DNA of 64,000 nt from Magnetovibrio sp. (GTDB taxonomy: Bacteria > Pseudomonadota > Alphaproteobacteria > Rhodospirillales > Casp-alpha2): positions 43,360 through 107,359 of the forward strand of contig PBLS01000043.1 of the NCBI GenBank assembly GCA_002721825.1, written 5' to 3'. Made by a program: the position numbers and the translations under genes. A model generated the notes under the pieces. The model worked only from the letters and a program-made list of their open reading frames with translations, did not search any database and was not told where the DNA came from. This document shows positions 1-64,000 of this stretch, piece after piece. Positions within the stretch are counted from its first letter, which is position 1, and each line of letters opens with the position of its first letter.

Positions 1-91
1 ACACTAGGGTTTCATTTACCGCTGCACAAACATCAGGAATACTATCAATTAATGTCCCATCAAGGTCAAAGACGATAGCTTTACGGGTCAT
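1..91 (-). CDS. HAD-superfamily hydrolase, N-terminal fragment (gene continues past the window start)
   Basis: The reverse complement of 1-91 reads ATG then MTRKAIVFDLDGTLIDSIPDVCAAVNETLV. DLDGT is HAD motif I. The ATG (91..89) overlaps the stop of the upstream gene by 11 nt. It is too short to appear in the ORF track. Confidence 0.6.
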   Translation of the reverse strand, partial: MTRKAIVFDLDGTLIDSIPDVCAAVNETLV

Positions 92-992
92 ATTTAAGTA
101 CAAACATATTATGATACGCGCCATAGTGGGGTATTAACGGGCCGAGGATTTCTGGGATAGCGAGAAGACGCAGTATGGTAGAGCGCTGTAGCTCTTTGTG
201 AGGGGAAGCAAACTCTAAACTAATTTGTTTAAGTCCTGTTTGGTATGTGAGCAAGTTTTGAAATTCTGAGAGTCGTCTGCGATATCCAGCAAAATTACGA
301 AATACGTAGTGCGGTTTTCCTGTGATTAGTCTACGTTTAATTGCATTTAAGGGGCGTTCCCAACGGCAGATAATTTCGTCAATGAACCAAGTTAAAAATG
401 TATCTTTAGAGCGAAAAGTGACCAGTAAGCATCCACCCGGTCTCAGCAGGCGCGTCATGTTTCTTATGGCGATTTCAGCTGCGTCGTTAGTTAGCCAGTA
501 AAAAAGGCTGGCAACAAATACGTTGTCAAAGGCACCAATTAAATCACTGTATTGGTCCTCAAAATTATTGGTCGTGATATCGAGATTTCGTGTATTTACC
601 TCCGGAAACAAACGCCGCGTGACGGAGAGTGGAGCATCGAGAATATCGGTAATAAGAATATCTTGGCCATCTAGGACTAGATGGACCTCGTATTCACCAT
701 TTCCAGCACCAATACTAACGGTTTTTTCACCAGGTGATAGGTTTTGTCGTAGGAAATCAATCGTCACAATACTAGAATCGGAAGTTCGACCGTGGCTTAA
801 AAATTGGTTGCGATCTAAATCTGCCAAAGTATCAATATAATGATCTACTGTGTTATGGATGGTCTTCCCATGAAATGATTTGTCATCGGTGACGATATAC
901 TTGTACCAAGTACGCAACGAACTAGCCTTCGCTGCGTAACGTACCAAATGGTTCGGTTTTTGGCATTGGTCGGTCATGATTGTTGCCGCCAT
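81..992 (-). CDS. class I SAM-dependent methyltransferase
   Basis: ORF 81..1118. Its first ~40 codons overlap the upstream radical SAM gene, so the ATG at 992 (or 977) is preferred. It has a GxGxG-like motif I (VSIGAGNGEYE) and a downstream LRPGGCLLV motif. Confidence 0.8.
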   Translation of the reverse strand: MAATIMTDQCQKPNHLVRYAAKASSLRTWYKYIVTDDKSFHGKTIHNTVDHYIDTLADLDRNQFLSHGRTSDSSIVTIDFLRQNLSPGEKTVSIGAGNGEYEVHLVLDGQDILITDILDAPLSVTRRLFPEVNTRNLDITTNNFEDQYSDLIGAFDNVFVASLFYWLTNDAAEIAIRNMTRLLRPGGCLLVTFRSKDTFLTWFIDEIICRWERPLNAIKRRLITGKPHYVFRNFAGYRRRLSEFQNLLTYQTGLKQISLEFASPHKELQRSTILRLLAIPEILGPLIPHYGAYHNMFVLKYDP

Positions 993-2076
993 AGCGGATA
1001 AAATTTCGAAATGAACGCAAAAAAGCGCCATGTCGTTTCGGCGAGCCAAGGCATTTGGCACAACCTTCACAGTGAATCCTGCCTCCCTTATGGAGATTCT
1101 CGATGATAGGACGACCATCAGCGAGAATTTTACGTAATGGGTCCTTTTTTATATTTCCGATGGCAGTGAAGCCTTCATAGTCGTAACAGCATATGGTTAC
1201 ATCACCATTTGCTAGTACTGCTAAGTTTGAATTGTTACAGCGGCCGTATTTTATAGGAAAATAATCACGGATACGGCGCCCGTTGATGAATTGCTTATAG
1301 GCGATGACAATCGTATCGGTCAATTGATAAGCAAGATCAAATGCACCGCGCCACTCCTCGTTTGATGCTTTTATGTTCCGGTCATGTTGATCCTCATCAT
1401 AAGTGAAGTTTTCCGAGCGGCCCTCTATCATTTTGAGAAAATGTGCTAAAACCGGTTTCAAGGTGATAGGAGAGCTATCAAATATTGTCGGATCGCCATG
1501 GTCGCGCATGCCAGCAAATACGGAAAGCTTTTGCTTCCAGTCATAAATTTTTTGTTGAGTTGCAAGATCGCACTGGACTTCAGCTATACCGTGTGGACGG
1601 TCAATCAGTGCAGCTATGCAATCTGCGATGCCGGCTAAATAGGTTTCAAACTTACCTTTGTATCCGCGAACATCATTGTGATGCTCTTCAGATATGTACT
1701 GAGCAGAAATCCTAAGCATAGTGGGCGAATGTTTTAGTAACTTGTCAATATTACGTTTTGTTAACGTGGCACCATTAGTGACCAACAATGTTCTCAAGCC
1801 CCGCTGATGGGCTAAATCGATGCACTCCCAAATGTGTGGATACATCATAGGTTCGTTAAATTGATGAAAGGTTACTAAATCGACAGTGCCGTCAGCTGCA
1901 ATTTGATCAAGTATATTTTTAACATCTGATAGATATAAGGAAGCATCGGGGGCCTCTCGGATAGGCAGAGGACAAAAGGTGCAGGCCATGTTACAAAGGT
2001 TATCAAGCTCGATCCCGACGATGGAAAAGCCCATGTCACTCAAACGTGGTAAACTCACGTCAACGACTTCGTTCAT
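922..2076 (-). CDS. radical SAM protein with Cys-rich SPASM-like C-terminal domain
   Basis: CxxxCxxC motif (CNMACTFC). C-terminal cysteine cluster (ICCYDYEG ... IHCEGCAKC). The ATG at 2076 forms a TAATG overlap with the upstream stop and has GGGAAA upstream. The track start at 2091 is TTG. Confidence 0.85.
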   Translation of the reverse strand: MNEVVDVSLPRLSDMGFSIVGIELDNLCNMACTFCPLPIREAPDASLYLSDVKNILDQIAADGTVDLVTFHQFNEPMMYPHIWECIDLAHQRGLRTLLVTNGATLTKRNIDKLLKHSPTMLRISAQYISEEHHNDVRGYKGKFETYLAGIADCIAALIDRPHGIAEVQCDLATQQKIYDWKQKLSVFAGMRDHGDPTIFDSSPITLKPVLAHFLKMIEGRSENFTYDEDQHDRNIKASNEEWRGAFDLAYQLTDTIVIAYKQFINGRRIRDYFPIKYGRCNNSNLAVLANGDVTICCYDYEGFTAIGNIKKDPLRKILADGRPIIENLHKGGRIHCEGCAKCLGSPKRHGAFLRSFRNFIRYGGNNHDRPMPKTEPFGTLRSEG

Positions 2077-2840
2077 TAATAAGTTTCCCAAATTGGATCA
2101 TTCTTAAGCGCATCTTCGACCAATTTCACGTCTTCTATACTGTCTACTGAAAAATAGGGGGCTGGTTTTATAAGCGCCATACGCTGTTTAAAACCATTAT
2201 CGCAAATCCTATTAGAGTCACATGCTTCTGCTATCTCCAAGGGGCTCTCAGGCTGGCTTGTGAACCATTTTAGAAATTTCCAGCGAAACCCAAAAATACC
2301 ACCAACTCGCTTTGCGCCTAATTCAGGCGAAAATGATTTGCTGTACGGAATGGGGCTGCGAGAAGTGTATAGAATATCGTTATTCTTGTCGTGGGCAATT
2401 TTAACGATGTCCGGATTTAGATATAGCGATTCGTCGGTTATTGGCACTGCTAGCATTGTACCAGGGACCTTATCATCTTGTTCAAAGGGCGCAACCACGG
2501 CCTCGATCATGTCGGGGGTCATTAAAGGTTCATCGCCTTGTACACAGACCACGATATCATTGTCCGCTAGGCTAATACCACATTTCTCTGCTGCTTCTGC
2601 AACTCTGTCGAGAGCACGGGTGTGAGTATTTGCTGTCATAATTACCGGGAACTTTTTTTCTTCTCCAAACACACGAATTTCTTCGTCGCAGGTCGCCAGG
2701 AAGTACCCATCCCACCGATTGTAAAGTTGCCCACGTAAAAAACAATGCTCTATAAGCGGCCGGCCAGCGATAGGATGAAGGGGTTTGCCCGGAAACCGGC
2801 TAGCGGCCATTCGCGCAGGAACAATTCCAATTATTTTCAT
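2076..2840 (-). CDS. KdsB-family cytidylyltransferase (CMP-octulosonate/ulosonate synthetase paralog)
   Basis: IVPARMAASRFPGKPL, VCVQGDEP, and YTSRSPIP ... SPLEIAE ... VDSIEDV line up along the whole length with the E. coli KdsB pattern as I recall it. Confidence 0.8.
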   Translation of the reverse strand: MKIIGIVPARMAASRFPGKPLHPIAGRPLIEHCFLRGQLYNRWDGYFLATCDEEIRVFGEEKKFPVIMTANTHTRALDRVAEAAEKCGISLADNDIVVCVQGDEPLMTPDMIEAVVAPFEQDDKVPGTMLAVPITDESLYLNPDIVKIAHDKNNDILYTSRSPIPYSKSFSPELGAKRVGGIFGFRWKFLKWFTSQPESPLEIAEACDSNRICDNGFKQRMALIKPAPYFSVDSIEDVKLVEDALKNDPIWETY

Positions 2841-2924
2841 ATTACTATCCGCAATTTTCTTAAAAGTTTAAATTTTTAATCTATAACTAAATTTGGAAAT
2901 ACAGTTTGTTTAGGTATACCCGCC

Positions 2925-3959
2925 TTAGCAACTCAAGTTCCAACGTGACGCCCACTCGGGATCAGCGCAATATATCCGTGATACTAGTTCCATCGTTTTC
3001 AGGGCATCCTTTGATGACCCATTTTCAATAGCTGTTCCTTCAGTAATAGCGGTGGCGAACTCATCAATTTCATCGGACCAACTGGGATCATGATTGTAAT
3101 GTGTAGTTTGCTCATGAGGTTCACCTTTATCGTCGCTCCCTTTCCAAATTACAGTCATGGTCTCAGTCCCATAGCTTTTTGAGCCGGAAAGAATGCCACT
3201 GAGGATAATGGCACCATTGTTGCACGTTATTTCCAAGTTGAAGCGGTGCCGCCATTGGGTTGCGGTCGAATGGAGCATCGCTACGGCACCGTCGGCGGTG
3301 CGCATAAGGGCATAAGCATTGTCTTCTACTGTATGATTCCAAAAACTATTACTGACAAAAGAGTGGATATCGGTGAATTCACCGGCAAATAGGCGCATTA
3401 GGTCAACCATGTGAATTCCCTGATCTAGCAGAATACCGCCGCCCGCAACATCCCGATCAATCCGCCAGTCGCTGTCTTTTCCGTAGCTGACAAACCGGGA
3501 TTTCCCATAGACGCCACGCAGGTTTACCACTGGACCTAAATCACTATTTTCTAGTAGCTTAAGAGCATCGCGCACGGAGTCGTGGTACCGGTGATTAAAC
3601 CCATATTTAAGAATTAAGTTTGGATGTTTTTTTTCTACACCGATCACTTTGCGAATATCTTCAACGGTTCGGCCTGGTGGCTTTTCACAAAACACGTGTA
3701 AACCGCGCTGGAGCCCAGCGATTGTTACCTCCGGTGCAATGTCATTGGGCAAGCAGACAAAAAGCACATCTATCTCCTCATCGAGTAAGGATTTGTAGTG
3801 AGAATGAGAGTTGACAAATTCATTGTGAGTATCGTTAGTCGTGAGTGTGCGGTCACAGACGGAGACAGTTTTAAAACTAGGATGAAGATCGATGAAATGA
3901 TGGCGCCGTTTACCCACAACCCCATATCCGGCTATCCCAACTTTTAAATTTCTAGTCAT
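2925..3959 (-). CDS. Gfo/Idh/MocA-family NAD(P)-dependent oxidoreductase
   Basis: N-terminal Rossmann motif VGIAGYGVVGKRR and the EKP motif (VFCEKPPG). ATGA overlap with the upstream gene at 3956-3959. Confidence 0.85.
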   Translation of the reverse strand: MTRNLKVGIAGYGVVGKRRHHFIDLHPSFKTVSVCDRTLTTNDTHNEFVNSHSHYKSLLDEEIDVLFVCLPNDIAPEVTIAGLQRGLHVFCEKPPGRTVEDIRKVIGVEKKHPNLILKYGFNHRYHDSVRDALKLLENSDLGPVVNLRGVYGKSRFVSYGKDSDWRIDRDVAGGGILLDQGIHMVDLMRLFAGEFTDIHSFVSNSFWNHTVEDNAYALMRTADGAVAMLHSTATQWRHRFNLEITCNNGAIILSGILSGSKSYGTETMTVIWKGSDDKGEPHEQTTHYNHDPSWSDEIDEFATAITEGTAIENGSSKDALKTMELVSRIYCADPEWASRWNLSC

Positions 3960-5065
3960 GGCTTGGCTGTTTTATAAAGGTTAGAGATAGCCTTATTTTC
4001 GCGGCCAAGGCGAACTGACTGTGCATCATCGGCTACACCTATCCAAGTTCCAGCTTCGTCAGATCTATAGAAACTGTCTAGTAGTTTTAGTGTTGCTAGG
4101 CAATCGCTGCGGGATACGGGATAGGAAGCGCCTCCATTTAAATCCGTTACTATATCGCAATACATTTTTGCGTGGCCATAACCATAGACCGCGCCATGTC
4201 CTTCGATACCTTTAAAGTCTTCCGAGTTTGTAGAACATTCAGCTGGGCTAGGTGTAAAAATTTGTAATTCGTTGACGGCTATGCCGCCAATCTGCGCGAG
4301 ACCGGTTGATCCAACAATTGAGATTGAAGCCTCAAAGTCATCCGGCCGCGCAGCGGTTGTTACTTCCAGTGAACCGATAGCACCGGAGTCGAATTCTAAG
4401 GTAGCCGTTACAGCGTCTTCAGCCTCAATATCCACACCCATTGTTTTCATTATGGCATTGACGCGATTTACCTCGCCGCACAAGTGACGTATTAAATCTA
4501 TGTGATGGATACCCTGATTGGTCAAACATCCGCCATCATGGGAAAATGTACCACGCCAAGCGGCTAAGTCGTAATAGCGTTGCGGCCGGCACCATCGCAA
4601 ACGGACATTTACTAGCCGAATACTGCCCAATTCATCTAAATCTAATGCGTGACGTACGCGCTTGACGGCTTTGTTGTAACGGTTTTGAAATACAGGGAAG
4701 ATATGCATTCCATATTTTTCAGCTAAATCGTAAGCCTTATAAAGCTGATCAGGACGCATAAAAGTTGGTTTTTCGACGATTACGTGTTTGTTGTAATCAT
4801 CTAGTATGTCCATCGCATGCTCCCCGTGCATGCCACTGGGAGTAATAATAGCAACCACATCAATATTAGCCTCTTTAGTAAGCATACTGTGGTAATTAGT
4901 GAAATGTGGCACGTTAAATTGTGTTCCGTAGGCTTCAGCTTTTTCGATATCCAAGTCACAAACTGCTGCTAGAGAGACGTCCGTAGTTGCAGTTAGTGCA
5001 GCACAATGGTGTCCGGCGATTCGGCCACACCCAATCAAAGCGACGCGAATGGTATTAAAGCTCAA
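3956..5065 (-). CDS. Gfo/Idh/MocA-family NAD(P)-dependent oxidoreductase
   Basis: RVALIGCGRIAGHH and VIVEKP motifs. The track ORF starts with TTG at 5110 inside the upstream gene. TTG at 5065 sits 7 nt after AAGGA and just after the upstream TAA, so I prefer it. Confidence 0.8.
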   Translation of the reverse strand: MSFNTIRVALIGCGRIAGHHCAALTATTDVSLAAVCDLDIEKAEAYGTQFNVPHFTNYHSMLTKEANIDVVAIITPSGMHGEHAMDILDDYNKHVIVEKPTFMRPDQLYKAYDLAEKYGMHIFPVFQNRYNKAVKRVRHALDLDELGSIRLVNVRLRWCRPQRYYDLAAWRGTFSHDGGCLTNQGIHHIDLIRHLCGEVNRVNAIMKTMGVDIEAEDAVTATLEFDSGAIGSLEVTTAARPDDFEASISIVGSTGLAQIGGIAVNELQIFTPSPAECSTNSEDFKGIEGHGAVYGYGHAKMYCDIVTDLNGGASYPVSRSDCLATLKLLDSFYRSDEAGTWIGVADDAQSVRLGRENKAISNLYKTAKP

Positions 5066-5075
5066 TGTAAATTCC

Positions 5076-6170
5076 TTATCCGCTTTCAGCAATATTGCGT
5101 GCGATATCAACCACTGGTTGGAAGCGGCTTTTAGTCGTGGTGGTAAAGCGCATATAGGGCTTTAATAAGGCATCGGGAAAAACGCGGAAACGGACTACGT
5201 TCTTTAAGGCTTTTTCCACGGCGGAACGCTTCGCGCCAAAATCAACATGTACAAAATTACATGGGGTATCAAACGCATAAAAACCCAGTTGTAGCATTTG
5301 GTCAACAAACCAACCCTGAGCTGCGCGCAACCGAGCCACAGAGGCAAGCATAGTACCTTCGTGGTCGAGCATCCTCTCCGCCAGTGCCATGGCAACTCCA
5401 TCAGCTTCAATCATTGTACGAACTTTATTTAACATTTCAATAATACTTGGCTGCGCTACAGTATACCCAAGGCGTATGCCAGCCATGCCCCATGCCTTGG
5501 AAAATGTACGTGCAATAACCAAATGTCCGTAGTCCTTCACCCACTCAATAGCACTAGCATCGTGAAAAGGATGATAGGCCTCATCAATTAGAATCAATGC
5601 ACCGCAATCGCCGGCTGCTTCTATCACAGCTTTTAGCTCTTCAGTTGGCAAGGCAAAGCCGACGGGGTTGTCCGGAAACGGCAGGCCTACAAGCTTTGGT
5701 TTTTCTGAGCGTATATTAGCGATAATATCGGAGCCCGCTACATAAGGTCTGCCTTTCCTAACCTCATAATCTACGAAAGCCATGCGTGCACCGAAAATTT
5801 GCGCATAAATGCTATACATCTGATAGGTCGGACGGGATACAAGAACCGTGTCACCGGGCTCTATGTAAGCTTCGTAAACAGTTTTTATCGCACCGTCCGA
5901 ACCCCGGGTTAAGAGAATATGGTCAGGGCTTATTCCTAAGTATTTTGACAGTTTTCGGTAAAGCGGCCCTGGGGTCGGATAGGCGAAGTAGGTGTCGTCT
6001 GGTAAGTCAGAAGCCAGTTTTTTTACCAATGAAATCATTTTGGGATCGAGACATTCACCGCGATCTAACCACAATAGATCTTTAGGGCGTAGTTCCGATT
6101 TATATGAACTGGGGCGCCATAGCGTATCATCCGCGATATGGGAGCGTGGTGCTGGAGGGAGGAATTTCAA
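5076..6170 (-). CDS. class I/II PLP aminotransferase (HisC-like)
   Basis: TFSKAWGMAGIRLGY contains the PLP-lysine signature. The maximal ORF reaches 6275, but TTG at 6170 overlaps the upstream TGA (TTGA) and gives a family-typical length of ~364 aa. The start is uncertain. Confidence 0.75.
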   Translation of the reverse strand: MKFLPPAPRSHIADDTLWRPSSYKSELRPKDLLWLDRGECLDPKMISLVKKLASDLPDDTYFAYPTPGPLYRKLSKYLGISPDHILLTRGSDGAIKTVYEAYIEPGDTVLVSRPTYQMYSIYAQIFGARMAFVDYEVRKGRPYVAGSDIIANIRSEKPKLVGLPFPDNPVGFALPTEELKAVIEAAGDCGALILIDEAYHPFHDASAIEWVKDYGHLVIARTFSKAWGMAGIRLGYTVAQPSIIEMLNKVRTMIEADGVAMALAERMLDHEGTMLASVARLRAAQGWFVDQMLQLGFYAFDTPCNFVHVDFGAKRSAVEKALKNVVRFRVFPDALLKPYMRFTTTTKSRFQPVVDIARNIAESG

Positions 6171-7126
6171 CGTGGGCTCATTTTTAAAATTGCTAACCGG
6201 TGCCAGACCTTTCGACTTTTGCCAAAACGGTAGTGTAAAAATGGTGGTGTTTTGTTTATGTTCCACTGACTCCAATGGGAGACAGAGTCATGTAAAATTT
6301 TATCATTTTTATCCCATGGATATTCCATAAAACGAGTAACGGTTCCGCCTTGTAATTTTTTGTATAGCCTATTGGCGCAATAAAATGCAGTTTGGTCAGA
6401 CTTATTACTACGGAGAATATTGAAATAAGCGTTAATAACGTTGGGTTCCATTTCCATCATGGAGTGAACATTTGTTGCAATGTTAACCGGCATTTCGCGA
6501 ATGATTTCTGCATTATCTGCTTGAACAGCGATGAGCCGGATAGAATCATCACAAAATGCAGCTTTTATTTCATTAGTGGTGGAAGCTAAAGCCACACCAA
6601 TTTTAGGCGAAGATTTCTTAATCTCTGTTAGATCTAAAAGTAGCGACTTTGTGAGGTTGCAGGTAACTATTTTTTTCATATAGCCCGATCGTAGAAACAA
6701 CGAAGTTAATATTCCATACCCGTCACCAATGATTAATCCGCAGCCTTTTTGCTCGGATAAGGGTAAATAATGATCAAGGAGAGAGATGACTAAAACTTGT
6801 CGTAGCATATCATGTGTAAACAAACGGTGATGCATTCTAGCAATTGCATAGCCATTTTGGAGATGTATTGAAAATGAGTTATATCGTAACCCTAATAGCC
6901 GAAAAGGTGACAAAAGGGTCCAATGGGCAATTTGGTGGAACATATCGCGCTTTCGTGATACGGTGCCCATAGAATTTACGCCGTGGATTTCACCGTTCGC
7001 ATCAACAGTGAATTTTTCTGATTCTTCGTCCCAATACGCGGACCGGGAGCGCTCTTCCTCAAAAAGCCCGTTTTGCAGTGAGTTTAATGTATCAGCCCAA
7101 CCAATAATGGGTGAAGTACGGTTCAT
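6167..7126 (-). CDS. putative methyltransferase (sugar O-methyltransferase-like)
   Basis: 319-aa ORF in operon context with a Rossmann-like GLIIGDGYGILTS motif. The family assignment is from recall only. Confidence 0.4.
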   Translation of the reverse strand: MNRTSPIIGWADTLNSLQNGLFEEERSRSAYWDEESEKFTVDANGEIHGVNSMGTVSRKRDMFHQIAHWTLLSPFRLLGLRYNSFSIHLQNGYAIARMHHRLFTHDMLRQVLVISLLDHYLPLSEQKGCGLIIGDGYGILTSLFLRSGYMKKIVTCNLTKSLLLDLTEIKKSSPKIGVALASTTNEIKAAFCDDSIRLIAVQADNAEIIREMPVNIATNVHSMMEMEPNVINAYFNILRSNKSDQTAFYCANRLYKKLQGGTVTRFMEYPWDKNDKILHDSVSHWSQWNINKTPPFLHYRFGKSRKVWHRLAILKMSPR

Positions 7127-7172
7127 AGCGATTCAACGATGAACGCTTTAAATGTTTGAGTAATTAGGTCCA

Positions 7173-8105
7173 TCATTTGTCGAAAGCTAGATTTGGACAT
7201 TTTGGAAGCATTAATAAATTTACCGAAATAATGGGGAGGTCAGGTGTTAAAGGTTCCAGATGCAGGTAAGGTTTGGCTCGTGTGGTCGGATACATGACCA
7301 AGATGTGGTAGTCTGGGAATGTATCTATGTACCAGGCCCAGGATTTTCCAGCTTCGATTAAACGGGTAGTATGTGCCTCAACAAACATCACAGGTCTATA
7401 TGTTTGTATGGTTCTCATGGCTCCTTCCAGTACCATGGTGTCAAATCCCTCAGTATCAATTTTCATGAAATTGACCTTGTCACTTATTCCTATTTTGTTG
7501 ATTATCCCATCTAAACGCCGGACAGGCATACTTTGAGTCTCATAGAAACCTGGATTTTCACCAACGTGCTTATTATTGTCGATGAACGTACTGGTACCTT
7601 GTAGGCCTACTCCGCCGATATTGACCTTCATATCCAAGTTTTCATCTTTAGCACCCAACGCGCAACTAACTATTTTCACATTATTCGCGCCATTTAGCGC
7701 GCAGTTCAAGGAAGCCTGTTGGGCAAATTTCCGAAGTGGCTCAAAAGCGAAGACCCGTCCATTGGATGCCTTCTTACTAAATAAAACGGTGTGGAAACCA
7801 TTGTTTGCTCCAATGTCAAGTACAGTATCGGATTTTTTGACCAACCGATCAAAAAGAAATGAAACATCATCTTCGAATTGATCTGGATCAAATCGTATTA
7901 ATTTTCCTGATGCGGAACCAAGTGAAATGTGATTTTCGAATTCTGAAACGTATAAGTTTCCACCTTGTTCCGTCGTTATGAACTTCATATGCAGTGGATT
8001 TCGCAAACCTAGAAGCTTTTCTCGTTGCCGTAAAAAAGGCCCAAATAATAACAAGATATTACCTAAGAAGCCTTTTGCAACCCACTTCCATATTAGCTTT
8101 TTCAT
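7173..8105 (-). CDS. FkbM-family methyltransferase
   Basis: VLDIGANNGFHTVLFSK, VFAFEP and MKIDTEGFD motifs are typical of the FkbM family. Confidence 0.8.
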   Translation of the reverse strand: MKKLIWKWVAKGFLGNILLLFGPFLRQREKLLGLRNPLHMKFITTEQGGNLYVSEFENHISLGSASGKLIRFDPDQFEDDVSFLFDRLVKKSDTVLDIGANNGFHTVLFSKKASNGRVFAFEPLRKFAQQASLNCALNGANNVKIVSCALGAKDENLDMKVNIGGVGLQGTSTFIDNNKHVGENPGFYETQSMPVRRLDGIINKIGISDKVNFMKIDTEGFDTMVLEGAMRTIQTYRPVMFVEAHTTRLIEAGKSWAWYIDTFPDYHILVMYPTTRAKPYLHLEPLTPDLPIISVNLLMLPKCPNLAFDK

Positions 8106-8138
8106 GACACTTTTCTCATATCTAGTTCGGAATACAGA

Positions 8139-8951
8139 TTAATATTTATAAAATCTTTGTAGTACAGACATGCTTTTATAAATATTTTTCATTGGATCGT
8201 CTGCCTCGAGCATTCGTTGTTCAACTGATACGAACCGATCGTAACGAATGCGCCGAAGCTGAGCACCAAGGAAACGATGGTCGACAAGACCTGATTGGCC
8301 TAACTCAGTAAGTCCAGGTTCATTCGCGTGATAATGAACCAGCTGGTTAGCGCAGTCCTCAAAGACGTCACTCGAAACCTCATTATTCTCGACTAGAGCC
8401 TTAGCGTCGATTTGGATTTTTAATGCTGGGTGATTTATTTGAGTTACTATTGCTTTGGCATCGTAAACAGAATTTATGAAGTCAGTGTCTTTTTTTCCCA
8501 GAGGTTCAAAGCATAAACAGGTACCATGGTCTTCCGTCTTGCGAACATACTCTTCAACAAATGATATAGCTATATTCAACGCATCTTTTTGGTCTAATAT
8601 CCCGCGTTTTCGGCCGCTACCATAAATGAGTGTGTGTCCCCCCAAGTCGCGACAAACACTGGAGAGATGAACAAGAAAGTCAAGAGATTTAGCGCGGACA
8701 TTGGAATTTTTAAACATGCCGAGTAGAGGCTGGTCAAAAAACAAAGAATGTAACCCCACAACTGATAGGCCACAGGCTTCAATCTCATGACGATAAGCAT
8801 CGACCTGCCTAAGGCTCAGCTTTTCCCACGTGTTAGGCCATATTCGGCTAGGAGCAACCTCAAGACCTTCAAACCCAATTTCAGAGAGCATACTGAGCTC
8901 GTAACTATGTTTAAATGCTGGAAGTGCTATGTTTGATATAGAAAGTTTAAT
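8139..8951 (-). CDS. sugar-phosphate isomerase/epimerase (xylose-isomerase-like TIM barrel); probable non-canonical ATT start
   Basis: The track ORF is 8139..8891. The frame stays open upstream to 8993 and encodes IKLSISNIALPAFKHSYELS. This looks like the conserved first beta-strand of the family, and the only start-like codons there are ATT or ATC. Confidence 0.6.
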   Translation of the reverse strand: MKLSISNIALPAFKHSYELSMLSEIGFEGLEVAPSRIWPNTWEKLSLRQVDAYRHEIEACGLSVVGLHSLFFDQPLLGMFKNSNVRAKSLDFLVHLSSVCRDLGGHTLIYGSGRKRGILDQKDALNIAISFVEEYVRKTEDHGTCLCFEPLGKKDTDFINSVYDAKAIVTQINHPALKIQIDAKALVENNEVSSDVFEDCANQLVHYHANEPGLTELGQSGLVDHRFLGAQLRRIRYDRFVSVEQRMLEADDPMKNIYKSMSVLQRFYKY

Positions 8952-9000
8952 CGAAATATTTTCCCGGATTAAGCAAAGGTCTTTTCGGTTCTTCTACTGT

Positions 9001-9732
9001 CTAGTATTTGGTTGTTTTGCTGGTGTTTGTGCTGAGGATTGCAATATGCTTTAGGACCGGATGAATAACGAAATAAGGTTTTCTTGCATTTGAGCGTTGG
9101 CTAACTTTGTTTTTAAAGCCACCGTTTTGGGCCCAATGCGTTAGTCCTTCCATCAACAAATCGGCACGAATAGAAGCATCATACAGATTATCAATGTCAA
9201 GCCCCGGCGGGGGTGCAGGGTAAACCTTTTGTGCGACGATATCCCCGGTGTCGATACCCGAAGATAGTAGAATTAACGAGACGCCGCAGTCGGCACGTTC
9301 CAGGAGGCTATAATATACTGTAGTACTTCCCGGGTAATCTGGAAGTAAACCTGCATGGGCATGCAAGAGTGGGATTTTGAGTGACAAGACAGGGGTTTTT
9401 ACAATTTCGCCGCCGACTCCAGAATAAATAATTAAAGAGGGTTTTGCTGCCATTATTATGGTTACTACCTCTGGGTGATTTATGCCCAATTGGGGGACTT
9501 CGTGTATAACATCGGAGATATCAGATAGTGTGTTTCGAAGAGGCTCATGTGGGTCGAAGATGGGCACATTATTGGAGGATGGACCGTCAGCGTTGAGCGA
9601 GACCTCTTGGTCTTCGGCACCGTGGAGTACACTGCACCCAATTTTGATGCCACCATTACGTAAAGCTTGAGCATATGCCTTCGATCGACAGCTCGCATGC
9701 GCAAAAAATAAAACGTTTTTAAGTTTTAAAAT
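9001..9732 (-). CDS. formyltransferase-fold protein; probable non-canonical ATT start
   Basis: LHAHAGLLPDYPG and SSGIDTGDIVAQ resemble the Formyl_trans_N catalytic region. The track ORF starts at GTG 9567, but the frame is open to 9747 and encodes LKNVLFFAHASCRSKAYAQAL, a Rossmann beta1-alpha1. That stretch has no ATG, GTG or TTG. Confidence 0.5.
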   Translation of the reverse strand: MLKLKNVLFFAHASCRSKAYAQALRNGGIKIGCSVLHGAEDQEVSLNADGPSSNNVPIFDPHEPLRNTLSDISDVIHEVPQLGINHPEVVTIIMAAKPSLIIYSGVGGEIVKTPVLSLKIPLLHAHAGLLPDYPGSTTVYYSLLERADCGVSLILLSSGIDTGDIVAQKVYPAPPPGLDIDNLYDASIRADLLMEGLTHWAQNGGFKNKVSQRSNARKPYFVIHPVLKHIAILSTNTSKTTKY

Positions 9733-10319
9733 GTCACGCCTTTCTGATTACAGACTTTATCGACAAAGCGTAACTCGGCTTTAATCAATGCAGCTAACCA
9801 GCGTTGGTCACCTTGTTTTAATTGTGTCCGAAGTGCACAAAGCGTATCCATAACCTTTAAAAGCCCGTTTAGGTAACGTAAACTCTCGGACTGGACGATA
9901 GCGAAAGTTAAGACTTGCCCTAGTAAAAGGTAATTTCGTAAATTTTTATAATCTGTTTTATCTACGGCGCGCCAATCTGCCCCATAAGCGCTGTGTAGAT
10001 GCTTTGTGGTTTCGAATTTTTTAAGAATTTTCTCAAGATAATTTATGTTAGCAGGCGTCCCGTTCATCCCATTTTTGAAATCGTTGCATAACGTATGCAA
10101 AATAGATGTTGTTGTGTAAGGGGGATGCATACTTTCGTATTCTTGCCGCATAATTTTCAGTGTTGGTGTTTTGGGAGAGGGCAACTCGCCCAAAACATTG
10201 TATCGAGCTTGGTGCCACGCCTTTAGGAAGTGTGATCCGCCATATGGCGTATAGAAGTATGTATTGGGCTCTTCTAATATTGGGCCAGAGGCATATGGAT
10301 AACTTTCAACGTTTTTCAT
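9726..10319 (-). CDS. hypothetical protein
   Basis: 197-198 aa ORF in operon context (ATG at 10319 directly after TTG at 10322). I recognise no motif. Confidence 0.6.
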   Translation of the reverse strand: MKNVESYPYASGPILEEPNTYFYTPYGGSHFLKAWHQARYNVLGELPSPKTPTLKIMRQEYESMHPPYTTTSILHTLCNDFKNGMNGTPANINYLEKILKKFETTKHLHSAYGADWRAVDKTDYKNLRNYLLLGQVLTFAIVQSESLRYLNGLLKVMDTLCALRTQLKQGDQRWLAALIKAELRFVDKVCNQKGVTF

Positions 10320-10324
10320 CAAAA

Positions 10325-10840
10325 CTAGTCCCAGCCTACCATCTTAGCCACTGCTGAGACTGAGTCGTCAACAGAAATACCCTTTGAGGTATCTATAAAA
10401 AGATCCGGGTTCGGTGGAGACGGAAAATCGATATCGACGCCAACAACATTTTTTTCGAGCCCTTTTCGCGCAGCCTCATAAAGGCCTTTTGTATCACGGC
10501 GCTCAAGAACGCTCATCGGTGCATGCACGTGCACCTCATGATATTCACTGAACTCGGTCCTATTGGCGAGCAAAATTTTTGGAAAAATGCATAGGATGCA
10601 GCAAATAACATCGATTTTTTGTTTATCCAATAATCTGCATAACTCAACAATATGTTCTGCATTGCGATAGCGACCCCCGACAGTGTAGGCATCTGGCACG
10701 TGATTATGACGGAATACGCGACGAATTTCGTCCCCATCCAACAATACTGTTGCACGCTCAACACTCTTCCTTTTTTTGTACAGGTGTCGTCCGATTGTAG
10801 TCTTGCCAGCACCGGACATGCCTACTAACCATATCATCAT
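10325..10840 (-). CDS. APS-kinase-fold P-loop kinase; candidate cytidine-diphosphoramidate 3'-kinase (Cj1415-like)
   Basis: P-loop GMSGAGKTT and an RRDTKGLYEAARKG ... GVD segment typical of the CysC fold. It is 171 aa long. Its genomic context is the Cj1416, Cj1417 and Cj1418-type trio. Confidence 0.65.
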   Translation of the reverse strand: MMIWLVGMSGAGKTTIGRHLYKKRKSVERATVLLDGDEIRRVFRHNHVPDAYTVGGRYRNAEHIVELCRLLDKQKIDVICCILCIFPKILLANRTEFSEYHEVHVHAPMSVLERRDTKGLYEAARKGLEKNVVGVDIDFPSPPNPDLFIDTSKGISVDDSVSAVAKMVGWD

Positions 10841-10881
10841 AATATGATACCCACTTAATATGACGTTATGCTATGATTCGT

Positions 10882-12630
10882 CTATTGCCTGCTACGTAAA
10901 GCGGTTTGCCCAGCTTCACCAAAAGCCGCAATTATACGATCATCCGAGATTTCTGGAATTTCAGCCAATCTATTAGCTATGATTGGGAGAAAATTTTCAA
11001 CAACAGGATGAACTGGTTCGTAAATATTCTTCTGTTCAAATGGATCAGACACGATATTAAATAACTCAGGTCCAGCGGGGCTACAATGGTCGGTTGGGTC
11101 GAGAGTTTCTTTCCAAAGAAAGTTGAATTCTTTATTCCTGACCGCAGCATATATGGGCCGTTCAGTTAAAATACAGGACCCCCCATGGACCGTTTCAAGA
11201 ATGACTTCTGAGCGGTTTTTGACTGGCATGCTCGTTATTGGGGCTCCTTCCCATTTTGGATGTGATTCTATACCGGCCAATTGGGCCAAGGTTGGGCCTA
11301 GGTCGAGTAGGGTAACGAGGCTATCAATGGTACCGCCTTTGAGGCTGGGGTGATTAATAAGTAATGGAACACGTACATTGTGACTATAACAGCGAAAGTG
11401 ATGGCTAATATCGCCGTGTTCACCGAGCTCTTCCCCGTGATCTCCAAATACAACTACGATGGTATTTTCTCTCTTTCCAGATTTTTGAAGCGAGTCAATT
11501 ATGCGGCCCACCTGTTCGTCGACATAGCGAATGGAAGCATCGTACAAGGCCGACCAGTTTCGGAGTTCAGCGTCGGTTTCTGGACGTTTTTTTACTGCGA
11601 TTGAAATATCAATGTCACTAGGGTAACCCAAAGCTTCTAGATAGTGTTTAGTTTTCGAATACCAGGTTTTGCCGTAACCAGCACAATAGGGAACATGTGT
11701 ATCGAAAAAGTGTGCCCACATAATCCAAGGGCGTGAGCCGTCATACGCATGCATACGATGGCAGATACGGTCTGCCAGGTCTTTCCCATCAACATACCTT
11801 TTAAAACGCATATTACGGAGGCTCGCCCACTTTGGTGCTAGTTGCCTAAGTACCAGGTTGGATATCTGAAACACAAATTCATCAATCAGCTTTTTAGGGT
11901 GCCGCGCTAAGCGCCATTCGGCTCCGAGGTATTCATGTGGTTGAAATGGACGTTTAAAGTGGCGTTGTGTATAGGAGACTTGATCGCGTTCGAAGGCATT
12001 TCGGTGATTTGAGACAATAGCTTTGATTTTTTCAAAATTGTAACCATCATTAACAAATCTCGAATTTGGAAAATCACGTTTGTCCTCATGGTAGAACTTG
12101 ATACGTTGATTGCAGTAATTGTCGATCCAATCTAGAAGCCCACGAACAAAAGGAGCAACTTGAGCAGCCAGTTCAGAGCTTGAAAGTTTGCCGTTCTGAT
12201 ATGACTGGAGTTGTGATCGGAGGACAGGCTCTGCCGTTCCAACAAGGGAATTGAGCACAAACATGTACTCTAAATAATCTACCCCACTCTTGTAGCCAAA
12301 TAGTTCGCTAGCCCATTGAAAGGTCGATAGAACGTGAGATGTATAGTTGTGGCTGGAAAAATGGTGAAATATTGTCGGGGGCCGATTTACTACTCCCATA
12401 TCGTATCCACCATAAGATAACGGCCGGGTTGACGTCATCAATGAGTGCAGAGATGCTTGGGTAAATGCTGCTGTGCTTACCGCATTGGTACAGATAAGAG
12501 AGTTTTTCCGAAGCTTATCTAATGTTGGCGTTGTTGGCCTTTCGTATCCCAAGAAACTTGCTCGGTCAGCGCGAAAAGCGTCTACCGATAGCAAAAGAAT
12601 ATTGGGACGCTGAGAGTTTACGTTATCCAC
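10882..12630 (-). CDS. alkaline-phosphatase-superfamily (sulfatase-like) protein lacking the formylglycine motif
   Basis: NILLLSVDAFRAD and FGDHGEELGEHG are sulfatase-family metal-site motifs. Where C/S-x-P-x-R is expected, the sequence reads AAFTQASLHS (Thr57 at 12460-12462). Confidence 0.7.
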   Translation of the reverse strand: MDNVNSQRPNILLLSVDAFRADRASFLGYERPTTPTLDKLRKNSLICTNAVSTAAFTQASLHSLMTSTRPLSYGGYDMGVVNRPPTIFHHFSSHNYTSHVLSTFQWASELFGYKSGVDYLEYMFVLNSLVGTAEPVLRSQLQSYQNGKLSSSELAAQVAPFVRGLLDWIDNYCNQRIKFYHEDKRDFPNSRFVNDGYNFEKIKAIVSNHRNAFERDQVSYTQRHFKRPFQPHEYLGAEWRLARHPKKLIDEFVFQISNLVLRQLAPKWASLRNMRFKRYVDGKDLADRICHRMHAYDGSRPWIMWAHFFDTHVPYCAGYGKTWYSKTKHYLEALGYPSDIDISIAVKKRPETDAELRNWSALYDASIRYVDEQVGRIIDSLQKSGKRENTIVVVFGDHGEELGEHGDISHHFRCYSHNVRVPLLINHPSLKGGTIDSLVTLLDLGPTLAQLAGIESHPKWEGAPITSMPVKNRSEVILETVHGGSCILTERPIYAAVRNKEFNFLWKETLDPTDHCSPAGPELFNIVSDPFEQKNIYEPVHPVVENFLPIIANRLAEIPEISDDRIIAAFGEAGQTALRSRQ

Positions 12631-13414
12631 GAGCGCGAGAAGTGATCGAATTTAAATTGATGAAGGCCGATAGCGTTTGTGATTTTATCATGTCTTTGTA
12701 GAGTTGATAATCACCAAAAGTGTCTATTTCAAGCCATCCTCCATGGATCGGTACTGCAGTAACAGGAGTATCGTTTAGAATAATACGCATTAAGATTTCC
12801 GTCATGTAGAGGTTGTCGGCTGCAGCCAGCGAATTGGCCACCTGTCGTTCTGTTTTCCGAGCGCTAGAAAGAGCATCTATTCCATTACCGCGAAATCGCA
12901 TTAAACCTATATACTGCCCTTCAATTTCATTAAGGTTAGCAGGTTTGCGTCCAATTTCTTTTATATGGCCCTGACCATCGAGTTTAAGCGTTTCCGCATC
13001 TTTTATTGGTTCTTCGAATCTAGCGTCCCAAAGTTGACGCCAATTCTTGTCGATTACTACAGAGATGTCGTTTTTATGTCTGAGAAGAGATTGTACGACG
13101 GAAGGTTCGTAGACTATGTCGCTATAGCTTACAATGAAATCGTTGCCAAATTCATTGGCGACTAAAAACAAAGATTCGACCATATTCGTTTCAGCCCAGC
13201 GCTTATTTAAACGTATATCAATCCCTGGTATATCGATTTGTTCGGACTTGTAACCTGTTATAACCGTTATATCATTCAACCCGGATGCGCGGAGAGCTGT
13301 AATCTGCATGTAAAGGAGCGATATACCGCTGAGTTGGGTCAGGCATTTAGGAGCGCTGGAAGTTAAGGGGTTGAGGCGACGACCCCGCCCGGCTGCAAGG
13401 ATGAACACTTTCAT
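12623..13414 (-). CDS. nucleotidyltransferase; candidate CTP:phosphoglutamine cytidylyltransferase (Cj1416-like)
   Basis: ILAAGRGRRLNPLT signature of the NTP-transferase fold. It is 263 aa long. ATGA overlap with the upstream gene. Confidence 0.65.
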   Translation of the reverse strand: MKVFILAAGRGRRLNPLTSSAPKCLTQLSGISLLYMQITALRASGLNDITVITGYKSEQIDIPGIDIRLNKRWAETNMVESLFLVANEFGNDFIVSYSDIVYEPSVVQSLLRHKNDISVVIDKNWRQLWDARFEEPIKDAETLKLDGQGHIKEIGRKPANLNEIEGQYIGLMRFRGNGIDALSSARKTERQVANSLAAADNLYMTEILMRIILNDTPVTAVPIHGGWLEIDTFGDYQLYKDMIKSQTLSAFINLNSITSRARG

Positions 13415-14037
13415 GCCCAGAAAGCCCCGTGCGAAACTAGCTTACCAAATAATAGTCTGTCTTCAACTGGTGCGGGCGATCGCTCCGGGTGCCACATGAT
13501 GCAGGTTATAGGGTTTTCCCTATCAACCATTGCCTCAATGTAGCCTTTTTCGTCTGTTGCAATTGCTGTAAATTTATTCGGCAATTGATTAGCCCGAAGC
13601 CCCAAGGCATGAAAAGAGTTTACATGTGTAGCTTTGGGGTAAACTAGCCTACCGGGTCCATGGAAAAGTATCTTGTGAGTTGTCGCAATGTGGCCGGATA
13701 AATTCTCAAGTTTTGCACCAGCAAGCTGCGCACACATTTGCATGCCGCGGCAAATAGCCAGGACCGGCAATTTGGTAATGATTGCATGGGCTAATAACCG
13801 TTCTTCTTGATTGTCGCGTACTGGGCATTGGCCGTAGTCGTCACCTCCCGTCAATATCAATATATTGCATTTTTGCGCATCTAAGAAAGCTTCTGGGTCA
13901 TTAAGGACGTTTGGGATAATGATAGGCCAGGCCTCCCAGTGATTTAAAAGACGAATCCAATCGTGACTAATTGAGTCTCTAAGTTCGATGTAATCACTGG
14001 TTTCGGTAATACGTGGACTGATGGCTACTTTAATCAT
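13411..14037 (-). CDS. class I glutamine amidotransferase / peptidase C26; candidate gamma-glutamyl-CDP-amidate hydrolase (Cj1417-like)
   Basis: Nucleophile elbow LAICRGMQ and the His-Glu pair MWHPE. ATGA overlaps on both sides. Confidence 0.65.
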   Translation of the reverse strand: MIKVAISPRITETSDYIELRDSISHDWIRLLNHWEAWPIIIPNVLNDPEAFLDAQKCNILILTGGDDYGQCPVRDNQEERLLAHAIITKLPVLAICRGMQMCAQLAGAKLENLSGHIATTHKILFHGPGRLVYPKATHVNSFHALGLRANQLPNKFTAIATDEKGYIEAMVDRENPITCIMWHPERSPAPVEDRLLFGKLVSHGAFWA

Positions 14038-16424
14038 ATGCTGTAGTCGTGGGTTAAAATTCTACGAGAACTGCAATTCAATTCGACGGCTTCTGCTTTT
14101 GACAGCGAGCTAAAAAGCCGTTCGCCACAACCAATAGCTGCGGGCAAACTAAACTCTGCACATCGAATGGCCATGTGTGAGTTTGCGCCGCCGTACTTTG
14201 TAATCAAACCGGCTATTTTTCGAGAAAATATCCAGTCAAAACCTGGATCGGCACTTTCGATCATCACGATGCGCCCGTCGATATCGAGATCTTCTAGCCC
14301 TCCAATAAGGACTGTAGAAGCGGTGAGTGACTTATTTGTTATAAACGTTGGTTGCCCGATAGGAACCCGAATAACCAATATATCGTTTGGCTCCGTAATT
14401 AAATGTGGAAGCCGAACTGCGCGATGTATTTCATATTTTTTTTTGGCTTCCAATATTTCCCCTTTAGCTTCGGTTGGGTCCATACCATCCATGATGTAGT
14501 CGATAGGTAGGTAGGATAGATCCTCACGAGTAAGTCCTAAACGCTCTCCGTAACCAGTTAAGGCCCTTAGCAAATCACTAAGGCTGCGTGTAAACGCAAA
14601 CTTAGCGGCTTCGCGCGCCTTTATTGAGCTAGCGATATAATGGAGTAATTCCCGCGGTCCAAATTTAAATTGGGCTTCAGCTATTGCTACTTCCAGTGCC
14701 TTTAGTGTTTGACTATCAGGCTCATAATTAGTGCGTGTAATTTCTTGTTTAATTCTATCCCGGCCTAGAAATAGTGATGGGTTTTCATCATAGCGTGGAG
14801 AGTTAATGTCATACGAACCTGGTCGTAAATGGCCATATTTTTCTAAGAATACATTCATAGATTGCCGTTGATGGGTCAAGTGATTCATACTAACTGCCAC
14901 ATCCGTGGCAATTGTGCGAATGCCGCGCATGAAACAGTCTGATGTATTTACCGAAATCACTCCACGTTTTACCAGGGAACGAAGTAGTTGAACGCCTATG
15001 AATCCATGACGTGCTAACATTGCGAATGGCAAGGTTCCATTATTGCGGCAGTTTTCGATAGTTTGCCGCATTTCTGATAGTTTTGTTGGTGGTTCGGCAC
15101 TCAAAAGGGCATTGGCTTTATTAAGAAGTCCGTCAATTGGAGCGATCTTGCCAATAACGAGCTTTTCAGTGAGTTGGTGGAGATGGCTCTCCATTGCATC
15201 TATTTCATTTTCCGCTAAAGAGAAACGCGACAATAAATTCTGAGCGGATGGCCAATCAAAATCGCGGCATGTCACGGCTATAGTGAACTCAAGTTTATCG
15301 TGGTGATCACGGTTATCTGCGAGAAACAACAATTGATTGGATACCAGGCGGTCACTGATATTTGCATCAAAATTATTTGGTAAAAATGAATTTAAGCTAA
15401 GACGAACATCTATGTACGGTCGTCCACACCATTCAGCCATGAGCGGTTGGTCGACTAATCGATATCCCATCTGTTGCCGGGCAACAGCCCAAACGCTATC
15501 TGTAATCAACGTTTTGTACAATGATGTAGCGAGAGGTCGTGGAGCGGATCCAATCATCTCCGCGGGATTCCAGTCGGTCATTTCTCCATACACGGTTGTT
15601 TTTCCGGCCAACCCATCGGCTTTGCGCATGGATTTTTCTATTCTCGCGTATCCTTTACTTATAACGTTTGCGATGTCTTTTTCGGAGACAAGACCCCAGC
15701 GCCCGTGAGCGGCAATAGGCCGGACTTGAAATATATAAATTTGGTCGTTTTCCGTAATGCAGAATTCTAGATCTAAGGTGGAGATGCCGACTATATCTTC
15801 AATATTTCGGACACTTTCGAGTAGACTCTGAAACCGTTCTGAATGCAGAACTGCAGTATGTTCTCGGTGAATATAGATCGACTTACTTTCAGCACCACCT
15901 GTGACTGTGTCAGTTCGGCCCGTCATATCATCGTAGTTTACAACGTAATAAGGGCTGCCATTATTTAGGTCTCTGGTCATTACAACACCGGCTATAACGA
16001 CGTCTTCAACCATTGGTTGGATCAAAACTTGATCATTATCATGGCGTTGCTTATAGCTCTCAAAAACATTCTCAATAGCTAAAGCAAGAGGTTCGTGTTC
16101 TGGTAGAACGTTTATAAGACTTAGGTTTGCGCCCGCTTGCGATTCTATAATGCTATCTTCACCTACGGCACTCGAACGAACAGCCAAGTTTTTCCCCTCA
16201 AATTTTTTTATGATAGCGTCAAGAAGTGACTGCTTATCCGCCAACCATTCAGCAGCTTGAACGACAAATTGTTCACATAGTTTTGCACCTCGTATACGTC
16301 CTTTCAGAGCTTCGAGGTTGTTTGCTTTTGTAGAAAACTTGAACACTTCTCTATTATTTAATTTTCGGTGAGAATTGATAGGTTTATCTAATTTGTGTGT
16401 TCCGATGTTCATTACACGATTCAC
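14034..16424 (-). CDS. PEP-utilising / PPDK-type three-domain enzyme; candidate L-glutamine kinase (Cj1418-like)
   Basis: N-terminal ATP-grasp signature LAVRSSAVGEDS. C-terminal swivelling phosphohistidine motif GGANSHMAIRCAEFSLPAAIG, with the His codon at 14175-14177. It is 796 aa long. GTGA overlap with the ABC gene (alternative ATG at 16412). Confidence 0.65.
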   Translation of the reverse strand: MNRVMNIGTHKLDKPINSHRKLNNREVFKFSTKANNLEALKGRIRGAKLCEQFVVQAAEWLADKQSLLDAIIKKFEGKNLAVRSSAVGEDSIIESQAGANLSLINVLPEHEPLALAIENVFESYKQRHDNDQVLIQPMVEDVVIAGVVMTRDLNNGSPYYVVNYDDMTGRTDTVTGGAESKSIYIHREHTAVLHSERFQSLLESVRNIEDIVGISTLDLEFCITENDQIYIFQVRPIAAHGRWGLVSEKDIANVISKGYARIEKSMRKADGLAGKTTVYGEMTDWNPAEMIGSAPRPLATSLYKTLITDSVWAVARQQMGYRLVDQPLMAEWCGRPYIDVRLSLNSFLPNNFDANISDRLVSNQLLFLADNRDHHDKLEFTIAVTCRDFDWPSAQNLLSRFSLAENEIDAMESHLHQLTEKLVIGKIAPIDGLLNKANALLSAEPPTKLSEMRQTIENCRNNGTLPFAMLARHGFIGVQLLRSLVKRGVISVNTSDCFMRGIRTIATDVAVSMNHLTHQRQSMNVFLEKYGHLRPGSYDINSPRYDENPSLFLGRDRIKQEITRTNYEPDSQTLKALEVAIAEAQFKFGPRELLHYIASSIKAREAAKFAFTRSLSDLLRALTGYGERLGLTREDLSYLPIDYIMDGMDPTEAKGEILEAKKKYEIHRAVRLPHLITEPNDILVIRVPIGQPTFITNKSLTASTVLIGGLEDLDIDGRIVMIESADPGFDWIFSRKIAGLITKYGGANSHMAIRCAEFSLPAAIGCGERLFSSLSKAEAVELNCSSRRILTHDYSI

Positions 16425-18178
16425 GAGATAGGCATAGATTCGAGGGATTTAAAATGGCCACCGGATTTTATTAATTCCGCGTAAGTTCCATGTTCCACAA
16501 TGTGGCCATTCTTAAAAACGTAAATCTTATCCGCTCGGCGCAGGGTAGAAGGACGATGTGAAATAATGATGATAGTCATTCTATGCGCGATGCTTTCAAT
16601 CGCGCTCTGAATAAGGTGTGCTGACTCTGCGTCAAGGGCACTTGTTGCCTCATCTAGGAATAGGACATCTGGTTGGCGCACTAAAGCGCGGGCAAGCGAT
16701 AGACGTTGTTTCTGTCCCCCCGATAGTCGCACGCCGCCTTCGCCCAGGTTTGTCTCCATACCCTCAGGCAACTCCTCAACGACTTCGGAGAAGTGAGCCA
16801 ATTGCATACTTTCGTTTATTAACATCTGATCAACAGTGCTGTTGGCAAATAAAATATTGTTGCGAACAGAGTCGTTGAATATAACAATATCTTGTGAAAC
16901 GTAACCAATTCGTTGTCGCCAAGTTGCTAAATTAATATCGGTTATCGAGATCCCGTCTATTGATAAACGACCAGAGTTTGGCTTGTGTAGGCCAATTAAA
17001 AGATCAACTAGCGTAGATTTTCCGGATCCTGAGCGGCCGACAATTGCAACAATTTGGTTTTTGCGGATTGAGAAAGAAATGTCTTTCAACACTGGCTTTG
17101 TCGAGGTCGGATACGAAAAAGTAACGTCTTCAAACTCTATTTTTTGCTCGAACTGCCTAAGTGATACCCCGGTGGGGTTCATGTCTTCACGGGCGCCTCT
17201 ACTTTCATTGAGGAGCTGGTCTACCGAAGATAAGCCCGCCGTATAGGCTGTATAGCCTTGGGAAAATTGCTGAAATTGAGCAATTCGAGGCGCTATTCTT
17301 GCCATGAAAATAAGAAACACTAAAGTCGATGATACTGGGATAGTATAAATCTCTGTTGCCACACCCAGAACTACGGCGAGCAAAATCACTGGGAGTGACT
17401 GGACTATGTAATAGACACGCATGTGATTTACTTCCGTATTAACAGTAGCTTCATAGACACCTGAAACGTGTTTATCTATCCGCTTTGTTGCTAGGCTTTC
17501 AACTGCGTTCGATTTTATCAACTTAGCGCCTTTTAAGAGCTCAATGGCATGAAAAAGTAGTTTTGTATTTTGTTCTGTACTGAACTCGCCAAGCCATTTT
17601 GCACGTTTATGGAGTGGTCGAACCACAATTGCTACAAGAACTGCAAAGGCAATTGATATGATCAGTAAATTGGGAGAAAGAAAAAATGATATTCCAATAA
17701 AGAGCAGAACTTGTGCTAGGACGCCGGCCGATAAGATTTCGAACCTTAAGGCATGGCTGGCGCGGTGTGTTTCACTAATTAGCCGGTTAAAAATGTCTCC
17801 GTGTGATTGCTCTGTGAGATATAACCACTGAGATCGAAACAGATTCTCTACCATGGTCTCTCGCACTTTTCGAGCATATCCCTGCTGTGCTTTAATTAAA
17901 AGTACATTATGTGTGTAACTAAGTGCTTGCGAGGAAAGTATGATGATAGGGATGCAAATCAACAACCATACAACGGTAACAGGTATGTGAAGAAAATGAA
18001 AAACTGCCATAATGAGCTCAAAAAATTTATCGCCAGCTTCGCTTTTCTCATCTGACATAAGACGCAGTAATGGAATGAATAGCGTAAGGCCGATACCCTC
18101 AGCAGCGCCCGCGAAAACACTCATTGCGAGCGTGGCACGTGTACCAGGTAGTCGACCAAGTGTTGAGAAAAGCCGCAT
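16421..18178 (-). CDS. ABC exporter, fused permease/ATPase (MsbA-type half transporter)
   Basis: Hydrophobic N-terminal half. Walker A GRSGSGKST, signature LSGGQKQRLSLARAL, Walker B VLFLDEATSALD. Confidence 0.9.
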   Translation of the reverse strand: MRLFSTLGRLPGTRATLAMSVFAGAAEGIGLTLFIPLLRLMSDEKSEAGDKFFELIMAVFHFLHIPVTVVWLLICIPIIILSSQALSYTHNVLLIKAQQGYARKVRETMVENLFRSQWLYLTEQSHGDIFNRLISETHRASHALRFEILSAGVLAQVLLFIGISFFLSPNLLIISIAFAVLVAIVVRPLHKRAKWLGEFSTEQNTKLLFHAIELLKGAKLIKSNAVESLATKRIDKHVSGVYEATVNTEVNHMRVYYIVQSLPVILLAVVLGVATEIYTIPVSSTLVFLIFMARIAPRIAQFQQFSQGYTAYTAGLSSVDQLLNESRGAREDMNPTGVSLRQFEQKIEFEDVTFSYPTSTKPVLKDISFSIRKNQIVAIVGRSGSGKSTLVDLLIGLHKPNSGRLSIDGISITDINLATWRQRIGYVSQDIVIFNDSVRNNILFANSTVDQMLINESMQLAHFSEVVEELPEGMETNLGEGGVRLSGGQKQRLSLARALVRQPDVLFLDEATSALDAESAHLIQSAIESIAHRMTIIIISHRPSTLRRADKIYVFKNGHIVEHGTYAELIKSGGHFKSLESMPIS

Positions 18179-18186
18179 ACTTTAAC

Positions 18187-18921
18187 TTACGTTTTTTTTA
18201 ATGTGCTTGGTCTTGCAATCATGAAATATTGTTCGAAGATCAAATTAGCGCCGTTGACTAGCATTCTCTCGCCGTTTTCGAGTCGAACTGTATATTGTCT
18301 TATTGGATTAGCATCTTTTTCAAGGTCTATAGGTAGAACGAAACGCTCAAATTCCGTAGAATATCCTTTTGCTAAAAAAAACTCAGCAATACGAGCTTTC
18401 GAATACCAGGCGAAACCAGTTTCCCAACTTTGGTCGTTTTGGCGGTTTCGAAACTTGATCTTTACATCCAAATCATTTGAATTGAAGGCAGAGAAGATGA
18501 TGAGTTTTCCCTTGGGTGTTAGCCATGATAACCATTTATCTAGGACCGGATAAGGGTTTTCAAATACGGCCAAAATGCCCGAGGCAATCAAAATATCATA
18601 GGGTTTTTCCGGCTCAAACGAGAATGCATCGGCGCTATGAAGATGCACGTCGTAGTTTTGTAAGTTCTCCTTTGCTCGTTCAATCAAGGCGGGACTGAGC
18701 TCAAGGCCGTGTAATTCAGCAGTTGGAAAAAGTTCTCGAATGAGTAGCAATGTTGCTCCTGTCGCGCACCCAATGTCGAGAAGGCGACCATTAAAACCGT
18801 CGTCCGAACGTTCCAAAATTCGGCACAGATATTTTTCGTGCTCCTTTTGGGGGCGTTCCGATAAGTAGGCGCCAATTTGGCGATTATTTGACTCAATGGT
18901 CATACTCACCCTTTCTATCAT
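18187..18921 (-). CDS. class I SAM-dependent methyltransferase
   Basis: Motif I LLDIGCATGATLL. An alternative ATG at 18903 has AAGGG upstream. Confidence 0.85.
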   Translation of the reverse strand: MIERVSMTIESNNRQIGAYLSERPQKEHEKYLCRILERSDDGFNGRLLDIGCATGATLLLIRELFPTAELHGLELSPALIERAKENLQNYDVHLHSADAFSFEPEKPYDILIASGILAVFENPYPVLDKWLSWLTPKGKLIIFSAFNSNDLDVKIKFRNRQNDQSWETGFAWYSKARIAEFFLAKGYSTEFERFVLPIDLEKDANPIRQYTVRLENGERMLVNGANLIFEQYFMIARPSTLKKT

Positions 18922-18957
18922 AGCTTCTATTTATTTGTGTGCAGTTTTTCTGGAAGA

Positions 18958-20841
18958 TCATACATTTAGGACCGATGGACCTTCAGACGGTGCAACCTGT
19001 GTCATGATTAAGTCAGCAATTTTTTGATCGACATCTAGTGCATGTGCGCCAAAGAACCGCGACCAGTATGGTTCCTGCTGCATCATTTTGGGAAAATTTG
19101 AGACTAAGCTTTCAGGGTCCTCGTGGGCTAATACGGCGGCCTCCAAATCCTTGGCGTTGCTAGAAATCGGTTTTTCAAAATCTTGTGAACCCAGGATACC
19201 CATGAGGGTATTGGAGTCGTACTCGGGCTCATGGATAATTACTGGTCGACCGAGGGCAATCGTTTGATAGATGCAGGACGATAAATTAGTGATTAACAGG
19301 TCGTGGGATTTCATCGCATCAACAAACGTACCAGAGGTATTCAGAGCGATGGATCCTGTTACCCCCATACGTTTCATTAGGTCAGGCAAGTATTCATCTA
19401 AATTTTGTGGCCCCGCGTGTTGGCGATAGGTGAAAGAGTATCCCTTGGGGACAAGGTTTCGGACAACTGTTAGAAAATCTATCATGTACGTATCGACGTT
19501 GTGCACGCGCTTTACCGTATGGGTTAATCCGGCGCCAAAACCAATTATCAGAACCCGTTTTCTGGTTGCGGGCCGTGTTTTTGCGCCTGTAACTGCGGCC
19601 ATGTGTGAGATCAAGGTGCTGCCAATAGACGGACACCGTTCGGCGTCCTTTTCGGCGATGTGCGTGCCGTACGGATGCTCGTCGCCATGGCAAATCCATT
19701 TAAGATTGTGGTGGAGTTTGCTGAGAGTATTCAAATTCAATGGTAGCGAATTCATTCCGTGTCCCATGAAAACGACTTGCGTAGAAGTCTGCGGCGCAAG
19801 GTGGATAATTGCTCTTGCCGAGGCGCTGACCCCGTTAATGACGACGAGTTTTGGGCGAAGCGCGCGTAGCATGCGTTTTGCTTGCAGTATTTTAACAACA
19901 TGCATTATTAAGCGTGTGCCCATAGATAGAGATAGCAGTCGCGAAAAGTAGCGAACGTAGTCGATTCCATCATAAACAAAAGGATTTTTGTCTTGATTTC
20001 GGGAGAGGGCTGCGGCCCGCTGGCGAAGCTTATGAATGGCACGCAGATATTGGAGCGAAAACAATGGCGCAAAATGATCGAATCGAATTGCAATCGCATT
20101 ATGGCCCGGACGATCCGTGTAGACATCAATTTCAGGCCGCTCCGAAAGGAATTTGATCAGCCGAGATGCGCCGGGATGATAAAACAGATATACGCCAGGT
20201 GTGTTGCCTGAAAAATAAGAGCGGAGCCGTGGCAGGATATAGCTTGGACGAAAGCCACCAGCATAGCTTTTCAGGACTTGGCCCAAACGTGTGAATGAAT
20301 AATTTGCGCCCCATTGTTTCACACTGTTTGATACTTGCAGTTCACGTAGGGGGACGCCTCGCGCCTTCGAAAAATCCACCAAGATTGTCCTTCGTGGCAT
20401 GCCTAGGGGATGACAGCGAAAAATACTCATTCCATCGATCATGTCACATACAATTTCTCTCAGGTTGGGACATTCATTTATTATTCGTTGACAAATTGTT
20501 CCGAATCGAACCATATGCGCCATCGCGAAATCTTGTGCGAGCTCAGGAGATACGAATTCACCAATTGATATACCATCGACAAGCACAGGATCATGCTCGC
20601 CGTCTTTGAACCAAGTCGTGGCAAAGTTTTCAGCGAAATCATCGATCTTCGCCGCCTCTGCTTGGGTCACGCGCGCTTCCGCATATTCAACACGTACGCC
20701 GTCGCGCTTAAGAGCATCCAGTATCGTTCTGTCGATCGTTTGAACAGGTCTAAAATAGGCAACTAAATCACCTGACATCGGTTTATCAGGTTGATTCACC
20801 AAATCATCAAGAAGGGTGTTTTCAATCAAAAAAAGTCGCAT
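18958..20841 (-). CDS. large orphan protein; candidate glycan phospho-group/sugar transferase
   Basis: 627-aa ORF. The C-terminal segment DLLITNLSSCIYQTIALGRPVIIHEP loosely resembles the TagF/CDP-glycerol phosphotransferase motif LITDYSS ... KPII. Otherwise I do not recognise it. Confidence 0.35.
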   Translation of the reverse strand: MRLFLIENTLLDDLVNQPDKPMSGDLVAYFRPVQTIDRTILDALKRDGVRVEYAEARVTQAEAAKIDDFAENFATTWFKDGEHDPVLVDGISIGEFVSPELAQDFAMAHMVRFGTICQRIINECPNLREIVCDMIDGMSIFRCHPLGMPRRTILVDFSKARGVPLRELQVSNSVKQWGANYSFTRLGQVLKSYAGGFRPSYILPRLRSYFSGNTPGVYLFYHPGASRLIKFLSERPEIDVYTDRPGHNAIAIRFDHFAPLFSLQYLRAIHKLRQRAAALSRNQDKNPFVYDGIDYVRYFSRLLSLSMGTRLIMHVVKILQAKRMLRALRPKLVVINGVSASARAIIHLAPQTSTQVVFMGHGMNSLPLNLNTLSKLHHNLKWICHGDEHPYGTHIAEKDAERCPSIGSTLISHMAAVTGAKTRPATRKRVLIIGFGAGLTHTVKRVHNVDTYMIDFLTVVRNLVPKGYSFTYRQHAGPQNLDEYLPDLMKRMGVTGSIALNTSGTFVDAMKSHDLLITNLSSCIYQTIALGRPVIIHEPEYDSNTLMGILGSQDFEKPISSNAKDLEAAVLAHEDPESLVSNFPKMMQQEPYWSRFFGAHALDVDQKIADLIMTQVAPSEGPSVLNV

Positions 20842-20940
20842 GGTGTGGCCCTAGTAAGGTCAAGGCGTGTAAAGTCCACACAGGTGCCTAGGCGTCAGCA
20901 ACAAAATAGCAGAACCTTTGGAAACTGATGCTGCTGGAAA

Positions 20941-22965
20941 CTAGGCGTAATCCATGGAGCGATTATATTTGTTAGGCCGTATGCGGACGAAAAACTTGCT
21001 TCGGACGGCCTTGTCTTGGTCATCAAAGGTCCGAAATAACTGTTTTAATTCGTCTTTTTGCTGAGAGTTGAACGCAAACATCAACGGAATACCTTCCGGC
21101 TCTTCGTAATCGGTCAGCGATGCATTGTAGTTCAATGATTGCCACTTTACGAAATCGTACTTGAAGGTATCGACGATATCCTTCTCCACTTCATCATTAT
21201 TAAGGCGAGTAAGGCGAATATGTTTCATGCATCGTATGATTTCATCCACTTCGGTGTCAAAATGGATACCGCTGGTTAACATGAACTGTTTCGTTTGTTC
21301 ACAGGCATAGTTCAGAACGCTCTCGTAGAAATCCGCGAGATTCCCTAAAGCCATGTGGATGACATTGAACCCAATTTTCCGCTCGTTGATTTTCTCCCGT
21401 TGTTGCGAATCCTCCCAGAATGCTCTCATATCTTCAGGGCTATCAAAAAGTTCTTCACGTGTCATACGGTCGAAATCATCGAAATATTCTTTCGCACGAG
21501 TTGGAGCCTTGTCTCTATTTTCGAACAAATGCATGATCCAGTCGAAAATAGATAGATTTCGCCCCTTGAGAAAACGCCGGAGCATAAGAAAATTACGTTT
21601 GAAGTAAAAAATATAGATGAAAAAGTAGATGGATCTCGCACGATAATATTCGTCTTCAGAAAAAGTATTTGTTCCTATACAAACTTTTTCAATCTCATAA
21701 GAAGAAAATTCAGTAAAATCGGAGAACGCAGCTTCAGAGAACCGATACCGAATTTTCATATTATATTTGTCTTGAAAATTTTTGTCTTCGAATGGGATAC
21801 CCCAAAAAATCATCATCGTTTGGACAGTGCCTTCTGTCGCGCCAAAGTCATCAATCGTCTGACGCATACCTGAAATAAAGGATTCGAATGTCTCTTCAGG
21901 CATCGGAATTATAATAGCCGTATCCGTACTGTGGTCGTACTTGTCCTCGCTTAATTTTTCAAAAAATAATTCAGTTTCATTTTTGCTTGGTTTGACTCGT
22001 TTAATGATTTCTAGCGTCTTTTCATTTGTCGATTGAAAGTATAACCCAATTCTTACTAAACCATTCGAGTTGTAGACGGCGTCCATGAACGTACGGGACG
22101 GGTTTTTTGCCGTGCTAACGTTTAACTGTACCGGCCACCCAGTATCTTTCCGCGATTTTGAAAGGTATTCTAAAATCTGTACATCACGTTTGAGGATCCC
22201 AAAATTTGAATCTGTAATACTTAAATAAGCGTGTTCGGAACCCTTGGAACGGAAATAATTAATTTCTTCGATCACACGGTCGAAGGACATAGAGTATACT
22301 TTTTGATAATACGTCTGTGCTTCATGGCAGAATTGACAGGAGTACGGACAGCCACGAGTTGTTTGTAGCATTGGTTTGCTCAGTATAAATTCATCTAAAG
22401 CACCGGAAAGAATTGGCGAGGGTATTGTTTCATTTATATCCCGAATGCGTGCCATTTCATTGCGGCTGATAACCTTTTGATGTTCGTCACACCAGAAATC
22501 GAAACCGTTAATCTCCACGTCACGTTTTTGAATTATACGGCCATCTTTCGACATATAAGCTTTCAAGAATTGATGGAGCGCTTCTTCGCCCTCTCCATGA
22601 AGGTAAAAATCAACATAGCGCTTCCGGTCTTTCCAAAACTCGTTTAAATTTGCCTTATGCAATGGATAGTTGGGGCCTCCCTGAATTGTTACGACGGAGG
22701 GGTTTTGGGCTTTGGCATACTGGAATACTGTCCCAGCTAGTTGCTCGTTCCACATATAATTCGAAAGACACAAAATATCAGGCATCTTTTCTTGAATTGC
22801 AGCTAATATTTTTTCGACATGGACAAATAATTCGATGTCTATTTCATTATCAAGATAATGATCAGCATAGGCTTTGAGATAACCAATGTTTAACGGGAAC
22901 GAGTTAATCTCGCTACCCGGCGTTTCATAGCCGAGATGTCCTATATAAATTGTGAGCTTTCTCAT
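20941..22965 (-). CDS. B12-binding-domain radical SAM enzyme (class B type)
   Basis: N-terminal Rossmann-like region (ILCLSNYMW ... VVTIQGGPN) followed by RGCPYSCQFCHE (CxxxCxxC). Confidence 0.75.
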   Translation of the reverse strand: MRKLTIYIGHLGYETPGSEINSFPLNIGYLKAYADHYLDNEIDIELFVHVEKILAAIQEKMPDILCLSNYMWNEQLAGTVFQYAKAQNPSVVTIQGGPNYPLHKANLNEFWKDRKRYVDFYLHGEGEEALHQFLKAYMSKDGRIIQKRDVEINGFDFWCDEHQKVISRNEMARIRDINETIPSPILSGALDEFILSKPMLQTTRGCPYSCQFCHEAQTYYQKVYSMSFDRVIEEINYFRSKGSEHAYLSITDSNFGILKRDVQILEYLSKSRKDTGWPVQLNVSTAKNPSRTFMDAVYNSNGLVRIGLYFQSTNEKTLEIIKRVKPSKNETELFFEKLSEDKYDHSTDTAIIIPMPEETFESFISGMRQTIDDFGATEGTVQTMMIFWGIPFEDKNFQDKYNMKIRYRFSEAAFSDFTEFSSYEIEKVCIGTNTFSEDEYYRARSIYFFIYIFYFKRNFLMLRRFLKGRNLSIFDWIMHLFENRDKAPTRAKEYFDDFDRMTREELFDSPEDMRAFWEDSQQREKINERKIGFNVIHMALGNLADFYESVLNYACEQTKQFMLTSGIHFDTEVDEIIRCMKHIRLTRLNNDEVEKDIVDTFKYDFVKWQSLNYNASLTDYEEPEGIPLMFAFNSQQKDELKQLFRTFDDQDKAVRSKFFVRIRPNKYNRSMDYA

Positions 22966-23043
22966 ACTCTAGTTTCCCCTATGAGTCGGCATTCTGAATA
23001 ACTGAACCCCATGAGCTAAAACAAATAAGGGTTCTGAGTTTAT

Positions 23044-24909
23044 TCAACGACCTTTCCGTAAGTTTTCCATAGCCGGATTATCGCCGCTAAGCGCTCCAAA
23101 TTCATTATTAACCATCTTTCGTAGCGACTTGTAATCAAATTCTTGCCACTTCTTCCCGAACAAACACTTGAATTGGAACCCAATCCACTCAGTTAGGAGT
23201 TTGATTGTATAAACCCCCCCAAACTTTTTTAGGTTTTTTAGTATTGTTAGGATGAGTAAAAAATGCCGTGCACGGTAGGCAATTTTTGGATATGTCACTA
23301 GGGCTAAACCCCACTTCCCACGCGCGATCAAAGAAAAGAGGCTTGGGACCTCTGGGGTGTCGGAAACTGGAGGGCTTCCATCTCCCATTTTCGATGTTTC
23401 TATGATACGTAACGGATTCGCGTAGTACCCACTTTCGGCCTTAGCAGGTTGATAATATTCGAGATCGTTCATAAGAATTTTGTGGTACTGATTTAACCCG
23501 TGTGTTTGGACGTAGTGGTAGTTGACCTCAACGGTTATGCGTGGTCGCCATGTTTGACAAGTTAACGTAGGAACGTCAGTGAAGTTAAGAGTTGTAAACT
23601 CGTCATGAGCATTGTGATCGGAAATGAATATTAAATACTCTTCTTCCGCATCCATCCCCCTACCAATAATACCCTTGTGACGCGCGTATTCGTAGAGGGG
23701 CGTTCCTGGCAAAGCCTGTGCAAAATTACATGATAGTTGATTGGGGTTTTTCTGTGGGTCTAGTGCTTGTGCGTATTTGCAGAATTCAATGGTTTCTCCG
23801 ATGGTTTCGTTGTTTTCACCGGGCATACCAATCACAAGTGCTACGGCGCCAAATACGTTCCTTTCTGAAGTCCATGTGACCGCATCGTAGTTCTGTTGCA
23901 ATGATGCCTTCTTTTCCATAACCTGCAGCATTCGTTCGCTACCAGCCTCAAGCCCAAAACAGATTTCTGTACAACCTGACTCGATCATCAAGTCTAGAAG
24001 TTCGGGGTCCTTGCGGGTGACACGAAAGTTTACAGCCCAGAGTAGATCATATGATTTGAGCCTTTCGCAGAATTCTCGTAACCACTTAATGTCGGCTCCG
24101 AAATTTTCATCCCCAATTTCAAAAAAGCCAATATTATAGCGTTCTATCATGAAATCGATTCGGCGAAATACTTCGTCAAGTGAGAGAATTCTCTGACCTT
24201 TGGCCCAGCGGTGGCAATACGTGCACTTCGCCACACAACCCTTTGATGTGATAAGATTTGTCCAAGTTTTACCACGCCGATGAGCTTCGTGGGCACGCGG
24301 GTCTCTAAAATATTGGCGGAATCGTGAGATGTCTTTACTGACAGTTGGGAAATACTGATCAATATTACTAGATGACTCTAAATCAGTGATATCGTAATCG
24401 TAAATTTCTTCACTAGTTAGCGGATCAGAATACCCTGTGTTAACCAATTCATTATCTTCATTAAGTACTGCAAGACCCGGGATATCAATAAAGGTTTCGA
24501 TACCTTTTCCAGCATTTAGATGTTGAGCAATTTGAACCATCGGACGCTCGCCTTCGCCTAAGACCACCGCATCCACCTCAGTACGGTTTAGAATAATTTC
24601 GGCGCTGGCGCCCATAGGCCCCCCCAATACGATAACTGTATCTTCGCGTATTTTGCGCACCTCTGCCGCTAATTCCTTAGCCGCTTTATAAGATGTCGAG
24701 ACAACAGCGCTGATGCCTAGAACGTCTGGCCTTTCGCGTTTAAAATGATTTAGAATTTCTTCTTGGCTTGGGCGATTTCCATCAATGTCATAAAGCGACA
24801 CATCATTGAACCCGGCATTGCGAAGCCACTTCATTAGGACCAAGCTGCCGACCGGAGGGAAACTTGGTTTGTTAGGTCGAATTGGCAAAGTCGCGAAAAT
24901 TATCTTCAT
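23044..24909 (-). CDS. B12-binding-domain radical SAM enzyme (class B type)
   Basis: N-terminal VLGISAVVSTSY ... VIVLGGP region followed by SKGCVAKCTYCHR (CxxxCxxC). Confidence 0.75.
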   Translation of the reverse strand: MKIIFATLPIRPNKPSFPPVGSLVLMKWLRNAGFNDVSLYDIDGNRPSQEEILNHFKRERPDVLGISAVVSTSYKAAKELAAEVRKIREDTVIVLGGPMGASAEIILNRTEVDAVVLGEGERPMVQIAQHLNAGKGIETFIDIPGLAVLNEDNELVNTGYSDPLTSEEIYDYDITDLESSSNIDQYFPTVSKDISRFRQYFRDPRAHEAHRRGKTWTNLITSKGCVAKCTYCHRWAKGQRILSLDEVFRRIDFMIERYNIGFFEIGDENFGADIKWLREFCERLKSYDLLWAVNFRVTRKDPELLDLMIESGCTEICFGLEAGSERMLQVMEKKASLQQNYDAVTWTSERNVFGAVALVIGMPGENNETIGETIEFCKYAQALDPQKNPNQLSCNFAQALPGTPLYEYARHKGIIGRGMDAEEEYLIFISDHNAHDEFTTLNFTDVPTLTCQTWRPRITVEVNYHYVQTHGLNQYHKILMNDLEYYQPAKAESGYYANPLRIIETSKMGDGSPPVSDTPEVPSLFSLIARGKWGLALVTYPKIAYRARHFLLILTILKNLKKFGGVYTIKLLTEWIGFQFKCLFGKKWQEFDYKSLRKMVNNEFGALSGDNPAMENLRKGR

Positions 24910-24955
24910 CCGAATATCCTACTTAGTCTCCGCACACGATGATCACACACACATT

Positions 24956-24993
24956 TTTTATTTTACAGTAAAAATTTTATTTTACAGTAAAAA
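24956..24993. repeat. perfect tandem duplication of a 19-bp unit (ttttattttacagtaaaaa x2)
   Basis: 24956-24974 and 24975-24993 are identical. They lie 47-85 nt upstream of the 24909 start in a 198-nt intergenic gap, and a (CA)5 run lies next to them at 24944-24953. Confidence 0.9.
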
Positions 24994-25107
24994 CTCAACA
25001 AACTCCGGAGATATTTGTAATATATGTAATCCCAATTAGCCAGCTTTAAGCGAAGGGTAATTTCGGCTAATATCACTGCAAACCGATGATTTTATGATGT
25101 AAAAATA

Positions 25108-25917
25108 CTATACTCTCATGAAAAGGTAGACTGATCGAAAAAGCCGATGTGTTGTATCTTCTTGTAAGTCGAGCACTTTCCGATTTGTGTGGAGTGTGCC
25201 AAATGGTTTGAAGTCGTCTTGAGGGCCTAAATTTTTATTCTCCTCTGTCACCGTTCGTTTCTCAAGTAGCATGAAACCTTTTTTTGCCAAATTATAGTGC
25301 GGGTCTCGGTACAAATCATTCGACGCTTCTTGGGAATTAATTACGACAAATTTACGGGCACACCGGTTAATTCCTTCGAATAGGCGTAAATGATATGAAA
25401 TCCGAGATATTGAATCGAACCAAACCATACAATCGCAAGTTATATCGAATTCTGGTTTGCCAAACATACCATTTGTAAAATCGATGGAGGGGCGTTTTTT
25501 TTTCGCATAGTCAATCTGCACAGGGTCGATATCGATACCGGCGAGATTCGTAAAACCCTGTTTTTGAAACTGTTCAAGATGCCAACCTGAACCACAGCAT
25601 ACGTCTAGAATCCGATCATCTAAGGCGACGTAATCTTTTATTAGTTCATATGTAAGGTTGAACGTCTTTTGTGCCCACGGTTCGCGATGATTCATATCGC
25701 ACCCTTTATCATAGTCGTAAATCGGCTGTTCGTGATTTGTATATTGTCGATTTCGCGTGAAGTCCCGCAGCACATTGTTAACGAATGGTATTGTTGTGTG
25801 TTCGCTGTCGGTGCTCGAAAATACTTGTATACCAAGAGCTTCATTAACTTGCCCTAATACCGTTTTTTTTGCCCAGAGGTTGCCGGCAGATTTGAAGCGT
25901 TGTTTTCTCTTAAACAT
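25108..25917 (-). CDS. class I SAM-dependent methyltransferase
   Basis: Motif I ILDVCCGSGWHLEQF followed by LAGIDID. Confidence 0.85.
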   Translation of the reverse strand: MFKRKQRFKSAGNLWAKKTVLGQVNEALGIQVFSSTDSEHTTIPFVNNVLRDFTRNRQYTNHEQPIYDYDKGCDMNHREPWAQKTFNLTYELIKDYVALDDRILDVCCGSGWHLEQFQKQGFTNLAGIDIDPVQIDYAKKKRPSIDFTNGMFGKPEFDITCDCMVWFDSISRISYHLRLFEGINRCARKFVVINSQEASNDLYRDPHYNLAKKGFMLLEKRTVTEENKNLGPQDDFKPFGTLHTNRKVLDLQEDTTHRLFRSVYLFMRV

Positions 25918-26201
25918 AATATAAGCTGCTAAAGTTACCTAATTGTTCTATGGCTTTTCTGTATAAAGCAATGAATGTTGTTGAAGCGTAATACTGCACT
26001 ATGAAATTGTTCAAATATGAGTTTCTTCTCGCCTAGTTCTCTCTCGCCCAATTAGGGCTTTCACGATTCTTTTCCAGCCTATTTTTTGACTGTCGTCCCA
26101 ATGATTCGGAATGTAGTCTCTTTGGTGGATGGAAAATAAATAGTCTCCTAAAATACGTAAATCTAGCAGCAAGCCAAAAACTTTTAAAAATTAGCGACGA
26201 A

Positions 26202-27428
26202 TCACTCATCAAATTTTTGGTATAGGCCGAAAACACGATAGGAACGATCCATTTGTTTTAATGTCCGGTAGATGCTCTCTTCGTGGTTGGTTGTGGACAA
26301 AAGGAAATGCGTGAGATTGCTAATGGGAATTTCATCGCGATGACGAATTGGAATGCCATCGATCATTCGTCCGGAAAGGGCGGGGTCTCCGTCGAAGATA
26401 CATGCGATATCCAGACCCGAAAGATCCAAGCGGGTGAGGAGCTCAGCTGTATGTTCTCCGCCACAATAGATTGCAACTGGCGCGTTGCCGACGCGTCTCG
26501 CTATCGCATTGATCTTGGTTTGAAAGCCAGCCACGTAACTGTCGTGATTCCGCTTGTAAGTTTGCATCCGCTCATGCTGTGAACTGTACTCGTTATGATG
26601 GATGAACATTTCAGATGCGGCACCCGTCTTTTGAGCCAGAATTCGAAATGCTGGGCCCGGTGTCCCGCTTGAGATATCGTAATCGAACTGCTCGCTATCG
26701 ATGATACTGAATCCATACCGCTCCAAAATTGCGCCCAACGTGGTGCGGGTAAAATGAAACAAATGATCAAAAGCGAAAAAGTCTGGAAGTTGGTCGGGTT
26801 TTGGAGATTCAGAGTCTGGAACTTCGATTACTAGATAGCCCTCATCGTTAAGGCAAGCCGCCATATCGGATACGGCTCCACTGGGATCCATTAAATGTTC
26901 TAGAACTTTGAAGCTCGTGATTAAATCATAAGTTCGATTTTTGACGAGTGCTTGTGAGAAAGCGCCTTGAAAACCCTCGAATTGATAGAGCGTTTGCAGA
27001 TGCCGGATCATGGCTGGGGAGTAGTCTACTCCATTCACGGTGTAGCCCGCTTCGTTGAGTAGATAGAGGACGTAACCTGCTCCACATCCTATGTCGAGGG
27101 CTGTCCCGCGCACGCGATTGTGAGAGACGCGATCGAGAATCCATTGAACCTGGCCTTCTCGAAGTGGCCGATGTTCCTCGACTAGCTGTCCAGGCTGCTC
27201 AAAATGATTGAACGTGCTGTAGTAAGTACCAAGATCGTCAGCGCGCAATTTGCGCATATCGAGGGAGACTAAGCCACAATCGCGGCAGATCAAGACCTTG
27301 GTCGGCTGATCTGTGAATCGTGGGCTTGGACGATTAAGATTTGAAAAAACGTGCTCAAGATTGTTACCGCGGCAGCTATTGCAATGTGATGGGCCCGTGG
27401 CGGGGATATTTTTATTGGGCTGAGTCAT
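26202..27428 (-). CDS. SAM-dependent methyltransferase with N-terminal zinc ribbon and extra C-terminal domain (NDP-sugar C-methyltransferase-like architecture)
   Basis: CNSCRGNN ... CRDCG zinc ribbon, motif I ALDIGCGAGYVL, and a ~130-aa C-terminal domain (VAIYCGGEHTAELL). Confidence 0.7.
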   Translation of the reverse strand: MTQPNKNIPATGPSHCNSCRGNNLEHVFSNLNRPSPRFTDQPTKVLICRDCGLVSLDMRKLRADDLGTYYSTFNHFEQPGQLVEEHRPLREGQVQWILDRVSHNRVRGTALDIGCGAGYVLYLLNEAGYTVNGVDYSPAMIRHLQTLYQFEGFQGAFSQALVKNRTYDLITSFKVLEHLMDPSGAVSDMAACLNDEGYLVIEVPDSESPKPDQLPDFFAFDHLFHFTRTTLGAILERYGFSIIDSEQFDYDISSGTPGPAFRILAQKTGAASEMFIHHNEYSSQHERMQTYKRNHDSYVAGFQTKINAIARRVGNAPVAIYCGGEHTAELLTRLDLSGLDIACIFDGDPALSGRMIDGIPIRHRDEIPISNLTHFLLSTTNHEESIYRTLKQMDRSYRVFGLYQKFDE

Positions 27429-28201
27429 TAGTATTTATATAAATCCTTGTAGTCTGGAACGGTTTGCTCAAGTTGAGCGAACTCATCATAGGGATCGTAG
27501 GCGAAACCATCATTGTGCATGAATTGCACGTTAATTTTTATGCTGCCATCTGATCCGTCGCGAAAAGACTTGTGTACGCAGAAAGAATTGAGAAACACAA
27601 CATCGCACGGATCTGCTTCCAAAATGATTTCTTCGCATCCGTCTACAACATCAGGCTTTCTGAGTTCGATCTGGCCATCGGTAATTTTGTGTTCGAGCAT
27701 TCCCAATTTATGTGTTCCTGAGTAACAGACAATCGATCCATTTTTGGGATCGATACGGGTTAACGGCACCCAAACGGTGATGCAACTGGCCGACCGAATC
27801 GAACGCAAATCTTGATGTAGGCGGGTCAAATAACGTTTTTCGAATTCTCCAGGTATGTCAAACCTGACTGTCGGCACCTGTAGAGAAACTGGAAATGCTA
27901 AGCCGAGGACCTCAAGGGCGTAGAGAATATCAGGATGGTACTGCGTAGCGCGAATAGCGGGCGCGTGGCGTACTAGTTCATAGACCGCTTTTCTGTGTGG
28001 TGAATTTGGCTCCATAACCTTGTAGACCAACGTTTCTAAATCGTATTGCGGTGTATCGAGTACACCAAGCTTTTGAGCTTGGTGTGCAAAGAGACAATGC
28101 AATTGGGCCTTCATGTCGTTAACCCAATCGCGACTTAGCATACCAGGGGCGTGTAGGAAGCCAGATTGATTGAAGGCCTTTATTTGTTCATGTGTAAGCA
28201 T
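27428..28201 (-). CDS. PhyH-family Fe(II)/2-oxoglutarate dioxygenase
   Basis: N-terminal LTHEQIKAFNQSGF, an HxD triad element (LHQDL) and a distal His (GTHKLG). The ATG at 28201 lies 6 nt after AAGGAG. The track start at 28228 is TTG. Confidence 0.75.
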   Translation of the reverse strand: MLTHEQIKAFNQSGFLHAPGMLSRDWVNDMKAQLHCLFAHQAQKLGVLDTPQYDLETLVYKVMEPNSPHRKAVYELVRHAPAIRATQYHPDILYALEVLGLAFPVSLQVPTVRFDIPGEFEKRYLTRLHQDLRSIRSASCITVWVPLTRIDPKNGSIVCYSGTHKLGMLEHKITDGQIELRKPDVVDGCEEIILEADPCDVVFLNSFCVHKSFRDGSDGSIKINVQFMHNDGFAYDPYDEFAQLEQTVPDYKDLYKY

Positions 28202-28221
28202 GCCGATCTCCTTTGCCGTAT

Positions 28222-30078
28222 TCAACAACGCTTATCGCACCAGGACCGCAGCCATTGCTCTCCATTGTAGGCTTGCCATAGTAGCATCATGTGATTTTTG
28301 TCACCGCTCATATGTTCATCGACAAGAGAATTGAATTTTTGGAGATCGTAAATACCGCGCTCTCTAAAAGACCGGGATTGGAAGATGTCAATGAATTGAT
28401 CGCGCAATGGACCGCGGACCCAGACGTCAATGGGGGCATTGAAACCGCTTTTATCGACGCGGTTAAGAATAGTGTCCGGTACAATGCCGCGAAGGGCCTT
28501 TCGAGCAAGAAATTTGTTCACGCCGTCACGGATTTTATGATCAGGAGGGATACTCCAACCCATGTCGATTATAGCCCTTTGAAAGAATGGCGACGTCATG
28601 GCAGTACCGTAGGTCCAATCCATGATGTCTTCGGCGCCTGATCCGGGAGCAACAGCCTCGTACCAGTATTCCTGTACCGTGTACGAGCGAAGAAAACTGC
28701 CATAGGAACCTACCATAGCGCCACCCCAGTCTGTATTGACCTGTCGTAAATCCTTTGAAGCAATACCATCTAGTAATTGTAAATTCTGAGATTTTAGCGC
28801 TCCTGGTTTTGTTAAATCGACGGCGGCAGCAAAAAATTGATTTGCGGTCTCTTCGGATTTTGGATATTGGGCCGTACTGTGATGATGTATCCAGTGCTCA
28901 AGCTCGTGTTGATAGAGATCCGGATTGCCTGATGATTTTAGGTCGGCGAGGTAATAGAGGTAATTGGTATAATTCCCAGCCTGGATGTAATCACCACCGG
29001 ATCCCGTAAAGAATGTATTGTAACCCAACTCTGCACCAGCCCGGTACAGATAATCGTAACCATAAATGCTAATAGTGGCTAAGGGTTGATCGAATCGACC
29101 ATATAAACCTGGCAGCTCTCCATACATTACTTGCCAGTCGACCTTAATGTCGTGCCAAGTGGCGATGTTCTGTGTAACGGAATCTTTTATAAGATCGCCT
29201 TCGTCGAAATCCGTGGCCTCCGTGTAGGTCATGGAAACCGCATCAAATTTTTCTTTCGTATGGCGATGAAGCGCTCCGGCTATTGTTCCAGAATCAATGC
29301 CTCCACTTAAAGACACTGCAATACGGTCGGATTGGCGTGGTTTCAGAAAGCAGCGGATCATTTCATCCAAGGCGTGTCGGTATTCCGCGCTAAGATCAGC
29401 CGTATTAGGACTGAATAAATTAGCGTTTGCATTGAAATCCCAGTACTTGAAACTCTTTATAGAGCCTTCCTTTATACTCAAAATTTCACCAGGCCCCAGG
29501 AGCCTAACATCTTTGAAAAATGTCTCAGGGCGGCCATAAACTGCGCGGTAGTTGCAAGTGAAATAGCGGCCAAGAACGGCCAAATTGAAATCGGAGGAAG
29601 CAAGACCCGATCGGACGATAGCGCCAGCTGTCGATGCAACGGTAATGCCGTTAGGCAAGTCCGCATAGTAGACGGGCTTTAATCCGATGCGATCACGAAC
29701 CACATGCAATGCGTTATTTGCCGTGTCAGCAATGATTGCAGTCCATCCGCCATCAAGTTCTGATGCGAGCGCTTGGACACCGTCCAACTGCACATGATGC
29801 AGAAACTCTTGGGCTGTAAGAATCCGATCGCGCAGTTGTGGCGCACCGTCGACAATCACCGATAAGCCTACTGGCGATTTCGCATAAACGTGAGTCAATT
29901 CTGAAACCCGTTCTGCAACATGGATGGATAGTTGGTTATCGAGGGTGTGTATTTGTCGTTGCTCTAAGGGAGCTGAAACAAATGCACACATTGCATTCAT
30001 ACCGCGAATCATAGCGGCATCAAGGTCAGGTTTAGGTTCGCTATCCGAGGGTCTCCAATGTGCAAGAAATCGTGCCAT
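28222..30078 (-). CDS. asparagine-synthase-like PP-loop amidotransferase lacking the N-terminal Cys nucleophile
   Basis: PP-loop SLSGGIDSGT. The N-terminus is MARFLAHW rather than MCG, so no Ntn glutaminase cysteine is present. Confidence 0.75.
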   Translation of the reverse strand: MARFLAHWRPSDSEPKPDLDAAMIRGMNAMCAFVSAPLEQRQIHTLDNQLSIHVAERVSELTHVYAKSPVGLSVIVDGAPQLRDRILTAQEFLHHVQLDGVQALASELDGGWTAIIADTANNALHVVRDRIGLKPVYYADLPNGITVASTAGAIVRSGLASSDFNLAVLGRYFTCNYRAVYGRPETFFKDVRLLGPGEILSIKEGSIKSFKYWDFNANANLFSPNTADLSAEYRHALDEMIRCFLKPRQSDRIAVSLSGGIDSGTIAGALHRHTKEKFDAVSMTYTEATDFDEGDLIKDSVTQNIATWHDIKVDWQVMYGELPGLYGRFDQPLATISIYGYDYLYRAGAELGYNTFFTGSGGDYIQAGNYTNYLYYLADLKSSGNPDLYQHELEHWIHHHSTAQYPKSEETANQFFAAAVDLTKPGALKSQNLQLLDGIASKDLRQVNTDWGGAMVGSYGSFLRSYTVQEYWYEAVAPGSGAEDIMDWTYGTAMTSPFFQRAIIDMGWSIPPDHKIRDGVNKFLARKALRGIVPDTILNRVDKSGFNAPIDVWVRGPLRDQFIDIFQSRSFRERGIYDLQKFNSLVDEHMSGDKNHMMLLWQAYNGEQWLRSWCDKRC

Positions 30079-30084
30079 GTTAAA

Positions 30085-30474
30085 TTATTTTTCTTGTGAC
30101 GTGTTTGCGACGAAAGCCGCGAAGGCTTGCAACGTTGCTTCGTCAAGCCATGCTACAAGGGTTTGTTCCTCATCTTTGAGATAGTGCTCAAATTGGGCTT
30201 CTCGACCGGCCTCGACAAGTAAGACATAAAATCGACCTGCTTCGTTACGCGTCAACGCCGGCCGTAATCCCTTTGCCGGGAGGCGGCCATTAAGCGAGGG
30301 GGTCGCATAATATCCAAAGTTCTTTCGCGCCACATCGAATTCGGTTCCTGAATCGGTTGCGAACGTTAATTGCTCGTCTGGATCGAGAAAAACAAGACCC
30401 ATGTCACTCAGAGTAATGGTGCCAGTTTTACCGACATTGAAGGTTCGTGGTGGCCAGTTTCGCTTAACCCTCAT
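30085..30474 (-). CDS. hypothetical protein
   Basis: 129-aa ORF with an ATGA overlap to the upstream gene. I recognise no motif. Confidence 0.6.
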   Translation of the reverse strand: MRVKRNWPPRTFNVGKTGTITLSDMGLVFLDPDEQLTFATDSGTEFDVARKNFGYYATPSLNGRLPAKGLRPALTRNEAGRFYVLLVEAGREAQFEHYLKDEEQTLVAWLDEATLQAFAAFVANTSQEK

Positions 30475-31304
30475 TTGGGCGCCGCTGTCAAAAACGTATA
30501 AAGTGTGTATTTGGTGCTGGGTTCTCGAATGCGTTCCATGAAGTCCACCCGGAAACCCGAGCGCTGAGCAAGCAACGCCATTGAGGCGGCACTAAATACA
30601 TGCGGATGATCGATTGTAAATTCTTCGCGCGCAGCTCCTTCGGGGTCTTCGATTGCAGCTTCTCCATCGGGTAGCTCAACGTAGCAAATGCCACCAGGTT
30701 TAAGGATTGGGCGTGCGCGTGCTAGCATAGAAATAGGCTCCCGTACATGCTCAAGAACCTTGTTGAACGTCACAAGGCTAAACTTTGGTAAATTCTGAGC
30801 AGTCATGAAGTCGGCATGGATGGCCGAAACTCCAACCACGTTGCGAGCATGCTGCGCTTGACGCGAATCTGGGTCAAGCGCTGTTACGTTCCAGCCCGCC
30901 TGTTTCATGGCATGGGGAAAAACGCCAAGGCCCGAACCAACATCAAGAACATCAAGAGCTAACGGCGTGTCTTTAAGATGCGGGCGTGAGTACATATTGA
31001 CTCGCTTGACCCGGAATGCGTTATCAGATTGGTTGGGCGGTAGTGCAATTATTTGTTCAAATGTTTGCCGCAGTCTATCGTCGCCATAATTTGCATCCGC
31101 GTAAGCACTTGTGTAAAGCTGACCGAGGTCCATATCATGGGTTGAAAAAAAATGGCCGCAGCGTGTACAGCGATGCAGATCTCGCCTATACACAGCGTTT
31201 GCGACAGGCGCAAAGCAAACCTCATTTGGAGGCGGCGATGTGAACGTTGTCACGAGCTCAAGAGCGCCGTGAGAGCAGAATGTACAACTGCTAATCAATG
31301 TCAT
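30471..31304 (-). CDS. class I SAM-dependent methyltransferase with N-terminal zinc ribbon
   Basis: CTFCSHG ... CTRCGHFF zinc ribbon and motif I VLDVGSGLGVF. Confidence 0.85.
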   Translation of the reverse strand: MTLISSCTFCSHGALELVTTFTSPPPNEVCFAPVANAVYRRDLHRCTRCGHFFSTHDMDLGQLYTSAYADANYGDDRLRQTFEQIIALPPNQSDNAFRVKRVNMYSRPHLKDTPLALDVLDVGSGLGVFPHAMKQAGWNVTALDPDSRQAQHARNVVGVSAIHADFMTAQNLPKFSLVTFNKVLEHVREPISMLARARPILKPGGICYVELPDGEAAIEDPEGAAREEFTIDHPHVFSAASMALLAQRSGFRVDFMERIREPSTKYTLYTFLTAAPK

Positions 31305-31548
31305 TATTATAAGTTTCTATGTAGCCACTAAAATTTGGATAGTCAAACCAGCCGATGGTCCGATGATTAATCTTATTTAGTAATCTTGCAACCTCGCTAT
31401 TAGCATGGTGTTTCGACGAAACTGACAGAGAAAACGGGTGTTTTGTTTGAAAGATCAATGCCGCGTAGAACCCTTTTCCTGCACACGAGTGTTCTGCCAT
31501 GGGATTGCATAAATTTCCACCCTTTCCGGCTACCCTTGTATTTAGCAT
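31291..31548 (-). CDS. small hypothetical protein (85 aa), doubtful
   Basis: It is the only ORF in the 354-nt gap. Its stop overlaps the next start by 14 nt. No motif. Confidence 0.3.
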   Translation of the reverse strand: MLNTRVAGKGGNLCNPMAEHSCAGKGFYAALIFQTKHPFSLSVSSKHHANSEVARLLNKINHRTIGWFDYPNFSGYIETYNNDID

Positions 31549-31658
31549 TTGATTCTGTCCTTACCTTCATCAACTAGTCCACTTTGAGCATGATGTCAGC
31601 GTAGTGCGAAGTGACGATGTCAGGAGATGGCTGAAACTTGCGGATGGGGCCCATATGT

Positions 31659-32771
31659 TTAACCTTCATGCCAGTCCCAGTCAGGAATCAAGAAATCGTC
31701 AATCCTCCAAATGCCTTCATCATGCCGCCAAATGGTGGAGTTTCGGAAGCTGGCTGCAATTGAAAAAAAATGGCTGGTTGAGATGTCAAGAAAATCACAA
31801 AATTTATCGATGTCTTCGTAAGGCGTTTGATCTCCAGCGTCTTTGATAAGATAGATAGCTTGCTCGCGTGTTAGGCGGCCGTTCCGAATTTCCAGCGATA
31901 AGTTGTCCCACAATCGAGTGAAGCCAAACTTGTGCCACTTAAACCAGTGATGGATTGAAATGAAGTCGTCATCGATATCAGCGTAGTTGTATAACCCAGT
32001 CTTTGCTCTTGCCGCACTTTCAAAGCCGTGTGTCGCGGCTACTTTATAGACGTTTTCGGCATCCCAAGAGAAATAATAACCCAGAAATACACCTAAGACT
32101 TTTTCCCGGTCAAACGAGAGTGGTCCAAAATAAGGCGTCAGGTCGTGTTCAGTTAATTCGTCATCAAGCCAGTCACGCGCGACCGTTCCGTGGGTGACGC
32201 CGTACCTGGCAACCCATTCATTGTCCAGCCTGAATCCCTGATGCATGGCTTCGCCGGTGTATTCTGAGGCTGTGTTCTCTCCCCAGATCATAAGCGGAAC
32301 GTTGAACCGGCAAGCAATATTCAGCGGAATGTTAAATATGGCCATATGCATGGGCAGGCCGGGTGTTCCCATCTTGGTGAGAGCCTTGTATGTAAATTTG
32401 CGTTCCACTTTGGGGTTTATCTGAAAATCGATATGATCGACGCCAAGATAAATGAGATTATCCAGGTTTTTTTGACCGAGAGGAGTTCGACCTGGTGTCC
32501 GCCAGGTAACGCATAAGGGATTGAGGCCATAATCTTTGCATTTCGCAACTTGCCATGTGCTATCTTTACCGCCGCTCACGGGAATAACGCAGTCGTAGCC
32601 TGTGCTTTTACGTTTGGCATTATCAACCACGTGGCGGAATGCAAGTTCTCTTGCTGGCCAATCTATGCTGACTCGGACTTCAGCACTTCTACAAGCGCTA
32701 CAAACGCCGGCCTCATCGAACGTGAGGCCTGGGCGAGTCGTGGGCAAGACACACTTAGTGCAGTACTTCAT
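31659..32771 (-). CDS. N-acetyl-sugar amidotransferase (WbpG/PseA/PtmG type; forms acetamidino groups)
   Basis: N-terminal MKYCTKCVLPTTRPGLTFDEAGVCSAC zinc ribbon and PP-loop PVSGGKDS. TAATG overlap with asnB. Confidence 0.8.
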   Translation of the reverse strand: MKYCTKCVLPTTRPGLTFDEAGVCSACRSAEVRVSIDWPARELAFRHVVDNAKRKSTGYDCVIPVSGGKDSTWQVAKCKDYGLNPLCVTWRTPGRTPLGQKNLDNLIYLGVDHIDFQINPKVERKFTYKALTKMGTPGLPMHMAIFNIPLNIACRFNVPLMIWGENTASEYTGEAMHQGFRLDNEWVARYGVTHGTVARDWLDDELTEHDLTPYFGPLSFDREKVLGVFLGYYFSWDAENVYKVAATHGFESAARAKTGLYNYADIDDDFISIHHWFKWHKFGFTRLWDNLSLEIRNGRLTREQAIYLIKDAGDQTPYEDIDKFCDFLDISTSHFFSIAASFRNSTIWRHDEGIWRIDDFLIPDWDWHEG

Positions 32772-34600
32772 TAGGAATGGGCCTCGACAAAAAATTTTGC
32801 AGAGATGAAATAGAACAAGAACTTGCTTTTGCTATTTGGCAGTTCGTCCTCATCTAGAAGTGATTCGATTCGATCGCGCCGCACGTGTTGAAAAATGATG
32901 CTATCATCTAACAACGTCTCGCGGACATGCGGGTCACGATGGTTCAGGAAATGCAAAATCGGAGCATTGAAACCGACTTTGCGACGGTTGTTGATGACTG
33001 AGGTTGGGGCCAAGCCCCGCACGGCTTCACGAAGGATGATCTTAGCCTTGCCGTCGCGGACGAGATGGCGATCGGGAATACGCATTGAGAATTCGAAGAG
33101 GCAGCGATCCAGGAATGGCGAGCGGTTCTCAACCGAATAATACATTGCGTTTAAATCGTCCTCGTGCAGGATTGCCGGAACGGCCTCGTGGAAAAGCTCG
33201 TTCATCATACGGTTTCGCAATAAGCTTGGTGTGTAGCAGTGCTCGGTGAACGGTTCGTGCCATGGCGTCGTTAGGTACTCCTGCATTTCGTGCGAATTGA
33301 GGAAAATATGATCCCGCATGTTGGGATTATCGATGAATGCGCGTGGATCTTGGAGAAACGGATTTCTTACAACGGGTTTGATATACGAACGCCAATTACG
33401 AATGGATTCGTTGAGTAATTTTTCATCATCCTGGACTGCATTCATGTAGAGTAAATGATGGTCATAATAACCACTGAACAACTCGTCAGCCCCGGTTCCG
33501 CTTATAGATACGCGATATCCGTGTTTGGAAATTTGCTGCTGCAATAACCAATGCGCGTAATACGAAATGGTGTAGACAGGCGCATCATGGTAGGAAACTA
33601 GGGTTCGCAAGCCGTCTAGAAATCCTGAGGTGTCGGTTGGGATAGCGGTATGACTCAACTCAAGCTGTTGTACAGTTTCTTCGACTAATGGCCATTCGTC
33701 ATAACGCTCGTCGCTGTTGACAGCCGTGAATCCATGAATGGCGGAGTTTGAGATTTTTTGTGCAATACTGATGAGGGCAATCGAATCTACACCGCCGCTC
33801 ATGCAGAATGCTACCGGGACATCACTCCGCAATCTAAGCTCGACCGCCCGGATTAGTTGGAGTCGAATTTCCTCAACCGCCTCGTTAAAGCTCATTCTTG
33901 CATCCGGCGCATACGCAGGCGACCAAAACTTGACAGGCAAACTCAGTCCGTCAGTCTTTGCTTCAGCAAATGATGCGGCCGGAAATTCTTCTACATTTGA
34001 ATAGAATGTCGCTGGCTGCTTATAAAGTGATTTATAGCCGTTGACCAAATAACGAGATAGCTGTGACCAGTCGAGATCTGGAGAAATTCCACTCAGGGCT
34101 AGGAGAAATTTAATCTCTGATCCAAAATAGAACCCATGTTTTTGGCGCAGAATGTATAGAGGTTTTTCTCCAAATCGGTCGCGGGAGAGTAAAATGGCAC
34201 CTGTCGATAGATCTAACCGTGCTAAACTCCACATGCCTTCGAATTTATCAAATGCTTGGGTTCCCCAATGACTGATCGCACGGCTCATAACTTCTGTATC
34301 TGATTCGGAGATAAATTGATGGCCAGCGCTTTTCAGTTGTGCGCGAATCTCCCGGTAATTGTATAGCTCGCCATTGTAGACGATGGCGCTATTCGCAACA
34401 TTGAAAGGCTGATCCGCGCGAGAATCTAAGTCGATGATTCTAAGCCGCGCATGCAAAAGTACAACATGGTGACAGTCGGGAAATTCATAGGCTTTAGCTC
34501 GTTGGATGTCCGGGCCTCGGCGACGCATCAGCGACAATGCGGAGTCAATGGCTTGCGCGCGCGGTGGTGCATTACCCACGTAACCTGCAATGCCACACAT
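32771..34600 (-). CDS. asnB: asparagine synthase (glutamine-hydrolysing) family amidotransferase
   Basis: MCGIAGYVG Ntn nucleophile and PP-loop CMSGGVDS. It is 609 aa long. Confidence 0.85.
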   Translation of the reverse strand: MCGIAGYVGNAPPRAQAIDSALSLMRRRGPDIQRAKAYEFPDCHHVVLLHARLRIIDLDSRADQPFNVANSAIVYNGELYNYREIRAQLKSAGHQFISESDTEVMSRAISHWGTQAFDKFEGMWSLARLDLSTGAILLSRDRFGEKPLYILRQKHGFYFGSEIKFLLALSGISPDLDWSQLSRYLVNGYKSLYKQPATFYSNVEEFPAASFAEAKTDGLSLPVKFWSPAYAPDARMSFNEAVEEIRLQLIRAVELRLRSDVPVAFCMSGGVDSIALISIAQKISNSAIHGFTAVNSDERYDEWPLVEETVQQLELSHTAIPTDTSGFLDGLRTLVSYHDAPVYTISYYAHWLLQQQISKHGYRVSISGTGADELFSGYYDHHLLYMNAVQDDEKLLNESIRNWRSYIKPVVRNPFLQDPRAFIDNPNMRDHIFLNSHEMQEYLTTPWHEPFTEHCYTPSLLRNRMMNELFHEAVPAILHEDDLNAMYYSVENRSPFLDRCLFEFSMRIPDRHLVRDGKAKIILREAVRGLAPTSVINNRRKVGFNAPILHFLNHRDPHVRETLLDDSIIFQHVRRDRIESLLDEDELPNSKSKFLFYFISAKFFVEAHS

Positions 34601-34813
34601 TAGGTTGCAGGCCTAAGCTTTTGTGGCCTTGCTCCACAAACTATTACCGCGTTTTGTCTGAGCAAGCCGCGGGTGCATTCGCTAGCACCATCGGATTGCA
34701 TTAATGCGTCGGGCTTAAAAGCGCTTTTCAAATAAGGGGATTGGGTATTGAGCATGTCTTCCGAGACTTCTCGATGACTAAAATAACTGGTAATACTGCA
34801 TATGGTTTAGACT

Positions 34814-36133
34814 CTATTCTATAACTTCTAGAAGCTCGTTCTCGACCAGACAATGTGCCGCTTTGGCTAGGCTCTCGACCGACAAACCGCTTTGGTTTGA
34901 GATTTGAAAAAGATCGTGGTCACCATCTGAAAAATTTAGCAGCCACTTTATCGCGATGACGTCAATATCCTTTTGGATGGTAGCTCCGAGTGTGCTCATC
35001 AAGCCGCGGCGACCCAAGTTAGGTTCACCGAACGGCGCGAGGTTCCGGTAGCTTTGATTTAATTCCAGTGCAAGACAGATTTGGTAGATGGTTTGGATCG
35101 AATGCTGTAGCGTTTTAAAACTTATACAATCCTTGTTATCCAAGGACGTGTGGTATTCGGGGTAGTGTGCCGGCCATGAGCGTGCAATTACACCGACTGG
35201 AAGATTGAACCCCGGTGAACAATACTGCCTTTCATCACTTCCGGACGGAAAGAAATCAAGAATTTTTGACTCGTTGTCCCGCGCGTTGGCCAAAACTGAT
35301 TGTGCTGCTTGATCGGCGAAGCTGTTCCCTCTGCGGGAACGCTTGTAGGTTATTCCGGTTGGATCGCCGAGGCAGGTAAGAACAAAACCAGCATGCATGA
35401 CGTCCCTGAAATGGTCACCTAGTTTTGACAAATATACGATACTTCCAATGGTTTCTGGAAGAAACGCGAACCGATAGGTGAAGCGCCGGCATTTTAGTGC
35501 CGAGAGCATGCGATAGAGAAACATGGCGGAAAGCGGACCGGATAGCTCGTTGTTTGCCATTGAGGGGTGGCAGGTATATGTGGAAATAAGGATTTCTTGT
35601 CGCGAGGTGCCTGGCAGCACCGCCTCGGACAAGGTCATTGAGCCGGGTTGTAGCGTTGTTTTGATGACGACCTTGTATTTTTGATCAGGCAGCAGTCTCC
35701 GTTGGTGGTCCGACAAGCAGAACCCCCATCGGCGTTCGTAGTAGGAGGTAACATATGGGATGGCATTGGGCAGATCCGGTAAACTGTGGAGATTTTTATC
35801 GAGCTCTTGGCGCGTGAGAACGCCGCAGAAAGGAATCGAGTAGTTGACTAGGTGTAGGTTGTTGTCGCGAACATCGACGACCCGTTCGCCATCCGAGGTC
35901 TCTATATAGGCCTCTTGTACGTTCCACTCGTCAGGAACAAACCAATCAAAACATTTGGTTCCGCTTGCCACTTCCATGCGCTCTAAAGGCACAATTTCAG
36001 CTAGGATGTCATGGGTCTTACGGACACCATTACCGGTAATAGACCGGAGGATCGGCCATAGCCGATCAAAGTGACTCTCCAGCTCGCTTTCGGAGGGAAG
36101 TGTTTCCGAGCCAGTGAAATCAATCACAGACAT
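34814..36133 (-). CDS. aminopeptidase-like-domain protein (DUF2172/DUF4910-type) with C-terminal winged-helix-like region
   Basis: FAFLPETIGSIVYL and the overall layout are recalled from the family. The ATG at 36133 gives a 14-nt overlap with the upstream stop. The track start at 36226 lies inside the upstream gene. Confidence 0.5.
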   Translation of the reverse strand: MSVIDFTGSETLPSESELESHFDRLWPILRSITGNGVRKTHDILAEIVPLERMEVASGTKCFDWFVPDEWNVQEAYIETSDGERVVDVRDNNLHLVNYSIPFCGVLTRQELDKNLHSLPDLPNAIPYVTSYYERRWGFCLSDHQRRLLPDQKYKVVIKTTLQPGSMTLSEAVLPGTSRQEILISTYTCHPSMANNELSGPLSAMFLYRMLSALKCRRFTYRFAFLPETIGSIVYLSKLGDHFRDVMHAGFVLTCLGDPTGITYKRSRRGNSFADQAAQSVLANARDNESKILDFFPSGSDERQYCSPGFNLPVGVIARSWPAHYPEYHTSLDNKDCISFKTLQHSIQTIYQICLALELNQSYRNLAPFGEPNLGRRGLMSTLGATIQKDIDVIAIKWLLNFSDGDHDLFQISNQSGLSVESLAKAAHCLVENELLEVIE

Positions 36134-37025
36134 CAGCCTCAATGACACCAGCAGAGCATAGAAAAAAACCGCGCCAATCGTCGGTCCGACCTTCCAACTT
36201 GATTGACTCTTGTCGGAACCCAGCACCGATATCAGACTCGAGCATTGGTGGCGCTGCGTGAAAATGGTACCAGTGGAACACTAGATTCTTTAGCCCAGCT
36301 TCGTCGAAAAGTGTTGGTATGGTGAATGGATTGTGGAACTTAGCTTGGATCGCGTCGTAACCAAGCTCGCCTCTGGCAGATTGTAACCGGCGCGGCGGCA
36401 TTTCTAGCGCCAGCCGCGTGTCCAGGTCTTGTGCTACAGCGTCACGAACCTGGCAGTCGATTCCGTCTAGAAGGTCGTCCATGAAGAATTCCTTCGTATT
36501 TCGATTGAGAGTGAATAGTGAAAAAAGCTTGTTACGAAACTCAATGAAAACTTTGCCACCACTATGAACGATACTGTGCATATTTTTCAGAGCTAGCACA
36601 TCGTCGATGACATGTGGCAAAACGCCGAATGCGATCAGAGCGTCGAATTGTCCACCGGTAAGTTGATTGGAAAAAGAGCTGGCGTTTTCGATATCGGCAA
36701 TTTGGCAGGTATGTGGGTCGAAACCGGACTCCTCCATTTTGTTTCGGGTCGCATCCACCATATTTTCCGAAATATCGCAACCAGCAACTTCGAATCCAGC
36801 CTTGGCCATCGCGGTAATTGGGGTGCCTTCACCAGTGCCCACCTCATAAATGCGTTTGGCATCGCTATCCATTAACCTGGTTAGTAAATTTTGTAGGCGG
36901 AAATAATTTGCTGGATATTTCTCAAGTGTATATAGGTTGGCTGGATCGTATTGCTGGTCATATGTAGCAGCTACATCGTTATAATGGGCAATTATCTCGG
37001 CCTTTTTGTCAGCGTCATTAGTCAC
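36120..37025 (-). CDS. class I SAM-dependent methyltransferase
   Basis: Motif I IYEVGTGEGTP. GTG start with AGGAAA 7 nt upstream. Confidence 0.85.
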   Translation of the reverse strand: MTNDADKKAEIIAHYNDVAATYDQQYDPANLYTLEKYPANYFRLQNLLTRLMDSDAKRIYEVGTGEGTPITAMAKAGFEVAGCDISENMVDATRNKMEESGFDPHTCQIADIENASSFSNQLTGGQFDALIAFGVLPHVIDDVLALKNMHSIVHSGGKVFIEFRNKLFSLFTLNRNTKEFFMDDLLDGIDCQVRDAVAQDLDTRLALEMPPRRLQSARGELGYDAIQAKFHNPFTIPTLFDEAGLKNLVFHWYHFHAAPPMLESDIGAGFRQESIKLEGRTDDWRGFFLCSAGVIEADVCD

Positions 37026-37034
37026 GAAAATTTC

Positions 37035-38063
37035 CTACTTCACTCTATTGATGTTTTTTAAGTCGTTTTCGGTGATTGCGGCGCCGCGTTGAATGTTCCG
37101 AGATACGCGTCGGCCAATAACCGTTTGTTCATTACCGGGTGCAATGCCGGTCGCGGGCCTGAGCCAGGTAAGGTCCTGGTTCGTTATCTGCGCTCCAGCC
37201 GACAAGTTGCAGGCGGCGGAGATTGAGCGCCGGTAATCGACACGGCCTTGCTGTTCGCAATCTTGGACGAATTTCTCAGGAGAACCTAGCATGGTCTCCG
37301 TTGCCCGAATGTCACTGACGATTTGTTTCATTTCTTCCGGGTCCGCGGACAGTTGGTGATCCCTGAAATCTGAGTAGTTTTTGTCGATCGTGAAGTGCTT
37401 TTCGATGATACGTGCGCCAGCTGCGACGGCGAGCGGCGTCGTAGACATTTCTACGGAATGGTCGGAGTATCCGATGGTTTCTCCAAGGGCGCCATAAAGA
37501 ACTCGGATCAGGGCTAAATTGACGGCGTTGGCAGGTGCCGGGTAGGCCGAGATGCAATGTAAAATACCGCAGTGAAGTTCGGTTGATGTGTTTGATGCGG
37601 CGTCGCGCATGACTGTGATGCTGGCTCGAATTTCATTTAGGGTTGCTAGTCCAGTCGACAAAAGCACGGGTTTCTCTTTCTCCGCGATGCTTTGTAGCAA
37701 GGGATGAAAGGTTAAATCCCCAGAAGCTACTTTGAAAGCATCAACGAGCGGTGATAGGGTTTCCACGCTCCCCATATCCAATGGTGTCGATATGAACAAT
37801 AGTCCGGCCCCACGTGCTTGCTTTGCCAAGGCTGAGAACTGATTTGCATCCAGCTCCATGCTCCTAAGGCGCTCCATGCGGTCAGGGTCTGCAGGGTTGC
37901 CAAAGTCTGCCGCTCGGAAGGTTTGGAATTTTACAGCATCAACGCCTAATTTCGCCGCCTCTGAGATTAGTTTCTGAGCTAAGTCAAAGTCGCCCTCATG
38001 ATTGTTTCCAATTTCGGCAATAATCAAAACCTTGGTATCAGTATTTATTGAGCCGATGCGCAT
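37035..38063 (-). CDS. NeuB/PseI/LegI-family nonulosonic acid synthase
   Basis: VLIIAEIGNNHEGDFDLAQKLI ... VDAVKFQTF and a C-terminal SAF-like domain. It is 342 aa long. Confidence 0.88.
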   Translation of the reverse strand: MRIGSINTDTKVLIIAEIGNNHEGDFDLAQKLISEAAKLGVDAVKFQTFRAADFGNPADPDRMERLRSMELDANQFSALAKQARGAGLLFISTPLDMGSVETLSPLVDAFKVASGDLTFHPLLQSIAEKEKPVLLSTGLATLNEIRASITVMRDAASNTSTELHCGILHCISAYPAPANAVNLALIRVLYGALGETIGYSDHSVEMSTTPLAVAAGARIIEKHFTIDKNYSDFRDHQLSADPEEMKQIVSDIRATETMLGSPEKFVQDCEQQGRVDYRRSISAACNLSAGAQITNQDLTWLRPATGIAPGNEQTVIGRRVSRNIQRGAAITENDLKNINRVK

Positions 38064-38084
38064 ATATGCTGTTCCGATTCTTTT

Positions 38085-38786
38085 CTAGGTATCGTGCCGA
38101 TGGTAGACATAGGTAGTAGCGACCAATGCAAAGCCAAGCTTCTCATAAAACGCAACCGAAGCTGTATTTGCTTTTTGGGTGCCCACGCGCACAACAGCGC
38201 CGGGTTTGACCTTTGCTTGCAAGGTTTGGATCAAGGCTGTTCCGTGGCCAGTGCCGCGTTGGCAAGGAGCTACGGCAGTCAAGTCGATCACATAAGTTTC
38301 GCTGTCGGGGCGCAGGATCTGTAAAAACCCGACAACAGCGCCTTCGGCGGTTTCTGCGACCAGCATGTGATCGCCTCGCAGACCTCTAAAGAAATTGCGA
38401 GCCCAGGCCTCCTTGAGGGTGTCAGCGATCTCGTTAGGGATCGAGGCGTCACGGTGGAAGCGATCATGGGAGAAACCGGTTCTGGCGATTCGGGCCACAG
38501 ATTCCTCGTCGGAGGATCGGGCATAGCGGCAGGAATATGATGAGTTCAGTATCCGTCGCCCTTTCCATACGTAAGTTAGAGCCTCATCAGCCAGATGAAA
38601 CCCCTTTGATCTTAACCATGCGGCGAAGCTATCGTCGTCTTTTTTTGTTGCACAATACAAAAAACGCGGCCCCGAAGCCCGTGGGAGATCGCCCGTGCCA
38701 CCATTCAATCTATAGGTGGGCACGCCAAGTATCTCACCTAGCCATGGATCACTCAACAACAACTGATAATCCAGCGTGGCTATCAC
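38085..38786 (-). CDS. GNAT-family N-acetyltransferase (two-domain, WecD/PseH-like)
   Basis: Acetyl-CoA motif A QRGTGHGTALI. The start is uncertain (GTG at 38786 or one of the TTG codons at the upstream stop). The track ORF extends to 38861 inside the upstream gene. Confidence 0.7.
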   Translation of the reverse strand: MIATLDYQLLLSDPWLGEILGVPTYRLNGGTGDLPRASGPRFLYCATKKDDDSFAAWLRSKGFHLADEALTYVWKGRRILNSSYSCRYARSSDEESVARIARTGFSHDRFHRDASIPNEIADTLKEAWARNFFRGLRGDHMLVAETAEGAVVGFLQILRPDSETYVIDLTAVAPCQRGTGHGTALIQTLQAKVKPGAVVRVGTQKANTASVAFYEKLGFALVATTYVYHRHDT

Positions 38787-39795
38787 CGTGCTCCATATTC
38801 TTGTACCAGTCGATATATTCAACAAAGCCTTGTTCCAGCTGATACTGGCTCTGGTAGCCAAGCAGAGATTTTGCTTTTTCTATAGAGAGAGTGCCGCGTT
38901 TTGGCATTAAACGGTCCCAATCGGCATGTTTAATTTTTGCTTCTGGGAAATGTTGCTTCAATATTTTCGCCATTTCGGACAACGTTCGTGCATTGCCAGT
39001 TGTGAGATTGAAAATCTGATTTTTTGCGTTTTCCGTCGATATGGCCAACATCAGCCCGTTGACGAAATCTTTTATATACGTGAAATCTAGTTTGTCGGAG
39101 CCGTCGCCGGTGATAGTGATCTCGTGGCCGTTCATGGCGTTTTCAATAAATATCTGTCCAACCCGTCGACTAACACAGCGTTGCCCGTAAAGCGCGGATG
39201 GACGAATGATAGTATAGGGCAAGTCAAAAACCTGATTGTAAGCAACCACCATTTTTTCACCCGAAAACTTAAGTGCTCCATAGATCCCTATAGGGTCAAG
39301 CGGTGAGTTCTCTTTTACCTCAGCCTGTAGGAAATTCCCGTAAATCATGCTCGATGACAAGTAGATAAACTGCTCGATTTTGAGGCTGCGAGCGTTGTCT
39401 AGAGAATTTTCTAGTGTCCGCAGGCTGTGATCGAACGTTGAATGTGGGTCTTTGTTCGATTGGTTCGCATGGGCGATTGCTGCAAGATGTACTATAACAT
39501 GAGGCCGAATGTTATCTAAAGATTGGCATAGAAGATGATAGTCACGGGCATCCACTACATGGACCGGGATATTATTTTGTTGCAACAGGTCCATTCGTTC
39601 ATGCAGTATTTGGAGGTATATATCGCGGTTCGGCATACTTGGGTTGCCGTAAATGGTCCCCAGGTGATTGACCTGTAGCCCATCAATGACGTGGACGTCG
39701 GCACCGTTTTCTTTAAGCGCCAAGGCAAGGTTGTGACCTATGAACCCGGCTCCGCCAACCAAAGCAATACGTTTGTCTTTTACTGCAATTTTCAT
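38749..39795 (-). CDS. NAD-dependent sugar epimerase/dehydratase (extended SDR)
   Basis: VGGAGFIGHNL and YGALK (YxxxK). The ATG at 39795 forms an ATGA overlap with the DegT stop. Confidence 0.85.
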   Translation of the reverse strand: MKIAVKDKRIALVGGAGFIGHNLALALKENGADVHVIDGLQVNHLGTIYGNPSMPNRDIYLQILHERMDLLQQNNIPVHVVDARDYHLLCQSLDNIRPHVIVHLAAIAHANQSNKDPHSTFDHSLRTLENSLDNARSLKIEQFIYLSSSMIYGNFLQAEVKENSPLDPIGIYGALKFSGEKMVVAYNQVFDLPYTIIRPSALYGQRCVSRRVGQIFIENAMNGHEITITGDGSDKLDFTYIKDFVNGLMLAISTENAKNQIFNLTTGNARTLSEMAKILKQHFPEAKIKHADWDRLMPKRGTLSIEKAKSLLGYQSQYQLEQGFVEYIDWYKNMEHGDSHAGLSVVVE

Positions 39796-40955
39796 TCTTT
39801 TAGATCCTGAAGTGTATTTAAAAAAATTTCGCAAATATAGTAAATATCATCTTCGCTTACATGTGGGCCTAGTGGAAAATTAAAAGATGTATCGCTAATC
39901 AACTCCGCATTTTGAAAAGTACCGTTTATGTATCCATATTTTTCACGATAGTATTTCAGGCGCGGTAGGGGGTGTGGATAGTGGACACTGACGCCAATTC
40001 CATAAGTCGGCAATATAGCTAGCAAGTCATTGCGTAGTCCAGGTTTTGGCTTGTTAAGCACCACGGTGAGACAATAGTAAGAGTTTTTAGAGCGAGGGTC
40101 GACGGGTTCTAGTATTCTAAAACCATCTTGGTCTTTCAGACATTCTTTATAGGCATTAAAGTTTCGCAGCCGAGCAGAAAAAAAAGCTGGTGCGCGTTTT
40201 AACTGACTGGTTCCAAGCGCAGCCTGCATCTCACTCATGCGAAAATTCATGCCAAGGCCGTTGACATCGTAAATTCCAGGAAGTTTGCGTTCGTTTAAAC
40301 TTCGATCATAACAAAAGCCACGCAATCTCTTTATTGCTGTTGCTGTACTTGCGCATTGTGATGAGAACATCCCACCTTCTGCTGAGGTAATATGTTTTGC
40401 TGGATAGAAGGAAAACGCTGCTCCATCTCCAAATAATCCGACGTGCGTACCATCCCATGTCCCACCCAGCGAAGTTGCACAATCCTCCAAAACAGGAAGT
40501 CCGTATTTATTTGCGATAGCCATTATCGAGGTCATGTCTGCGGGAATGCCATTATAATGAACTACGCAGATTGCTCTCGTAGCCTTGCCTATAGCAGATG
40601 CCAGTGCATTTGGGTCTATGTTTCCAGTATACTGATCGCAATCAACGAATATTGGCTTCGCGCCAGTTATTTCTAGCGCGTGAGCAGTAGCCACATGACT
40701 GATTGCTGGCAGGATTACTTCATCACCCGGACCTGTATTTATGTGCATATTAAAGAGGTGAAGTGCGGCAGTACATGAGCTGGTTGTAACACAATTACCC
40801 CCTCCGAGGAAATTGGCGAAGGTGCTTTCAAACAACTCACAACGCGGACCGTGTGTTAATATGGGGTCTTGCAGCGATTTTGCTACTTGCGCACGGTCGA
40901 CGTCGTTAATCATAGGTTTGCCGAAAGGGATCTCGCGGCTGTTTTTTTCAAACAT
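39792..40955 (-). CDS. DegT/DnrJ/EryC1-family sugar aminotransferase
   Basis: FSFYPAKHITSAEGG with the PLP lysine present. It is 387 aa long. Confidence 0.88.
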   Translation of the reverse strand: MFEKNSREIPFGKPMINDVDRAQVAKSLQDPILTHGPRCELFESTFANFLGGGNCVTTSSCTAALHLFNMHINTGPGDEVILPAISHVATAHALEITGAKPIFVDCDQYTGNIDPNALASAIGKATRAICVVHYNGIPADMTSIMAIANKYGLPVLEDCATSLGGTWDGTHVGLFGDGAAFSFYPAKHITSAEGGMFSSQCASTATAIKRLRGFCYDRSLNERKLPGIYDVNGLGMNFRMSEMQAALGTSQLKRAPAFFSARLRNFNAYKECLKDQDGFRILEPVDPRSKNSYYCLTVVLNKPKPGLRNDLLAILPTYGIGVSVHYPHPLPRLKYYREKYGYINGTFQNAELISDTSFNFPLGPHVSEDDIYYICEIFLNTLQDLKE

Positions 40956-41988
40956 AGTTTATATTTACGCTAGTGCCGGCTTGCAAAGAATTGTCAGATG
41001 CAGCGATAATGGATATGAGATCAAAGTTTTGTTGTGCTCGTTTTTCAAAATTTTTGTTTAATAAAATATCATCTAAAAATTGTGGAATTAGCTCTCCTTT
41101 ATGTTTAGGCAAAGGCGATTGACTTATCATTTGGGCAGCTGAAGGGGGATTCGCGTCGAACCCGCGCATTTTAAAGTCGTGATCCCGCAATTTTAAGATC
41201 CGAGCACCTTGATCATCGTAAATAAATGTTGCCTTTGTGCCAAAAATTCTCACTACATGTTGGTGATGATGGGCGCAGCCGAAATTTGCAGTTATACGGC
41301 CGATCCTGCCAGACGGGAAAATAAAATTTGCAGCCTGAAAATCATGGTATTTAAAATTAGACCTAGCCGTAGCTATATTAGTTCCGGTCGTTGAGACCGA
41401 AACTGGGCGGTCCTCCAGCATCATCAGCATTAAGTCAACCAAGTGTATCCCACCGCCTAACATGACGGAATAGTCTTTTATTTGATTGCGCCAGCCGCTT
41501 GTTATTTTTTCCAAGCGGCCATAAAGATAGTCTCCATCAAACGCATAGATTTCTCCTAATTCACCATTACTAATCGCTTTATATAACCATTTATATAATG
41601 GCGCAGCTCGGAGAATAAGATTTGATTCAATAGCCGGTTTATTATTTTGGAGCCAAAGTTTTTTTATTTCTTTAAGCTCACTGATTGTCCGACACAAAGG
41701 TTTTTCGACAAAAAGATTTTTACCATTTCTGATACCGGACGTTACCTGACTGAAATGTGCATCATCAAACGAAGCAATAGAAATAATTTGAACCCCCTTA
41801 TCATTAAAAATTTTTTGCTCATCTGCGAAAGCTGCGCCTAGTTTCTTAGCTAGTTTTTTGGCTTTCTTATAGTCTAAGTCATATAATAGTTTCAGCGTGG
41901 CCTTGGGGGAATCCACATACGTTTGAGCATGTTGTTCTCCCACACCTAAACCAATTATTGCTGCCCCGAGAGGAGATCGAGCAATCAT
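40948..41988 (-). CDS. Gfo/Idh/MocA-family oxidoreductase
   Basis: AAIIGLGVGEQH and LFVEKP motifs. ATGA overlap with the upstream gene. Confidence 0.85.
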   Translation of the reverse strand: MIARSPLGAAIIGLGVGEQHAQTYVDSPKATLKLLYDLDYKKAKKLAKKLGAAFADEQKIFNDKGVQIISIASFDDAHFSQVTSGIRNGKNLFVEKPLCRTISELKEIKKLWLQNNKPAIESNLILRAAPLYKWLYKAISNGELGEIYAFDGDYLYGRLEKITSGWRNQIKDYSVMLGGGIHLVDLMLMMLEDRPVSVSTTGTNIATARSNFKYHDFQAANFIFPSGRIGRITANFGCAHHHQHVVRIFGTKATFIYDDQGARILKLRDHDFKMRGFDANPPSAAQMISQSPLPKHKGELIPQFLDDILLNKNFEKRAQQNFDLISIIAASDNSLQAGTSVNINYV

Positions 41989-42617
41989 AGAGGCAAGCTT
42001 TCAAGTCTCCGAAGATCTTCTAGAGTATCGACTACACAATCAAATTTTATAGGGAATTCGTTAGGTTTCACAAAGTTGTATATTTTATAGTTATTATTTC
42101 GATTATAAAAATAAGGAGTTACGTGTTCTTGTTCTTCAGCATTTAAAACCGTTGTATTTACATTGAATAATGCTTGTGACTTTATAACTTCAATGCTTTG
42201 GCCCTTTGGGAATGTGCGAGGGTAGACATTTGTGACTAAATCAAATCGTCCGGTCAGCGCAGCTTTTTGTACATCAAGCAGCAGGTCGACCGATATTAGT
42301 GGACTATCTCCGCAGATCCGACCGATAAATTTAGCGGGGAACGTTGTAAGGGCATCGCAAAACCTTTTATGTACATTTTTAAGGTTTCCTCGGAAAAGTT
42401 GCCAACCGCAGGTGGTAGCGTAGGCCGCTAGTGGATCATCGGTTGGGTGGTCGCTAGTTAGCAGAATCGTTTCCCTTTGTCCTGAGGCCTTGATTGCGGC
42501 AGCCATAACGTGGTCGATTAAAGGTTTGCCGTGAAATGGAGCCAACATCTTTCCTGGAAAGCGACGTGAACTCATTCGGGCCTGTATGAAGAAGCGGAGG
42601 TCTAGATTTGTGGCCAA
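41985..42617 (-). CDS. cytidylyltransferase (SpsF/PseF-type, CMP-nonulosonate synthetase-like)
   Basis: IQARMSSRRFPGKML motif. It is 210 aa long. TTG start. Confidence 0.7.
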   Translation of the reverse strand: MATNLDLRFFIQARMSSRRFPGKMLAPFHGKPLIDHVMAAAIKASGQRETILLTSDHPTDDPLAAYATTCGWQLFRGNLKNVHKRFCDALTTFPAKFIGRICGDSPLISVDLLLDVQKAALTGRFDLVTNVYPRTFPKGQSIEVIKSQALFNVNTTVLNAEEQEHVTPYFYNRNNNYKIYNFVKPNEFPIKFDCVVDTLEDLRRLESLPL

Positions 42618-42649
42618 ATGATGATACCGTTTATCGTATTATTGTTTTA

Positions 42650-43981
42650 TTACGCATTTATAATATTTTTAAATTCTACTGCGTTGCCAATAGCATTTCG
42701 CGTATCTACCACCAGCGGCGACGCTTTGGCTAGCAATCTGTAGTCTATGTCATCATGGTCAGTGCAGATTAGCGCAGCATCAGAAGATGCGAGAGTTTTT
42801 TTATCCAGAGGTATTGATTGTCGGCCCGATAATTCGCCGTGGTCTCGTGTATCGGGAATTGCCGGGATAAGTGGGTCGTGAAAGACTGTATTCGCCCCAC
42901 GTTCTTCCAACAGTTTTATAATGGTCAATGCAGGACTTTCACGGGTGTCGGCACAATTTTTTTTGTAAGCAATTCCGATTATAATTATTTTAGCACCACT
43001 AAGAGGCTTGGAAAAACGCTCTAAAAGCGCCTTTTCCAAGGAATCGACCACGTAAATAGGCATTTTAGTATTTATCTCGCCTGCTAATTCAATAAATTGA
43101 GATTGCAGACCGACTTGACGTGCTTTCCAGCTAAGGTAGAACGGATCTATAGGAATGCAGTGGCCACCGAGCCCCGGTCCAGGATAGAAAGGCATAAAGC
43201 CGAAGGGCTTTGTGCTCGCACCTTGTATAACTTCCCAAATGTCTATCCCCATAGAACTGTAAATAATCTTCAACTCATTAACTAGCGCTATGTTAATTGC
43301 GCGAAAGACGTTCTCGGTAATTTTTACGGCTTCTGCTGTTGACATTGAACTAACTGGCACGACTTTTTTAATAACTGCACCGTATAATTTCACAGCCAAT
43401 GTGGAAGAGTTTTCATCATTACCGCCAACGACTTTTGGAATGGTCCCCGTTGAGAATTCCGCGTTACCGGGATCCTCTCGTTCAGGCGAATATGCTAGAA
43501 AAATATCTTTACCAATTTTGAGGCCACTATTGTCAAGAATTGGACGGACTACTTCGTCACAGGTACCCGGATAGGTAGTAGATTCAAGCACTACTAATTG
43601 ACCAGGCCGAAGGTAATTTTTTATTGTTCTGGATGTTGATATGACGAAACCTAAGTCTGGTTCACGTTGATCTGAAAGTGGGGTTGGTACGCAAACAATG
43701 ATAACATCCATTTTGCTTAAATCATCAAAATTAGCTGAGGCCTGAAGAAGTCCTGACGTGACCACCGAGCGAATAATAGATTGGGGAATATGCTTGATAT
43801 ATGACTGGCCCGCCATGAGTGCGTCGATTTTATTTTGGTCAATATCAAAGCCAGTTGTATGAAATTGTTCTTTGGCAAATTGAATGGCAAGCGGCAAGCC
43901 CACATAGCCCATGCCAATGATCCCAATATTTGCCGACCGTTTCTTTATACGCTCTAAGAGCTGATTAGCGAAGTTACTCAT
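42650..43981 (-). CDS. UDP-sugar 6-dehydrogenase (UDP-GlcNAc/ManNAc dehydrogenase type)
   Basis: IGIIGMGYVGLPLA Rossmann motif and the catalytic Cys motif GGHCIPIDP. It is 443 aa long. Confidence 0.88.
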   Translation of the reverse strand: MSNFANQLLERIKKRSANIGIIGMGYVGLPLAIQFAKEQFHTTGFDIDQNKIDALMAGQSYIKHIPQSIIRSVVTSGLLQASANFDDLSKMDVIIVCVPTPLSDQREPDLGFVISTSRTIKNYLRPGQLVVLESTTYPGTCDEVVRPILDNSGLKIGKDIFLAYSPEREDPGNAEFSTGTIPKVVGGNDENSSTLAVKLYGAVIKKVVPVSSMSTAEAVKITENVFRAINIALVNELKIIYSSMGIDIWEVIQGASTKPFGFMPFYPGPGLGGHCIPIDPFYLSWKARQVGLQSQFIELAGEINTKMPIYVVDSLEKALLERFSKPLSGAKIIIIGIAYKKNCADTRESPALTIIKLLEERGANTVFHDPLIPAIPDTRDHGELSGRQSIPLDKKTLASSDAALICTDHDDIDYRLLAKASPLVVDTRNAIGNAVEFKNIINA

Positions 43982-44118
43982 ATTTTCTAGCAGGTAGGAT
44001 TTTATTCTTAAAAAATCTCATAATTTGTAAAAATAAATTTTGCTCATCGAACAGGGCCTAAGGGAAAAGCTCTTTTTATTATATGCCACATAAAATTTTC
44101 TGCGACAGAACTTTGTCC

Positions 44119-44130
44119 ACGCTACCGCAG
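44119..44130 (-). promoter_or_regulatory. ops-like (operon polarity suppressor) element
   Basis: The minus strand reads TGCGGTAGCGTG, an 11/12 match to the enterobacterial ops GGCGGTAGCGTG. It lies 52 nt downstream of the RfaH-like gene and 138-149 nt upstream of the first biosynthetic gene. Confidence 0.6.
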
Positions 44131-44133
44131 TTC

Positions 44134-44154
44134 GGGTGAAGATGCTTCACCCGT
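44134..44154 (-). promoter_or_regulatory. perfect 9-bp stem / 3-nt loop hairpin immediately 5' of the ops-like element
   Basis: cgggtgaag-atg-cttcacccg. No U-tract follows on the transcribed strand, so it is not a classical intrinsic terminator. Confidence 0.4.
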
Positions 44155-44181
44155 CTGAACGTGCTCAGATGGTCAAAACGT

Positions 44182-44685
44182 CTAACTTAAAGTTGTTAGC
44201 GATTCAACCGGGATACGCGCCTTTACTTGGCGACCGAGTAAGTCCATCAGGACCACAGCACGGCGGCGGTCATCCAGACATTCTATAATTGCTATTTGTT
44301 CGGCCAAAGGGCCGTCGCCGATACGCACGTGCTGCCCCGGTTTAAAAATAGATCCATCGCTTAAACATATTAGTCCATCTTTATTTTCGCGAGCTTGGAT
44401 TGTATCAATTATTTCTTGACGTGCCGTTAAGGGGCGTTCGCCATCGAACATTATTCCACTAACCCCGACGGTGCTCTTAATTGCGCGCCATGGACTGCGC
44501 TCAGGGTCGTGAGCAACAAAAAGGTACCGTGGGAAGAAAGGACGAATCACGCGCTCCACACGTCTCGCATGTCGGCGAGTTTTAGCATAGCGTGGCAAAT
44601 AGACAATGCGGCCTTGCTGTCGCAGGTGGTTTTCCGCCCGTGCTTCGGAGTGGACATGTGTGTAGACTACTAGCCATTGACTCAT
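44182..44685 (-). CDS. rfaH: RfaH-type NusG paralog (operon-specific transcription antiterminator)
   Basis: WLVVYTHVHSEARAENHLRQQG ... RPFFPRYLFV ... DPE matches the RfaH NGN pattern. KOW-like GQHVRIGDGPLAEQIAII. ATGA overlap with the upstream regulator. Confidence 0.8.
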   Translation of the reverse strand: MSQWLVVYTHVHSEARAENHLRQQGRIVYLPRYAKTRRHARRVERVIRPFFPRYLFVAHDPERSPWRAIKSTVGVSGIMFDGERPLTARQEIIDTIQARENKDGLICLSDGSIFKPGQHVRIGDGPLAEQIAIIECLDDRRRAVVLMDLLGRQVKARIPVESLTTLS

Positions 44686-45356
44686 AATGGCTTTCCTTCA
44701 ACATCTTGTCCGAGCGTATTACGGTTAACGGATGTATTTACTTTTAAAAAATTTGGTGCAAGTAGAGGAACTTTTGGATAGGTGGCGAGCAAGCGATTGT
44801 AGGCAGCTTGTGGATCCCCTAGGTCTGTGATTACGATGACATCACAAGTATCTTCTTTAAGTGTCTTGACGATTGGAACTTCCGCATAACTAATTTTAAG
44901 CGAATCTTTGTCAACAATTGCGACAATGGAGATATCTGCCTCGGTCGCGCACAATAACGCAATTTCAGCCAAGTCTGTTAGGCCATGCATGGCGACTCGC
45001 TTGTATCCATTTGCCATGCAGAGTTTAAAAACAGCAGCCATATCCGATCTAGCCATACGGAAAAATTGAAAACTTTGGCTAAAATATTCTGAGGTAAGAC
45101 GACTCTTTTCCGCAAAACCTTTTGGTGTTAAATAATAGACGTAGCGGTTAGCTGGCGCCTGTTTAATTTTAATAAAACCTTTTTTTACACAAAGCTTTAA
45201 ATAAGTATTCGCGAGACCCAGGGCAATTCCAAGCTCTTGGGCAAGAGAACGCTGAGTTAAATTGTTGTCCGCTTCGACCCTTTGGAGCAACTCAAGCGTA
45301 ATAGTTGGTGCGGTCTGGTTAAGTTTACTTTGACGTTGCGGCATCGATAGACTCAC
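44682..45356 (-). CDS. MarR-type winged-helix regulator (EPS-associated type) with C-terminal Rossmann-like domain
   Basis: LTQRSLAQELGIALGLANTYLKLCVKKGFI ... YYLTPKG winged helix. The start is GTG at 45356 or ATG at 45344. Confidence 0.7.
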   Translation of the reverse strand: MSLSMPQRQSKLNQTAPTITLELLQRVEADNNLTQRSLAQELGIALGLANTYLKLCVKKGFIKIKQAPANRYVYYLTPKGFAEKSRLTSEYFSQSFQFFRMARSDMAAVFKLCMANGYKRVAMHGLTDLAEIALLCATEADISIVAIVDKDSLKISYAEVPIVKTLKEDTCDVIVITDLGDPQAAYNRLLATYPKVPLLAPNFLKVNTSVNRNTLGQDVEGKPL

Positions 45357-45370
45357 ATGTGTTCAGCGAA

Positions 45371-45397
45371 TGAACGTACTATGTTCAAGCCATGAAC
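45371..45397. promoter_or_regulatory. candidate operator: TGAAC-N7-GTTCA-N5-TGAAC
   Basis: Half-sites at 45371-75, 45383-87 and 45393-97. ATGAACGT is repeated at 45370 and 45392 (22-nt spacing). The sites lie directly upstream of the regulator gene start. Confidence 0.3.
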
Positions 45398-45698
45398 GTC
45401 AAGTTTATTAAGTGAAAACACCTGAAACCTATAGACTCAATTTTTTCAGAGTTTAGACAAATTATATATACGGATTATCCAGAGCTTTGGAATGAGATTT
45501 GGGTTCGACATTAAGCCAGTCTAATGACATATTTTGTGTGATTGGATAGAGTTGCAATGAGAGATATATCGCAAAACGGGTTAGGTAAGGACCAATGGCT
45601 TTGTACCATTGCATTTTGCTGGGTACTTTTCACCATATTCCTTTACTTTTACCAATTTCAGGATTACCTCCCGATAATCTGGCAGACGATCTCAAGCT

Positions 45699-47651
45699 TT
45701 GGCTGAATTATTATTTGTTCTTTTAATGTTATTCTCCGCGACTGGTGCTGGCGCGTTAGTACTTGGAATGGCGGGTTGGCTGAAGGTATTGCCCTCCGGG
45801 GAAAAGTGGTGTGTTGCTCTGGCGCTTGGAGTAGGTAGTATCGGGTGGTTGGCATTTTGGCCTGGTATGGTTGGGTTGCTTACTCCTTTATCAATGTTGG
45901 TCGGGATAATTTTATTAATTCCGGCTAATTTTCTATTACTTTCTAGTAATAGAGAGCAAAACGCTGTTTTCTTTTTGGGAAATACTGCGCCAAATGTCAA
46001 CTGGTGTAGTTTAGCCATTGCGCTGGCTGCGATTGGAATAGCTATTTTCGTTCTGGATGTTCTAGAGGCGCTGGCCCCGCCAATTGAGGCCGATACTTTA
46101 GCATACCATTTTGATCTGCCAGATTTCTTTGCTGATGAGGGGAAAATTGTTTTTGTTCCGCGTGCGCTGACTGGTGCGATCCCCTTGCTCATGCATATGA
46201 CGTACACAATTGCAGCAGTGATTGGAAAATTCAGTTGGCTTGACGTTGAACTAATGTTGATGCTCTGGGTGCTTTTTACAGGTTGGGGCGGCGCTATTAC
46301 TCTATTCTTTCTTGCTCGCCGCTGGTTATCTCCAGCTTGGGCCCTAAGTTTAGCCCTTGTTTACCAGACAATGCCAACGTTTATCTACGGTGCAGGAAGC
46401 GGGCAAGTGGAAGCTCGTTTAGGGCTTTTCGTAATTGCGGCAATAATTGTTTTTATTACGAACTACCAAAGTGACAAAAGGGGAGCCATGGTATTGCTCG
46501 GAACTTTTGTTGGGTTTTACGTGGCCTCTAAATATACAGGGCTAATATTTGCTATAGCGTTTGGCGGAACCTTATTTGTGACGATATTTAGACGTTCAAC
46601 ACGAAATCTGGTGATTGCAAAGGATATGTTTCTTTTTACAGCCACGGCCGTAGCCGCAGGGGGGCAATGGTATTTGTGGAATTTTATACATACTGGAGAT
46701 CCGGTTTTTCCAATGCTTTTTCGATGGGTTGGCAGTGATATGATGCCGTATTGGTCTACTCTGCATGATGCCCATTTTCGTGCGGTCATAGCTTTGCGCG
46801 GCACTCCAATAGGGTCATTTTTCGAAAAGGTAATGTTTCCGTGGTCTGCCACATTCACGCCGATTAGAGAAATTGATTCGGGGAGGGTTGGACTAGGGCC
46901 ATTTGTACTCGTAATTTTACCATTATCGCTTTACGCGGCATGGATAAATCGGCGCAAGGCTTTTGTCAGCCCATTGCTGCCAGCATTAACAACTTTGTTG
47001 TTGTTTTATCTCTTGTGGTTGCAGTTTGGTGGGATACCAAAGGTGAGGCATATTTCTCCAATCGTTGGCCCTGTGATCGTGATTTTATTTGTTTCAGCGT
47101 TGCAGATTAAAGCCTTTCGACTTCCGCTCGCATTTTCGGTTATTGCAGTTCTCTGTCTCCAAGTAGGCGTACAAGTTGTGTACGTTAAATCTGCCGCTCA
47201 ACGGCTTATAATGGGTGAAGGGCGTGACCAGTATTTAACGAGGGTTATTGGGGATGATTATCGAGTGATTAAGTGGATTAACAATCATGCAAAAGAAATC
47301 CCACACTTATTAATTTCGGATCGGGAATTCAACTTTCAAATTAAAACTAGAACAACTTTTGTGCATCACCTTACGACGGGTATACTAGATTTGCGTGAAG
47401 GACATGTTTATGCGGATAGTTTGTGGAGAGGCGTATGTAAGTTAGGAGTGAGCCATGTTTTGAACCCGAGGGAAAATGCGCCCTCTAAATTAACTATGGC
47501 CGGACAATACCCTGTTCTTGAAAAGAGAGGGTTAATGGTTCGACTTAAAACATTTAAGACTAAACCGTTTGTTTCCAGAACTTTAAAATTGCCAGCTTCA
47601 CAAGTTACGGTCCGTTCAGTCTGGAGAGTTAAACGACACTTATGCGCGTGA
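45699..47651 (+). CDS. polytopic membrane protein, GT-C-like (ArnT/PMT-type glycosyltransferase candidate)
   Basis: 650-aa ORF with more than 10 hydrophobic segments in the N-terminal two-thirds and a soluble C-terminal domain. The start is TTG at 45699 or ATG at 45726. Confidence 0.5.
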   Translation: MAELLFVLLMLFSATGAGALVLGMAGWLKVLPSGEKWCVALALGVGSIGWLAFWPGMVGLLTPLSMLVGIILLIPANFLLLSSNREQNAVFFLGNTAPNVNWCSLAIALAAIGIAIFVLDVLEALAPPIEADTLAYHFDLPDFFADEGKIVFVPRALTGAIPLLMHMTYTIAAVIGKFSWLDVELMLMLWVLFTGWGGAITLFFLARRWLSPAWALSLALVYQTMPTFIYGAGSGQVEARLGLFVIAAIIVFITNYQSDKRGAMVLLGTFVGFYVASKYTGLIFAIAFGGTLFVTIFRRSTRNLVIAKDMFLFTATAVAAGGQWYLWNFIHTGDPVFPMLFRWVGSDMMPYWSTLHDAHFRAVIALRGTPIGSFFEKVMFPWSATFTPIREIDSGRVGLGPFVLVILPLSLYAAWINRRKAFVSPLLPALTTLLLFYLLWLQFGGIPKVRHISPIVGPVIVILFVSALQIKAFRLPLAFSVIAVLCLQVGVQVVYVKSAAQRLIMGEGRDQYLTRVIGDDYRVIKWINNHAKEIPHLLISDREFNFQIKTRTTFVHHLTTGILDLREGHVYADSLWRGVCKLGVSHVLNPRENAPSKLTMAGQYPVLEKRGLMVRLKTFKTKPFVSRTLKLPASQVTVRSVWRVKRHLCA

Positions 47652-47720
47652 AATTTAACTCGTTGAGCATAGCCCAAACTTCACAGACGGGATAGTCCAA
47701 AGATTAACACATTGATTTAA

Positions 47721-49313
47721 CTATGCCCCGTTTGGCCAAATGTATTGCTTGTCGAGCCCTTCATTAAGGGAAAAAAGTCTCTTGGGTTTAGGATAGCAAA
47801 ATGACTCTTCATTAGAATAGTTGTCCGCACTCGCGACATGCCTATGATTTTGCCTAGGGCCTTGTTCGGCGGAAGCACCATAAAAAGGAGCTATTTTATC
47901 ATTTATTTCAAGATGATCCTCCAACCAACAAATGCTGCGGGTATATTTAGGGCCAGTTTGGCTATATGGTCGAAAAATCATTAGCCATTTTAGGATTTTT
48001 ACAATCTTTCCAAAGGTCAGCAATGAGGCGCCCCTTAGGAGTAGGTGTAAAAGCGGGTGGGGAGAAAAATAGCGTACACGATGCAAATTACCAGAAATAC
48101 AGACGGATTCGCCCGTGACAGCGACTGCCCAATTCTTAGACCACCAATTGCTCGTCCATACGACCTTTTTTTTATTTATGCGCCAACCATTATCGATGAT
48201 GGGTGCTTCGCCCTTACGCTGTATCCGAATTAGCCCACCTTTATTGGCGCTAAAAAACACCGTCGTATTGCCTTTATGGACCCTGCGAATCCAGTAGCCG
48301 CACCCTTCGAACCATTTGTATTCGGGGAGTTTAGGAGTTTGCGCTGGCATCATTTTTTTCAGGTGAGGCATAGCCTTGACCAAGCTTCCAAAAATATAGT
48401 GGCAATGGTAGCGATCATCGATCGAATTAAAGAAATGCTCAGGAGTATTGATCCCATTAAATAGTTGGTGGACTAGCCACGCAGCCGCAGGATTGCGTGA
48501 AGCTGCTCTAACAAGACCATATGGAACTACATAATCGGTATTACGACTATTGATAGTCCACGGTAGATTTCCATCTGACCCTATTAACTGTAATAGAAAT
48601 TCCACAGCACGGTCTATTGCTATTATGGCTCTATCGTCACCAGTTGCATCATGAAAATCGATAAGGGCATCAATCGTTACTGTTAGATATCCAAAATCTG
48701 GGCCACCATATTCTGGAAACCACCCCTCAGGATGCTGCGTTGAAAAAAACTTATCTGACAACGTATGATGTGCTTCAGCATCAAGATGGAGGTTTGGCAA
48801 AAGTGTAGCGAGGGCTATCCCGGCTAATCCGGCTGCTTGTTGATTGCTTGCTTGTGTTTCCGTGCTTAAGATCAAACCTCGGGCCAAGCGGCGTAAGCCG
48901 CGCCAGTCTTCAGTTTTCAGAGGTGGAGGACTTTCCAAAGGCCATCGCCACAAAACATACCCGATAGCATACAGACTGAAAGCAGCAGCGGGATAGCTTC
49001 GTTCATAAGGATAATATTCATCTACACTACCGCTCCAGCGAGTTTGGCGGACTAAAGCTCGAATTGCGCCGACGATCCAGCTTTCTATTAACTCCTTTGA
49101 TACGGAGCGCTCTATGGAGCCACGAAGAATAGAATCCAGGACAACTACACCTTGTTGCAGAATAGATGAGGGAAAGTCTCTTATCTTATAATGCCAATAA
49201 TTTCTATCAAAACACCCAAACGTTGGCGACATCGGGTCTCGGTCCATTTGTGTTAGAACCCGTGGGGTGGCTCGACGAGCGTAATCAAGAAACTCCTCCT
49301 CAATTAAGGTCAT
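47721..49313 (-). CDS. hypothetical protein (530 aa)
   Basis: Long ORF with a 14-nt overlap to the upstream gene. I recognise no motif. Confidence 0.6.
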   Translation of the reverse strand: MTLIEEEFLDYARRATPRVLTQMDRDPMSPTFGCFDRNYWHYKIRDFPSSILQQGVVVLDSILRGSIERSVSKELIESWIVGAIRALVRQTRWSGSVDEYYPYERSYPAAAFSLYAIGYVLWRWPLESPPPLKTEDWRGLRRLARGLILSTETQASNQQAAGLAGIALATLLPNLHLDAEAHHTLSDKFFSTQHPEGWFPEYGGPDFGYLTVTIDALIDFHDATGDDRAIIAIDRAVEFLLQLIGSDGNLPWTINSRNTDYVVPYGLVRAASRNPAAAWLVHQLFNGINTPEHFFNSIDDRYHCHYIFGSLVKAMPHLKKMMPAQTPKLPEYKWFEGCGYWIRRVHKGNTTVFFSANKGGLIRIQRKGEAPIIDNGWRINKKKVVWTSNWWSKNWAVAVTGESVCISGNLHRVRYFSPHPLLHLLLRGASLLTFGKIVKILKWLMIFRPYSQTGPKYTRSICWLEDHLEINDKIAPFYGASAEQGPRQNHRHVASADNYSNEESFCYPKPKRLFSLNEGLDKQYIWPNGA

Positions 49314-50709
49314 GACTAATTACCTTCGCAGACGAATTTATTTCTTGCCAACGCTCTCGATTATCGTTGATGATAAATCGGCAGTCGACAAGTCCTCTCC
49401 GTTTCCCTGGTTTTGAGATATATTTCCATACTTTGCGTAAAATATTAAAAGCTGGGCCGAGTACAGAAACGGGAATATAATGCAAAACTTTACGAGCGGC
49501 GTTTGTTCTGCCGATAGAAAATTGTGCCGAAATGATGGATTCGATTAGCTTTCGTGAATAAGGGATTTTTTGGGGGATATAACCAAAATCGGGCACAGGG
49601 TCCCCTCTTTGCTCTTGCGAGGCCAGTCTAATAAAAGTTCCACGCTTCTTAAAATCTAGCATGTGACCATGCATTGAAAAAGCCTTACTAATAGGTATGG
49701 GGTCCAGATAAAGTTCATTACTGTAACTTAAATCGGCTAAAATCTTATGCATTTCTTTAGTTCGAGCAATGACAACTGAATGCCCAATGCCTTGCTTCTC
49801 AAGGATTGGTTCCCACGCATCGCCGACTGAAATATCTGTAAGTTCGTTTGTAAAATCGGGAATGATTTGAGAGTTGCGGGAAATATAAAAAGGGATAAGG
49901 TAATTATAATAAAATTTTTCCGCTTTAAAACTTTGACCATCTGCAGTCGTTACATCAAGGTGTCCTGGCCATGCACCAGCCCGCCATCGAATAGATTCAA
50001 TAGGAACTTTCTCAGAGACGCCTTGGCCAGATAAAAATGCTCTAATAGCACCAGAATACATATTTGTGCCAGTATAAGGCCCTAGCACATAAACAATTTT
50101 TAATGCAGCCGGGTAACCTGCGGCTTGTAGCATGCGGATAGCTGCTACTTGTTCGGGGAGACCTACAAATGCAAGTTTTCCTGGAAACGCGTCAATTTCA
50201 TTTAGAATAGTTAGAGTAGGTGTAACCGCGTATACGCTTTGGCGAGCAAGAAGTATCTCCTCTTTAGTTGTTGCAATAAACGGGGTTGCAGTTTCAGGGT
50301 CTTCACGACCCTGCTGTAAAACGACGGCGCCATCTATCGCAGCAGAATCTAGAAGATGGATAAGAACGCGAGATATAACTCCTCCCGATGCCGCTTCTAA
50401 TCTAATCTTTGGATCAGTTGCATGAGATAAAAATATATTTTCATATGGGCCGATTAACCAAGAAAAAAATTTGGGGTTTTGAAGTCGAAATAGTTCTGGG
50501 AAAGGAATCCCCCTACCTGGACAGACAGCCCAAGCTAGTTCCAACTTCTCTGGCTTAAAATTATTTTCTGAGTACTTAAGTTTTGGAACAGGACCATTTT
50601 CAGTTTCAGAAAATGTAAGAATTTCTGGGTTAAGTCCAACGCATGCTCCACAAAAAAAACAGTTGCCGGGCTCTATAACTTCATTTTGTAGTCGCTCCCA
50701 TGGTGTCAT
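49300..50709 (-). CDS. FrhB/FdhB-like (coenzyme F420 hydrogenase beta-subunit family) iron-sulfur flavoprotein
   Basis: N-terminal CFFCGACVGLNP ferredoxin-like Cys motif. The size and layout are as I recall for family members in polysaccharide loci. Confidence 0.5.
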   Translation of the reverse strand: MTPWERLQNEVIEPGNCFFCGACVGLNPEILTFSETENGPVPKLKYSENNFKPEKLELAWAVCPGRGIPFPELFRLQNPKFFSWLIGPYENIFLSHATDPKIRLEAASGGVISRVLIHLLDSAAIDGAVVLQQGREDPETATPFIATTKEEILLARQSVYAVTPTLTILNEIDAFPGKLAFVGLPEQVAAIRMLQAAGYPAALKIVYVLGPYTGTNMYSGAIRAFLSGQGVSEKVPIESIRWRAGAWPGHLDVTTADGQSFKAEKFYYNYLIPFYISRNSQIIPDFTNELTDISVGDAWEPILEKQGIGHSVVIARTKEMHKILADLSYSNELYLDPIPISKAFSMHGHMLDFKKRGTFIRLASQEQRGDPVPDFGYIPQKIPYSRKLIESIISAQFSIGRTNAARKVLHYIPVSVLGPAFNILRKVWKYISKPGKRRGLVDCRFIINDNRERWQEINSSAKVISHDLN

Positions 50710-50721
50710 AATTTGTAAATT

Positions 50722-51678
50722 CTATTTACTGCTTTTGAGTTCAGCTCGTCTAAGGCGTAGTCTTACCTCCTCCAATAACGTACGATTTACGCTCAAGAGG
50801 TGAGCTACCAATCCCAGAACATAGGTTTGGAATCCAATCAACATAAGAATTGCAGCTAGTATCAGGCTTGGGACGTGAGTCCGACCAGGTTCGAGAAAAA
50901 ACCAGAATAGGAAAAGCCACCGTAAACCAATTATAAAGCCTATTGAAAAAGGAATTGTTCCAAGAATCATAAAGAATTTTAACGGACGATATATCATAAA
51001 GATACGCAGTATCGTTATGATAGATTGCGCAACATAATTTAGGGTGCTTTTTACCAGTCGTGATGGTCTTAAGTCACCATTTACTCCAACATCAACAGAG
51101 ACTACGCGCATATTTTTACGACCGGCTTGTATTATTGTTTCTAGAGTATAGGTGTAAGTGTTTAAAACGTTGAGCCGCATAGCGGCATCTCTTGAAATGG
51201 CGCGAAAACCGCTAGGCGCGTCTTTTACATCAGTACCACTGATAACACGTACAACCCAGCTTCCAATTAGTTGCAACATTTTCTTTAGGGTCGAAAAATG
51301 AGTTATATTAGTTACTGGTCTGGCACCAATAACCATATCAGCATTTTCATGGAGAATAGGAGCTAGTAATTTTGGAATATCGGAGGCACGGTATTGATTA
51401 TCGGCATCGGTATTAACAATAATGTCAGCACCTAAGCGGAGGGATTCTTCGATACCAACCATGAAGCCACGGGCTAAGCCTAAGTTGTGTGGCAAGTTGA
51501 TTATATGGTTAACTCCATGTGCCTCCGCAACAGAGGTTGTTCCGTCTGTTGATCCATCATTAATAATAAGCCATTCAACTTTTTCTATACCATCAAGCTT
51601 TCTTGGTAATTCAGATAATGTTTGTCCAAGCGTTTCTTCTTCATTGAAGCAGGGGATTTGAATTATCAGTTTTTTCAT
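50722..51678 (-). CDS. GT2 polyprenyl-phosphate glycosyltransferase (GtrB/ArnC/DPM1-like)
   Basis: IQIPCFNEEETL and DADNQY motifs. Two C-terminal TM helices (FFMILGTIPFSIGFIIGL and LILAAILMLIGFQTYVLGLV). Confidence 0.8.
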   Translation of the reverse strand: MKKLIIQIPCFNEEETLGQTLSELPRKLDGIEKVEWLIINDGSTDGTTSVAEAHGVNHIINLPHNLGLARGFMVGIEESLRLGADIIVNTDADNQYRASDIPKLLAPILHENADMVIGARPVTNITHFSTLKKMLQLIGSWVVRVISGTDVKDAPSGFRAISRDAAMRLNVLNTYTYTLETIIQAGRKNMRVVSVDVGVNGDLRPSRLVKSTLNYVAQSIITILRIFMIYRPLKFFMILGTIPFSIGFIIGLRWLFLFWFFLEPGRTHVPSLILAAILMLIGFQTYVLGLVAHLLSVNRTLLEEVRLRLRRAELKSSK

Positions 51679-52066
51679 AATTAGGCCGAGGCACTATTAA
51701 CCATTTTAAAATCAAATACTATCGTGAGTTGTTATCAAAGAAATTGTCAAAGAACACAATATGCATCAAATAATTACCTCTAATAAAGTAAAATACAGAA
51801 TGAATAGTAAAAGCGCTGAGCCTTTTTTGGGACTATTTTGTATATTAGGCGCATCACTTATAATTGTTAACTATTATCTTTAATATTCAGCTGACGAGGG
51901 GGGTTAAACTTTTGGATAATGGAAAAACAAGTAGAATTATAAAAGACTATTAATAGAATACGTTTTTTGGTGGATGCAAAAATAATATTGCTTAGATTTT
52001 TCACGTGAGATTGGACTTTAATCAATCACAAGAGCCTATATTGTGCTGATATAATGAATAGAAGTT

Positions 52067-53629
52067 TTGGAATTTAATTTTGAAAGCCCCAAAGCTATGA
52101 AAAAAATTCGCCCTTTAGTAGTACTGGGGCTCATTCTATTTTTAATCGCGGTTTCGTTAGAATTTGCGCCAAGTCAAAAACATGCCGTGCTTGCATCAGC
52201 CGTAATATTATTTAGCGTTTTGCCAGCGGTTTTGTACTTTCGCGCGGGTTCCCGTTCGGCGATACCCTTTTTCGAGTCGTCTTGTATCTACTACGCCGTA
52301 TTTTTTGGGGCACCTGTTTTTTCAGCAGGGTTATTTTGGAGCGATCAACAACTACACCTCCTTGGAAGACTTGATACAGTATTATTTTATCAATATGCCT
52401 TTAACGGCTTGGATGCAGCATTCTCTCTTGAGGCTTTAATTTATACATTTCTATCTATCGGTGCTTATATTGCCACTTTTTATTCATTTAGGTACTTGCT
52501 TTACAGGTTTTTTCCCAACGCAGGCGACAAGGGGTCTAAATTTGAAAAAGAGCAACTTATTTCCATGGCGTGGGGTGCACTAGCTCTACATTTTGCGTAT
52601 CATTTTATTCCTTTTTTTCAAACGCTACCGTCTATTAAGCAACTTTTACATCCTATGGGCTTTTTGGGCCTAGGATTATTTATATATTTAGCGATGACAC
52701 GGAAAATTTCTCTTTATCAATCTATTATAGTGTTGGGTATTTTATATCCCTTAGTTTTATTAAAGATTTTATCCCATGGTTCTTTAAGCCAGATTTTATT
52801 CTACCTGGTTATTGTTTTTCTAGCTCTTTTCTACGTTAGGCGTAAAATACCATGGAAAATCCTCATTATAGCGGGGGTTTTTATCTTAGTAGGTTATGAC
52901 ACCGTCTTTATGTTTAGAGGGATGACTTGGACAACGCTTTCGCATATTCAAAATGATGATTCTCCAATTTACAGCCATTATAATGTGGCGCAAAAGGCGG
53001 GTCTTTTTTGGGCTATAATACTGAAGAGAATAACCGGGTATTCGCCGGTCGATATTCCTGAAGTATCAATCAACATTCCTAAAAATAAGACAGGTGACCC
53101 TAATAAACGTCGGTGGCGTCATCGCTTTGCGCACATAACACTCTTGTCTGGAACAATGGAGCAAACACCAGCTAATTTCCCGTACTGGAAAGGAGATAGC
53201 TATAGACCTCTTGTCGGTGCTTTGGTTCCTAGGTTTTTTTGGCCGGATAAACCGAAGGAGAACTTTGCTGGGACTTATGGTGTTCGTTATTGGGGGACTC
53301 ACCAATCGACATCGGTGAATATTCCTTGGCTAGTTGAACTCTATGGAAATTTTGGACGATTGGGGATGATATTTGGAATGATATTTTTTGGTGCAGCTTT
53401 TGCATTTTTTGATAGAGTATTAAACACGAGAAATGGTGCACCTGCAAAAGCCATGATAGGTGTAGTTATTCTATTTCCATGGGTTTATCCAGAATCAAAT
53501 TTTTCTGTAATGGTTGGTACAACACCTTTATTATTATTGTGTTTGTTTTCATATGTTTTTCTTGTAAAGAAAAGTGTGAATATACTGGCGACGCGGTATA
53601 ATAAATCGAGGGTTGTTGACCATATTTAA
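52067..53629 (+). CDS. polytopic membrane protein, Wzy-like polymerase candidate
   Basis: 520-aa, very AT-rich, strongly hydrophobic ORF with a larger loop near RFFWPDKPKENF. The start is TTG at 52067 or ATG at 52097. Confidence 0.45.
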   Translation: MEFNFESPKAMKKIRPLVVLGLILFLIAVSLEFAPSQKHAVLASAVILFSVLPAVLYFRAGSRSAIPFFESSCIYYAVFFGAPVFSAGLFWSDQQLHLLGRLDTVLFYQYAFNGLDAAFSLEALIYTFLSIGAYIATFYSFRYLLYRFFPNAGDKGSKFEKEQLISMAWGALALHFAYHFIPFFQTLPSIKQLLHPMGFLGLGLFIYLAMTRKISLYQSIIVLGILYPLVLLKILSHGSLSQILFYLVIVFLALFYVRRKIPWKILIIAGVFILVGYDTVFMFRGMTWTTLSHIQNDDSPIYSHYNVAQKAGLFWAIILKRITGYSPVDIPEVSINIPKNKTGDPNKRRWRHRFAHITLLSGTMEQTPANFPYWKGDSYRPLVGALVPRFFWPDKPKENFAGTYGVRYWGTHQSTSVNIPWLVELYGNFGRLGMIFGMIFFGAAFAFFDRVLNTRNGAPAKAMIGVVILFPWVYPESNFSVMVGTTPLLLLCLFSYVFLVKKSVNILATRYNKSRVVDHI

Positions 53630-53746
53630 AGATTTAAGAGAACAATAAGCCTGCTTTTCTATTTATCTAAATATAAGAACAAATAGTTCGAGAAGGTAAT
53701 ATATATTGTGCGTTCGTTCAGTACTGAAGATCCAAAAAAGAATGAC

Positions 53747-54772
53747 TTATTGTTTTATGGTTTTGGCTAGCATGCTAGCTGCTAGGCTATGTGCCGTTTC
53801 ATTCCAGTGACCATCATTTTTGAAATGAAAGTTTAGTGGGTTATTGGTTGATTCCATATGCATTCTTGGGTCAACGACTTTGATTCCCTGGTTTCTCACG
53901 AGATTTACAAACACATTGTGAGTTTGGTCCGTAGCGCGACGCTTTTCCTTCCGACCCACCCATAAAGCCCGTGATGGAATAATTAAAACAATTGTATTAA
54001 ACGGAGCTGATATCTCTCGTAGTTTTTGAACTGAAGATTTAATTAGGTCAATATCGAAACTATGATAGTTAATGCCATGAAGGTTTGGGGTAATAACACC
54101 AACCTTTACAGCAATGTTTTTAAGCCATTTTGTATTTTGAATTATTGATGTTATGAAAAAATAAGCAGCGGAATTACTGGTCAAATAAGTCTTGATGGTT
54201 GCTAGACTTATAAACTTCCGCAAAGGGTTTTGTTCTCCTTTTTTAGGGGTGCTTTCTTCTTTTAGGCCATAGTATCGTAGATCGTTCTCCATACAAACGC
54301 CTATAATTAGGTTTTTAATATTAGCACCATTCTTTCTTGAATATTTAATCAAGCGATCATAACCGCTGAAATTTGTCGTAGTACTGATATTAAAAATTTT
54401 ATGGTTACGTAGAATTCTTTGTAATTTATTTGAATAGCGGTTCTTTTCCTCAACGCCCCACCCGAATGAAAACGAATCGCCAACGACGAAGTAATCAGTC
54501 GGTTTGGCATCAGCAAGGTTTTTTCTCTCTCGTAACCCTAGTTTATTTATATACACCGTTACGTCATAGTCTCCAGTGTTTTTCACTTGTCTCTGAAGGC
54601 CATGCTTTTTTACGAGGACTACACCATCGGCGGACTCTGTAAAATGTATGTGGCCGGATGGATCAAATTTTGGATAGGTGAAACGCACTGCATATTCAAA
54701 TACAAAAAATGCGATAGCGAAACCGAGAGCTATTAATACTAGATTAATTGATAATTTCCTCAGAATATCCAT
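53747..54772 (-). CDS. membrane-anchored SGNH/GDSL hydrolase (glycan O-acyl esterase/transferase-like)
   Basis: N-terminal TM helix, block I VVGDSFSFGWG and block V NDGHWN. Confidence 0.75.
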   Translation of the reverse strand: MDILRKLSINLVLIALGFAIAFFVFEYAVRFTYPKFDPSGHIHFTESADGVVLVKKHGLQRQVKNTGDYDVTVYINKLGLRERKNLADAKPTDYFVVGDSFSFGWGVEEKNRYSNKLQRILRNHKIFNISTTTNFSGYDRLIKYSRKNGANIKNLIIGVCMENDLRYYGLKEESTPKKGEQNPLRKFISLATIKTYLTSNSAAYFFITSIIQNTKWLKNIAVKVGVITPNLHGINYHSFDIDLIKSSVQKLREISAPFNTIVLIIPSRALWVGRKEKRRATDQTHNVFVNLVRNQGIKVVDPRMHMESTNNPLNFHFKNDGHWNETAHSLAASMLAKTIKQ

Positions 54773-56041
54773 TCAAGTTTTGCTCCAAACTTTTGAGGTG
54801 TGATCAAGATGGTGGATAGAGGAAACCAGTGCAATGGATAATACAAACGATACTTGCCACCAGGCTGACCAGTAGGAGTAGTTGAATAAACCCGATACCC
54901 AGTAACCAGCCATAATTGTGAGGGCGGCGACAGAAGAACTATCGCCATACCGTTTATACAATCGAATAAAATGGTATGCTGCTAATGTGGCAGAAACCAT
55001 CATAGCAATAAGACCAATGCTGCCTGTTTCTGCCAAGATTTCAAAAAACCAATTATGCGGATGTGCCGGTATTATGTGCAGTGTTTCATTTCCAGGTAAG
55101 GGTTGATCTGCACCTGGGGAGAAATTGATAGTGTTCGCACCAATTCCGAGCCAAGGAGCACTATGTGTTATATTAAAGGCATACTCCCAGATGGTTTGGC
55201 GTTGAAAGTCTATTAGCCAGATTGGCAAAGGCCAATCTCCCAATGGTTCGAGTTTAGACACCACTAATGTTCTGGAGGTTTTTAGCCAATCTAAAATCGC
55301 AACAAGCAAACCGCCGAAAACAATAAGCACACCGCTTGCGATGATGCGACCTCCTGGTCGAGTTAGGGTTAGGAAAGCTATAACTGGGAGCATGGCTAGC
55401 AATCCTGCTATCGCGGCCCGATTATAACTATTCCATACTAGAACCCCAAATCCCAGTATGGCTGCAGCCCCTATTCCGCGCCATAACCAAGATTGACGCC
55501 AAGCTGAGACCGCTATTACGGGTATAAGTAGGACAGCAAGTGAAGAAAAGCCTTTGAAGGCGTGGGGCATTATAGGTGTTTCCTGCCAGCCTTTTAACTT
55601 CAATAACCAGTATAGCTGGGGCAATAGGGACATTTCGATAAGGGCTAAGAATACTGCTATAAAACTGGAAGTAATAAATGCTCGGATACAGATTTGTTTT
55701 AACTGATATTTATCTTTCAACGCAGCGAAAACTATCGTACCTAAGATGATAAAAAAAATAGACCTACATGTTGCCTCCAAAGAACGGACTGGAAATACTG
55801 AGCCAAACGAGCTAACTATCCAAACAAAAGCAGTAATAGAGACCGCGACGCCGAGTGGCCTTTTAAATTGAGTGAGAACGTACCCCCAGGTCTGACCTTT
55901 GGGGTTACTTAAAATTAGAAATAAAATGCCAAGGCCAAAAACAATTCCAAGTACTACTCGCCCAAAAACCAGCATGGGTATAGCAGTCCCAACGAGTGTG
56001 GCAGAAACATGGTCGAGACGGGAGTGTTGTGTTTTCGCCAA
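54773..56041 (-). CDS. O-antigen ligase/polymerase family (Wzy_C domain) membrane protein
   Basis: AHPHNWFFEILAETGSIGL motif in a large loop. About 10-12 TM segments. TTG start. Confidence 0.75.
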   Translation of the reverse strand: MAKTQHSRLDHVSATLVGTAIPMLVFGRVVLGIVFGLGILFLILSNPKGQTWGYVLTQFKRPLGVAVSITAFVWIVSSFGSVFPVRSLEATCRSIFFIILGTIVFAALKDKYQLKQICIRAFITSSFIAVFLALIEMSLLPQLYWLLKLKGWQETPIMPHAFKGFSSLAVLLIPVIAVSAWRQSWLWRGIGAAAILGFGVLVWNSYNRAAIAGLLAMLPVIAFLTLTRPGGRIIASGVLIVFGGLLVAILDWLKTSRTLVVSKLEPLGDWPLPIWLIDFQRQTIWEYAFNITHSAPWLGIGANTINFSPGADQPLPGNETLHIIPAHPHNWFFEILAETGSIGLIAMMVSATLAAYHFIRLYKRYGDSSSVAALTIMAGYWVSGLFNYSYWSAWWQVSFVLSIALVSSIHHLDHTSKVWSKT

Positions 56042-56138
56042 TTCTATTCACCCGTCCAGTTTGAGTTTGCAATTGATTAACCTTGATGCTTGGTTATGAC
56101 AAGTCCGCAAGTGTTTTGATAAGCCTATAATGAAAGAA

Positions 56139-56148
56139 TTTTTTTTTT
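56139..56148 (+). repeat. T10 homopolymer that separates ATG 56130 from the pgl-like reading frame
   Basis: ATG AAA GAA followed by T x10. With T9, the frame would read MKEFFFTNFDSAVSAIAKDMASLIKAF continuous with ORF 56188..56766. Confidence 0.85.
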
Positions 56149-56187
56149 ACAAACTTCGATTCCGCTGTATCAGCTATAGCTAAAGAC

Positions 56188-56766
56188 ATGGCTTCACTAA
56201 TCAAAGCGTTCTGTAACGAAAATGGTGGCGTGGTGTTTGCGGTTGGAGGTGGCCGGACGCCAAGGAAAATTTTTCCACGGTTAGCTAAGCAAAATCTTCC
56301 GTGGCACAATGTGACGGTTACTTTGACGGATGAAAGGTGCGTTTCCTCCAATAGCTATTTTAGCAATGAAAACCTAGTTCGGACTATGCTGCTGAGGGAT
56401 AACGCTCAAAGCGCCTCATTTAAGACACTTTCTGAAGAGTCAGCATTAAAATCTAGGCCAGATATAGTTTACCTGGGCTTTGGTGAAGACGGGCATATTG
56501 CATCCTTGTTTCCGAGCGGAGAGGAACTCGGAGCACAGCACATAGGTGTAGTAGCTACGCGTGCGACGACGGCACCATTTGACCGGCTCAGTCTGACCTT
56601 ACCAACACTTTTGTCCAGTAAGCATATTTTTTTGATTGTTTCCGGAGTAAAGAAAAATGAGGTTTACCGTGACGCACGTGATATTCCATCTATGGCTGAG
56701 TTACCGCTCTCACGCATTCTCTGTCAATCATTGACGCCGGTTACCGTATATGTGCACTCGCAGTAG
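56188..56766 (+). CDS. pgl: 6-phosphogluconolactonase / glucosamine-6-P isomerase family protein, N-terminally truncated or frameshifted
   Basis: AVGGGRTP, VTLTDERCV and LGFGEDGHIASLFP motifs. Only 18 residues precede the GGGRTP loop unless the upstream out-of-frame ATG at 56130 is used. Confidence 0.7.
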   Translation: MASLIKAFCNENGGVVFAVGGGRTPRKIFPRLAKQNLPWHNVTVTLTDERCVSSNSYFSNENLVRTMLLRDNAQSASFKTLSEESALKSRPDIVYLGFGEDGHIASLFPSGEELGAQHIGVVATRATTAPFDRLSLTLPTLLSSKHIFLIVSGVKKNEVYRDARDIPSMAELPLSRILCQSLTPVTVYVHSQ

Positions 56767-56848
56767 AAAGAAAAAATTTACATACGCTAAAATCCGTAGA
56801 TTTATATGCTTGAAGCATTGCTAACGAATTTCTGGATTTAGCGGGAAC

Positions 56849-57805
56849 TTATTTTGAATATTCCTTAACCCACCATGCGAGTGTTTTTTTTATACCGGCT
56901 TTAAGAGATGTTTTAGGACGCCAGCCAAGGTCTCTACGTGCTTTATCACAATCGAGATTAATGGAGGATTTGATTGTGGGCTTATTCGGTAGAAACTTTA
57001 TAGAGAGGTTTTTTTTGCTTTCAGAAATCACACTTTCGACAAGTTCTTTCACACTTATTGAAGTGCCTGAGCCTACGTTAAATATAGAAAACTGAGTAGG
57101 TTGTTTGGCAATTGCAAGGTGTACAAATTCAATCAAGTCGCTAACGAACAAGAAATCTCTTGTCTCTTCGCCATCTCCCCAAACCTGCACTTCACCATTT
57201 TTTGCCGTCATGCATTTGGTAATCGTTGCTCCGAACACATGACTACGGTCTAGATCGAACTTGTCATGAGGGCCATAGATATTTGAATGTCTAATTACGG
57301 TGAATTTTGTGGTACTTTGATGCGCATAAAACTCGCACATTTTCTCAATATAAATCTTTGACCAGCCCGCGCCAAAATATGGCCGTAGAATTTCTTTGTT
57401 GATATCCCAGTCATCTTCTTTTTGTGGTTTTGGGCTGGATGGAAGCATAATTGTACAACTAAAAAAGATAAAATGTTTTATTTTTGCCTCAAAAGCGGCA
57501 CGCAGGAGTAGCGAGTTCATAACGGCGTTATCAGTAACATGCATATGAGGTTTGTTAATAATATCTTTGGAGCCAGATGTGGTCGCCGCAGCTTGGATAA
57601 CGATATCAACATTATCCAATAATTTTGATAAAGAATTCGCGTCTCGTAAATCAGCACGATGCCATGTTACTCCTTTAATAGGAATAGGATCACTTTTAAA
57701 ATAAACGGCATGCACGCTAAATGCCGGAAGGGAAGATAAATTTTCAATCATATTGCGGCCGATGAAACCGGATGCGCCGCAAACTAGAATTTTTTGCGTT
57801 GTCAT
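56849..57805 (-). CDS. NAD-dependent sugar epimerase/reductase (extended SDR)
   Basis: VCGASGFIGRN Rossmann motif. It is 318 aa long. Confidence 0.8.
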   Translation of the reverse strand: MTTQKILVCGASGFIGRNMIENLSSLPAFSVHAVYFKSDPIPIKGVTWHRADLRDANSLSKLLDNVDIVIQAAATTSGSKDIINKPHMHVTDNAVMNSLLLRAAFEAKIKHFIFFSCTIMLPSSPKPQKEDDWDINKEILRPYFGAGWSKIYIEKMCEFYAHQSTTKFTVIRHSNIYGPHDKFDLDRSHVFGATITKCMTAKNGEVQVWGDGEETRDFLFVSDLIEFVHLAIAKQPTQFSIFNVGSGTSISVKELVESVISESKKNLSIKFLPNKPTIKSSINLDCDKARRDLGWRPKTSLKAGIKKTLAWWVKEYSK

Positions 57806-57826
57806 GCCCTGATCCTCTATAAAATT

Positions 57827-58555
57827 TTATAAGCTATGAATGGGAAGAATTGTTCCATTGGCGCAAGAAGCACTTGAGGATAGTAACCACATTATAATTT
57901 CTGCAATCTCGTCAGGCGCAGATAGCTTCTGTGAAGATATGGGCGTTTGATCATTAACATCGTTCATTGCAGTTGAAACAATACCCGGACTAATCGCATT
58001 GACACGGATACCAAACTCGGCAGCTTCACGTGCAAGCCCGAGCGTCATCGAATTTATAGCGCCTTTAGTAGCTGCGTAATGGGAAAGATTATGCCCACCG
58101 GTGAAGGCGGCTTGTGACGAAACGTTGACGATGCAGCCGCTCCGTCTTTTATACATGTGCGGGAGAACTTCACGGCAGCAGAGCAAAGGGCCAATTAAAT
58201 TAGTGCCTATCACTTCATTCAGGGTAGTTGTGGTAATTTCGGTGAGTTTGGCTCTAGGACCAGAAATTCCCGCATTATTGACTAATGCGTCAATTTTTCC
58301 AAAGCTGGTCAGTGTTTTTTCGACTAAACGCTTAACATCTTTTTCGTTGCTGACGTCTGCTAATACCGAAATTGCGCTCCCCCCATCACTGACAATTTTA
58401 TCTACTATTACTTTAGCGGCTTTTTTTGCGGATTTGTAGTTTACACATACAGCGTATCCTTTTTTTGCAGCCAGCAATGCTGTAGCTGCCCCAATTCCTC
58501 GGCTTGCACCACTAATAATGATAACATTTTTGAGTTTGGCGGTTCTTTCTATCAT
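57827..58555 (-). CDS. classical SDR oxidoreductase (FabG-like)
   Basis: SGASRGIGAA, NNAG and YAATKGA motifs. Confidence 0.85.
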   Translation of the reverse strand: MIERTAKLKNVIIISGASRGIGAATALLAAKKGYAVCVNYKSAKKAAKVIVDKIVSDGGSAISVLADVSNEKDVKRLVEKTLTSFGKIDALVNNAGISGPRAKLTEITTTTLNEVIGTNLIGPLLCCREVLPHMYKRRSGCIVNVSSQAAFTGGHNLSHYAATKGAINSMTLGLAREAAEFGIRVNAISPGIVSTAMNDVNDQTPISSQKLSAPDEIAEIIMWLLSSSASCANGTILPIHSL

Positions 58556-58791
58556 CGTATGTTGTCTTATAAAAACTGCTAAAAGAGGTTCTAGTTTTTT
58601 AGAAAATAGCTATGTTTAGTGGGCTTGGTTGTAAACTTTCAAATTTGACTCCCGTCAATGAAGGTATAAACTCTGCCCGGAAAATGCGAGTCTGTTCTTT
58701 CAAGTCCAATTCCCTTTTATTGCTCGTTTGCTTCACGTTGTTTCGATCAGACGCACACCACGTGCCACTATACATAGTTGACTAAAAGACA

Positions 58792-59964
58792 ATGTCTACA
58801 TTTTATCCGATGACATCAAGCACCTGGGGTGATGAAGAAGTTGAGGCTATTAAAAAAGTTGTCAGCAGTGACCGGTTTACTGCGGGTGAACAGGTGGCAA
58901 GGTTTGAACACGAATTTGCGCGGTATCATAAACGCAAATATGGTGTAATGGTAAATTCTGGCTCTTCAGCCAATCTGATAGCTATCGCTGCCTTTTGCAA
59001 CCATCGTTCTCGAAAACTAAATAGAGGCGATGAAGTTATAGTGCCAACGCTTGCATGGTCCACTACGTATTCGCCTTTTCAGCAATATGGCTTGGAACTT
59101 AGATTCGTGGATATAGATATTGATAACCTAGGTATTGATACGGGACAGCTTGAAGCAGCGCTAACGTCAAAAACTAGAGCGATTACAGGAGTAAGCATTT
59201 TAGGTAATCCATGCGCATTGGATACTCTAAGAGCTTTCGCCAATAATCATAATCTTTGGTTTTTTGAAGATAATTGTGAATCGCTTGATGCGGAGTTAGA
59301 TGGAGAGAAGACAGGAAGCTTTGGAGATATTTCGACATTTAGTTTCTTCTTTTCCCATCACATTTCAACAATTGAGGGTGGCATGTTGCTTATGGATGAT
59401 ATGGAATTGTTCCACCTAGCAAAAGCGTTAAGAGCCCATGGATGGACCCGGGACCTTCCAAGGAGCTCGCCGATTTTTGAAGAAAAAGATGACGACTTTT
59501 TTGAGCAGTATAGATTTATCATTCCAGGCTACAACGTGAGACCTACTGAGATAAATGCGGCAATTGGCCTCGAACAGCTTAAGAAGCTACCAACAATGAC
59601 GAACATAAGAAGAAAAAATTTAAATTTATTTGAATCTATGTTTAAAGAAGACCCACGATTCCACATACAAACTCAGAATGGTATAGGTTCGTCTTTTAGT
59701 TTTCCGATTATACTTAGTGATCAATTTAAGCGCCAAACAGTATTAGCCAACTTGAGTGAAGCAAAAATTGAGCACCGAATTATAACTGGAGGAAATATCC
59801 TGAGGAATGATGTTATGAAATACTATAACCACACTATTGTTGGAGGAGGAGCACCTAATACGGATAGGGCGCATTATCAGGGGTTTTTCGTTGGGAACTA
59901 CCCTGCTGACCTGACCATACAGGTCGAAAAACTTTATGAAATTTTGGATAAAGCTTGTAGGTAA
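58792..59964 (+). CDS. colD: ColD-type GDP-4-keto-6-deoxy-D-mannose 3-dehydratase (DegT fold with His replacing the PLP lysine)
   Basis: FSFFFSHHISTIEGG aligns with FSFYPAKHITSAEGG of the DegT enzyme in this window, with Lys replaced by His189 (59356-59358). The N-terminus SSTWGDEEVEAIKKV ... resembles ColD. It is 390 aa long. Confidence 0.7.
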   Translation: MSTFYPMTSSTWGDEEVEAIKKVVSSDRFTAGEQVARFEHEFARYHKRKYGVMVNSGSSANLIAIAAFCNHRSRKLNRGDEVIVPTLAWSTTYSPFQQYGLELRFVDIDIDNLGIDTGQLEAALTSKTRAITGVSILGNPCALDTLRAFANNHNLWFFEDNCESLDAELDGEKTGSFGDISTFSFFFSHHISTIEGGMLLMDDMELFHLAKALRAHGWTRDLPRSSPIFEEKDDDFFEQYRFIIPGYNVRPTEINAAIGLEQLKKLPTMTNIRRKNLNLFESMFKEDPRFHIQTQNGIGSSFSFPIILSDQFKRQTVLANLSEAKIEHRIITGGNILRNDVMKYYNHTIVGGGAPNTDRAHYQGFFVGNYPADLTIQVEKLYEILDKACR

Positions 59965-59967
59965 CTT

Positions 59968-60909
59968 TTGGAGAAACTATCAATTTTAGTCACGGGTGGC
60001 GCTGGATATATTGGCGCTATAATGGTCCCAGAGTTATTAGCTTCTGGACACAACGTAACTGTATTAGACAATTTTATGTATAGGCAGAATAGCCTGTCAC
60101 ACGTTTGTGCGGCGGAAAATTTTTCGTTGATAAATGGAGATGCGAGGCAGGAAGATCAATTGAGACCCCTGGTCAGTAAGGCTGATGTGATCATTCCTTT
60201 AGCCGCGCTAGTAGGAGCCCCGATATGCGAAAAAGACCCAATTGGGGCGAGATCGCTGAATTTTGATGCGCAAAAAATGCTGCTTGAAATGTTGAGCTCA
60301 GACCAAATGGTATTAGCGCCTATAACTAACAGTGGTTATGGGGTTGGAGAAAAGGATGTATTATGCACAGAAAATACCCCTTTGCGCCCGGTATCCTTAT
60401 ATGGGAGGCACAAGGTGGAAATTGAGGAGGTTATTCTTTCTCGAGAAAACTCTATAAGCTTTCGTTTGGCAACAGTGTTTGGCATGTCTCCTCGTATGAG
60501 GCTTGACCTTTTAGTTAATGACTTTGTTTATCGAGCTAAAACCGACCGCACAGTTGTTCTTTTTGAGAGCCATTTTAAACGTAACTATATTCATGTGCGT
60601 GATGTAACCAACGTATTTATGCATGGACTTCGCCAATTTGGGAAATTAAAAGGTGAGGCTTATAACGTCGGTCTTTCGGATGCGAACCTCTCGAAGAGAG
60701 AACTCTGCGAAGTTATAAGGAGACACATCCCTGGATTCATTTTTCTCGAAGCAGAAATAGGTCAGGACCCTGATAAAAGAGACTACATCGTCTCTAACGA
60801 CAAAATTGAATCTACCGGATTTAGAGCAAAACATTCCTTAGACGACGGAATACAAGAACTCATTAAAGGGTATCAGATGATCAGCAATTCTTTGTATACG
60901 AATAATTGA
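59968..60909 (+). CDS. NAD(P)-dependent SDR epimerase/reductase (candidate ColC-equivalent)
   Basis: VTGGAGYIGA and YGRHK motifs. TTG start 3 nt after the colD-like stop. Confidence 0.6.
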   Translation: MEKLSILVTGGAGYIGAIMVPELLASGHNVTVLDNFMYRQNSLSHVCAAENFSLINGDARQEDQLRPLVSKADVIIPLAALVGAPICEKDPIGARSLNFDAQKMLLEMLSSDQMVLAPITNSGYGVGEKDVLCTENTPLRPVSLYGRHKVEIEEVILSRENSISFRLATVFGMSPRMRLDLLVNDFVYRAKTDRTVVLFESHFKRNYIHVRDVTNVFMHGLRQFGKLKGEAYNVGLSDANLSKRELCEVIRRHIPGFIFLEAEIGQDPDKRDYIVSNDKIESTGFRAKHSLDDGIQELIKGYQMISNSLYTNN

Positions 60910-60949
60910 GCTTAAAGGAAACGTTACAGGTCTGGTCAATTATTAAATC

Positions 60950-61954
60950 GTGGGAATGGAAATGACCAAACTAAAAAAGTCATATAAGACGGCATTAATT
61001 ACGGGTATATCTGGTTCTGGAGGAAGCTTTCTAGCTGAATATATTGTAAACACACAAAAAGATTTTGTAGTACATGGTATTTGTCGATGGCATAGCACCG
61101 CTTCGCAGAATAACTTGACGAGTGTTGCTGATAAGATTGTTTTGCATGAGTGTGATTTAAACGATTTTGCATCGGTGTTGGAGGCGTTAGACAAGTCCCA
61201 GCCAAATTATATTTTTCATCTAGCATCGCATGCCAATGTACAGGCTTCCTTTACCACGCCAGCCTCGGTTATGCAGAATAATATAATGGGCACCCTTAAC
61301 CTTTTTGAAGCAGTTCGTTACCTTAAGATAAGGCCCACAATCCAGCTCTGTTCAACTTCAGAGGTGTATGGCCAAGTTGAGCTTGAAAATATCCCTATTG
61401 ATGAAAATTGTCCCATGAAACCATCTAGCCCTTATGCAGTCTCGAAAGTTGCGCAGGACTTGCTTGGGTATACCTATTTTTTGAGTTACGGCATGAGGAT
61501 TATTCGCACTCGAATGTTTTCCTATCTGAATCCAAGAAGGTTTGATCTATTTGCAACGTCGTTCGCTATGCAAATTGCGAAAATTGAATTAGGGCTCCAG
61601 TCAGAGTTAAGGCATGGTAATCTAGATTCCATTAGAACTCTTATTGATGTCCGAGATGCGATGGAGTCCTACTGGGTTGCCACTGAAAAGGGAAAGCCCG
61701 GCGAAGCCTATAATATAGGTGGGAATAAGACTGTAAGAGTTGGGGAATTTCTGGAAATTTTAAAAGAAAAGGCGTATTGCCCCATAAAGACTTTTGAGGA
61801 CCCGGCGCTCTTTCGTCCTGTTGATGTCACTCTGCAAATTCCTGATATCTCAAAATTTGAGAAAGAAACAGGATGGAGCCCAAGGTACAATTTCGAACAA
61901 AGCGTGGAACATCTACTCAATAATGTTCGCCAGACGGTAAAAAGCAGTATTTAA
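60950..61954 (+). CDS. gmd: GDP-mannose 4,6-dehydratase
   Basis: ALITGISGSGGSFLAEY, STSEVYG and YAVSK motifs. The start is GTG at 60950 or ATG at 60956 or 60962. Confidence 0.75.
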   Translation: MGMEMTKLKKSYKTALITGISGSGGSFLAEYIVNTQKDFVVHGICRWHSTASQNNLTSVADKIVLHECDLNDFASVLEALDKSQPNYIFHLASHANVQASFTTPASVMQNNIMGTLNLFEAVRYLKIRPTIQLCSTSEVYGQVELENIPIDENCPMKPSSPYAVSKVAQDLLGYTYFLSYGMRIIRTRMFSYLNPRRFDLFATSFAMQIAKIELGLQSELRHGNLDSIRTLIDVRDAMESYWVATEKGKPGEAYNIGGNKTVRVGEFLEILKEKAYCPIKTFEDPALFRPVDVTLQIPDISKFEKETGWSPRYNFEQSVEHLLNNVRQTVKSSI

Positions 61955-61971
61955 TAAAATACCCAACGTCT

Positions 61972-62961
61972 TTATCCTGGTTGGAAAACTTCGATCTTAC
62001 TGCCGCTTGTATCAAATTCAAATTCAACATGTATGAGTTTTTTTAAGCGTCTTTTTACAGCTTCGCGATTTTCCGGTTGTACTATGAACAATATAAAGCC
62101 CCCGCCACCAGCGCCGAGTAATTTCCCTCCAATTGCACCGGCTTCTATCCCCGCATTATAAATTTCGTCAATATTAGAAGTCGTGACGCCATTGGCAAGT
62201 TCGCGTTTCATTCTCCACGACTGGTCAAGCAGTTCTCCAAGGTCATCGATAGCAGAGGAAGAATTTTGGAGTATCTTAAGTGCATCTTCGACAAAAGAGT
62301 GAATTTGGTGAAGATGGCGTTCCTTTTTGTTAATGTTTTCTATAAGTGTTGCGGCTATTTCGCTCGCGTGTCGTGAAAAACCTGTAAAAAATAACATCAT
62401 CGAACTATGAAGGTCTATCTTCCGTTGTTTCGTTAAAATGATGGGCGACACGTTAAAACTTCCGTCTTTCCGGAAATTAATTTTATTTATTCCGCCATAG
62501 GCCGCCCAAATTTGATCCTGGCAACCTACAGACTCCTTCATTACGTCTTGCTCTAGACGAATAGCTTCCTGTGCGAGTTTCTTTTTGGAAATCATCGATC
62601 CATTTAAAGCGGATAAAGCATTTAAGAGGCCGACAATAAATGAGGAACTTGAGCCTAGACCAGATCTAGCTGGTAAGTCAGCGTTATAGGCGATTTCCAT
62701 TCCTTTAGTGATGCCATAGTCCGTCAATATAGAACGAACTGCAGGATGTTCAATTTCGTCGATTTCATTCACAAGCTCGATTTTTGACCAAACAATGCGA
62801 TGATTGTGATCGAAAAATGGGGGAAGAACACGAACATTTATGTAGCAATACTTGTCTATCGTTGTACCTATTACGGTACCTCCAAATTTTGACGACCATG
62901 CAGGGTAATCGGTTCCTCCACCAAATAGGGAAATACGAAACGGGGTCCGGCTTATGATCAT
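61972..62961 (-). CDS. GHMP-family sugar kinase (HddA / heptose-7-P kinase-like)
   Basis: MIISRTPFRISLFGGGTDYP N-terminus and GHMP motif PARSGLGSSSSF. Confidence 0.75.
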   Translation of the reverse strand: MIISRTPFRISLFGGGTDYPAWSSKFGGTVIGTTIDKYCYINVRVLPPFFDHNHRIVWSKIELVNEIDEIEHPAVRSILTDYGITKGMEIAYNADLPARSGLGSSSSFIVGLLNALSALNGSMISKKKLAQEAIRLEQDVMKESVGCQDQIWAAYGGINKINFRKDGSFNVSPIILTKQRKIDLHSSMMLFFTGFSRHASEIAATLIENINKKERHLHQIHSFVEDALKILQNSSSAIDDLGELLDQSWRMKRELANGVTTSNIDEIYNAGIEAGAIGGKLLGAGGGGFILFIVQPENREAVKRRLKKLIHVEFEFDTSGSKIEVFQPG

Positions 62962-63304
62962 AAAATAGTTGTGCTATTTAAAAGTTATTAGAATTTTAAA
63001 AAATAACGTGAATTGCATAACAAATTTATTTAAGGCCGCAAATTTGGGAGGCAGATAATATCACAATTATTTTTAATTACAGTTATCGTCGCTTTTGAAG
63101 CGGCAAAATCTTTATTAGGAAAGTTGAAAACTTGTTTGGACATATTATGGATACCTACTCAATAATGTACTTATCTATCGGACCAAATATAGTGCTCAGA
63201 GGCTTTAACTCAACTTAATCTTAGCTAATTGTAAATCAATTCAACTTTATAAAAACTGAAGTGTATTGGTTCGATTAAGTTTAAAATTTGTCAAATAAAA
63301 TTAG

Positions 63305-64000
63305 TTAAAGTTTCCAGCCTGTTAATTTAAAAAGCATCAATCGAAGAAACATTAATAAAATACATGTTCCATTATACGGGATGAAATTTTTTGTTTCTCC
63401 ACCGACCCTAGCTTTTTCAATGCCTGGTATCTCGCAAATCCTCAGTTTTTTTATGGCACAGTACCCTGATGTTAGTGGCTCGAGAACTGGCCCTAGTAGA
63501 AAATGCTTGAAGTCTTTGGATCTAAGAATTCTGCAGCGATAACCTCGAAAGATACCTAGGACATCGGTGCATTTACTTTGGCCTAAAAGCCGAAACATTC
63601 GAGTAAATAAAAAATTACCAATACCAGTTATTAAAGTGTCGTCTTCCGAAAAAGCAGGAGGTAAGTACCGGGAAACGACCACAAGGTCGAAACCAGCCTT
63701 AAGTTTAGATACTAACTCCGGGAGATGTTCTACTAGGCAATTGCCGTCAGGGCTAAATTCGATAACGTAATCAGTTTGCATCTCGTAGACTGCATCGTAA
63801 ATTCCGGCAGCTAACCCTTTACGTTTTTGTCTTATAACCCTCAGCCCTTGTGACTTCGCATACTCGATAGTTCCGTCTGCCGACCCGCCATCTAAAACAA
63901 TAATTTCGTCAAATAGATCGACCTGTAATTGAGGTATAATCAATCTCATACCATTAATTTCATTCAGTGTGGGTAATAACAATGTAATGGTTTGCTCGCC
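63305..64000 (-). CDS. GT2-family glycosyltransferase (5' end probably beyond the window)
   Basis: LLPTLNE ... VLDGGSADGT motifs. The frame remains open to the window edge (GEQTITLLLPTLNE). Confidence 0.7.
   Translation of the reverse strand, partial: GEQTITLLLPTLNEINGMRLIIPQLQVDLFDEIIVLDGGSADGTIEYAKSQGLRVIRQKRKGLAAGIYDAVYEMQTDYVIEFSPDGNCLVEHLPELVSKLKAGFDLVVVSRYLPPAFSEDDTLITGIGNFLFTRMFRLLGQSKCTDVLGIFRGYRCRILRSKDFKHFLLGPVLEPLTSGYCAIKKLRICEIPGIEKARVGGETKNFIPYNGTCILLMFLRLMLFKLTGWKL

Follow-up and report, generated by a model that had tools for sequence, protein, structure and literature searches.

We have identified, on the minus strand of a marine alphaproteobacterial genome (a Tara Oceans MAG listed by NCBI as 'Magnetovibrio sp.', 44% GC), a seven-gene unit whose core is probably a non-Campylobacter counterpart of the CDP-amidate pathway of Cj1418, Cj1417, Cj1416 and Cj1415, an assignment made through family models. 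The unit occupies positions 9001–16424 of the window, by which is meant the whole 64 000-nucleotide stretch of DNA analysed, and its genes overlap or are closely packed (Table 1). Family membership, synteny and active-site motifs were all established. A sequence-only reading of this DNA had proposed that four of the genes specify the precursor pathway of the Campylobacter phosphoramidate (MeOPN); that interpretation is partly supported, the comparisons reported here pointing to a non-unique instance of such a locus.

Table 1. Genes of the predicted CDP-amidate unit and its surroundings (window coordinates)
Feature	Position	Strand	Basis
Formyltransferase-superfamily protein	9001..9732	-	Pfam Formyl_trans_N
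u198, 198-aa protein, conserved kinase partner	9726..10322	-	Synteny
APS-kinase-fold kinase, predicted cytidine diphosphoramidate 3'-kinase (Cj1415 type), 171 aa	10325..10840	-	NF004041/PRK05541
Alkaline-phosphatase-superfamily (sulfatase-fold) enzyme, 582 aa, candidate phospho(ramidate)transferase or phosphodiesterase	10882..12630	-	Pfam Sulfatase
LicC-like nucleotidyltransferase, predicted CTP:phosphoglutamine cytidylyltransferase (Cj1416 type), 263 aa	12623..13414	-	Pfam NTP_transf_3; 1jyk; synteny
Class I glutamine amidotransferase/peptidase C26, predicted gamma-glutamyl-CDP-amidate hydrolase (Cj1417 type), 208 aa	13411..14037	-	NF045546 best family
L-glutamine kinase family protein (Cj1418 type), predicted, 796 aa, MBM09230.1	14034..16424	-	NF004508/PRK05849, Pfam PPDK_N + PEP-utilizers
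Fused TMD-NBD ABC exporter, HepA/MsbA/PglK-like, 585 aa	16421..18178	-	Pfam + NCBIfam; adjoins kinase-like gene upstream
Class I SAM methyltransferase, 244 aa	18187..18921	-	Pfam + NCBIfam
GT-B/TagF-like protein, unnamed family, 627 aa	18958..20841	-	Predicted structure, motifs, contexts
Two B12-binding radical SAM enzymes (context)	20941..24909	-	Pfam, NCBIfam, related loci
Operon head (context): MarR_EPS regulator, RfaH, nucleotide-sugar dehydrogenase, CMP-transferase, PseC-like aminotransferase, dehydratase, acetyltransferase, NeuB-like synthase	37035..45356	-	

The six minus-strand open reading frames described by the sequence-only reading were recovered at the same coordinates in the ORF listing of the window, with every quoted motif and family present; the Pfam domains of the four core proteins are PPDK_N + PEP-utilizers, Peptidase_C26/GATase, NTP_transf_3 and APS_kinase. 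The overlaps it reported are also real: coordinates give 4-nt overlaps at 14034–37 and 13411–14, and the cytidylyltransferase and sulfatase-fold genes share 8 nt at 12623–30 (GTGGATAA), whereas the overlap at 16421–24 exists only with the GTG start at 16424 that NCBI uses for the kinase-like gene (796 aa), the ENA start (ATG 16412, 792 aa) leaving an 8-nt gap to the ABC exporter gene. This exporter gene, absent from the earlier description, separates the kinase-like gene from the methyltransferase gene. Downstream, the coupled unit runs past 10325 as far as 9001; the formyltransferase-like gene probably starts at an ATT codon (9732) with a 7-nt overlap with u198, and its homologues align in frame starting at that position. 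The core order, 1418-1417-1416-(x)-1415 with the 582-aa sulfatase-fold gene, likewise omitted earlier, as (x), bears out the claim of Campylobacter-like gene order and tight coupling, here in an alphaproteobacterial MAG.

In the Raushel reference pathway for CDP-amidate (PMC11800397, PMC6429109) lies the analogy from which we infer every substrate and product of the module. The 796-aa enzyme would use ATP, via the swivelling His750, to phosphorylate L-glutamine at its amide nitrogen; the LicC-like transferase would join L-glutamine phosphate and CTP to give CDP-L-glutamine; the C26 amidotransferase-fold hydrolase would free glutamate, yielding cytidine diphosphoramidate; and the APS-kinase-fold enzyme would add a phosphate at the 3'-OH of this product. 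The activated phosphoramidate may then decorate the glycan of the surrounding surface-sugar operon (~45 kb, with rfaH at its head and a nonulosonic-acid pathway encoded), export probably being effected by the adjacent MsbA/PglK-type ABC transporter. An ABC exporter gene adjoins the glutamine-kinase gene also in the related loci L002, L003, L004 and L013, and a homologue of the second radical SAM enzyme lies immediately upstream of that gene in L002.

The N-terminal part of the 796-aa enzyme is ATP-grasp-like and carries the motif VRSSAVGEDS, the swivelling-His domain with GGANSHMAIR lies at the C-terminus, and His750 and the pattern GG.NSHM.IR are invariant across 20 homologues. It scored 842 bits with the NCBIfam equivalog NF004508 (cut-off 501), and all ten syntenic kinase-like enzymes matched this model at 830–945 bits. 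The nucleotidyltransferase retains LAAGRGRRL and has as its closest solved relative the CTP:phosphocholine cytidylyltransferase LicC (1jyk, 2e-16); NCBIfam models specific to Cj1416 or Cj1415 gave no match. The amidotransferase gene is followed directly by the cytidylyltransferase gene in approximately 33 loci, and the trio completed by the kinase-like gene is found in these loci across at least eight phyla, its hosts including Alpha-, Beta- and Gammaproteobacteria, Verrucomicrobia, Planctomycetes, Omnitrophota, Bacteroidetes, Firmicutes, Fusobacteria and Cyanobacteria. Cultured carriers include Vibrio alfacsensis, Azospirillum lipoferum 4B and Aliidiomarina halalkaliphila. The arrangement is far beyond chance. 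Each related locus whose downstream sequence is long enough shows this trio or quartet again. A gene for a TagF-like CDP-alcohol phosphotransferase (Glyphos_transf) follows the trio in L025 and on a Vibrio alfacsensis plasmid, which fits a CDP-activated donor.

It is unlikely, though not negligibly so, that the same scaffold makes another product, the kinase-like enzyme acting on a different amide, amine or hydroxyl to give a different CDP-activated P–N or P–O head group. In favour of this, the amidotransferase scored only 88 bits with the Cj1417-specific model NF045546 and, like all of its environmental homologues, falls far below the equivalog cut-off of 250 bits (the neighbouring amidotransferases of related loci reached 89–137 bits); the NCBI title of NF004508 is 'hypothetical protein'; and the genes for the alkaline-phosphatase-superfamily enzyme, u198 and the formyltransferase-like protein are extras, there being to our knowledge no counterpart of them in the C. 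jejuni capsule locus (cj1413c–cj1448c). However, NF045546 remains the best family of the hydrolase (E 9e-25, full length) by 13 orders of magnitude over the second (E 7e-12), and was likewise the best family in 10/10 of those neighbouring amidotransferases. Furthermore, a glutamine-amidotransferase fold whose Cys-His-Glu motif is intact (CRGMQ within AICRGMQ, and WHPE) fits glutamate release, the trio is kept as a unit, and JGI, using KEGG, assigns the name 'glutamine kinase' to proteins approximately 50% identical to the kinase-like enzyme.

It is very improbable that the locus is a sulfation cassette whose 171-aa kinase makes PAPS as a CysC, whose 582-aa protein is a sulfatase and whose other genes serve unrelated sugar-nucleotide chemistry. 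Public annotation does name an adenylyl-sulfate kinase and a COG3119 sulfatase, and L002, L004, Azospirillum and Vibrio have sulfotransferase and ATP-sulfurylase genes close to their modules, yet neither an ATP sulfurylase nor a sulfotransferase was found within the window. The 171-aa kinase, which contains GMSGAGKTT, passes NF004041/PRK05541 (138 bits, cut-off 127), a model that may itself include true APS kinases, but fails the apsK model TIGR00455 (98 against 138.7). Module kinases scored 114–165 bits with NF004041, against 70 bits for the genuine CysC that adjoins ATP sulfurylase in L004; this CysC keeps the canonical ISP motif, which the 171-aa kinase lacks, and the same L004 genome carries a separate module kinase. 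The best PDB relative of the 171-aa kinase, 7yq0, was deposited as an adenylyl-sulfate kinase. The 582-aa 'sulfatase', for its part, has no C/S-x-P-x-R formylglycine motif. A chance adjacency of housekeeping genes (PpsA, PuuD, GlmU/RmlA-like and CysC), to which the generic Pfam domains might point, is refuted by the family scores (842 bits with NF004508 against at most 63 bits with PEP synthase models) and by the trio synteny in approximately 33 loci of at least eight phyla, and overlapping stop and start codons within a glycan operon also speak against it; the scores with NF004508, NF045546 and NF004041 support the earlier assignment of the four proteins to families of the Cj1418, Cj1417, Cj1416 and Cj1415 type.

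The conserved partners of the CDP-amidate core are the Thr-nucleophile alkaline-phosphatase-superfamily enzyme, u198 and the formyltransferase-like protein. In the first of these, Thr replaces the formylglycine Cys (sulfatase C-A-P-S-R aligns to T-Q-A-S-L) while the GDHGE metal motif is retained, and Thr is kept at this position in all module-linked sulfatase-fold proteins (L001–L004 and the distant L012 and L035). With phosphoethanolamine transferases and LtaS the enzyme shares the alkaline-phosphatase fold, the Thr nucleophile and the GDHG metal motif, and its nucleophile context, T-x-x-S-L-x-x-(L)M-x-S, presumably resembles that of EptA. It differs from them in an insertion of approximately 190 aa and in a proposed donor that is CDP-linked phosphoramidate rather than phospholipid; moreover, no N-terminal signal or transmembrane segment was found in its sequence, so that the enzyme is predicted to be cytoplasmic. 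It is the best candidate for the transfer step, which may proceed through a covalent phosphoramidyl-Thr intermediate as in phosphoethanolamine transferases. Alternatively, transfer, or an extra tailoring step, might fall to the conserved pair of u198 and the formyltransferase-like protein. The u198 protein has no Pfam, NCBIfam or PDB match; its gene comes after the kinase gene in 11 loci and is fused to it in L024, and a u198–formyltransferase-like fusion occurs in L031. The formyltransferase-like gene accompanies the module in 12 loci, and its product, whose profile matched Fmt, GART and ArnA in the PDB at 1e-10 to 1e-5, has H-x-H...D where N-x-H...D is usual.

The genes upstream fared differently. 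The 627-aa protein had been taken as the positional counterpart of Cj1421/22, but its family goes with nonulosonic-acid clusters and is not specific to the phosphoramidate module: all three members sampled lie in NeuB/CMP-transferase clusters without the glutamine-kinase module. None of the ten most AT-rich of the 110 representatives (at 50% identity) is Campylobacter-like, all being small, unnamed clusters. With TagF/TagB CDP-glycerol glycerophosphotransferases the protein shares a GT-B fold (model pLDDT 93) and the motifs YRxH(P) and LITNLSS...GRPVII; in contrast, it has no Pfam or NCBIfam match, the hhalign probability is just 8%, and by fold it comes nearest to UDP-GlcNAc 2-epimerases and NeuC, with TagF also matched. 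The methyltransferase is likewise not supported as a cj1419/20 counterpart; it is one of at least eight in the operon and has homologues only in the two closest relatives (L001 and L002).

Compared with the C. jejuni MeOPN pathway, the four families, their order, their tight coupling and the setting in a surface-polysaccharide locus are the same. Here, however, the kinase gene is preceded by an inserted alkaline-phosphatase-superfamily gene and followed by u198 and the formyltransferase-like gene as additions, the kps and heptose genes give way to an ABC exporter and nonulosonic-acid genes, and the sole large upstream transferase candidate, the 627-aa protein, gave no Campylobacter-like match among the ten representatives examined. 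The host is a marine alphaproteobacterium, and there is no obvious phase-variation tract, as no homopolymeric G/C run exceeds 7 nt in 8000–25000 (the longest are two C7 runs within a radical-SAM gene).

The prediction that routine annotation would miss the pathway was borne out, NCBI using 'hypothetical protein', gamma-glutamyl-gamma-aminobutyrate hydrolase and adenylyl-sulfate kinase at the locus itself and RefSeq 'PEP-utilizing enzyme' and 'phosphocholine cytidylyltransferase family' for homologues. Its rarity was, however, overstated. Homologues number in thousands, many named 'glutamine kinase' by JGI, and such modules are common in many phyla and mostly unnamed in databases, the chemistry having been demonstrated in Campylobacter. 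The literature reports no phosphoramidate glycan for any non-Campylobacter organism known to carry the module; the LOS of Xanthomonas campestris does bear a phosphoramide. MeOPN-like clusters of Cj1418/1417/1416 type have also been predicted, by fold and sequence, in Borg archaeal elements (bioRxiv 10.1101/2024.11.05.622173); these, predicted only, as is the present case, differ in being archaeal and extrachromosomal and in having a PEP-mutase fusion.

The locus is predicted to encode the enzymes that make an activated phosphoramidate donor, here outside Campylobacter. Family profiles, active-site motifs and very strongly conserved synteny support this assignment well, and routine NCBI annotation has missed it. 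The sequence-only reading had proposed such a set by analogy with the C. jejuni MeOPN precursor pathway (Cj1418, Cj1417, Cj1416 and Cj1415), and the six minus-strand ORFs that it named do carry the motifs that it quoted and belong to the Pfam families that it gave. The overlaps between genes are also as it described, with the qualification that the one at 16421–16424 depends on the GTG start at 16424 used by NCBI for the kinase-like gene, the ENA gene calls placing this start at ATG 16412. Its expectation that routine annotation would overlook the pathway was borne out at this locus, because the public names of the genes (locus tags CMF69_06585–06615, in an NCBI MAG labelled Magnetovibrio sp., Alphaproteobacteria, Rhodospirillales; the same sequence is present on Tara Oceans contigs) are ‘hypothetical protein’, a PuuD-type hydrolase name and a CysC-type kinase name.

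Coordinates of the features discussed, with Pfam assignments and public names
Positions	Strand	Feature	Pfam	Public name
81–8891		Block downstream of the module
9001–9732	minus	Formyltransferase-like protein
9726–10322		u198, 198 aa
10325–10840	minus	APS-kinase-fold kinase, 171 aa	APS_kinase	adenylyl-sulfate kinase
10882–12630		Sulfatase-fold (AP-superfamily) protein, 582 aa		hypothetical protein
12623–13414	minus	Nucleotidyltransferase, 263 aa	NTP_transf_3	hypothetical protein
13411–14037	minus	Amidotransferase, 208 aa	Peptidase_C26/GATase	gamma-glutamyl-gamma-aminobutyrate hydrolase
14034–16424	minus	Glutamine-kinase-like enzyme, 796 aa	PPDK_N, PEP-utilizers	hypothetical protein
16421–18178		ABC exporter, 585 aa		hypothetical protein
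18187–18921	minus	Methyltransferase, 244 aa	class I methyltransferase	hypothetical protein
18958–20841	minus	627-aa protein	no domain	hypothetical protein
20941–24909		Two B12-binding radical SAM enzymes
34814–36226		Aminopeptidase-like protein	DUF4910/DUF2172/HTH_47
44122–44129	minus	ops-like octamer
44182–45356		MarR_EPS regulator and RfaH

Comparison with the Cj1415–Cj1418 types was made through NCBIfam models, and no close PDB entries were found for Cj1415–Cj1422-type proteins. The 796-aa enzyme matched NF004508 with 842 bits against an equivalog cut-off of 501, over residues 25–789 of 796, whereas the models for PEP synthase, PPDK and rifampicin phosphotransferase all scored 63 bits or less; a family profile of the L-glutamine kinase type (Cj1418; EC 2.7.3.13) is matched at full length and well above those of PpsA, PPDK and rifampicin phosphotransferase. 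The C-terminal swivelling domain carries GGANSHMAIR with His750, and both GG.NSHM.IR and the RSSA..ED motif of the ATP-binding N-terminal domain are invariant in 20 homologues. Many proteins about 50% identical to this enzyme bear the JGI name ‘glutamine kinase’. The window proteins are NCBI entries MBM09226–33, the nearest relative from a homologue search being 53% identical. A full-length homologue (34.6% identity) also lies on GenBank MT837632.1, a 9.5 kb ‘Bacteriophage sp.’ sequence from human faeces; the record could be bacterial DNA that was misbinned, or the gene could be a copy carried by a phage.

For the amidotransferase, the best NCBIfam family was NF045546, the model of gamma-glutamyl-CDP-amidate hydrolase, an activity characterized only for Cj1417 (full length, E 9e-25; the next family, GMP synthase, gave 7e-12). 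Its score of 88 bits is well below the equivalog cut-off of 250, and NF045546 was the best family for all 10 tested neighbouring amidotransferases from syntenic loci, which scored 89–137 bits. The CRGMQ and WHPE motifs of the class I Cys-His-Glu triad are present, and the gene adjoins those for the glutamine kinase and the cytidylyltransferase, with 4-nt overlaps on both sides, in a synteny that is conserved. The 263-aa transferase, encoded next to the hydrolase gene, has the signature G-x-G-R-G-x-R-L; its nearest solved relative is LicC (1jyk), a CTP:phosphocholine cytidylyltransferase (2e-16), and the NCBIfam search gave no match to a Cj1416-specific model.

The APS-kinase-fold enzyme scored 138 bits against a cut-off of 127 with NF004041, a model that may include real APS kinases, and failed TIGR00455 (apsK). 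One related locus, L004, has a genuine CysC, encoded beside ATP sulfurylase, as well as a module kinase distinct from it; the window kinase is similar to this module kinase (139 bits) rather than to the CysC (70 bits). A role of the module in sulfation, which the adenylyl-sulfate kinase name and the sulfatase fold might suggest, was rejected because the kinase fails the canonical apsK model and the ‘sulfatase’ lacks the formylglycine motif C/S-x-P-x-R. A housekeeping role was dismissed on the NF004508 and PEP synthase scores of the 796-aa enzyme and on the conserved synteny. An 846-aa protein annotated as adenylyl-sulfate kinase was observed on Azospirillum lipoferum 4B plasmid AZO_p6 (L041:5632–8172), just upstream of genes for a methyltransferase and a glutamine-kinase homologue; its APS-kinase domain covers only residues 658–801, and its N-terminal 650 residues have no Pfam domain.

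The sulfatase-fold gene, between the nucleotidyltransferase and kinase genes, had been passed over in the sequence-only reading. The formylglycine position of its product reads T-Q-A-S-L, with the Thr kept in six homologues, and in all module-linked sulfatase-fold proteins (those of the window, L001–L004, L012 and L035) Thr replaces the Cys/Ser of type I sulfatases while the GDHG metal motif is kept. The context of this Thr resembles that of phosphoethanolamine transferases. Given these features, and since the window protein has neither a signal peptide nor a membrane domain, it is plausibly a cytoplasmic phosphoramidate transferase or phosphodiesterase.

Relatives of the kinase-like enzyme number in the thousands (2,096 and 7,577 clusters in two homologue searches); for the second of these, seeded with an AT-rich Fusobacterium protein, the 120 matches listed were all unnamed. 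Scanning GTDB species genomes for the motif N-S-H-M-x-I-R-x-A-E-F, restricted to AT-rich codons, recovered 29 loci in as many species, all true homologues and none from Campylobacter. The sources are Polynucleobacter, Methylophaga, Idiomarina, Aliidiomarina, Rhizobiaceae, Marinicaulis, SAR116, Opitutales, Puniceicoccales, Planctomycetes, Omnitrophota, Bacteroidetes, Flavonifractor, Fusobacterium and Prochlorococcus. Among cultured strains, plasmids or chromids carry the kinase-like gene in Azospirillum, Vibrio alfacsensis, Cupriavidus taiwanensis, Roseovarius, Agrobacterium vitis and Microvirga. Cultured carriers include V. alfacsensis VA-1 (plasmid), Azospirillum lipoferum 4B (AZO_p6), Aliidiomarina halalkaliphila IM 1326, Flavonifractor sp. 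An306, Roseovarius pelagicus and C. taiwanensis. Wherever a locus extends far enough downstream, the kinase-like gene is followed by those for the amidotransferase and the nucleotidyltransferase, and all 10 kinase-like enzymes tested scored 830–945 bits with NF004508. Judged by this gene order and by the NF045546 and NF004508 family scores, the module is a conserved functional unit, far from unique to the window, and the window locus belongs to a large family that is annotated in part.

Two architectures were distinguished. In that of the window (type A), the core with its APS-kinase-fold enzyme is followed by u198 and then by a formyltransferase-superfamily protein. In type B, the kinase-like enzyme carries an N-terminal nucleotidyltransferase fusion (about 1000 aa), there is no kinase nearby, and the downstream gene encodes either a TagF-like CDP-glycerol glycerophosphotransferase (L025, Vibrio alfacsensis) or a sulfatase-fold protein (L012, L035). 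Glutamine-kinase homologues of about 1000 aa with no APS-kinase-fold gene nearby were found in L009, L027, L028, L034, L035 and L040 (V. alfacsensis plasmid NZ_CP140104.1). The u198 and formyltransferase-superfamily genes follow the kinase gene in 11–12 loci, and two fusions, kinase–u198 in a Rhizobiaceae MAG (L024:1–1016) and u198–formyltransferase-like in a Prochlorococcus single-cell genome (L031:2331–3707), connect the three proteins that the window encodes separately. A profile search of u198 against the PDB gave nothing significant. From 9732, the position at which the homologue alignment begins, the formyltransferase-like gene is intact, and its frame is open from an upstream TAA (9750–9748). 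No ATG, GTG or TTG occurs at this homology-defined start (9726–9735, minus strand), so that ORF listing shortens the gene to 188 aa; ATT 9732 is the most likely initiation codon, with GAAAGG ahead of it and a 7-nt overlap with the u198 stop.

The truly conserved partners of the module lie inside and downstream of 10325–20841. The methyltransferase and the 627-aa protein, encoded upstream of the module, had been proposed as positional counterparts of Cj1419–Cj1422. That proposal was not supported. The methyltransferase is conserved only in L001 and L002, and Cj1419/20 have no assigned function in Campylobacter (PMC11800397). The ABC exporter gene between the kinase-like and methyltransferase genes had been passed over. 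For the 627-aa protein, a word-indexed search found one relative, whereas HMMER, run over the full set of 1.84 billion representatives, gave 110, of about 600–650 aa; none of the 10 looked up, the most AT-rich of the 110, had a functional name or was Campylobacter-like, all being small unnamed clusters. An AlphaFold model from a two-sequence alignment was unusable (pLDDT 41), whereas one from 61 sequences reached pLDDT 93 and pTM 0.92, and with this model Foldseek identified the GT-B superfamily, the top matches being UDP-GlcNAc 2-epimerases and NeuC, with TagF also significant. The motifs YRxH(P) and DLLITNLSS...GRPVII resemble the KxHP and LITDYSS...KPII motifs of the TagF family. The profile–profile probability was low (8%), and a profile search of the 627-aa family against the PDB gave nothing significant. 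Although its fold and TagF-like motifs would be compatible with phosphoramidate transfer, the protein was rejected as the leading transferase candidate because its family occurs without the module: three of three further members lie in NeuB/CTP_transf_3/DegT/DUF4910 clusters that have no glutamine-kinase module. Neither this distribution nor the looked-up relatives align it with the MeOPN transferases Cj1421/Cj1422. From its predicted fold, its motifs and these clusters, the 627-aa protein is best assigned to the nonulosonic-acid part of the operon, as a transferase dependent on CMP or CDP, and is not a dedicated Cj1421/22 counterpart. The aminopeptidase-like protein of the window recurs with the 627-aa GT-B family in nonulosonic-acid clusters (L036, L039).

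In the reviews consulted, O-methyl phosphoramidate is described as confined to Campylobacter and its glutamine kinase as specific to C. jejuni (PMC6429109, PMC9561416). Exceptions are a phosphoramide in the Xanthomonas campestris LOS core and a preprint in which the genes are predicted for archaeal Borgs (bioRxiv 10.1101/2024.11.05.622173). Against this literature, the precursor genes recur as a conserved module across at least eight phyla, in marine plankton, gut anaerobes and cultured strains, and most of their NCBI names are hypothetical protein, PuuD or CysC. Should the chemistry hold, P–N-linked phosphorus would be widespread on bacterial surfaces and possibly an unrecognized fraction of marine organic phosphorus, and the genes that vary downstream of the core trio (alkaline-phosphatase (AP)-superfamily, TagF-like, or u198 together with the formyltransferase-like gene) would provide concrete, testable candidates for the transfer step. 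A fuller scenario, which we advance tentatively and consider rather unlikely, is that bacteria of the environment, some abundant marine groups among them (Magnetovibrio-like, SAR116, Prochlorococcus and Methylophaga), make P–N-bonded glycan decorations by an extended pathway whose late steps are unlike those of Campylobacter: the cytoplasmic Thr-nucleophile AP-superfamily enzyme would be a phosphoramidate transferase of a new class, u198 and the formyltransferase-like protein, the pair linked to the kinase, would modify the group further, for example by N-acylation, and the product would be an undescribed modification on nonulosonic-acid-containing polysaccharides.

The module lies within a minus-strand operon of about 45 kb, headed by the MarR_EPS regulator and RfaH genes and followed by a Wzy/GT2 region. 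Its biosynthetic genes encode a NeuB-like synthase, a PseC-like aminotransferase, CMP-transferases and WbuX, together with two asparagine-synthase-like amidotransferases, many methyltransferases and three radical SAM enzymes. Rfam found no RNA families in the window, and scans of it for promoters, terminators and ops (GGCGGTAG) gave chance-level counts. An ops-like octamer, TGCGGTAG, with one mismatch to GGCGGTAG, is located between rfaH and the first biosynthetic gene, matches across the window occurring at the chance rate. The two B12-binding radical SAM enzymes upstream of the 627-aa gene are weakly similar to KedN5 C-methyltransferases and PhpK/Sden_1168 P-methyltransferases, and in L002 the glutamine-kinase gene is directly preceded by a copy of the second that is 62% identical. 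The block downstream of the module encodes a radical SAM/SPASM protein, a KdsB-like CMP-transferase, two Gfo/Idh/MocA oxidoreductases, an aminotransferase, an FkbM methyltransferase and a sugar isomerase-like AP_endonuc_2 protein; the block is kept both behind the module and within nonulosonic-acid clusters (L002–L004, L036), and seems to specify the synthesis of a second, undefined CMP-activated sugar.

Follow-up and report, generated by a model that had tools for sequence, protein, structure and literature searches.

The window, a 64,000-nucleotide stretch of a Magnetovibrio sp. contig, carries on its minus strand a block of genes which is headed by a fused ABC exporter and runs through counterparts of the Campylobacter jejuni genes Cj1418, Cj1417 and Cj1416 to the gene for a sulfatase-fold protein, here called SULF, which is followed by a Cj1415-like kinase gene (Table 1). 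An earlier note on this DNA described SULF as a 582-amino acid protein which bears particular superfamily motifs and overlaps the Cj1416-like gene by 8 nt, and this description holds: the open reading frame has the length claimed, the motifs LLLSVDAFRAD, AAFTQASLHS and GDHGEELGEHG occupy residues 12-22, 54-63 and 396-406, and the overlap is borne out by direct reading, with the GTG start of SULF at 12630-12628 and the TAA stop of the Cj1416-like gene at 12625-12623. Upstream of the conserved RPN motif there is no start other than this GTG; the same junctions at two other SULF loci, L003 and L102, are 4-nt overlaps. Downstream of the kinase gene lies orf198, for which Pfam and NCBIfam scans gave no match, but which has homologues in L008, L012, L018 and L097, and one in L102 that forms a fusion with an SGNH-like protein.

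Table 1. Features of the SULF gene and its neighbourhood, in window coordinates
Feature	Position	Strand	Basis
SULF gene (582-aa soluble sulfatase-fold protein, alkaline-phosphatase superfamily)	10882..12630	-	ORF; Pfam PF00884, 135 bits; AF2 pLDDT 93.1
8-nt overlap GTGGATAA, SULF start codon over stop of Cj1416-like gene (translational coupling)	12623..12630	-	Sequence read directly
Mostly helical insert of ~200 aa, clade-specific, probable active-site cap (residues ~103-301)	11728..12324	-	AF2 helices 127-295; length comparison
Thr57 codon, predicted catalytic nucleophile where formylglycine Cys/Ser is expected	12460..12462	-	Aligned to Cys of CAPSR/CAASR in 6hhm, 6hr5
Asp17 codon, predicted metal ligand; second sulfatase Asp is Ala18 here	12580..12582	-	Invariant, 26-member alignment
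Asp397-His398 codons, DHG metal-binding motif	11437..11442	-	Invariant; aligned to sulfatase SDHG and EptA/MCR profiles
His410 codon, 13 residues past Asp397	11401..11403	-	Invariant (26-member and 81-sequence alignments)
His312 codon, within invariant D-T-H-x-P	11695..11697	-	Aligned to H-x-P His of choline sulfatase
Cj1416-like nucleotidyltransferase (CTP:phosphoglutamine cytidylyltransferase-like)	12623..13414	-	NTP_transf_3; syntenic in 16-17 family loci
Cj1417-like gamma-glutamyl-CDP-amidate hydrolase	13411..14037	-	NF045546 best match, E 9e-25, below cut-off; GATase/Peptidase_C26
Cj1418-like L-glutamine kinase (PRK05849)	14034..16424	-	NF004508, 842 bits vs cut-off 501; E 3.5e-253
Cj1415-like 3'-kinase (APS-kinase fold, PRK05541)	10325..10840	-	NF004041, 138 bits vs cut-off 127; PF01583
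MsbA/HepA-like fused ABC exporter, head of block	16421..18178	-	Pfam/NCBIfam; in 16/26 family loci
AP_endonuc_2 (xylose-isomerase-like TIM barrel) protein	8139..8891	-	PF01261, 81 bits; frequent SULF partner
orf198, uncharacterised domain family after 3'-kinase gene	9726..10322	-	Homologues in other SULF loci
orf627, near-orphan, GT-B-like fold, other candidate transferase in window	18958..20841	-	AF2 and Foldseek

By sequence and predicted structure SULF belongs with the sulfatases. It matches the Pfam Sulfatase family with an E value of 3.9e-39, its best sequence matches are S1 sulfatases including choline sulfatase (E 4e-20 to 1e-17), and the 50 best Foldseek matches of its AF2 model (pTM 0.92) are almost all S1 sulfatases (E about 3e-18 for the best), together with phosphonate monoester hydrolases; in the NCBIfam scan no model reached its cut-off, the best being an arylsulfatase model at 112 bits against 481. 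The two-domain fold is common to SULF and the formylglycine-dependent S1 enzymes (the Ensifer meliloti choline sulfatase BetC, 6fny and 6g60, and the arylsulfatases), as are the N-terminal Asp, the DHG motif, the His of H-x-P and a C-terminal SGSH_C-like subdomain. The TM-score against S1 sulfatases is nonetheless only about 0.5 because SULF carries an additional helical insert of some 200 residues; the insert region measures 198-208 aa in family members, whereas other sulfatase-like proteins of the Thr type have a median of 52 aa there, and it is probably a cap over the active site. SULF is a soluble, cytoplasmic protein: it has no transmembrane segment or signal peptide, its Kyte-Doolittle maximum over 19 residues is 1.05, and its first beta strand begins only 8 residues after the protein start.

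The residue at the nucleophile position separates SULF from the formylglycine enzymes. In phmmer alignments with three solved sulfatases, 6hhm (CAPSR), 6hr5 (CAASR) and 4upi (x-G-P-S-R), Thr57 takes the place of the formylglycine residue, while Ala59 is paired with Pro/Ala and Leu61 with Arg, so that SULF reads T-Q-A-S-L. Of the 26 members of the family alignment, 24 have Thr here and two have Ser, and 22/22 family sequences of an 81-sequence alignment have one or the other; the motif C/S-x-P/A-x-R is absent at the aligned position from every one of the 26 and from the 21 family sequences taken from the loci, and neither set has the Arg. The replacement of the formylglycine motif by Thr57, which the earlier note had proposed from an alignment by eye, is thus confirmed by all of these alignments; only its emphasis on the Thr needs correcting, since Thr is common there among Pfam Sulfatase proteins. 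It occupies the position in most of the 59 unrelated sulfatase-like control proteins in the 81-sequence alignment, which rules out the Thr itself as the novelty; what is new is the SULF clade and its synteny. That SULF is a genuine formylglycine-dependent sulfatase we consider exceedingly improbable in spite of its Pfam match and the sulfatases that head its PDB matches, given the missing motif, the other residues that stand in place of its Arg, of the second Asp and of the Lys that binds sulfate, and a cytoplasmic location within a phosphoramidate operon; moreover, Thr is not convertible to formylglycine. A true sulfatase with its motif elsewhere is likewise ruled out, as no C/S-x-P-x-R aligns near the nucleophile position.

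The remainder of the predicted site is well conserved in part and remodelled in part. Asp17, Asp397 and His398 are kept across the family, while the second metal-site Asp is replaced by Ala18 (all family members in the 81-sequence alignment read D-A or D-T here); the conserved residues H307, D310, H312 and H410 are candidates for a second metal site. His410 and His411 fall where choline sulfatase and 6hhm carry Lys, His411 lying on the sulfate-binding Lys of choline sulfatase, and signature II of the family reads G-Y-x-T-x-x-L-S-T, with no match to the sulfatase G-K-x-H. Compared to the S1 enzymes, then, SULF has Thr57 for formylglycine, lacks the Pro and Arg of the motif as well as the second Asp of the metal site, and has no sulfate-binding Lys; it differs further in its helical insert, its cytoplasmic location and its phosphoramidate operon. 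We regard it as a probable metallo-enzyme of the sulfatase lineage of the alkaline-phosphatase superfamily, with Thr57 as the predicted nucleophile.

The conserved site of SULF recalls the phosphoethanolamine transferases EptA/MCR-1 and the LtaS proteins, which likewise have Thr at the nucleophile position, a metal site of D/E and D-H, and two His. The DHGE-LGE-G...H signature of SULF aligns to the EptA/MCR profiles of NCBIfam, which cover residues 9-69 and 359-410 (the MCR-1 profile aligns residues 9-60 to its positions 237-288, and EptA profiles align residues 362-410), and the spacing of D397 and H410 is presumably that of D465 and H478 in MCR-1. In contrast to SULF, which is soluble and for which a nucleotide donor is proposed, the EptA/MCR-1 and LtaS enzymes have an N-terminal membrane domain, are active on the far side of the membrane from the cytoplasm and draw on lipid donors; in both sequence and structure SULF is closer to the sulfatases than to them, and it lies far below the cut-offs of their families (47.8 bits against 561 for the best EptA model, 41.9 against 970 for LtaS).

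The genomic context of SULF points to the phosphoramidate pathway. The clade, defined by its Thr/Ser nucleophile, its D17/D397/H398/H312/H410 site and its ~200-aa helical insert, comprises over 120 clusters, most of them from Rhodospirillales, at 40-54% identity, and has a member in a cultivable Magnetospirillum (P0112 in Magnetospirillum gryphiswaldense). Of 21 species-representative loci, 10 have the full set of four Cj1415-18-like genes within 10 kb of SULF and 16 have at least a Cj1416-like or Cj1415-like (or variant donor) gene there, whereas no such gene accompanies other sulfatase-like proteins of the Thr type at any of their 59 loci; the co-occurrence with the pathway which had been set beforehand as a test is therefore both strong and specific, and metagenomic contexts of SULF agree with the species-representative synteny. 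The position of SULF between the Cj1416-like and Cj1415-like genes, for which the earlier note had seen no counterpart in C. jejuni, is real and not peculiar to this genome: it is the usual arrangement across the loci of the clade. At four divergent family loci (L022, L024, L026, L027) none of the Cj1415-18 genes is found within 10 kb. SULF is the constant partner of three different donor modules: Cj1418, 1417, 1416 and 1415; an NTP-transferase with an AsnB-like and an APS-kinase-like protein (L101, L025, L023); and a fusion of pyruvate kinase, PUA and ATP-sulfurylase domains (L022, L026). The converse does not apply: of 401 genomes of the window's phylum, a set which contained no Rhodospirillales-type SULF carriers, 14 have a Cj1418-like gene and only genome G000 has SULF, so that the pathway does not depend on it.

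Since the SULF family is found almost always in phosphoramidate donor gene sets and has Thr in place of formylglycine, it probably transfers or cleaves a phosphoramidate group and not sulfate. Two further roles are less probable. SULF could act in the acceptor branch, where a co-conserved module of AP_endonuc_2, SDR, FkbM, Gfo-Idh-MocA and KdsB-like proteins would make a sugar or cyclitol phosphate and SULF would be the phosphatase or phosphomutase that works on it, and it does co-occur with AP_endonuc_2 homologues at 50-57% identity in 14-15 family loci, with two GFO genes in 13 and with an uncharacterised 536-aa protein (u536) in 12; in L022 the sugar module accompanies SULF with none of the Cj1415-18-like genes. 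Yet the genes that SULF directly adjoins are those of the nucleotidyltransferase or the kinase and not the sugar module, and L101, L021 and L026 combine SULF with a donor module in the absence of the GFO/u536 module, so that we consider this role unlikely. Less likely still is the clearance of by-products, in which SULF would dephosphorylate 3',5'-cytidine bisphosphate (pCp) or act as a nucleotide pyrophosphatase, the CysQ- or NPP-like step of a PAPS-like cycle. The 3'-kinase gene constantly adjoins SULF, a partial match to Pfam Phosphodiest (PF01663, 34 bits) covers residues 363-399 only, and Thr-type NPP enzymes cleave nucleotide phosphoanhydrides, all of which would suit such a step; but a protein of 582 aa that devotes 200 of them to a cap and has many invariant residues seems elaborate for it, L005 and L006 have a His_Phos_1 phosphatase beside the kinase in addition to SULF, and SULF is missing from C. 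jejuni and from 13 further genomes that are Cj1418-positive.

The reading towards which we lean, while giving it somewhat less than even confidence, is that SULF transfers a phosphoramidyl or phospho group from a 3'-phospho-CDP donor by way of a covalent Thr57 intermediate. The donor would be a PAPS-like 3'-phospho-cytidine-5'-diphosphoramidate made by the operon partners or, at variant loci, another nucleotide-activated phospho donor. A metal held by Asp17, Asp397 and His398 would activate Thr57, which would attack the terminal phosphorus and expel the cytidine nucleotide, leaving a Thr57-O-phosphoramidyl enzyme from which the group would pass to the hydroxyl of a small, presumably sugar-like acceptor under the 200-aa helical cap. 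This would be the covalent ping-pong mechanism of EptA/MCR-1 and LtaS, yet in a soluble and nucleotide-dependent form in which we infer that transfer prevails over hydrolysis. What the sequence, the model and the loci show of this is a sulfatase fold with Thr where the nucleophile belongs, a conserved site, a protein of the cytoplasm and a specific synteny with the genes for donor synthesis; the donor, the covalent intermediate, the transfer and the acceptor are proposals. The reading has to contend with the fact that the closest solved relatives, the S1 sulfatases, are all hydrolases; moreover, those Thr/Ser members of the superfamily that are known as soluble proteins of the cytoplasm act as hydrolases or mutases, and its known transferases are membrane-anchored.

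A second difficulty is posed by proteins of the sulfotransferase fold, which are by nature the users of PAPS-like donors. Such proteins (c3, a TPR-Sulfotransfer_3 protein, and the short forms c16 and c27) share operons and a proposed role with SULF, from which they differ in fold and in that they would transfer the group directly in-line without a covalent intermediate. They occur in 11 of the 26 family loci, where SULF would have to be a second transferase or have another role. Because of these candidate transferases, hydrolysis is nearly as likely as transfer: SULF may be a phosphoramidate-branch hydrolase, taking the place of the sulfatase in a sulfation-like toolkit, that removes or trims phosphoramidate esters, cleaves the P-N bond, or destroys surplus or mis-made donor as an editing enzyme while other proteins transfer, a role which we hold to be possible but doubtful. 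Sulfatases, phosphonate monoester hydrolases and choline sulfatase are its nearest relatives in sequence and structure, phosphoramidate esters have a charge of -1 like sulfate esters, and a co-opted sulfatase fold would fit a pathway in which APS-kinase and sulfotransferase folds appear already to have been co-opted. On the other hand, there is no obvious benefit in undoing the product with an enzyme that is coupled to donor synthesis and kept across three donor modules, and in eight full-flank loci, this window included, the 3'-kinase is encoded with no sulfotransferase-fold gene nearby and SULF is the sole recognised transferase candidate.

The window has no sulfotransferase-fold gene, and genome G000, which is 85% complete, has no c3-, c16- or c27-type sulfotransferase. 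The C. jejuni MeOPN transferases Cj1421 and Cj1422 share with SULF the clustering with the same four donor genes and the proposed reaction, in which (methyl)phosphoramidate is transferred from the Cj1415-18 product, but they are non-homologous to it, without any relation in sequence, and the transferase role is putative on both sides. NF058596 and DUF2972, which we take to be the families of Cj1421/Cj1422, gave no match to SULF in the Pfam and NCBIfam scans and none in G000, and searches of 10 Cj1418-positive genomes with NF058596 and PF11186 gave none either, the genome searches having been run without a positive control. Within the window, orf627 or the orf198 family could alternatively supply the transferase. 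The AF2 model of orf627 is of moderate quality (pLDDT 65, pTM 0.62) and leads in Foldseek to UDP-GlcNAc 2-epimerases and GT4 proteins; the protein has one close homologue, and the only family loci with homologues are L009 and, with weak matches, L023 and L025. As a homologue of Cj1421/22 or of sulfotransferases it was rejected, having no Pfam match, a single close relative and a GT-B fold instead. The pathway's transfer step has yet to be reconstituted (PMC12409886), and cj1416-18 are present without cj1421/22 in some Campylobacter (PMC3907429). Literature searches gave no relevant report that links a sulfatase to MeOPN or to cytidine diphosphoramidate.

The biochemistry of phosphoramidate decoration of glycans is known only as far as the donor, the product of Cj1415-18. 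For the step that uses this donor, the SULF family offers a soluble candidate with a well-folded model (pLDDT 93) and an obvious residue to test in Thr57, and it marks gene clusters which show P-N chemistry to be widespread outside Campylobacter; its loci also suggest two alternative routes to a nucleotide-activated phosphoramidate, and SULF would be a clear case of a scaffold of the sulfatase lineage that has switched both its nucleophile and its class of substrate. A broader reading, again rather improbable in our estimate, is that SULF is the founder of a third class of phosphoramidate (phospho-group) transferase, one without homology to the others, soluble, nucleotide-dependent and acting through a covalent Thr-phosphoramidyl enzyme, with which the whole sulfation toolkit would have been re-used for P-N chemistry. 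If this is true, environmental bacteria would have re-used sulfurylase-like, APS-kinase-like, sulfotransferase-like and sulfatase-like folds for this purpose, and the re-use would span two further donor routes, through an AsnB-like amidotransferase and a pyruvate-kinase/ATP-sulfurylase fusion.

The 582-residue sulfatase-fold protein (SULF) matches the Pfam Sulfatase family PF00884 (E 3.9e-39) and falls below every NCBIfam cut-off, scoring 112 bits against the 481 set for arylsulfatase and lying far under the cut-offs of the EptA, LtaS and YejM models. The earlier note had assigned Thr57 to the nucleophile position by eye; because phmmer alignments with solved sulfatases place this residue exactly in the column of the formylglycine Cys of C-A-P-S-R (6hhm) and C-A-A-S-R (6hr5), and in the same column with 4upi, both that alignment and the codon (12460-12462) are correct. 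Ala59 stands at the Pro/Ala position and Leu61 at the Arg position of the sulfatase motif. SULF thus shares the fold of the S1 sulfatases without having the motif that defines them, and it is very improbable that it is a true sulfatase. The AlphaFold model is confident (pLDDT 93.1, pTM 0.92), and its nearest PDB structures are S1 sulfatases, choline sulfatase first (E ~3e-18), with TM-scores of only ~0.5 because of a mostly helical insert at residues ~103-301. The GTG at 12630 is the sole start ahead of the conserved R-P-N-I-L strand. The protein is cytoplasmic, since it lacks any hydrophobic segment (its 19-residue Kyte-Doolittle score peaks at 1.05) and a signal peptide would not fit.

A word-seeded search turned up full-length relatives, 40-54% identical, in more than 120 clusters; they are named, where at all, only as "sulfatase-like hydrolase/transferase" or "arylsulfatase A-like", and among their sources are Magnetospirillum gryphiswaldense, M. 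sulfuroxidans and numerous Rhodospirillales MAGs. In a 26-member family alignment residue 57 is Thr in 24 and Ser in 2. D17, D397, H398, H312 (in D-T-H-x-P) and H410 do not vary, and neither do many of the Arg, His and Trp positions. The helical insert is clade-specific, measuring 198-208 residues in the family against a median of 52 in other sulfatase-like proteins. Thr at the nucleophile position is itself common within Pfam Sulfatase, since most of 59 more distant sulfatase-like proteins from the same scan also have it (for example T-L-P-S-H or T-K-P-A-T); the novelty therefore lies in the SULF clade, its insert and its gene context. Sulfatase-like proteins with a DHGEELG motif occur in Acidobacteriota, Planctomycetota and other phyla (loci L028-L086), most with Thr rather than Cys or Ser, and the Thr-type proteins among them form a large, little-studied branch of the family. 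Two divergent SULF paralogues (L024 and L027), 36% identical to the window protein, lie ~8 kb apart on contig CALKND010000036.1 among MFS, PhyH, TPR-GT41 and TPR-methyltransferase genes and have no Cj1415-18-like gene beside them, so that some branches of the family may have other roles.

Features of the window and of compared loci (L-numbers)
Feature	Coordinates	Strand	Remarks
SULF	10882-12630	-	ORF, 582 aa
PRK05849/Cj1418-like protein			SULF neighbour; 842 bits, over cut-off
Gamma-glutamyl-CDP-amidate-hydrolase-like GATase			SULF neighbour
NTP_transf_3 protein			SULF neighbour
PRK05541 APS-kinase-like protein			SULF neighbour; 138 bits, over cut-off
orf198	9726-10322	-	Domain family next after the kinase gene; candidate transferase
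orf627	18958-20841	-	Near-orphan candidate transferase; GT-B-like model
Two large B12-binding radical SAM proteins and a SPASM radical SAM protein	20941-24909 and 922-2091	-	Flank the phosphoramidate block
Two AsnB-like amidotransferases, NeuB-family synthase, DegT aminotransferase, further Gfo/Idh/MocA protein, UDP-glucose/GDP-mannose dehydrogenase	28222-43981	-
Pyruvate-kinase/PUA_2/ATP-sulfurylase fusion	L003:7872-10004; L022:7851-10013; L026:11402-13582
Variant donor module with an AsnB-like glutamine amidotransferase	L101:11740-15031		Amidotransferase ~656 aa; also in L025, L023, L011
orf198 domain/SGNH-like protein	L102:12285-14096; L097:6639-7781; L098:13173-14405		The two fused in L102

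The locus scan took one genome per species and yielded 21 loci of the family proper (full-length hits at E <= 1e-104) and 59 of other sulfatase-like proteins; neighbours within 10 kb were counted by tblastn with the window proteins. All four Cj1415-18-like genes accompany SULF in 10 of the 21 and at least the Cj1416-like or Cj1415-like gene in 16, several of the remaining loci being short contigs; both counts are zero among the 59 others. The linkage is seen again in five metagenomic contexts whose Pfam annotation was precomputed. The co-occurrence with the pathway to which the earlier note had looked thus holds in one direction, but its converse fails: a Cj1418-like gene is found in 14 of 401 genomes of the window's phylum, and of these only the window's own genome, G000, has SULF, which is absent from the loci of the other 13. 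Carriers of SULF are mostly Rhodospirillales, with single MAGs of Nitrospinota, Solibacteraceae and Caulobacteraceae.

Profile scores bear out the donor-type neighbours claimed for SULF. The sequence itself shows its 8-nt overlap with the upstream Cj1416-like gene, the SULF GTG lying over the TAA stop (GTGGATAA); L003 and L102 have 4-nt overlaps at the corresponding junctions. Its position between the Cj1416-like and Cj1415-like genes does lack a counterpart in C. jejuni, where cj1415-cj1418 are described as a single locus (PMC3907429) and SULF is absent, but it is no oddity. The commonest order is ABC exporter, 1418, 1417, 1416, SULF, 1415, AP_endonuc_2, SDR, FkbM methyltransferase, unknown 536-aa protein and two Gfo/Idh/MocA oxidoreductases, so the apparent insertion is simply how this horizontally shared block is normally arranged. 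Given the AsnB-like, NeuB-family, DegT and other genes of 28222-43981, the block lies inside a large surface-glycan region. Relatives of the B12-type radical SAM proteins also occur in L003, L009, L015 and L023.

Even in loci that lack the glutamine kinase and hydrolase genes, SULF has a nucleotidyltransferase gene and one of kinase type as neighbours. The module of L101/L010, L025 and L023 consists of a divergent NTP_transf_3, an AsnB-like amidotransferase and an APS-kinase-like gene; in L101, and also in L025, L023 and L011, the AsnB-like gene lies between the other two, in place of Cj1418/1417, with SULF and AP_endonuc_2 kept. A fusion of ~720 residues (pyruvate-kinase barrel, PUA_2 and ATP-sulfurylase) directly adjoins SULF. 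In L022 and L026 no other donor-type gene lies within 10 kb, while in L003, L015, L016 and L018 the fusion accompanies the full Cj1415-18-like set. We infer that the variant modules are alternative syntheses of a nucleotide-activated phospho(ramidate) donor, the fusion perhaps providing a third, which would lead to a nucleotide-activated phosphoramidate or sulfate-like donor. The genes for the Gfo/Idh/MocA and 536-aa proteins are missing from L101, L021 and L026; SULF tracks the donor module more faithfully than the sugar-modifying module.

The conserved site (Asp17, with the second sulfatase Asp replaced by Ala, Thr57, Asp397-His398, His312 and His410) matches the Thr-type phosphoryl-transfer members of the superfamily (EptA/MCR, LtaS, NPP) rather than sulfatases, and to that extent the earlier assignment to the phosphoryl-transfer type stands. 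The Asp-to-His spacing of 13 residues is that of MCR-1 D465/H478, and His411, beside His410, aligns with the sulfate-binding Lys of choline sulfatase. Phosphoramidate monoesters resemble sulfate esters in bearing a single negative charge, which would make a sulfatase-derived pocket a sensible starting point. On the strength of this site and this likeness of charge, it is tentatively proposed that SULF is a transferase in which Thr57 would attack 3'-phospho-CDP-amidate at its terminal phosphorus to give a covalent phosphoramidyl-Thr enzyme, from which the group would pass to an acceptor hydroxyl beneath the helical cap. A hydrolase, acting on that intermediate, on a phosphoramidate ester or on the donor, is nearly as likely, and sequence cannot tell the two apart. 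A phosphatase or mutase of the acceptor branch is doubtful, and by-product clearance more doubtful still.

Transfer by SULF must also be weighed against other candidates, because the donor is PAPS-like and sulfotransferase-fold proteins would be natural transferases for it. Among the loci of the window's phylum that lack SULF, 7 of 14 have a protein combining TPR and Sulfotransfer_3 (group c3; 40-41 bits, over cut-off), in one to three paralogues each; these proteins are candidate phosphoramidate transferases using a PAPS-like donor. Members in L088, L092, L093 and L095-L098 have 560-1170 residues, with an N-terminal TPR and a C-terminal Sulfotransfer_3 domain, and in Cj1418-positive genomes of this phylum two or three adjacent paralogues often lie by Cj1416-18-like genes. 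Of 26 SULF loci, 11 have short proteins of the sulfotransferase fold: c16 matches Sulfotransfer_1, c27 matches Sulfotransfer_3 and has a PKTGTTW loop, and one protein belongs to c3. Eight full-flank SULF loci (the window, L003, L009, L011, L016, L023, L025 and L102) have the 3'-kinase and no such gene. Other contigs of G000 carry ordinary sulfotransferase genes, none resembling c3, c16 or c27 (the top c3 score is 80 bits, whereas members reach 500-760). A search for NF058596 and DUF2972, the transferase families of C. jejuni, in which no positive control matched, found neither in G000 (85% complete) nor in 10 Cj1418-positive genomes. Of 5.8 billion proteins a single one is closely homologous to the orf627 product, which has distant homologues in L009, L023 and L025; its moderate AF2 model (pLDDT 65) matches GT-B enzymes (UDP-GlcNAc 2-epimerases, GT4). 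Loci with and without SULF alike have, next after the 3'-kinase gene, the orf198 domain and an SGNH/GDSL-like protein of ~400 aa; both may belong to the core phosphoramidate system.

The transfer step of the phosphoramidate pathway was still uncharacterised in 2025 (PMC12409886), and a literature search found no paper linking a sulfatase-fold protein to this pathway. SULF is unrelated to the C. jejuni transferases Cj1421/22; it has catalytic residues in common with transferases of the EptA/LtaS type, but their membrane domain is missing from it and its scores stay below those of their families. We would class it as a variant inside the alkaline-phosphatase superfamily, and as a well-defined, testable family prediction rather than a new kind of system.

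Follow-up and report, generated by a model that had tools for sequence, protein, structure and literature searches.

A conserved cis-encoded RfaH-like gene with a hairpin and ops element heads a long glycan gene array in a marine alphaproteobacterium

We analyzed a window of 64,000 nucleotides (64 kb) from a marine alphaproteobacterium, in which a glycan (sugar-synthesis) array is headed by an RfaH-like gene, a hairpin, and an ops element (Table 1). These elements exist, they are conserved together in relatives, and they are arranged as listed. The preliminary description had reported a ~44-kb co-directional array below them, with all downstream genes co-oriented. The orientation is as stated, since every large ORF between 45356 and 81 lies on the minus strand, and all eleven of the junction overlaps it named are real, formed by ATGA, GTGA, or TAATG. 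The array does not end with the window, however, but runs past coordinate 1 to position 21791 of its contig (C43:21791), for a total of ~67 kb.

Table 1. Features at the head of the glycan array, in window coordinates
Feature	Position	Strand	Basis or remark
Two tandem 15-bp palindromes GTTCA-N5-TGAAC, 22 bp apart	45361-45375, 45383-45397	.	Just upstream of the regulator gene
MarR_EPS-like winged-helix regulator gene, 224 aa	44682..45356	-	Pfam HTH_24, 33 bits; NCBIfam TIGR04176
RfaH-like NusG paralog gene, 167 aa, NGN and KOW domains	44182..44685	-	Family scores, alignment, AlphaFold2
Hairpin CGGGTGAAG-CAT-CTTCACCCG, 9 bp, 3-nt loop	44133..44153	-	3 nt upstream of ops
ops element TGCGGTAGCGTG, coding (non-template) strand	44118..44129	-	11/12 match to E. 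coli ops GGCGGTAGCGTG
AT-rich untranslated spacer, 136 nt, from ops to the first biosynthetic gene	43982..44117	-	Contains TATAAT at 44083..44078
First downstream gene: nucleotide-sugar dehydrogenase, UDP-glucose/GDP-mannose dehydrogenase family	42650..43981	-	TIGR03026, 425 bits
Rest of the co-directional glycan biosynthesis/modification array within the window	1..42617	-	ORFs, domain matches

The products of the array include cytidylyltransferases, aminotransferases, Gfo/Idh/MocA oxidoreductases, radical-SAM and B12-binding enzymes, methyltransferases, and AsnB-like amidotransferases. Long co-directional glycan arrays of this kind are classical targets of RfaH (PMC7593976). Several gaps of 200 to 354 nt between genes of the array could hold internal promoters, and one ops may not serve the whole 67 kb; no second hairpin–ops or operator palindrome was found within the array. 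In a consensus scan, terminator-like sites inside the array were no more frequent than expected by chance. Promoter and terminator consensus scans gave chance levels anywhere, and they are therefore uninformative.

An RfaH-type antiterminator with a KOW domain had been proposed for the 167-aa protein, and the family comparisons bear this out. The NusG NGN domain is present (Pfam, 62 bits), RfaH ranks first among the NCBIfam models (TIGR01955, 107.4 bits over residues 4 to 163 of 167), the top match in a PDB sequence search is also RfaH, and homologs carry the name RfaH at both NCBI and JGI. The models for UpxY (NF033644, 63.8 bits, under its cut-off of 100), LoaP (54.7 bits), and NusG all rank behind the RfaH model, though the protein stays under the NCBIfam equivalog cut-offs (107.4 vs. 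144.5 bits for TIGR01955 and 84.7 vs. 124 for NF006534). Pfam returned no KOW match in the protein, but a KOW beta-barrel is seen both in full-length RfaH/NusG alignments and in the AlphaFold2 model. Judged by these scores and alignments, the protein is an RfaH-type NusG paralog.

The alignment with E. coli RfaH runs without gaps over residues 1 to 103. Among the ops-contact and functional residues of the E. coli protein, R16, H20, Q24, T72, and I93 are kept, while K10 is replaced by H, T68 by A, R73 by V, E48 by R, and F130 by I. At R23 this protein has Q, with an R at position 22, but the clade consensus keeps R; in place of the HTTT motif it has PWRA. The residues that contact ops in E. coli RfaH are K10, R16, H20, T68, T72, and R73 (PMC11880322), and K10 and R73 are also given as contacts in a second source (PMC7593976). 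The RfaH score below the cut-off and the missing K10, R23, R73, T68, and E48 imply that DNA recognition may differ in this protein.

In autoinhibited RfaH, an alpha-helical C-terminal domain is packed on the NGN domain, with residues E48, I93, and F130 involved (PMC7593976). I93 is the only one of these three kept here, and the AlphaFold2 model (pLDDT 85, from a 51-sequence clade alignment) predicts the C-terminal domain as a beta-barrel (pLDDT 77 to 86) rather than an alpha-helical fold. When the model was compared with known structures using Foldseek, NusG and recruited (beta-state) RfaH (8phk, 6c6s) were the only full-length matches; autoinhibited RfaH aligned over the NGN domain only. The RfaH-like factor, with neither E48 nor R73 and with a predicted beta C-terminal domain, may not be autoinhibited in the manner of E. 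coli RfaH.

The gene upstream was read from a GTG at 45356, although translation may really begin at an ATG at 45344. Its product matches the MarR_EPS model TIGR04176 over residues 19 to 106 with 65 bits, under the cut-off of 88, and the winged helix is followed by an uncharacterized C-terminal part of ~110 aa that lies outside TIGR04176. A PDB sequence search with this protein gave no match. The marR-like stop codon overlaps the rfaH-like start codon (ATGA). In all 30 family loci, a marR-like homolog (40 to 52% identity) directly precedes the rfaH-like gene, and the two mostly overlap by 4 nt.

The marR-like gene is itself preceded by one or two GTTCA-N5-TGAAC palindromes in all 30 of these loci. 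Genome-wide, this palindrome occurs at six sites (~3 expected), two of which are at this locus; an occurrence on contig C17 was judged to be chance, as it lies inside an AT-rich glycosyltransferase ORF. In other alphaproteobacterial families, the palindrome is found ~1.25 to 1.36 kb before ops where marR and rfaH stand between, and 65 to 124 nt before the hairpin–ops where they do not, the latter arrangement including second copies 34 to 40 kb further down the same clusters. The tandem palindromes probably constitute both operator and promoter of the cassette. Based on the short distance at the copies without marR–rfaH, ops is very probably transcribed from a promoter upstream of marR. In relatives, the next gene begins ~20 to 100 nt after ops, most often 30 to 60 nt, so that a promoter could hardly fit between the two, if at all. 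The palindromes upstream and the close next gene support the suggestion that regulator and target sit in one transcription unit: the RfaH-like regulator and its ops target very probably share one.

The ops-like word had been described as an 11/12 match located 52 nt after the rfaH-like stop. The match is present exactly 52 nt past the TAG, at 44129..44118, so that the coordinate 44119 is off by one base. On the non-template strand, TGCGGTAGCGTG agrees with the ops 12-mer GGCGGTAGnnTG at 11 of 12 positions. One match with at most one mismatch occurs in the 64 kb, compared with 0.15 expected, and it is not significant alone because 14 of 100 window shuffles also give at least one. Nor is GCGGTAGNNTG enriched genome-wide (20 matches vs. 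25 in the control). Both results would be consistent with a chance 11/12 match beside a NusG paralog, devoid of regulatory meaning. The significance of ops comes instead from its conservation at orthologous loci.

In 96 genomes of the same family we found 73 rfaH-like genes, with proteins of 35 to 51% identity. A hairpin followed by [T/G]GCGGTAGC[A/G/T]TG lies at most 200 nt downstream on the same strand in 53 of the 73; six further loci have the motif 2 to 10 kb downstream, also on the same strand, and 14 have none by the strict pattern, some of them at contig ends. The same genomes contain 65 matches to the motif, usually one per genome, compared with 1 for a reversed control. When 29 family loci were fetched, the motif stood 50 to 76 nt after the rfaH-like stop in 26, with proteins only 40 to 51% identical. 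Across 27 loci, positions 2 to 9, 11, and 12 of ops are invariant, and position 1 is mostly T, with G in some. A class-wide sample had the motif in 25 of 250 genomes (27 matches vs. 9 in the control); marR and rfaH were directly upstream of it in 6 of 12 fetched class-level loci, and it was also found in Rhodospirillaceae and Pseudolabrys MAGs. These genome-wide searches were far richer than a related-locus search on genome contigs, which gave 4 loci only.

Within the genome under study, the hairpin–ops is the sole strong match to a covariance model, at 46.3 bits. The next match, on contig C38 (20.8 bits), was judged to be chance; it overlaps the start of a housekeeping gene, beside a tyrosine-recombinase gene and priA. 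Two other GCGGTAGCGTG words, on contigs C91 and C94, were rejected, as no hairpin accompanies them and neither exceeds 19 bits. In the 96 family genomes, the core GCGGTAGC with its hairpin is a companion of rfaH-like genes and otherwise almost absent, and the claim that the word is a genuine ops fares well: the comparative data support the 12-mer behaving as one. Position, strand, spacing, and hairpin are kept in dozens of loci and several alphaproteobacterial families, at the low protein identities given above, which effectively refutes a chance match; we give that explanation next to no credence. These comparisons identify the cassette as a genuine variant, encoded in cis and widely conserved, of a known anti-termination system.

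The perfect 9-bp hairpin that had been noted directly before ops is real as well, though at 44153..44133 and not 44154..44134. Our evidence for covariation consists of per-sequence folds with shuffle and chimera controls. The 41 loci folded have a mean MFE of −16.3 kcal/mol, with z < −2 in 32 of them, and native 5′ and 3′ halves are more stable together than chimeras (−16.3 vs. −12.5 kcal/mol). The 3′ arm is conserved as the sequence (T)CACCCG, with covariation in the 5′ arm. At the position immediately ahead of ops, 11 loci have a C:G pair and 7 a G:C pair. Loop length varies from 3 to 10 nt among loci. The spacing between hairpin and ops is tightly fixed at 0 to 3 nt across distant loci, suggesting a functional link with the ops pause. 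A covariation count from our own covariance model, R1, was discarded: the model does re-find the loci, but it mis-registers the variable 5′ arm, such that 54% of cells were paired and controls were not exceeded. Rfam gave nothing at the gathering score on the window and 20 related loci. Its JUMPstart model, RF01707, reached 12.9 bits in the window (gathering score 35) through an alignment confined to the ops letters, in which an insertion takes the place of the stem, and it had no match in the 20 related loci.

The preliminary description carried a caveat of its own, namely that a perfect TATAAT downstream of ops could be the main promoter. The sugar genes would then be transcribed mainly from a start past ops, leaving the ops-like word outside the transcript and non-functional. 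The hexamer does exist in the AT-rich spacer; at 136 nt this spacer is longer than in most relatives and may hold a local promoter. However, relatives with 74% and 65% identical RfaH-like proteins keep the hairpin–ops but share neither the TATAAT nor the rest of the spacer sequence, which weakens the caveat. There is no convincing −35 hexamer, a promoter scan of the spacer region returned no more sites than chance, and the next gene begins 20 to 60 nt past ops in many relatives. The intact hairpin and ops at this locus also argue for selective maintenance, and we consider a main promoter at the TATAAT to be very unlikely.

The motif could also be maintained for a reason other than loading RfaH: the hairpin–GCGGTAGC might be a target of the MarR-like protein, or an independent RNA element concerned with stability, processing, or separating the regulator mRNA from the cluster. 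Its association with marR is no looser than that with rfaH, and one class-level locus (L055) has marR followed directly by hairpin–ops with no rfaH between. Conservation of the 3′ arm TCACCCG beyond what pairing demands, and the replacement of R73 and K10 in the factor, would also fit such a role. Against this, the 8-nt core and TG match E. coli ops letter-for-letter, and the GTTCA-N5-TGAAC dyad is a far better candidate operator for the MarR-like protein. We rejected the hairpin as a double-stranded DNA operator, since its variable loop and asymmetrically conserved arms, the 5′ one covarying, fit a single-stranded hairpin and not a dyad; it was likewise rejected as an intrinsic terminator, since no T-run follows the stem. 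Altogether, we regard these roles as very improbable.

We favor reading the motif as the loading site of the RfaH-like protein, and propose that a regulatory cassette of four parts heads this very long surface-glycan array: the operator/promoter palindromes, the MarR_EPS-like gene, the overlapping RfaH-like gene, and the hairpin joined to ops. We assign a probability of about 0.8 to the cassette working by the following mechanism. Judging from the comparative layout, transcription would start from the promoter ahead of the regulator gene, under the control of the operator. RNA polymerase would pass marR and rfaH and, by analogy with E. coli ops, pause at the ops T of ...GCGT, before the following G, at a predicted site 63 nt past the rfaH-like stop codon. 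The RfaH-like protein, if it behaves like its homologs, would then read the hairpin that GCGGTAG forms in the exposed non-template strand and would bind RNA polymerase. The modified polymerase would resist pausing and Rho-dependent termination and extend transcription into the 40 to 67 kb of sugar genes. Initiation and elongation control would thereby act in series as a feed-forward gate, because one transcript would supply both the factor and its loading site: distal genes would be on only with both an active promoter and accumulated factor.

The RNA hairpin would end 11 to 15 nt behind the paused 3′ end and probably prolongs or shapes the pause. In classical hairpin pauses, the stem lies ~11 to 12 nt behind the pause 3′ end. 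The stem here ends 15 nt behind the predicted one, which is further. In 17 of 27 loci the stem also pairs with ops nucleotides 1 to 3, which would be possible only once the polymerase has escaped. With ops still functional, the hairpin might instead act as an anti-backtracking block, a 5′/3′ mRNA-stabilizing structure after processing, or a Rho-loading barrier. This alternative concerns the role of the hairpin only, and we hold it to be possible, if the less probable choice; the 0- to 3-nt spacing fixed across distant loci speaks for a pause enhancer, as does the stem-loop that enterobacterial JUMPstart likewise has just 5′ of ops (PMC2864571).

RfaH is the textbook case of a fold-switching, sequence-recruited elongation factor. 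Detailed knowledge of its recruitment is limited to E. coli (PMC7593976). The system in E. coli and Salmonella, with its ops/JUMPstart element (RF01707), resembles the present one in having a NusG paralog with NGN and KOW domains, an identical ops core GCGGTAGC..TG, which lies on the non-template strand in leaders (here a probable one) of long polysaccharide operons, and a stem-loop immediately 5′ of ops (PMC2864571). Unlike the gene described here, which lies 52 nt upstream of essentially its only genomic ops, E. coli rfaH is monocistronic, unlinked, and trans-acting on several operons (PMC7593976). The hairpin sequence also differs from that of JUMPstart, and the C-terminal domain is modelled as a beta-barrel where E. 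coli RfaH has an autoinhibitory alpha-hairpin.

Closer in layout is PrfaH of IncX3 plasmids, a cis-encoded RfaH homolog that is co-transcribed with its target operon virB and needs an ops-like site within the same transcription unit; there, an upstream repressor, H-NS, governs initiation (PMC11880322), which is comparable to the upstream regulator in our cassette. The PrfaH ops-like site precedes the start codon of prfaH, however, so that the factor also acts on its own gene (PMC11880322), whereas ops here is downstream of the factor gene, and the targets are type IV secretion genes in one case and glycan genes in the other. Specialized NusG paralogs also head their own polysaccharide or polyketide operons in Bacteroides (UpxY), Myxococcus (TaA), and Bacillus (LoaP) (PMC7593976), but their recruitment signals are different or unknown, and UpxY works via the 5′ UTR upstream of its own gene.

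Predicted monomorphic "beta-RfaH" homologs that would act in cis (bioRxiv 2026, PMC13015549) share with our factor an AlphaFold2-predicted NusG-like beta C-terminal domain, the loss of some ops-binding and autoinhibition residues, and a place adjoining long envelope-related operons. They are reported to be ops-independent in an E. coli reporter, and signal-free recruitment was proposed for them (PMC13015549), whereas the clade described here keeps a strictly conserved ops and hairpin right after the gene. The word "Alphaproteobacteria" is absent from the text of that article (PMC13015549).

A more speculative reading, which we think rather doubtful, is that this clade represents an evolutionary intermediate absent from current models: a non-autoinhibited, beta-state RfaH without R73 and E48 that already uses the complete ops word and is delivered in cis. 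The ribosome would free the new factor ~60 nt behind an RNA polymerase held at the hairpin-reinforced ops pause. If this were true, sequence-specific ops recognition would be older than both autoinhibition and trans action, and the conserved 50- to 76-nt spacing from stop codon to ops would be a co-translational hand-off device.

Our analysis suggests that Alphaproteobacteria use the same ops core, with several differences: the factor gene stands right in front of its target, it is accompanied by a dedicated DNA-binding regulator and an operator, the hairpin is another, covarying one, and the residues thought to be behind autoinhibition and part of DNA reading are missing. Cultured Magnetospirillum relatives carry a homolog. 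The cassette may serve as a natural test of whether ops recognition or autoinhibition came first, and also of the signal-independence that has been proposed for cis-encoded RfaH homologs (PMC13015549). In many uncultured marine and soil Alphaproteobacteria, the joint signature of operator and hairpin–ops would show where very long glycan operons truly begin.

The window is part of a 114-kb contig in a MAG of 2.73 Mb (85% complete, 43% GC). The start codon of the rfaH-like gene overlaps the stop codon of the marR-like gene in an ATGA, and exactly 52 nt separate the TAG stop of the rfaH-like ORF from TGCGGTAGCGTG. The preliminary description, which placed an RfaH-type gene and an ops match at the head of a co-directional array, was supported, and the feature is real. 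Both ops and the hairpin are present, although its hairpin coordinates and the start of its finding were each off by one base, and its eleven gene junctions (ATGA, GTGA or TAATG) were all confirmed in the sequence.

Features of the regulatory region in the window
Feature	Position	Strand	Detail
RfaH-like protein, 167 aa	ORF 44182-44685	-	NGN domain and RfaH model
MarR_EPS-like winged-helix protein, 224 aa	44682-45356	-	TIGR04176 best model
ops, TGCGGTAGCGTG	44129..44118	-	11/12 match to E. coli ops
Perfect 9-bp hairpin, 3-nt loop	44153..44133	-	3 nt before ops
TATAAT	44083..44078	-	read in sequence
GTTCA-N5-TGAAC palindrome	45361-45375		upstream of marR-like gene
GTTCA-N5-TGAAC palindrome	45383-45397		upstream of marR-like gene

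Taken alone, the single ops match is within chance: 14 of 100 shuffles of the window held a match with at most one mismatch, and GCGGTAGNNTG showed no enrichment genome-wide (20 sites vs. 25 for the reversed control). The question was settled by comparison with relatives. The same-family set contained 73 rfaH-like loci in 66 of 96 genomes (33-51% identity). In 26 of the 29 loci that were fetched, [T/G]GCGGTAGC[A/G/T]TG stood on the coding strand 50-76 nt past the stop, and in 26 of 29 ops was preceded by a hairpin with the 3′ arm (T)TCACCC(G)G. The 21-nt pattern CACCYNRANKGCGGTAGCNTG had 65 sites in the 96 genomes, mostly one per genome, against 1 for the reversed control; in 53 of the 73 loci the motif followed on the same strand at no more than 200 nt, and in 6 more at 2-10 kb. 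A covariance model run on G000, the genome carrying the window, returned one strong match (46.3 bits) and none other above 21 bits. GCGGTAGCATG at G000:C38:20813-20823 was considered as an ops copy and judged to be chance, having no hairpin and scoring 20.8 bits; it falls across the start codon of a 296-aa gene next to priA, with a tyrosine-recombinase gene, xerC-like in sequence, downstream of that gene.

Beyond the family, a relaxed motif was found in 25 of 250 sampled genomes of the class (27 sites vs. 9 for the control), with marR and rfaH directly upstream in 6 of 12 fetched class-level loci, and the motif is also present in MAGs labelled Rhodospirillaceae and Pseudolabrys. At one locus from another family (L055, G108:C74:5723-8742), the hairpin-ops directly follows a marR-like gene, with no rfaH-like gene detected in between; here the factor may act in trans from a gene located elsewhere.

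From each of 41 loci we folded a 35-nt segment, made up of ops nucleotides 1-3 and the 32 nt before them, with shuffle controls. The mean MFE was −16.3 kcal/mol, with z < −2 against shuffles in 32 of the 41, whereas chimeras joining a 5′ half to a foreign 3′ half were weaker (−12.5 kcal/mol). The position just before ops is a C:G pair in 11 loci and a G:C pair in 7; six pair types occur at position −4. Pair counts from our own covariance-model alignment were left out, its 5′ arm being mis-registered. Because the loop varies from 3 to 10 nt and the 5′ arm follows a 3′ arm that is conserved in sequence, the pattern fits a hairpin acting as a single-stranded (RNA) structure rather than as a double-stranded DNA dyad. 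An intrinsic terminator was ruled out, since no T-run follows the stem. The layout is shared with JUMPstart, where a stem-loop also stands directly 5′ of ops (PMC2864571). The Rfam JUMPstart model scored the window at 12.9 bits (gathering score 35), aligning through the ops letters only, and gave no match in 20 related loci. The hairpin-ops is thus an analogue of JUMPstart and not a member.

The 167-aa protein contains a Pfam NusG NGN domain (62 bits), and its RfaH-type identity held up: RfaH (TIGR01955) is its top NCBIfam model at 107 bits over residues 4-163, short of the curated cut-off of 144.5, with UpxY, LoaP and NusG lower. NCBI or JGI apply the label RfaH to its named homologs, which belong to Magnetospirillum, Magnetovibrio, Rhodospirillaceae and other Alphaproteobacteria. 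A phmmer alignment to PDB RfaH runs without gaps across residues 1-103. R16, H20, Q24, T72 and I93 of E. coli RfaH are retained, whereas K10 is replaced by H, R23 by Q (R in the clade consensus), T68 by A, R73 by V, E48 by R and HTTT by PWRA. K10 preceded RfaH, R73 arose late, and autoinhibition requires E48, I93 and F130 (PMC7593976). AlphaFold2 (51-sequence clade alignment, pLDDT 85) predicts residues 119-159 as a beta-barrel; in Foldseek, the model matched NusG and recruited beta-state RfaH (8phk, 6c6s) over its full length and autoinhibited RfaH (2oug, 5ond, 8pfg) over the NGN domain only. The protein resembles the predicted "monomorphic beta-RfaH" class, which is reported to occur near long operons, to lack some ops-binding residues and to be ops-independent in E. 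coli (PMC13015549); unlike that class, this clade keeps a strictly conserved ops. The rfaH-like gene encodes the only NusG NGN domain found in G000, and the housekeeping nusG of relatives (177-186-aa ORFs) is absent from the 85%-complete assembly.

The 224-aa protein scores 65 bits with MarR_EPS against a cut-off of 88. It may in truth start at the ATG at 45344 and not at the GTG at 45356, since relatives align only from residues 3-21, mostly 19. The roughly 110 aa after its winged helix (44682-45020) had no Pfam, NCBIfam or PDB sequence match and could be a ligand-sensing domain. A marR-like gene precedes rfaH, mostly overlapping it, in 30 of 30 family loci. Just before the marR-like gene, each of the 30 (loci including L011-L039) carries either one GTTCA-N5-TGAAC palindrome or two, spaced 20-34 bp apart. 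G000 has six such sites, two being those in the table, and the phased TGAAC/GTTCA half-sites reported separately agree with these. Where hairpin-ops copies lack a preceding marR-rfaH (L046, L047, L052 and L064-L066, of which three are second copies in family genomes and three belong to other families), the palindrome lies 65-124 nt upstream. The 15-bp dyad is a probable operator of the MarR_EPS-like regulator. As it occurs upstream of the hairpin-ops with and without marR-rfaH, there are two layouts, operator-leader-hairpin-ops-genes and operator-marR-rfaH-hairpin-ops-genes; read most simply, the palindrome would mark promoter and operator, and in the second layout both regulator genes would be inserted in the leader. 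The preliminary description had cautioned that a TATAAT downstream of ops, if the main promoter, would leave ops out of the transcript. The hexamer exists, but it is missing from relatives whose RfaH-like proteins are 74% and 65% identical and which keep the hairpin-ops. Relatives have little or no space for a promoter between ops and the next gene, which begins about 20-100 nt past ops and most often at 30-60 nt.

Every large ORF between 45356 and 81 is on the minus strand, as had been proposed, and the co-directional run extends to C43:21791 on the window's contig, ~67 kb in all; the part past the window edge (C43:21791-43359, ~21.6 kb) contains a 1124-aa and a 638-aa ORF. Its products (a nucleotide-sugar dehydrogenase, cytidylyltransferases, aminotransferases, Gfo/Idh/MocA oxidoreductases, radical-SAM and B12-binding enzymes, many methyltransferases and AsnB-like amidotransferases) together make it a giant locus for the synthesis and modification of glycans. 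The array has gaps of 200-354 nt, terminator-like sites no commoner than chance, and no second hairpin-ops or operator. In three family genomes, second hairpin-ops copies occur 34-40 kb further down on the same strand of the same clusters (L064, G054:C1:1646200-1649200; L065, G062:C3; L066, G055:C1), each with its own operator palindrome before it and a 183-185-aa ORF after it, whose sequence suggests a HAD-type phosphatase. These copies appear to be either re-loading points or separate sub-operons.

Alphaproteobacteria hold 18% of rfaH genes; non-enterobacterial rfaH clusters neighbour envelope genes, one cluster adjoins an HTH regulator, and recruitment is described in detail for E. coli only (PMC7593976). 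On plasmids, PrfaH has ops upstream of the factor gene (PMC11880322). Our literature search, incomplete in coverage, found no description of this alphaproteobacterial hairpin-ops cassette, which is a variant of the known RfaH/ops kind.

The analysis shows a conserved anatomy; how the locus would work we infer by homology. Transcription would initiate at the operator-controlled promoter and proceed through marR and rfaH, and the polymerase would pause at ops, expectedly at T11, 63 nt past the stop. The pause consensus is G(−10)/Y(−1)/G(+1), to which the ops sequence conforms. The hairpin would end 11-15 nt behind the paused 3′ end. The RfaH-like factor would then load and make transcription of the sugar genes processive and termination-resistant. 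Because one transcript would both encode the factor and carry its loading site, control of initiation and of elongation would act in series, forming the feed-forward gate that the preliminary description suggested.
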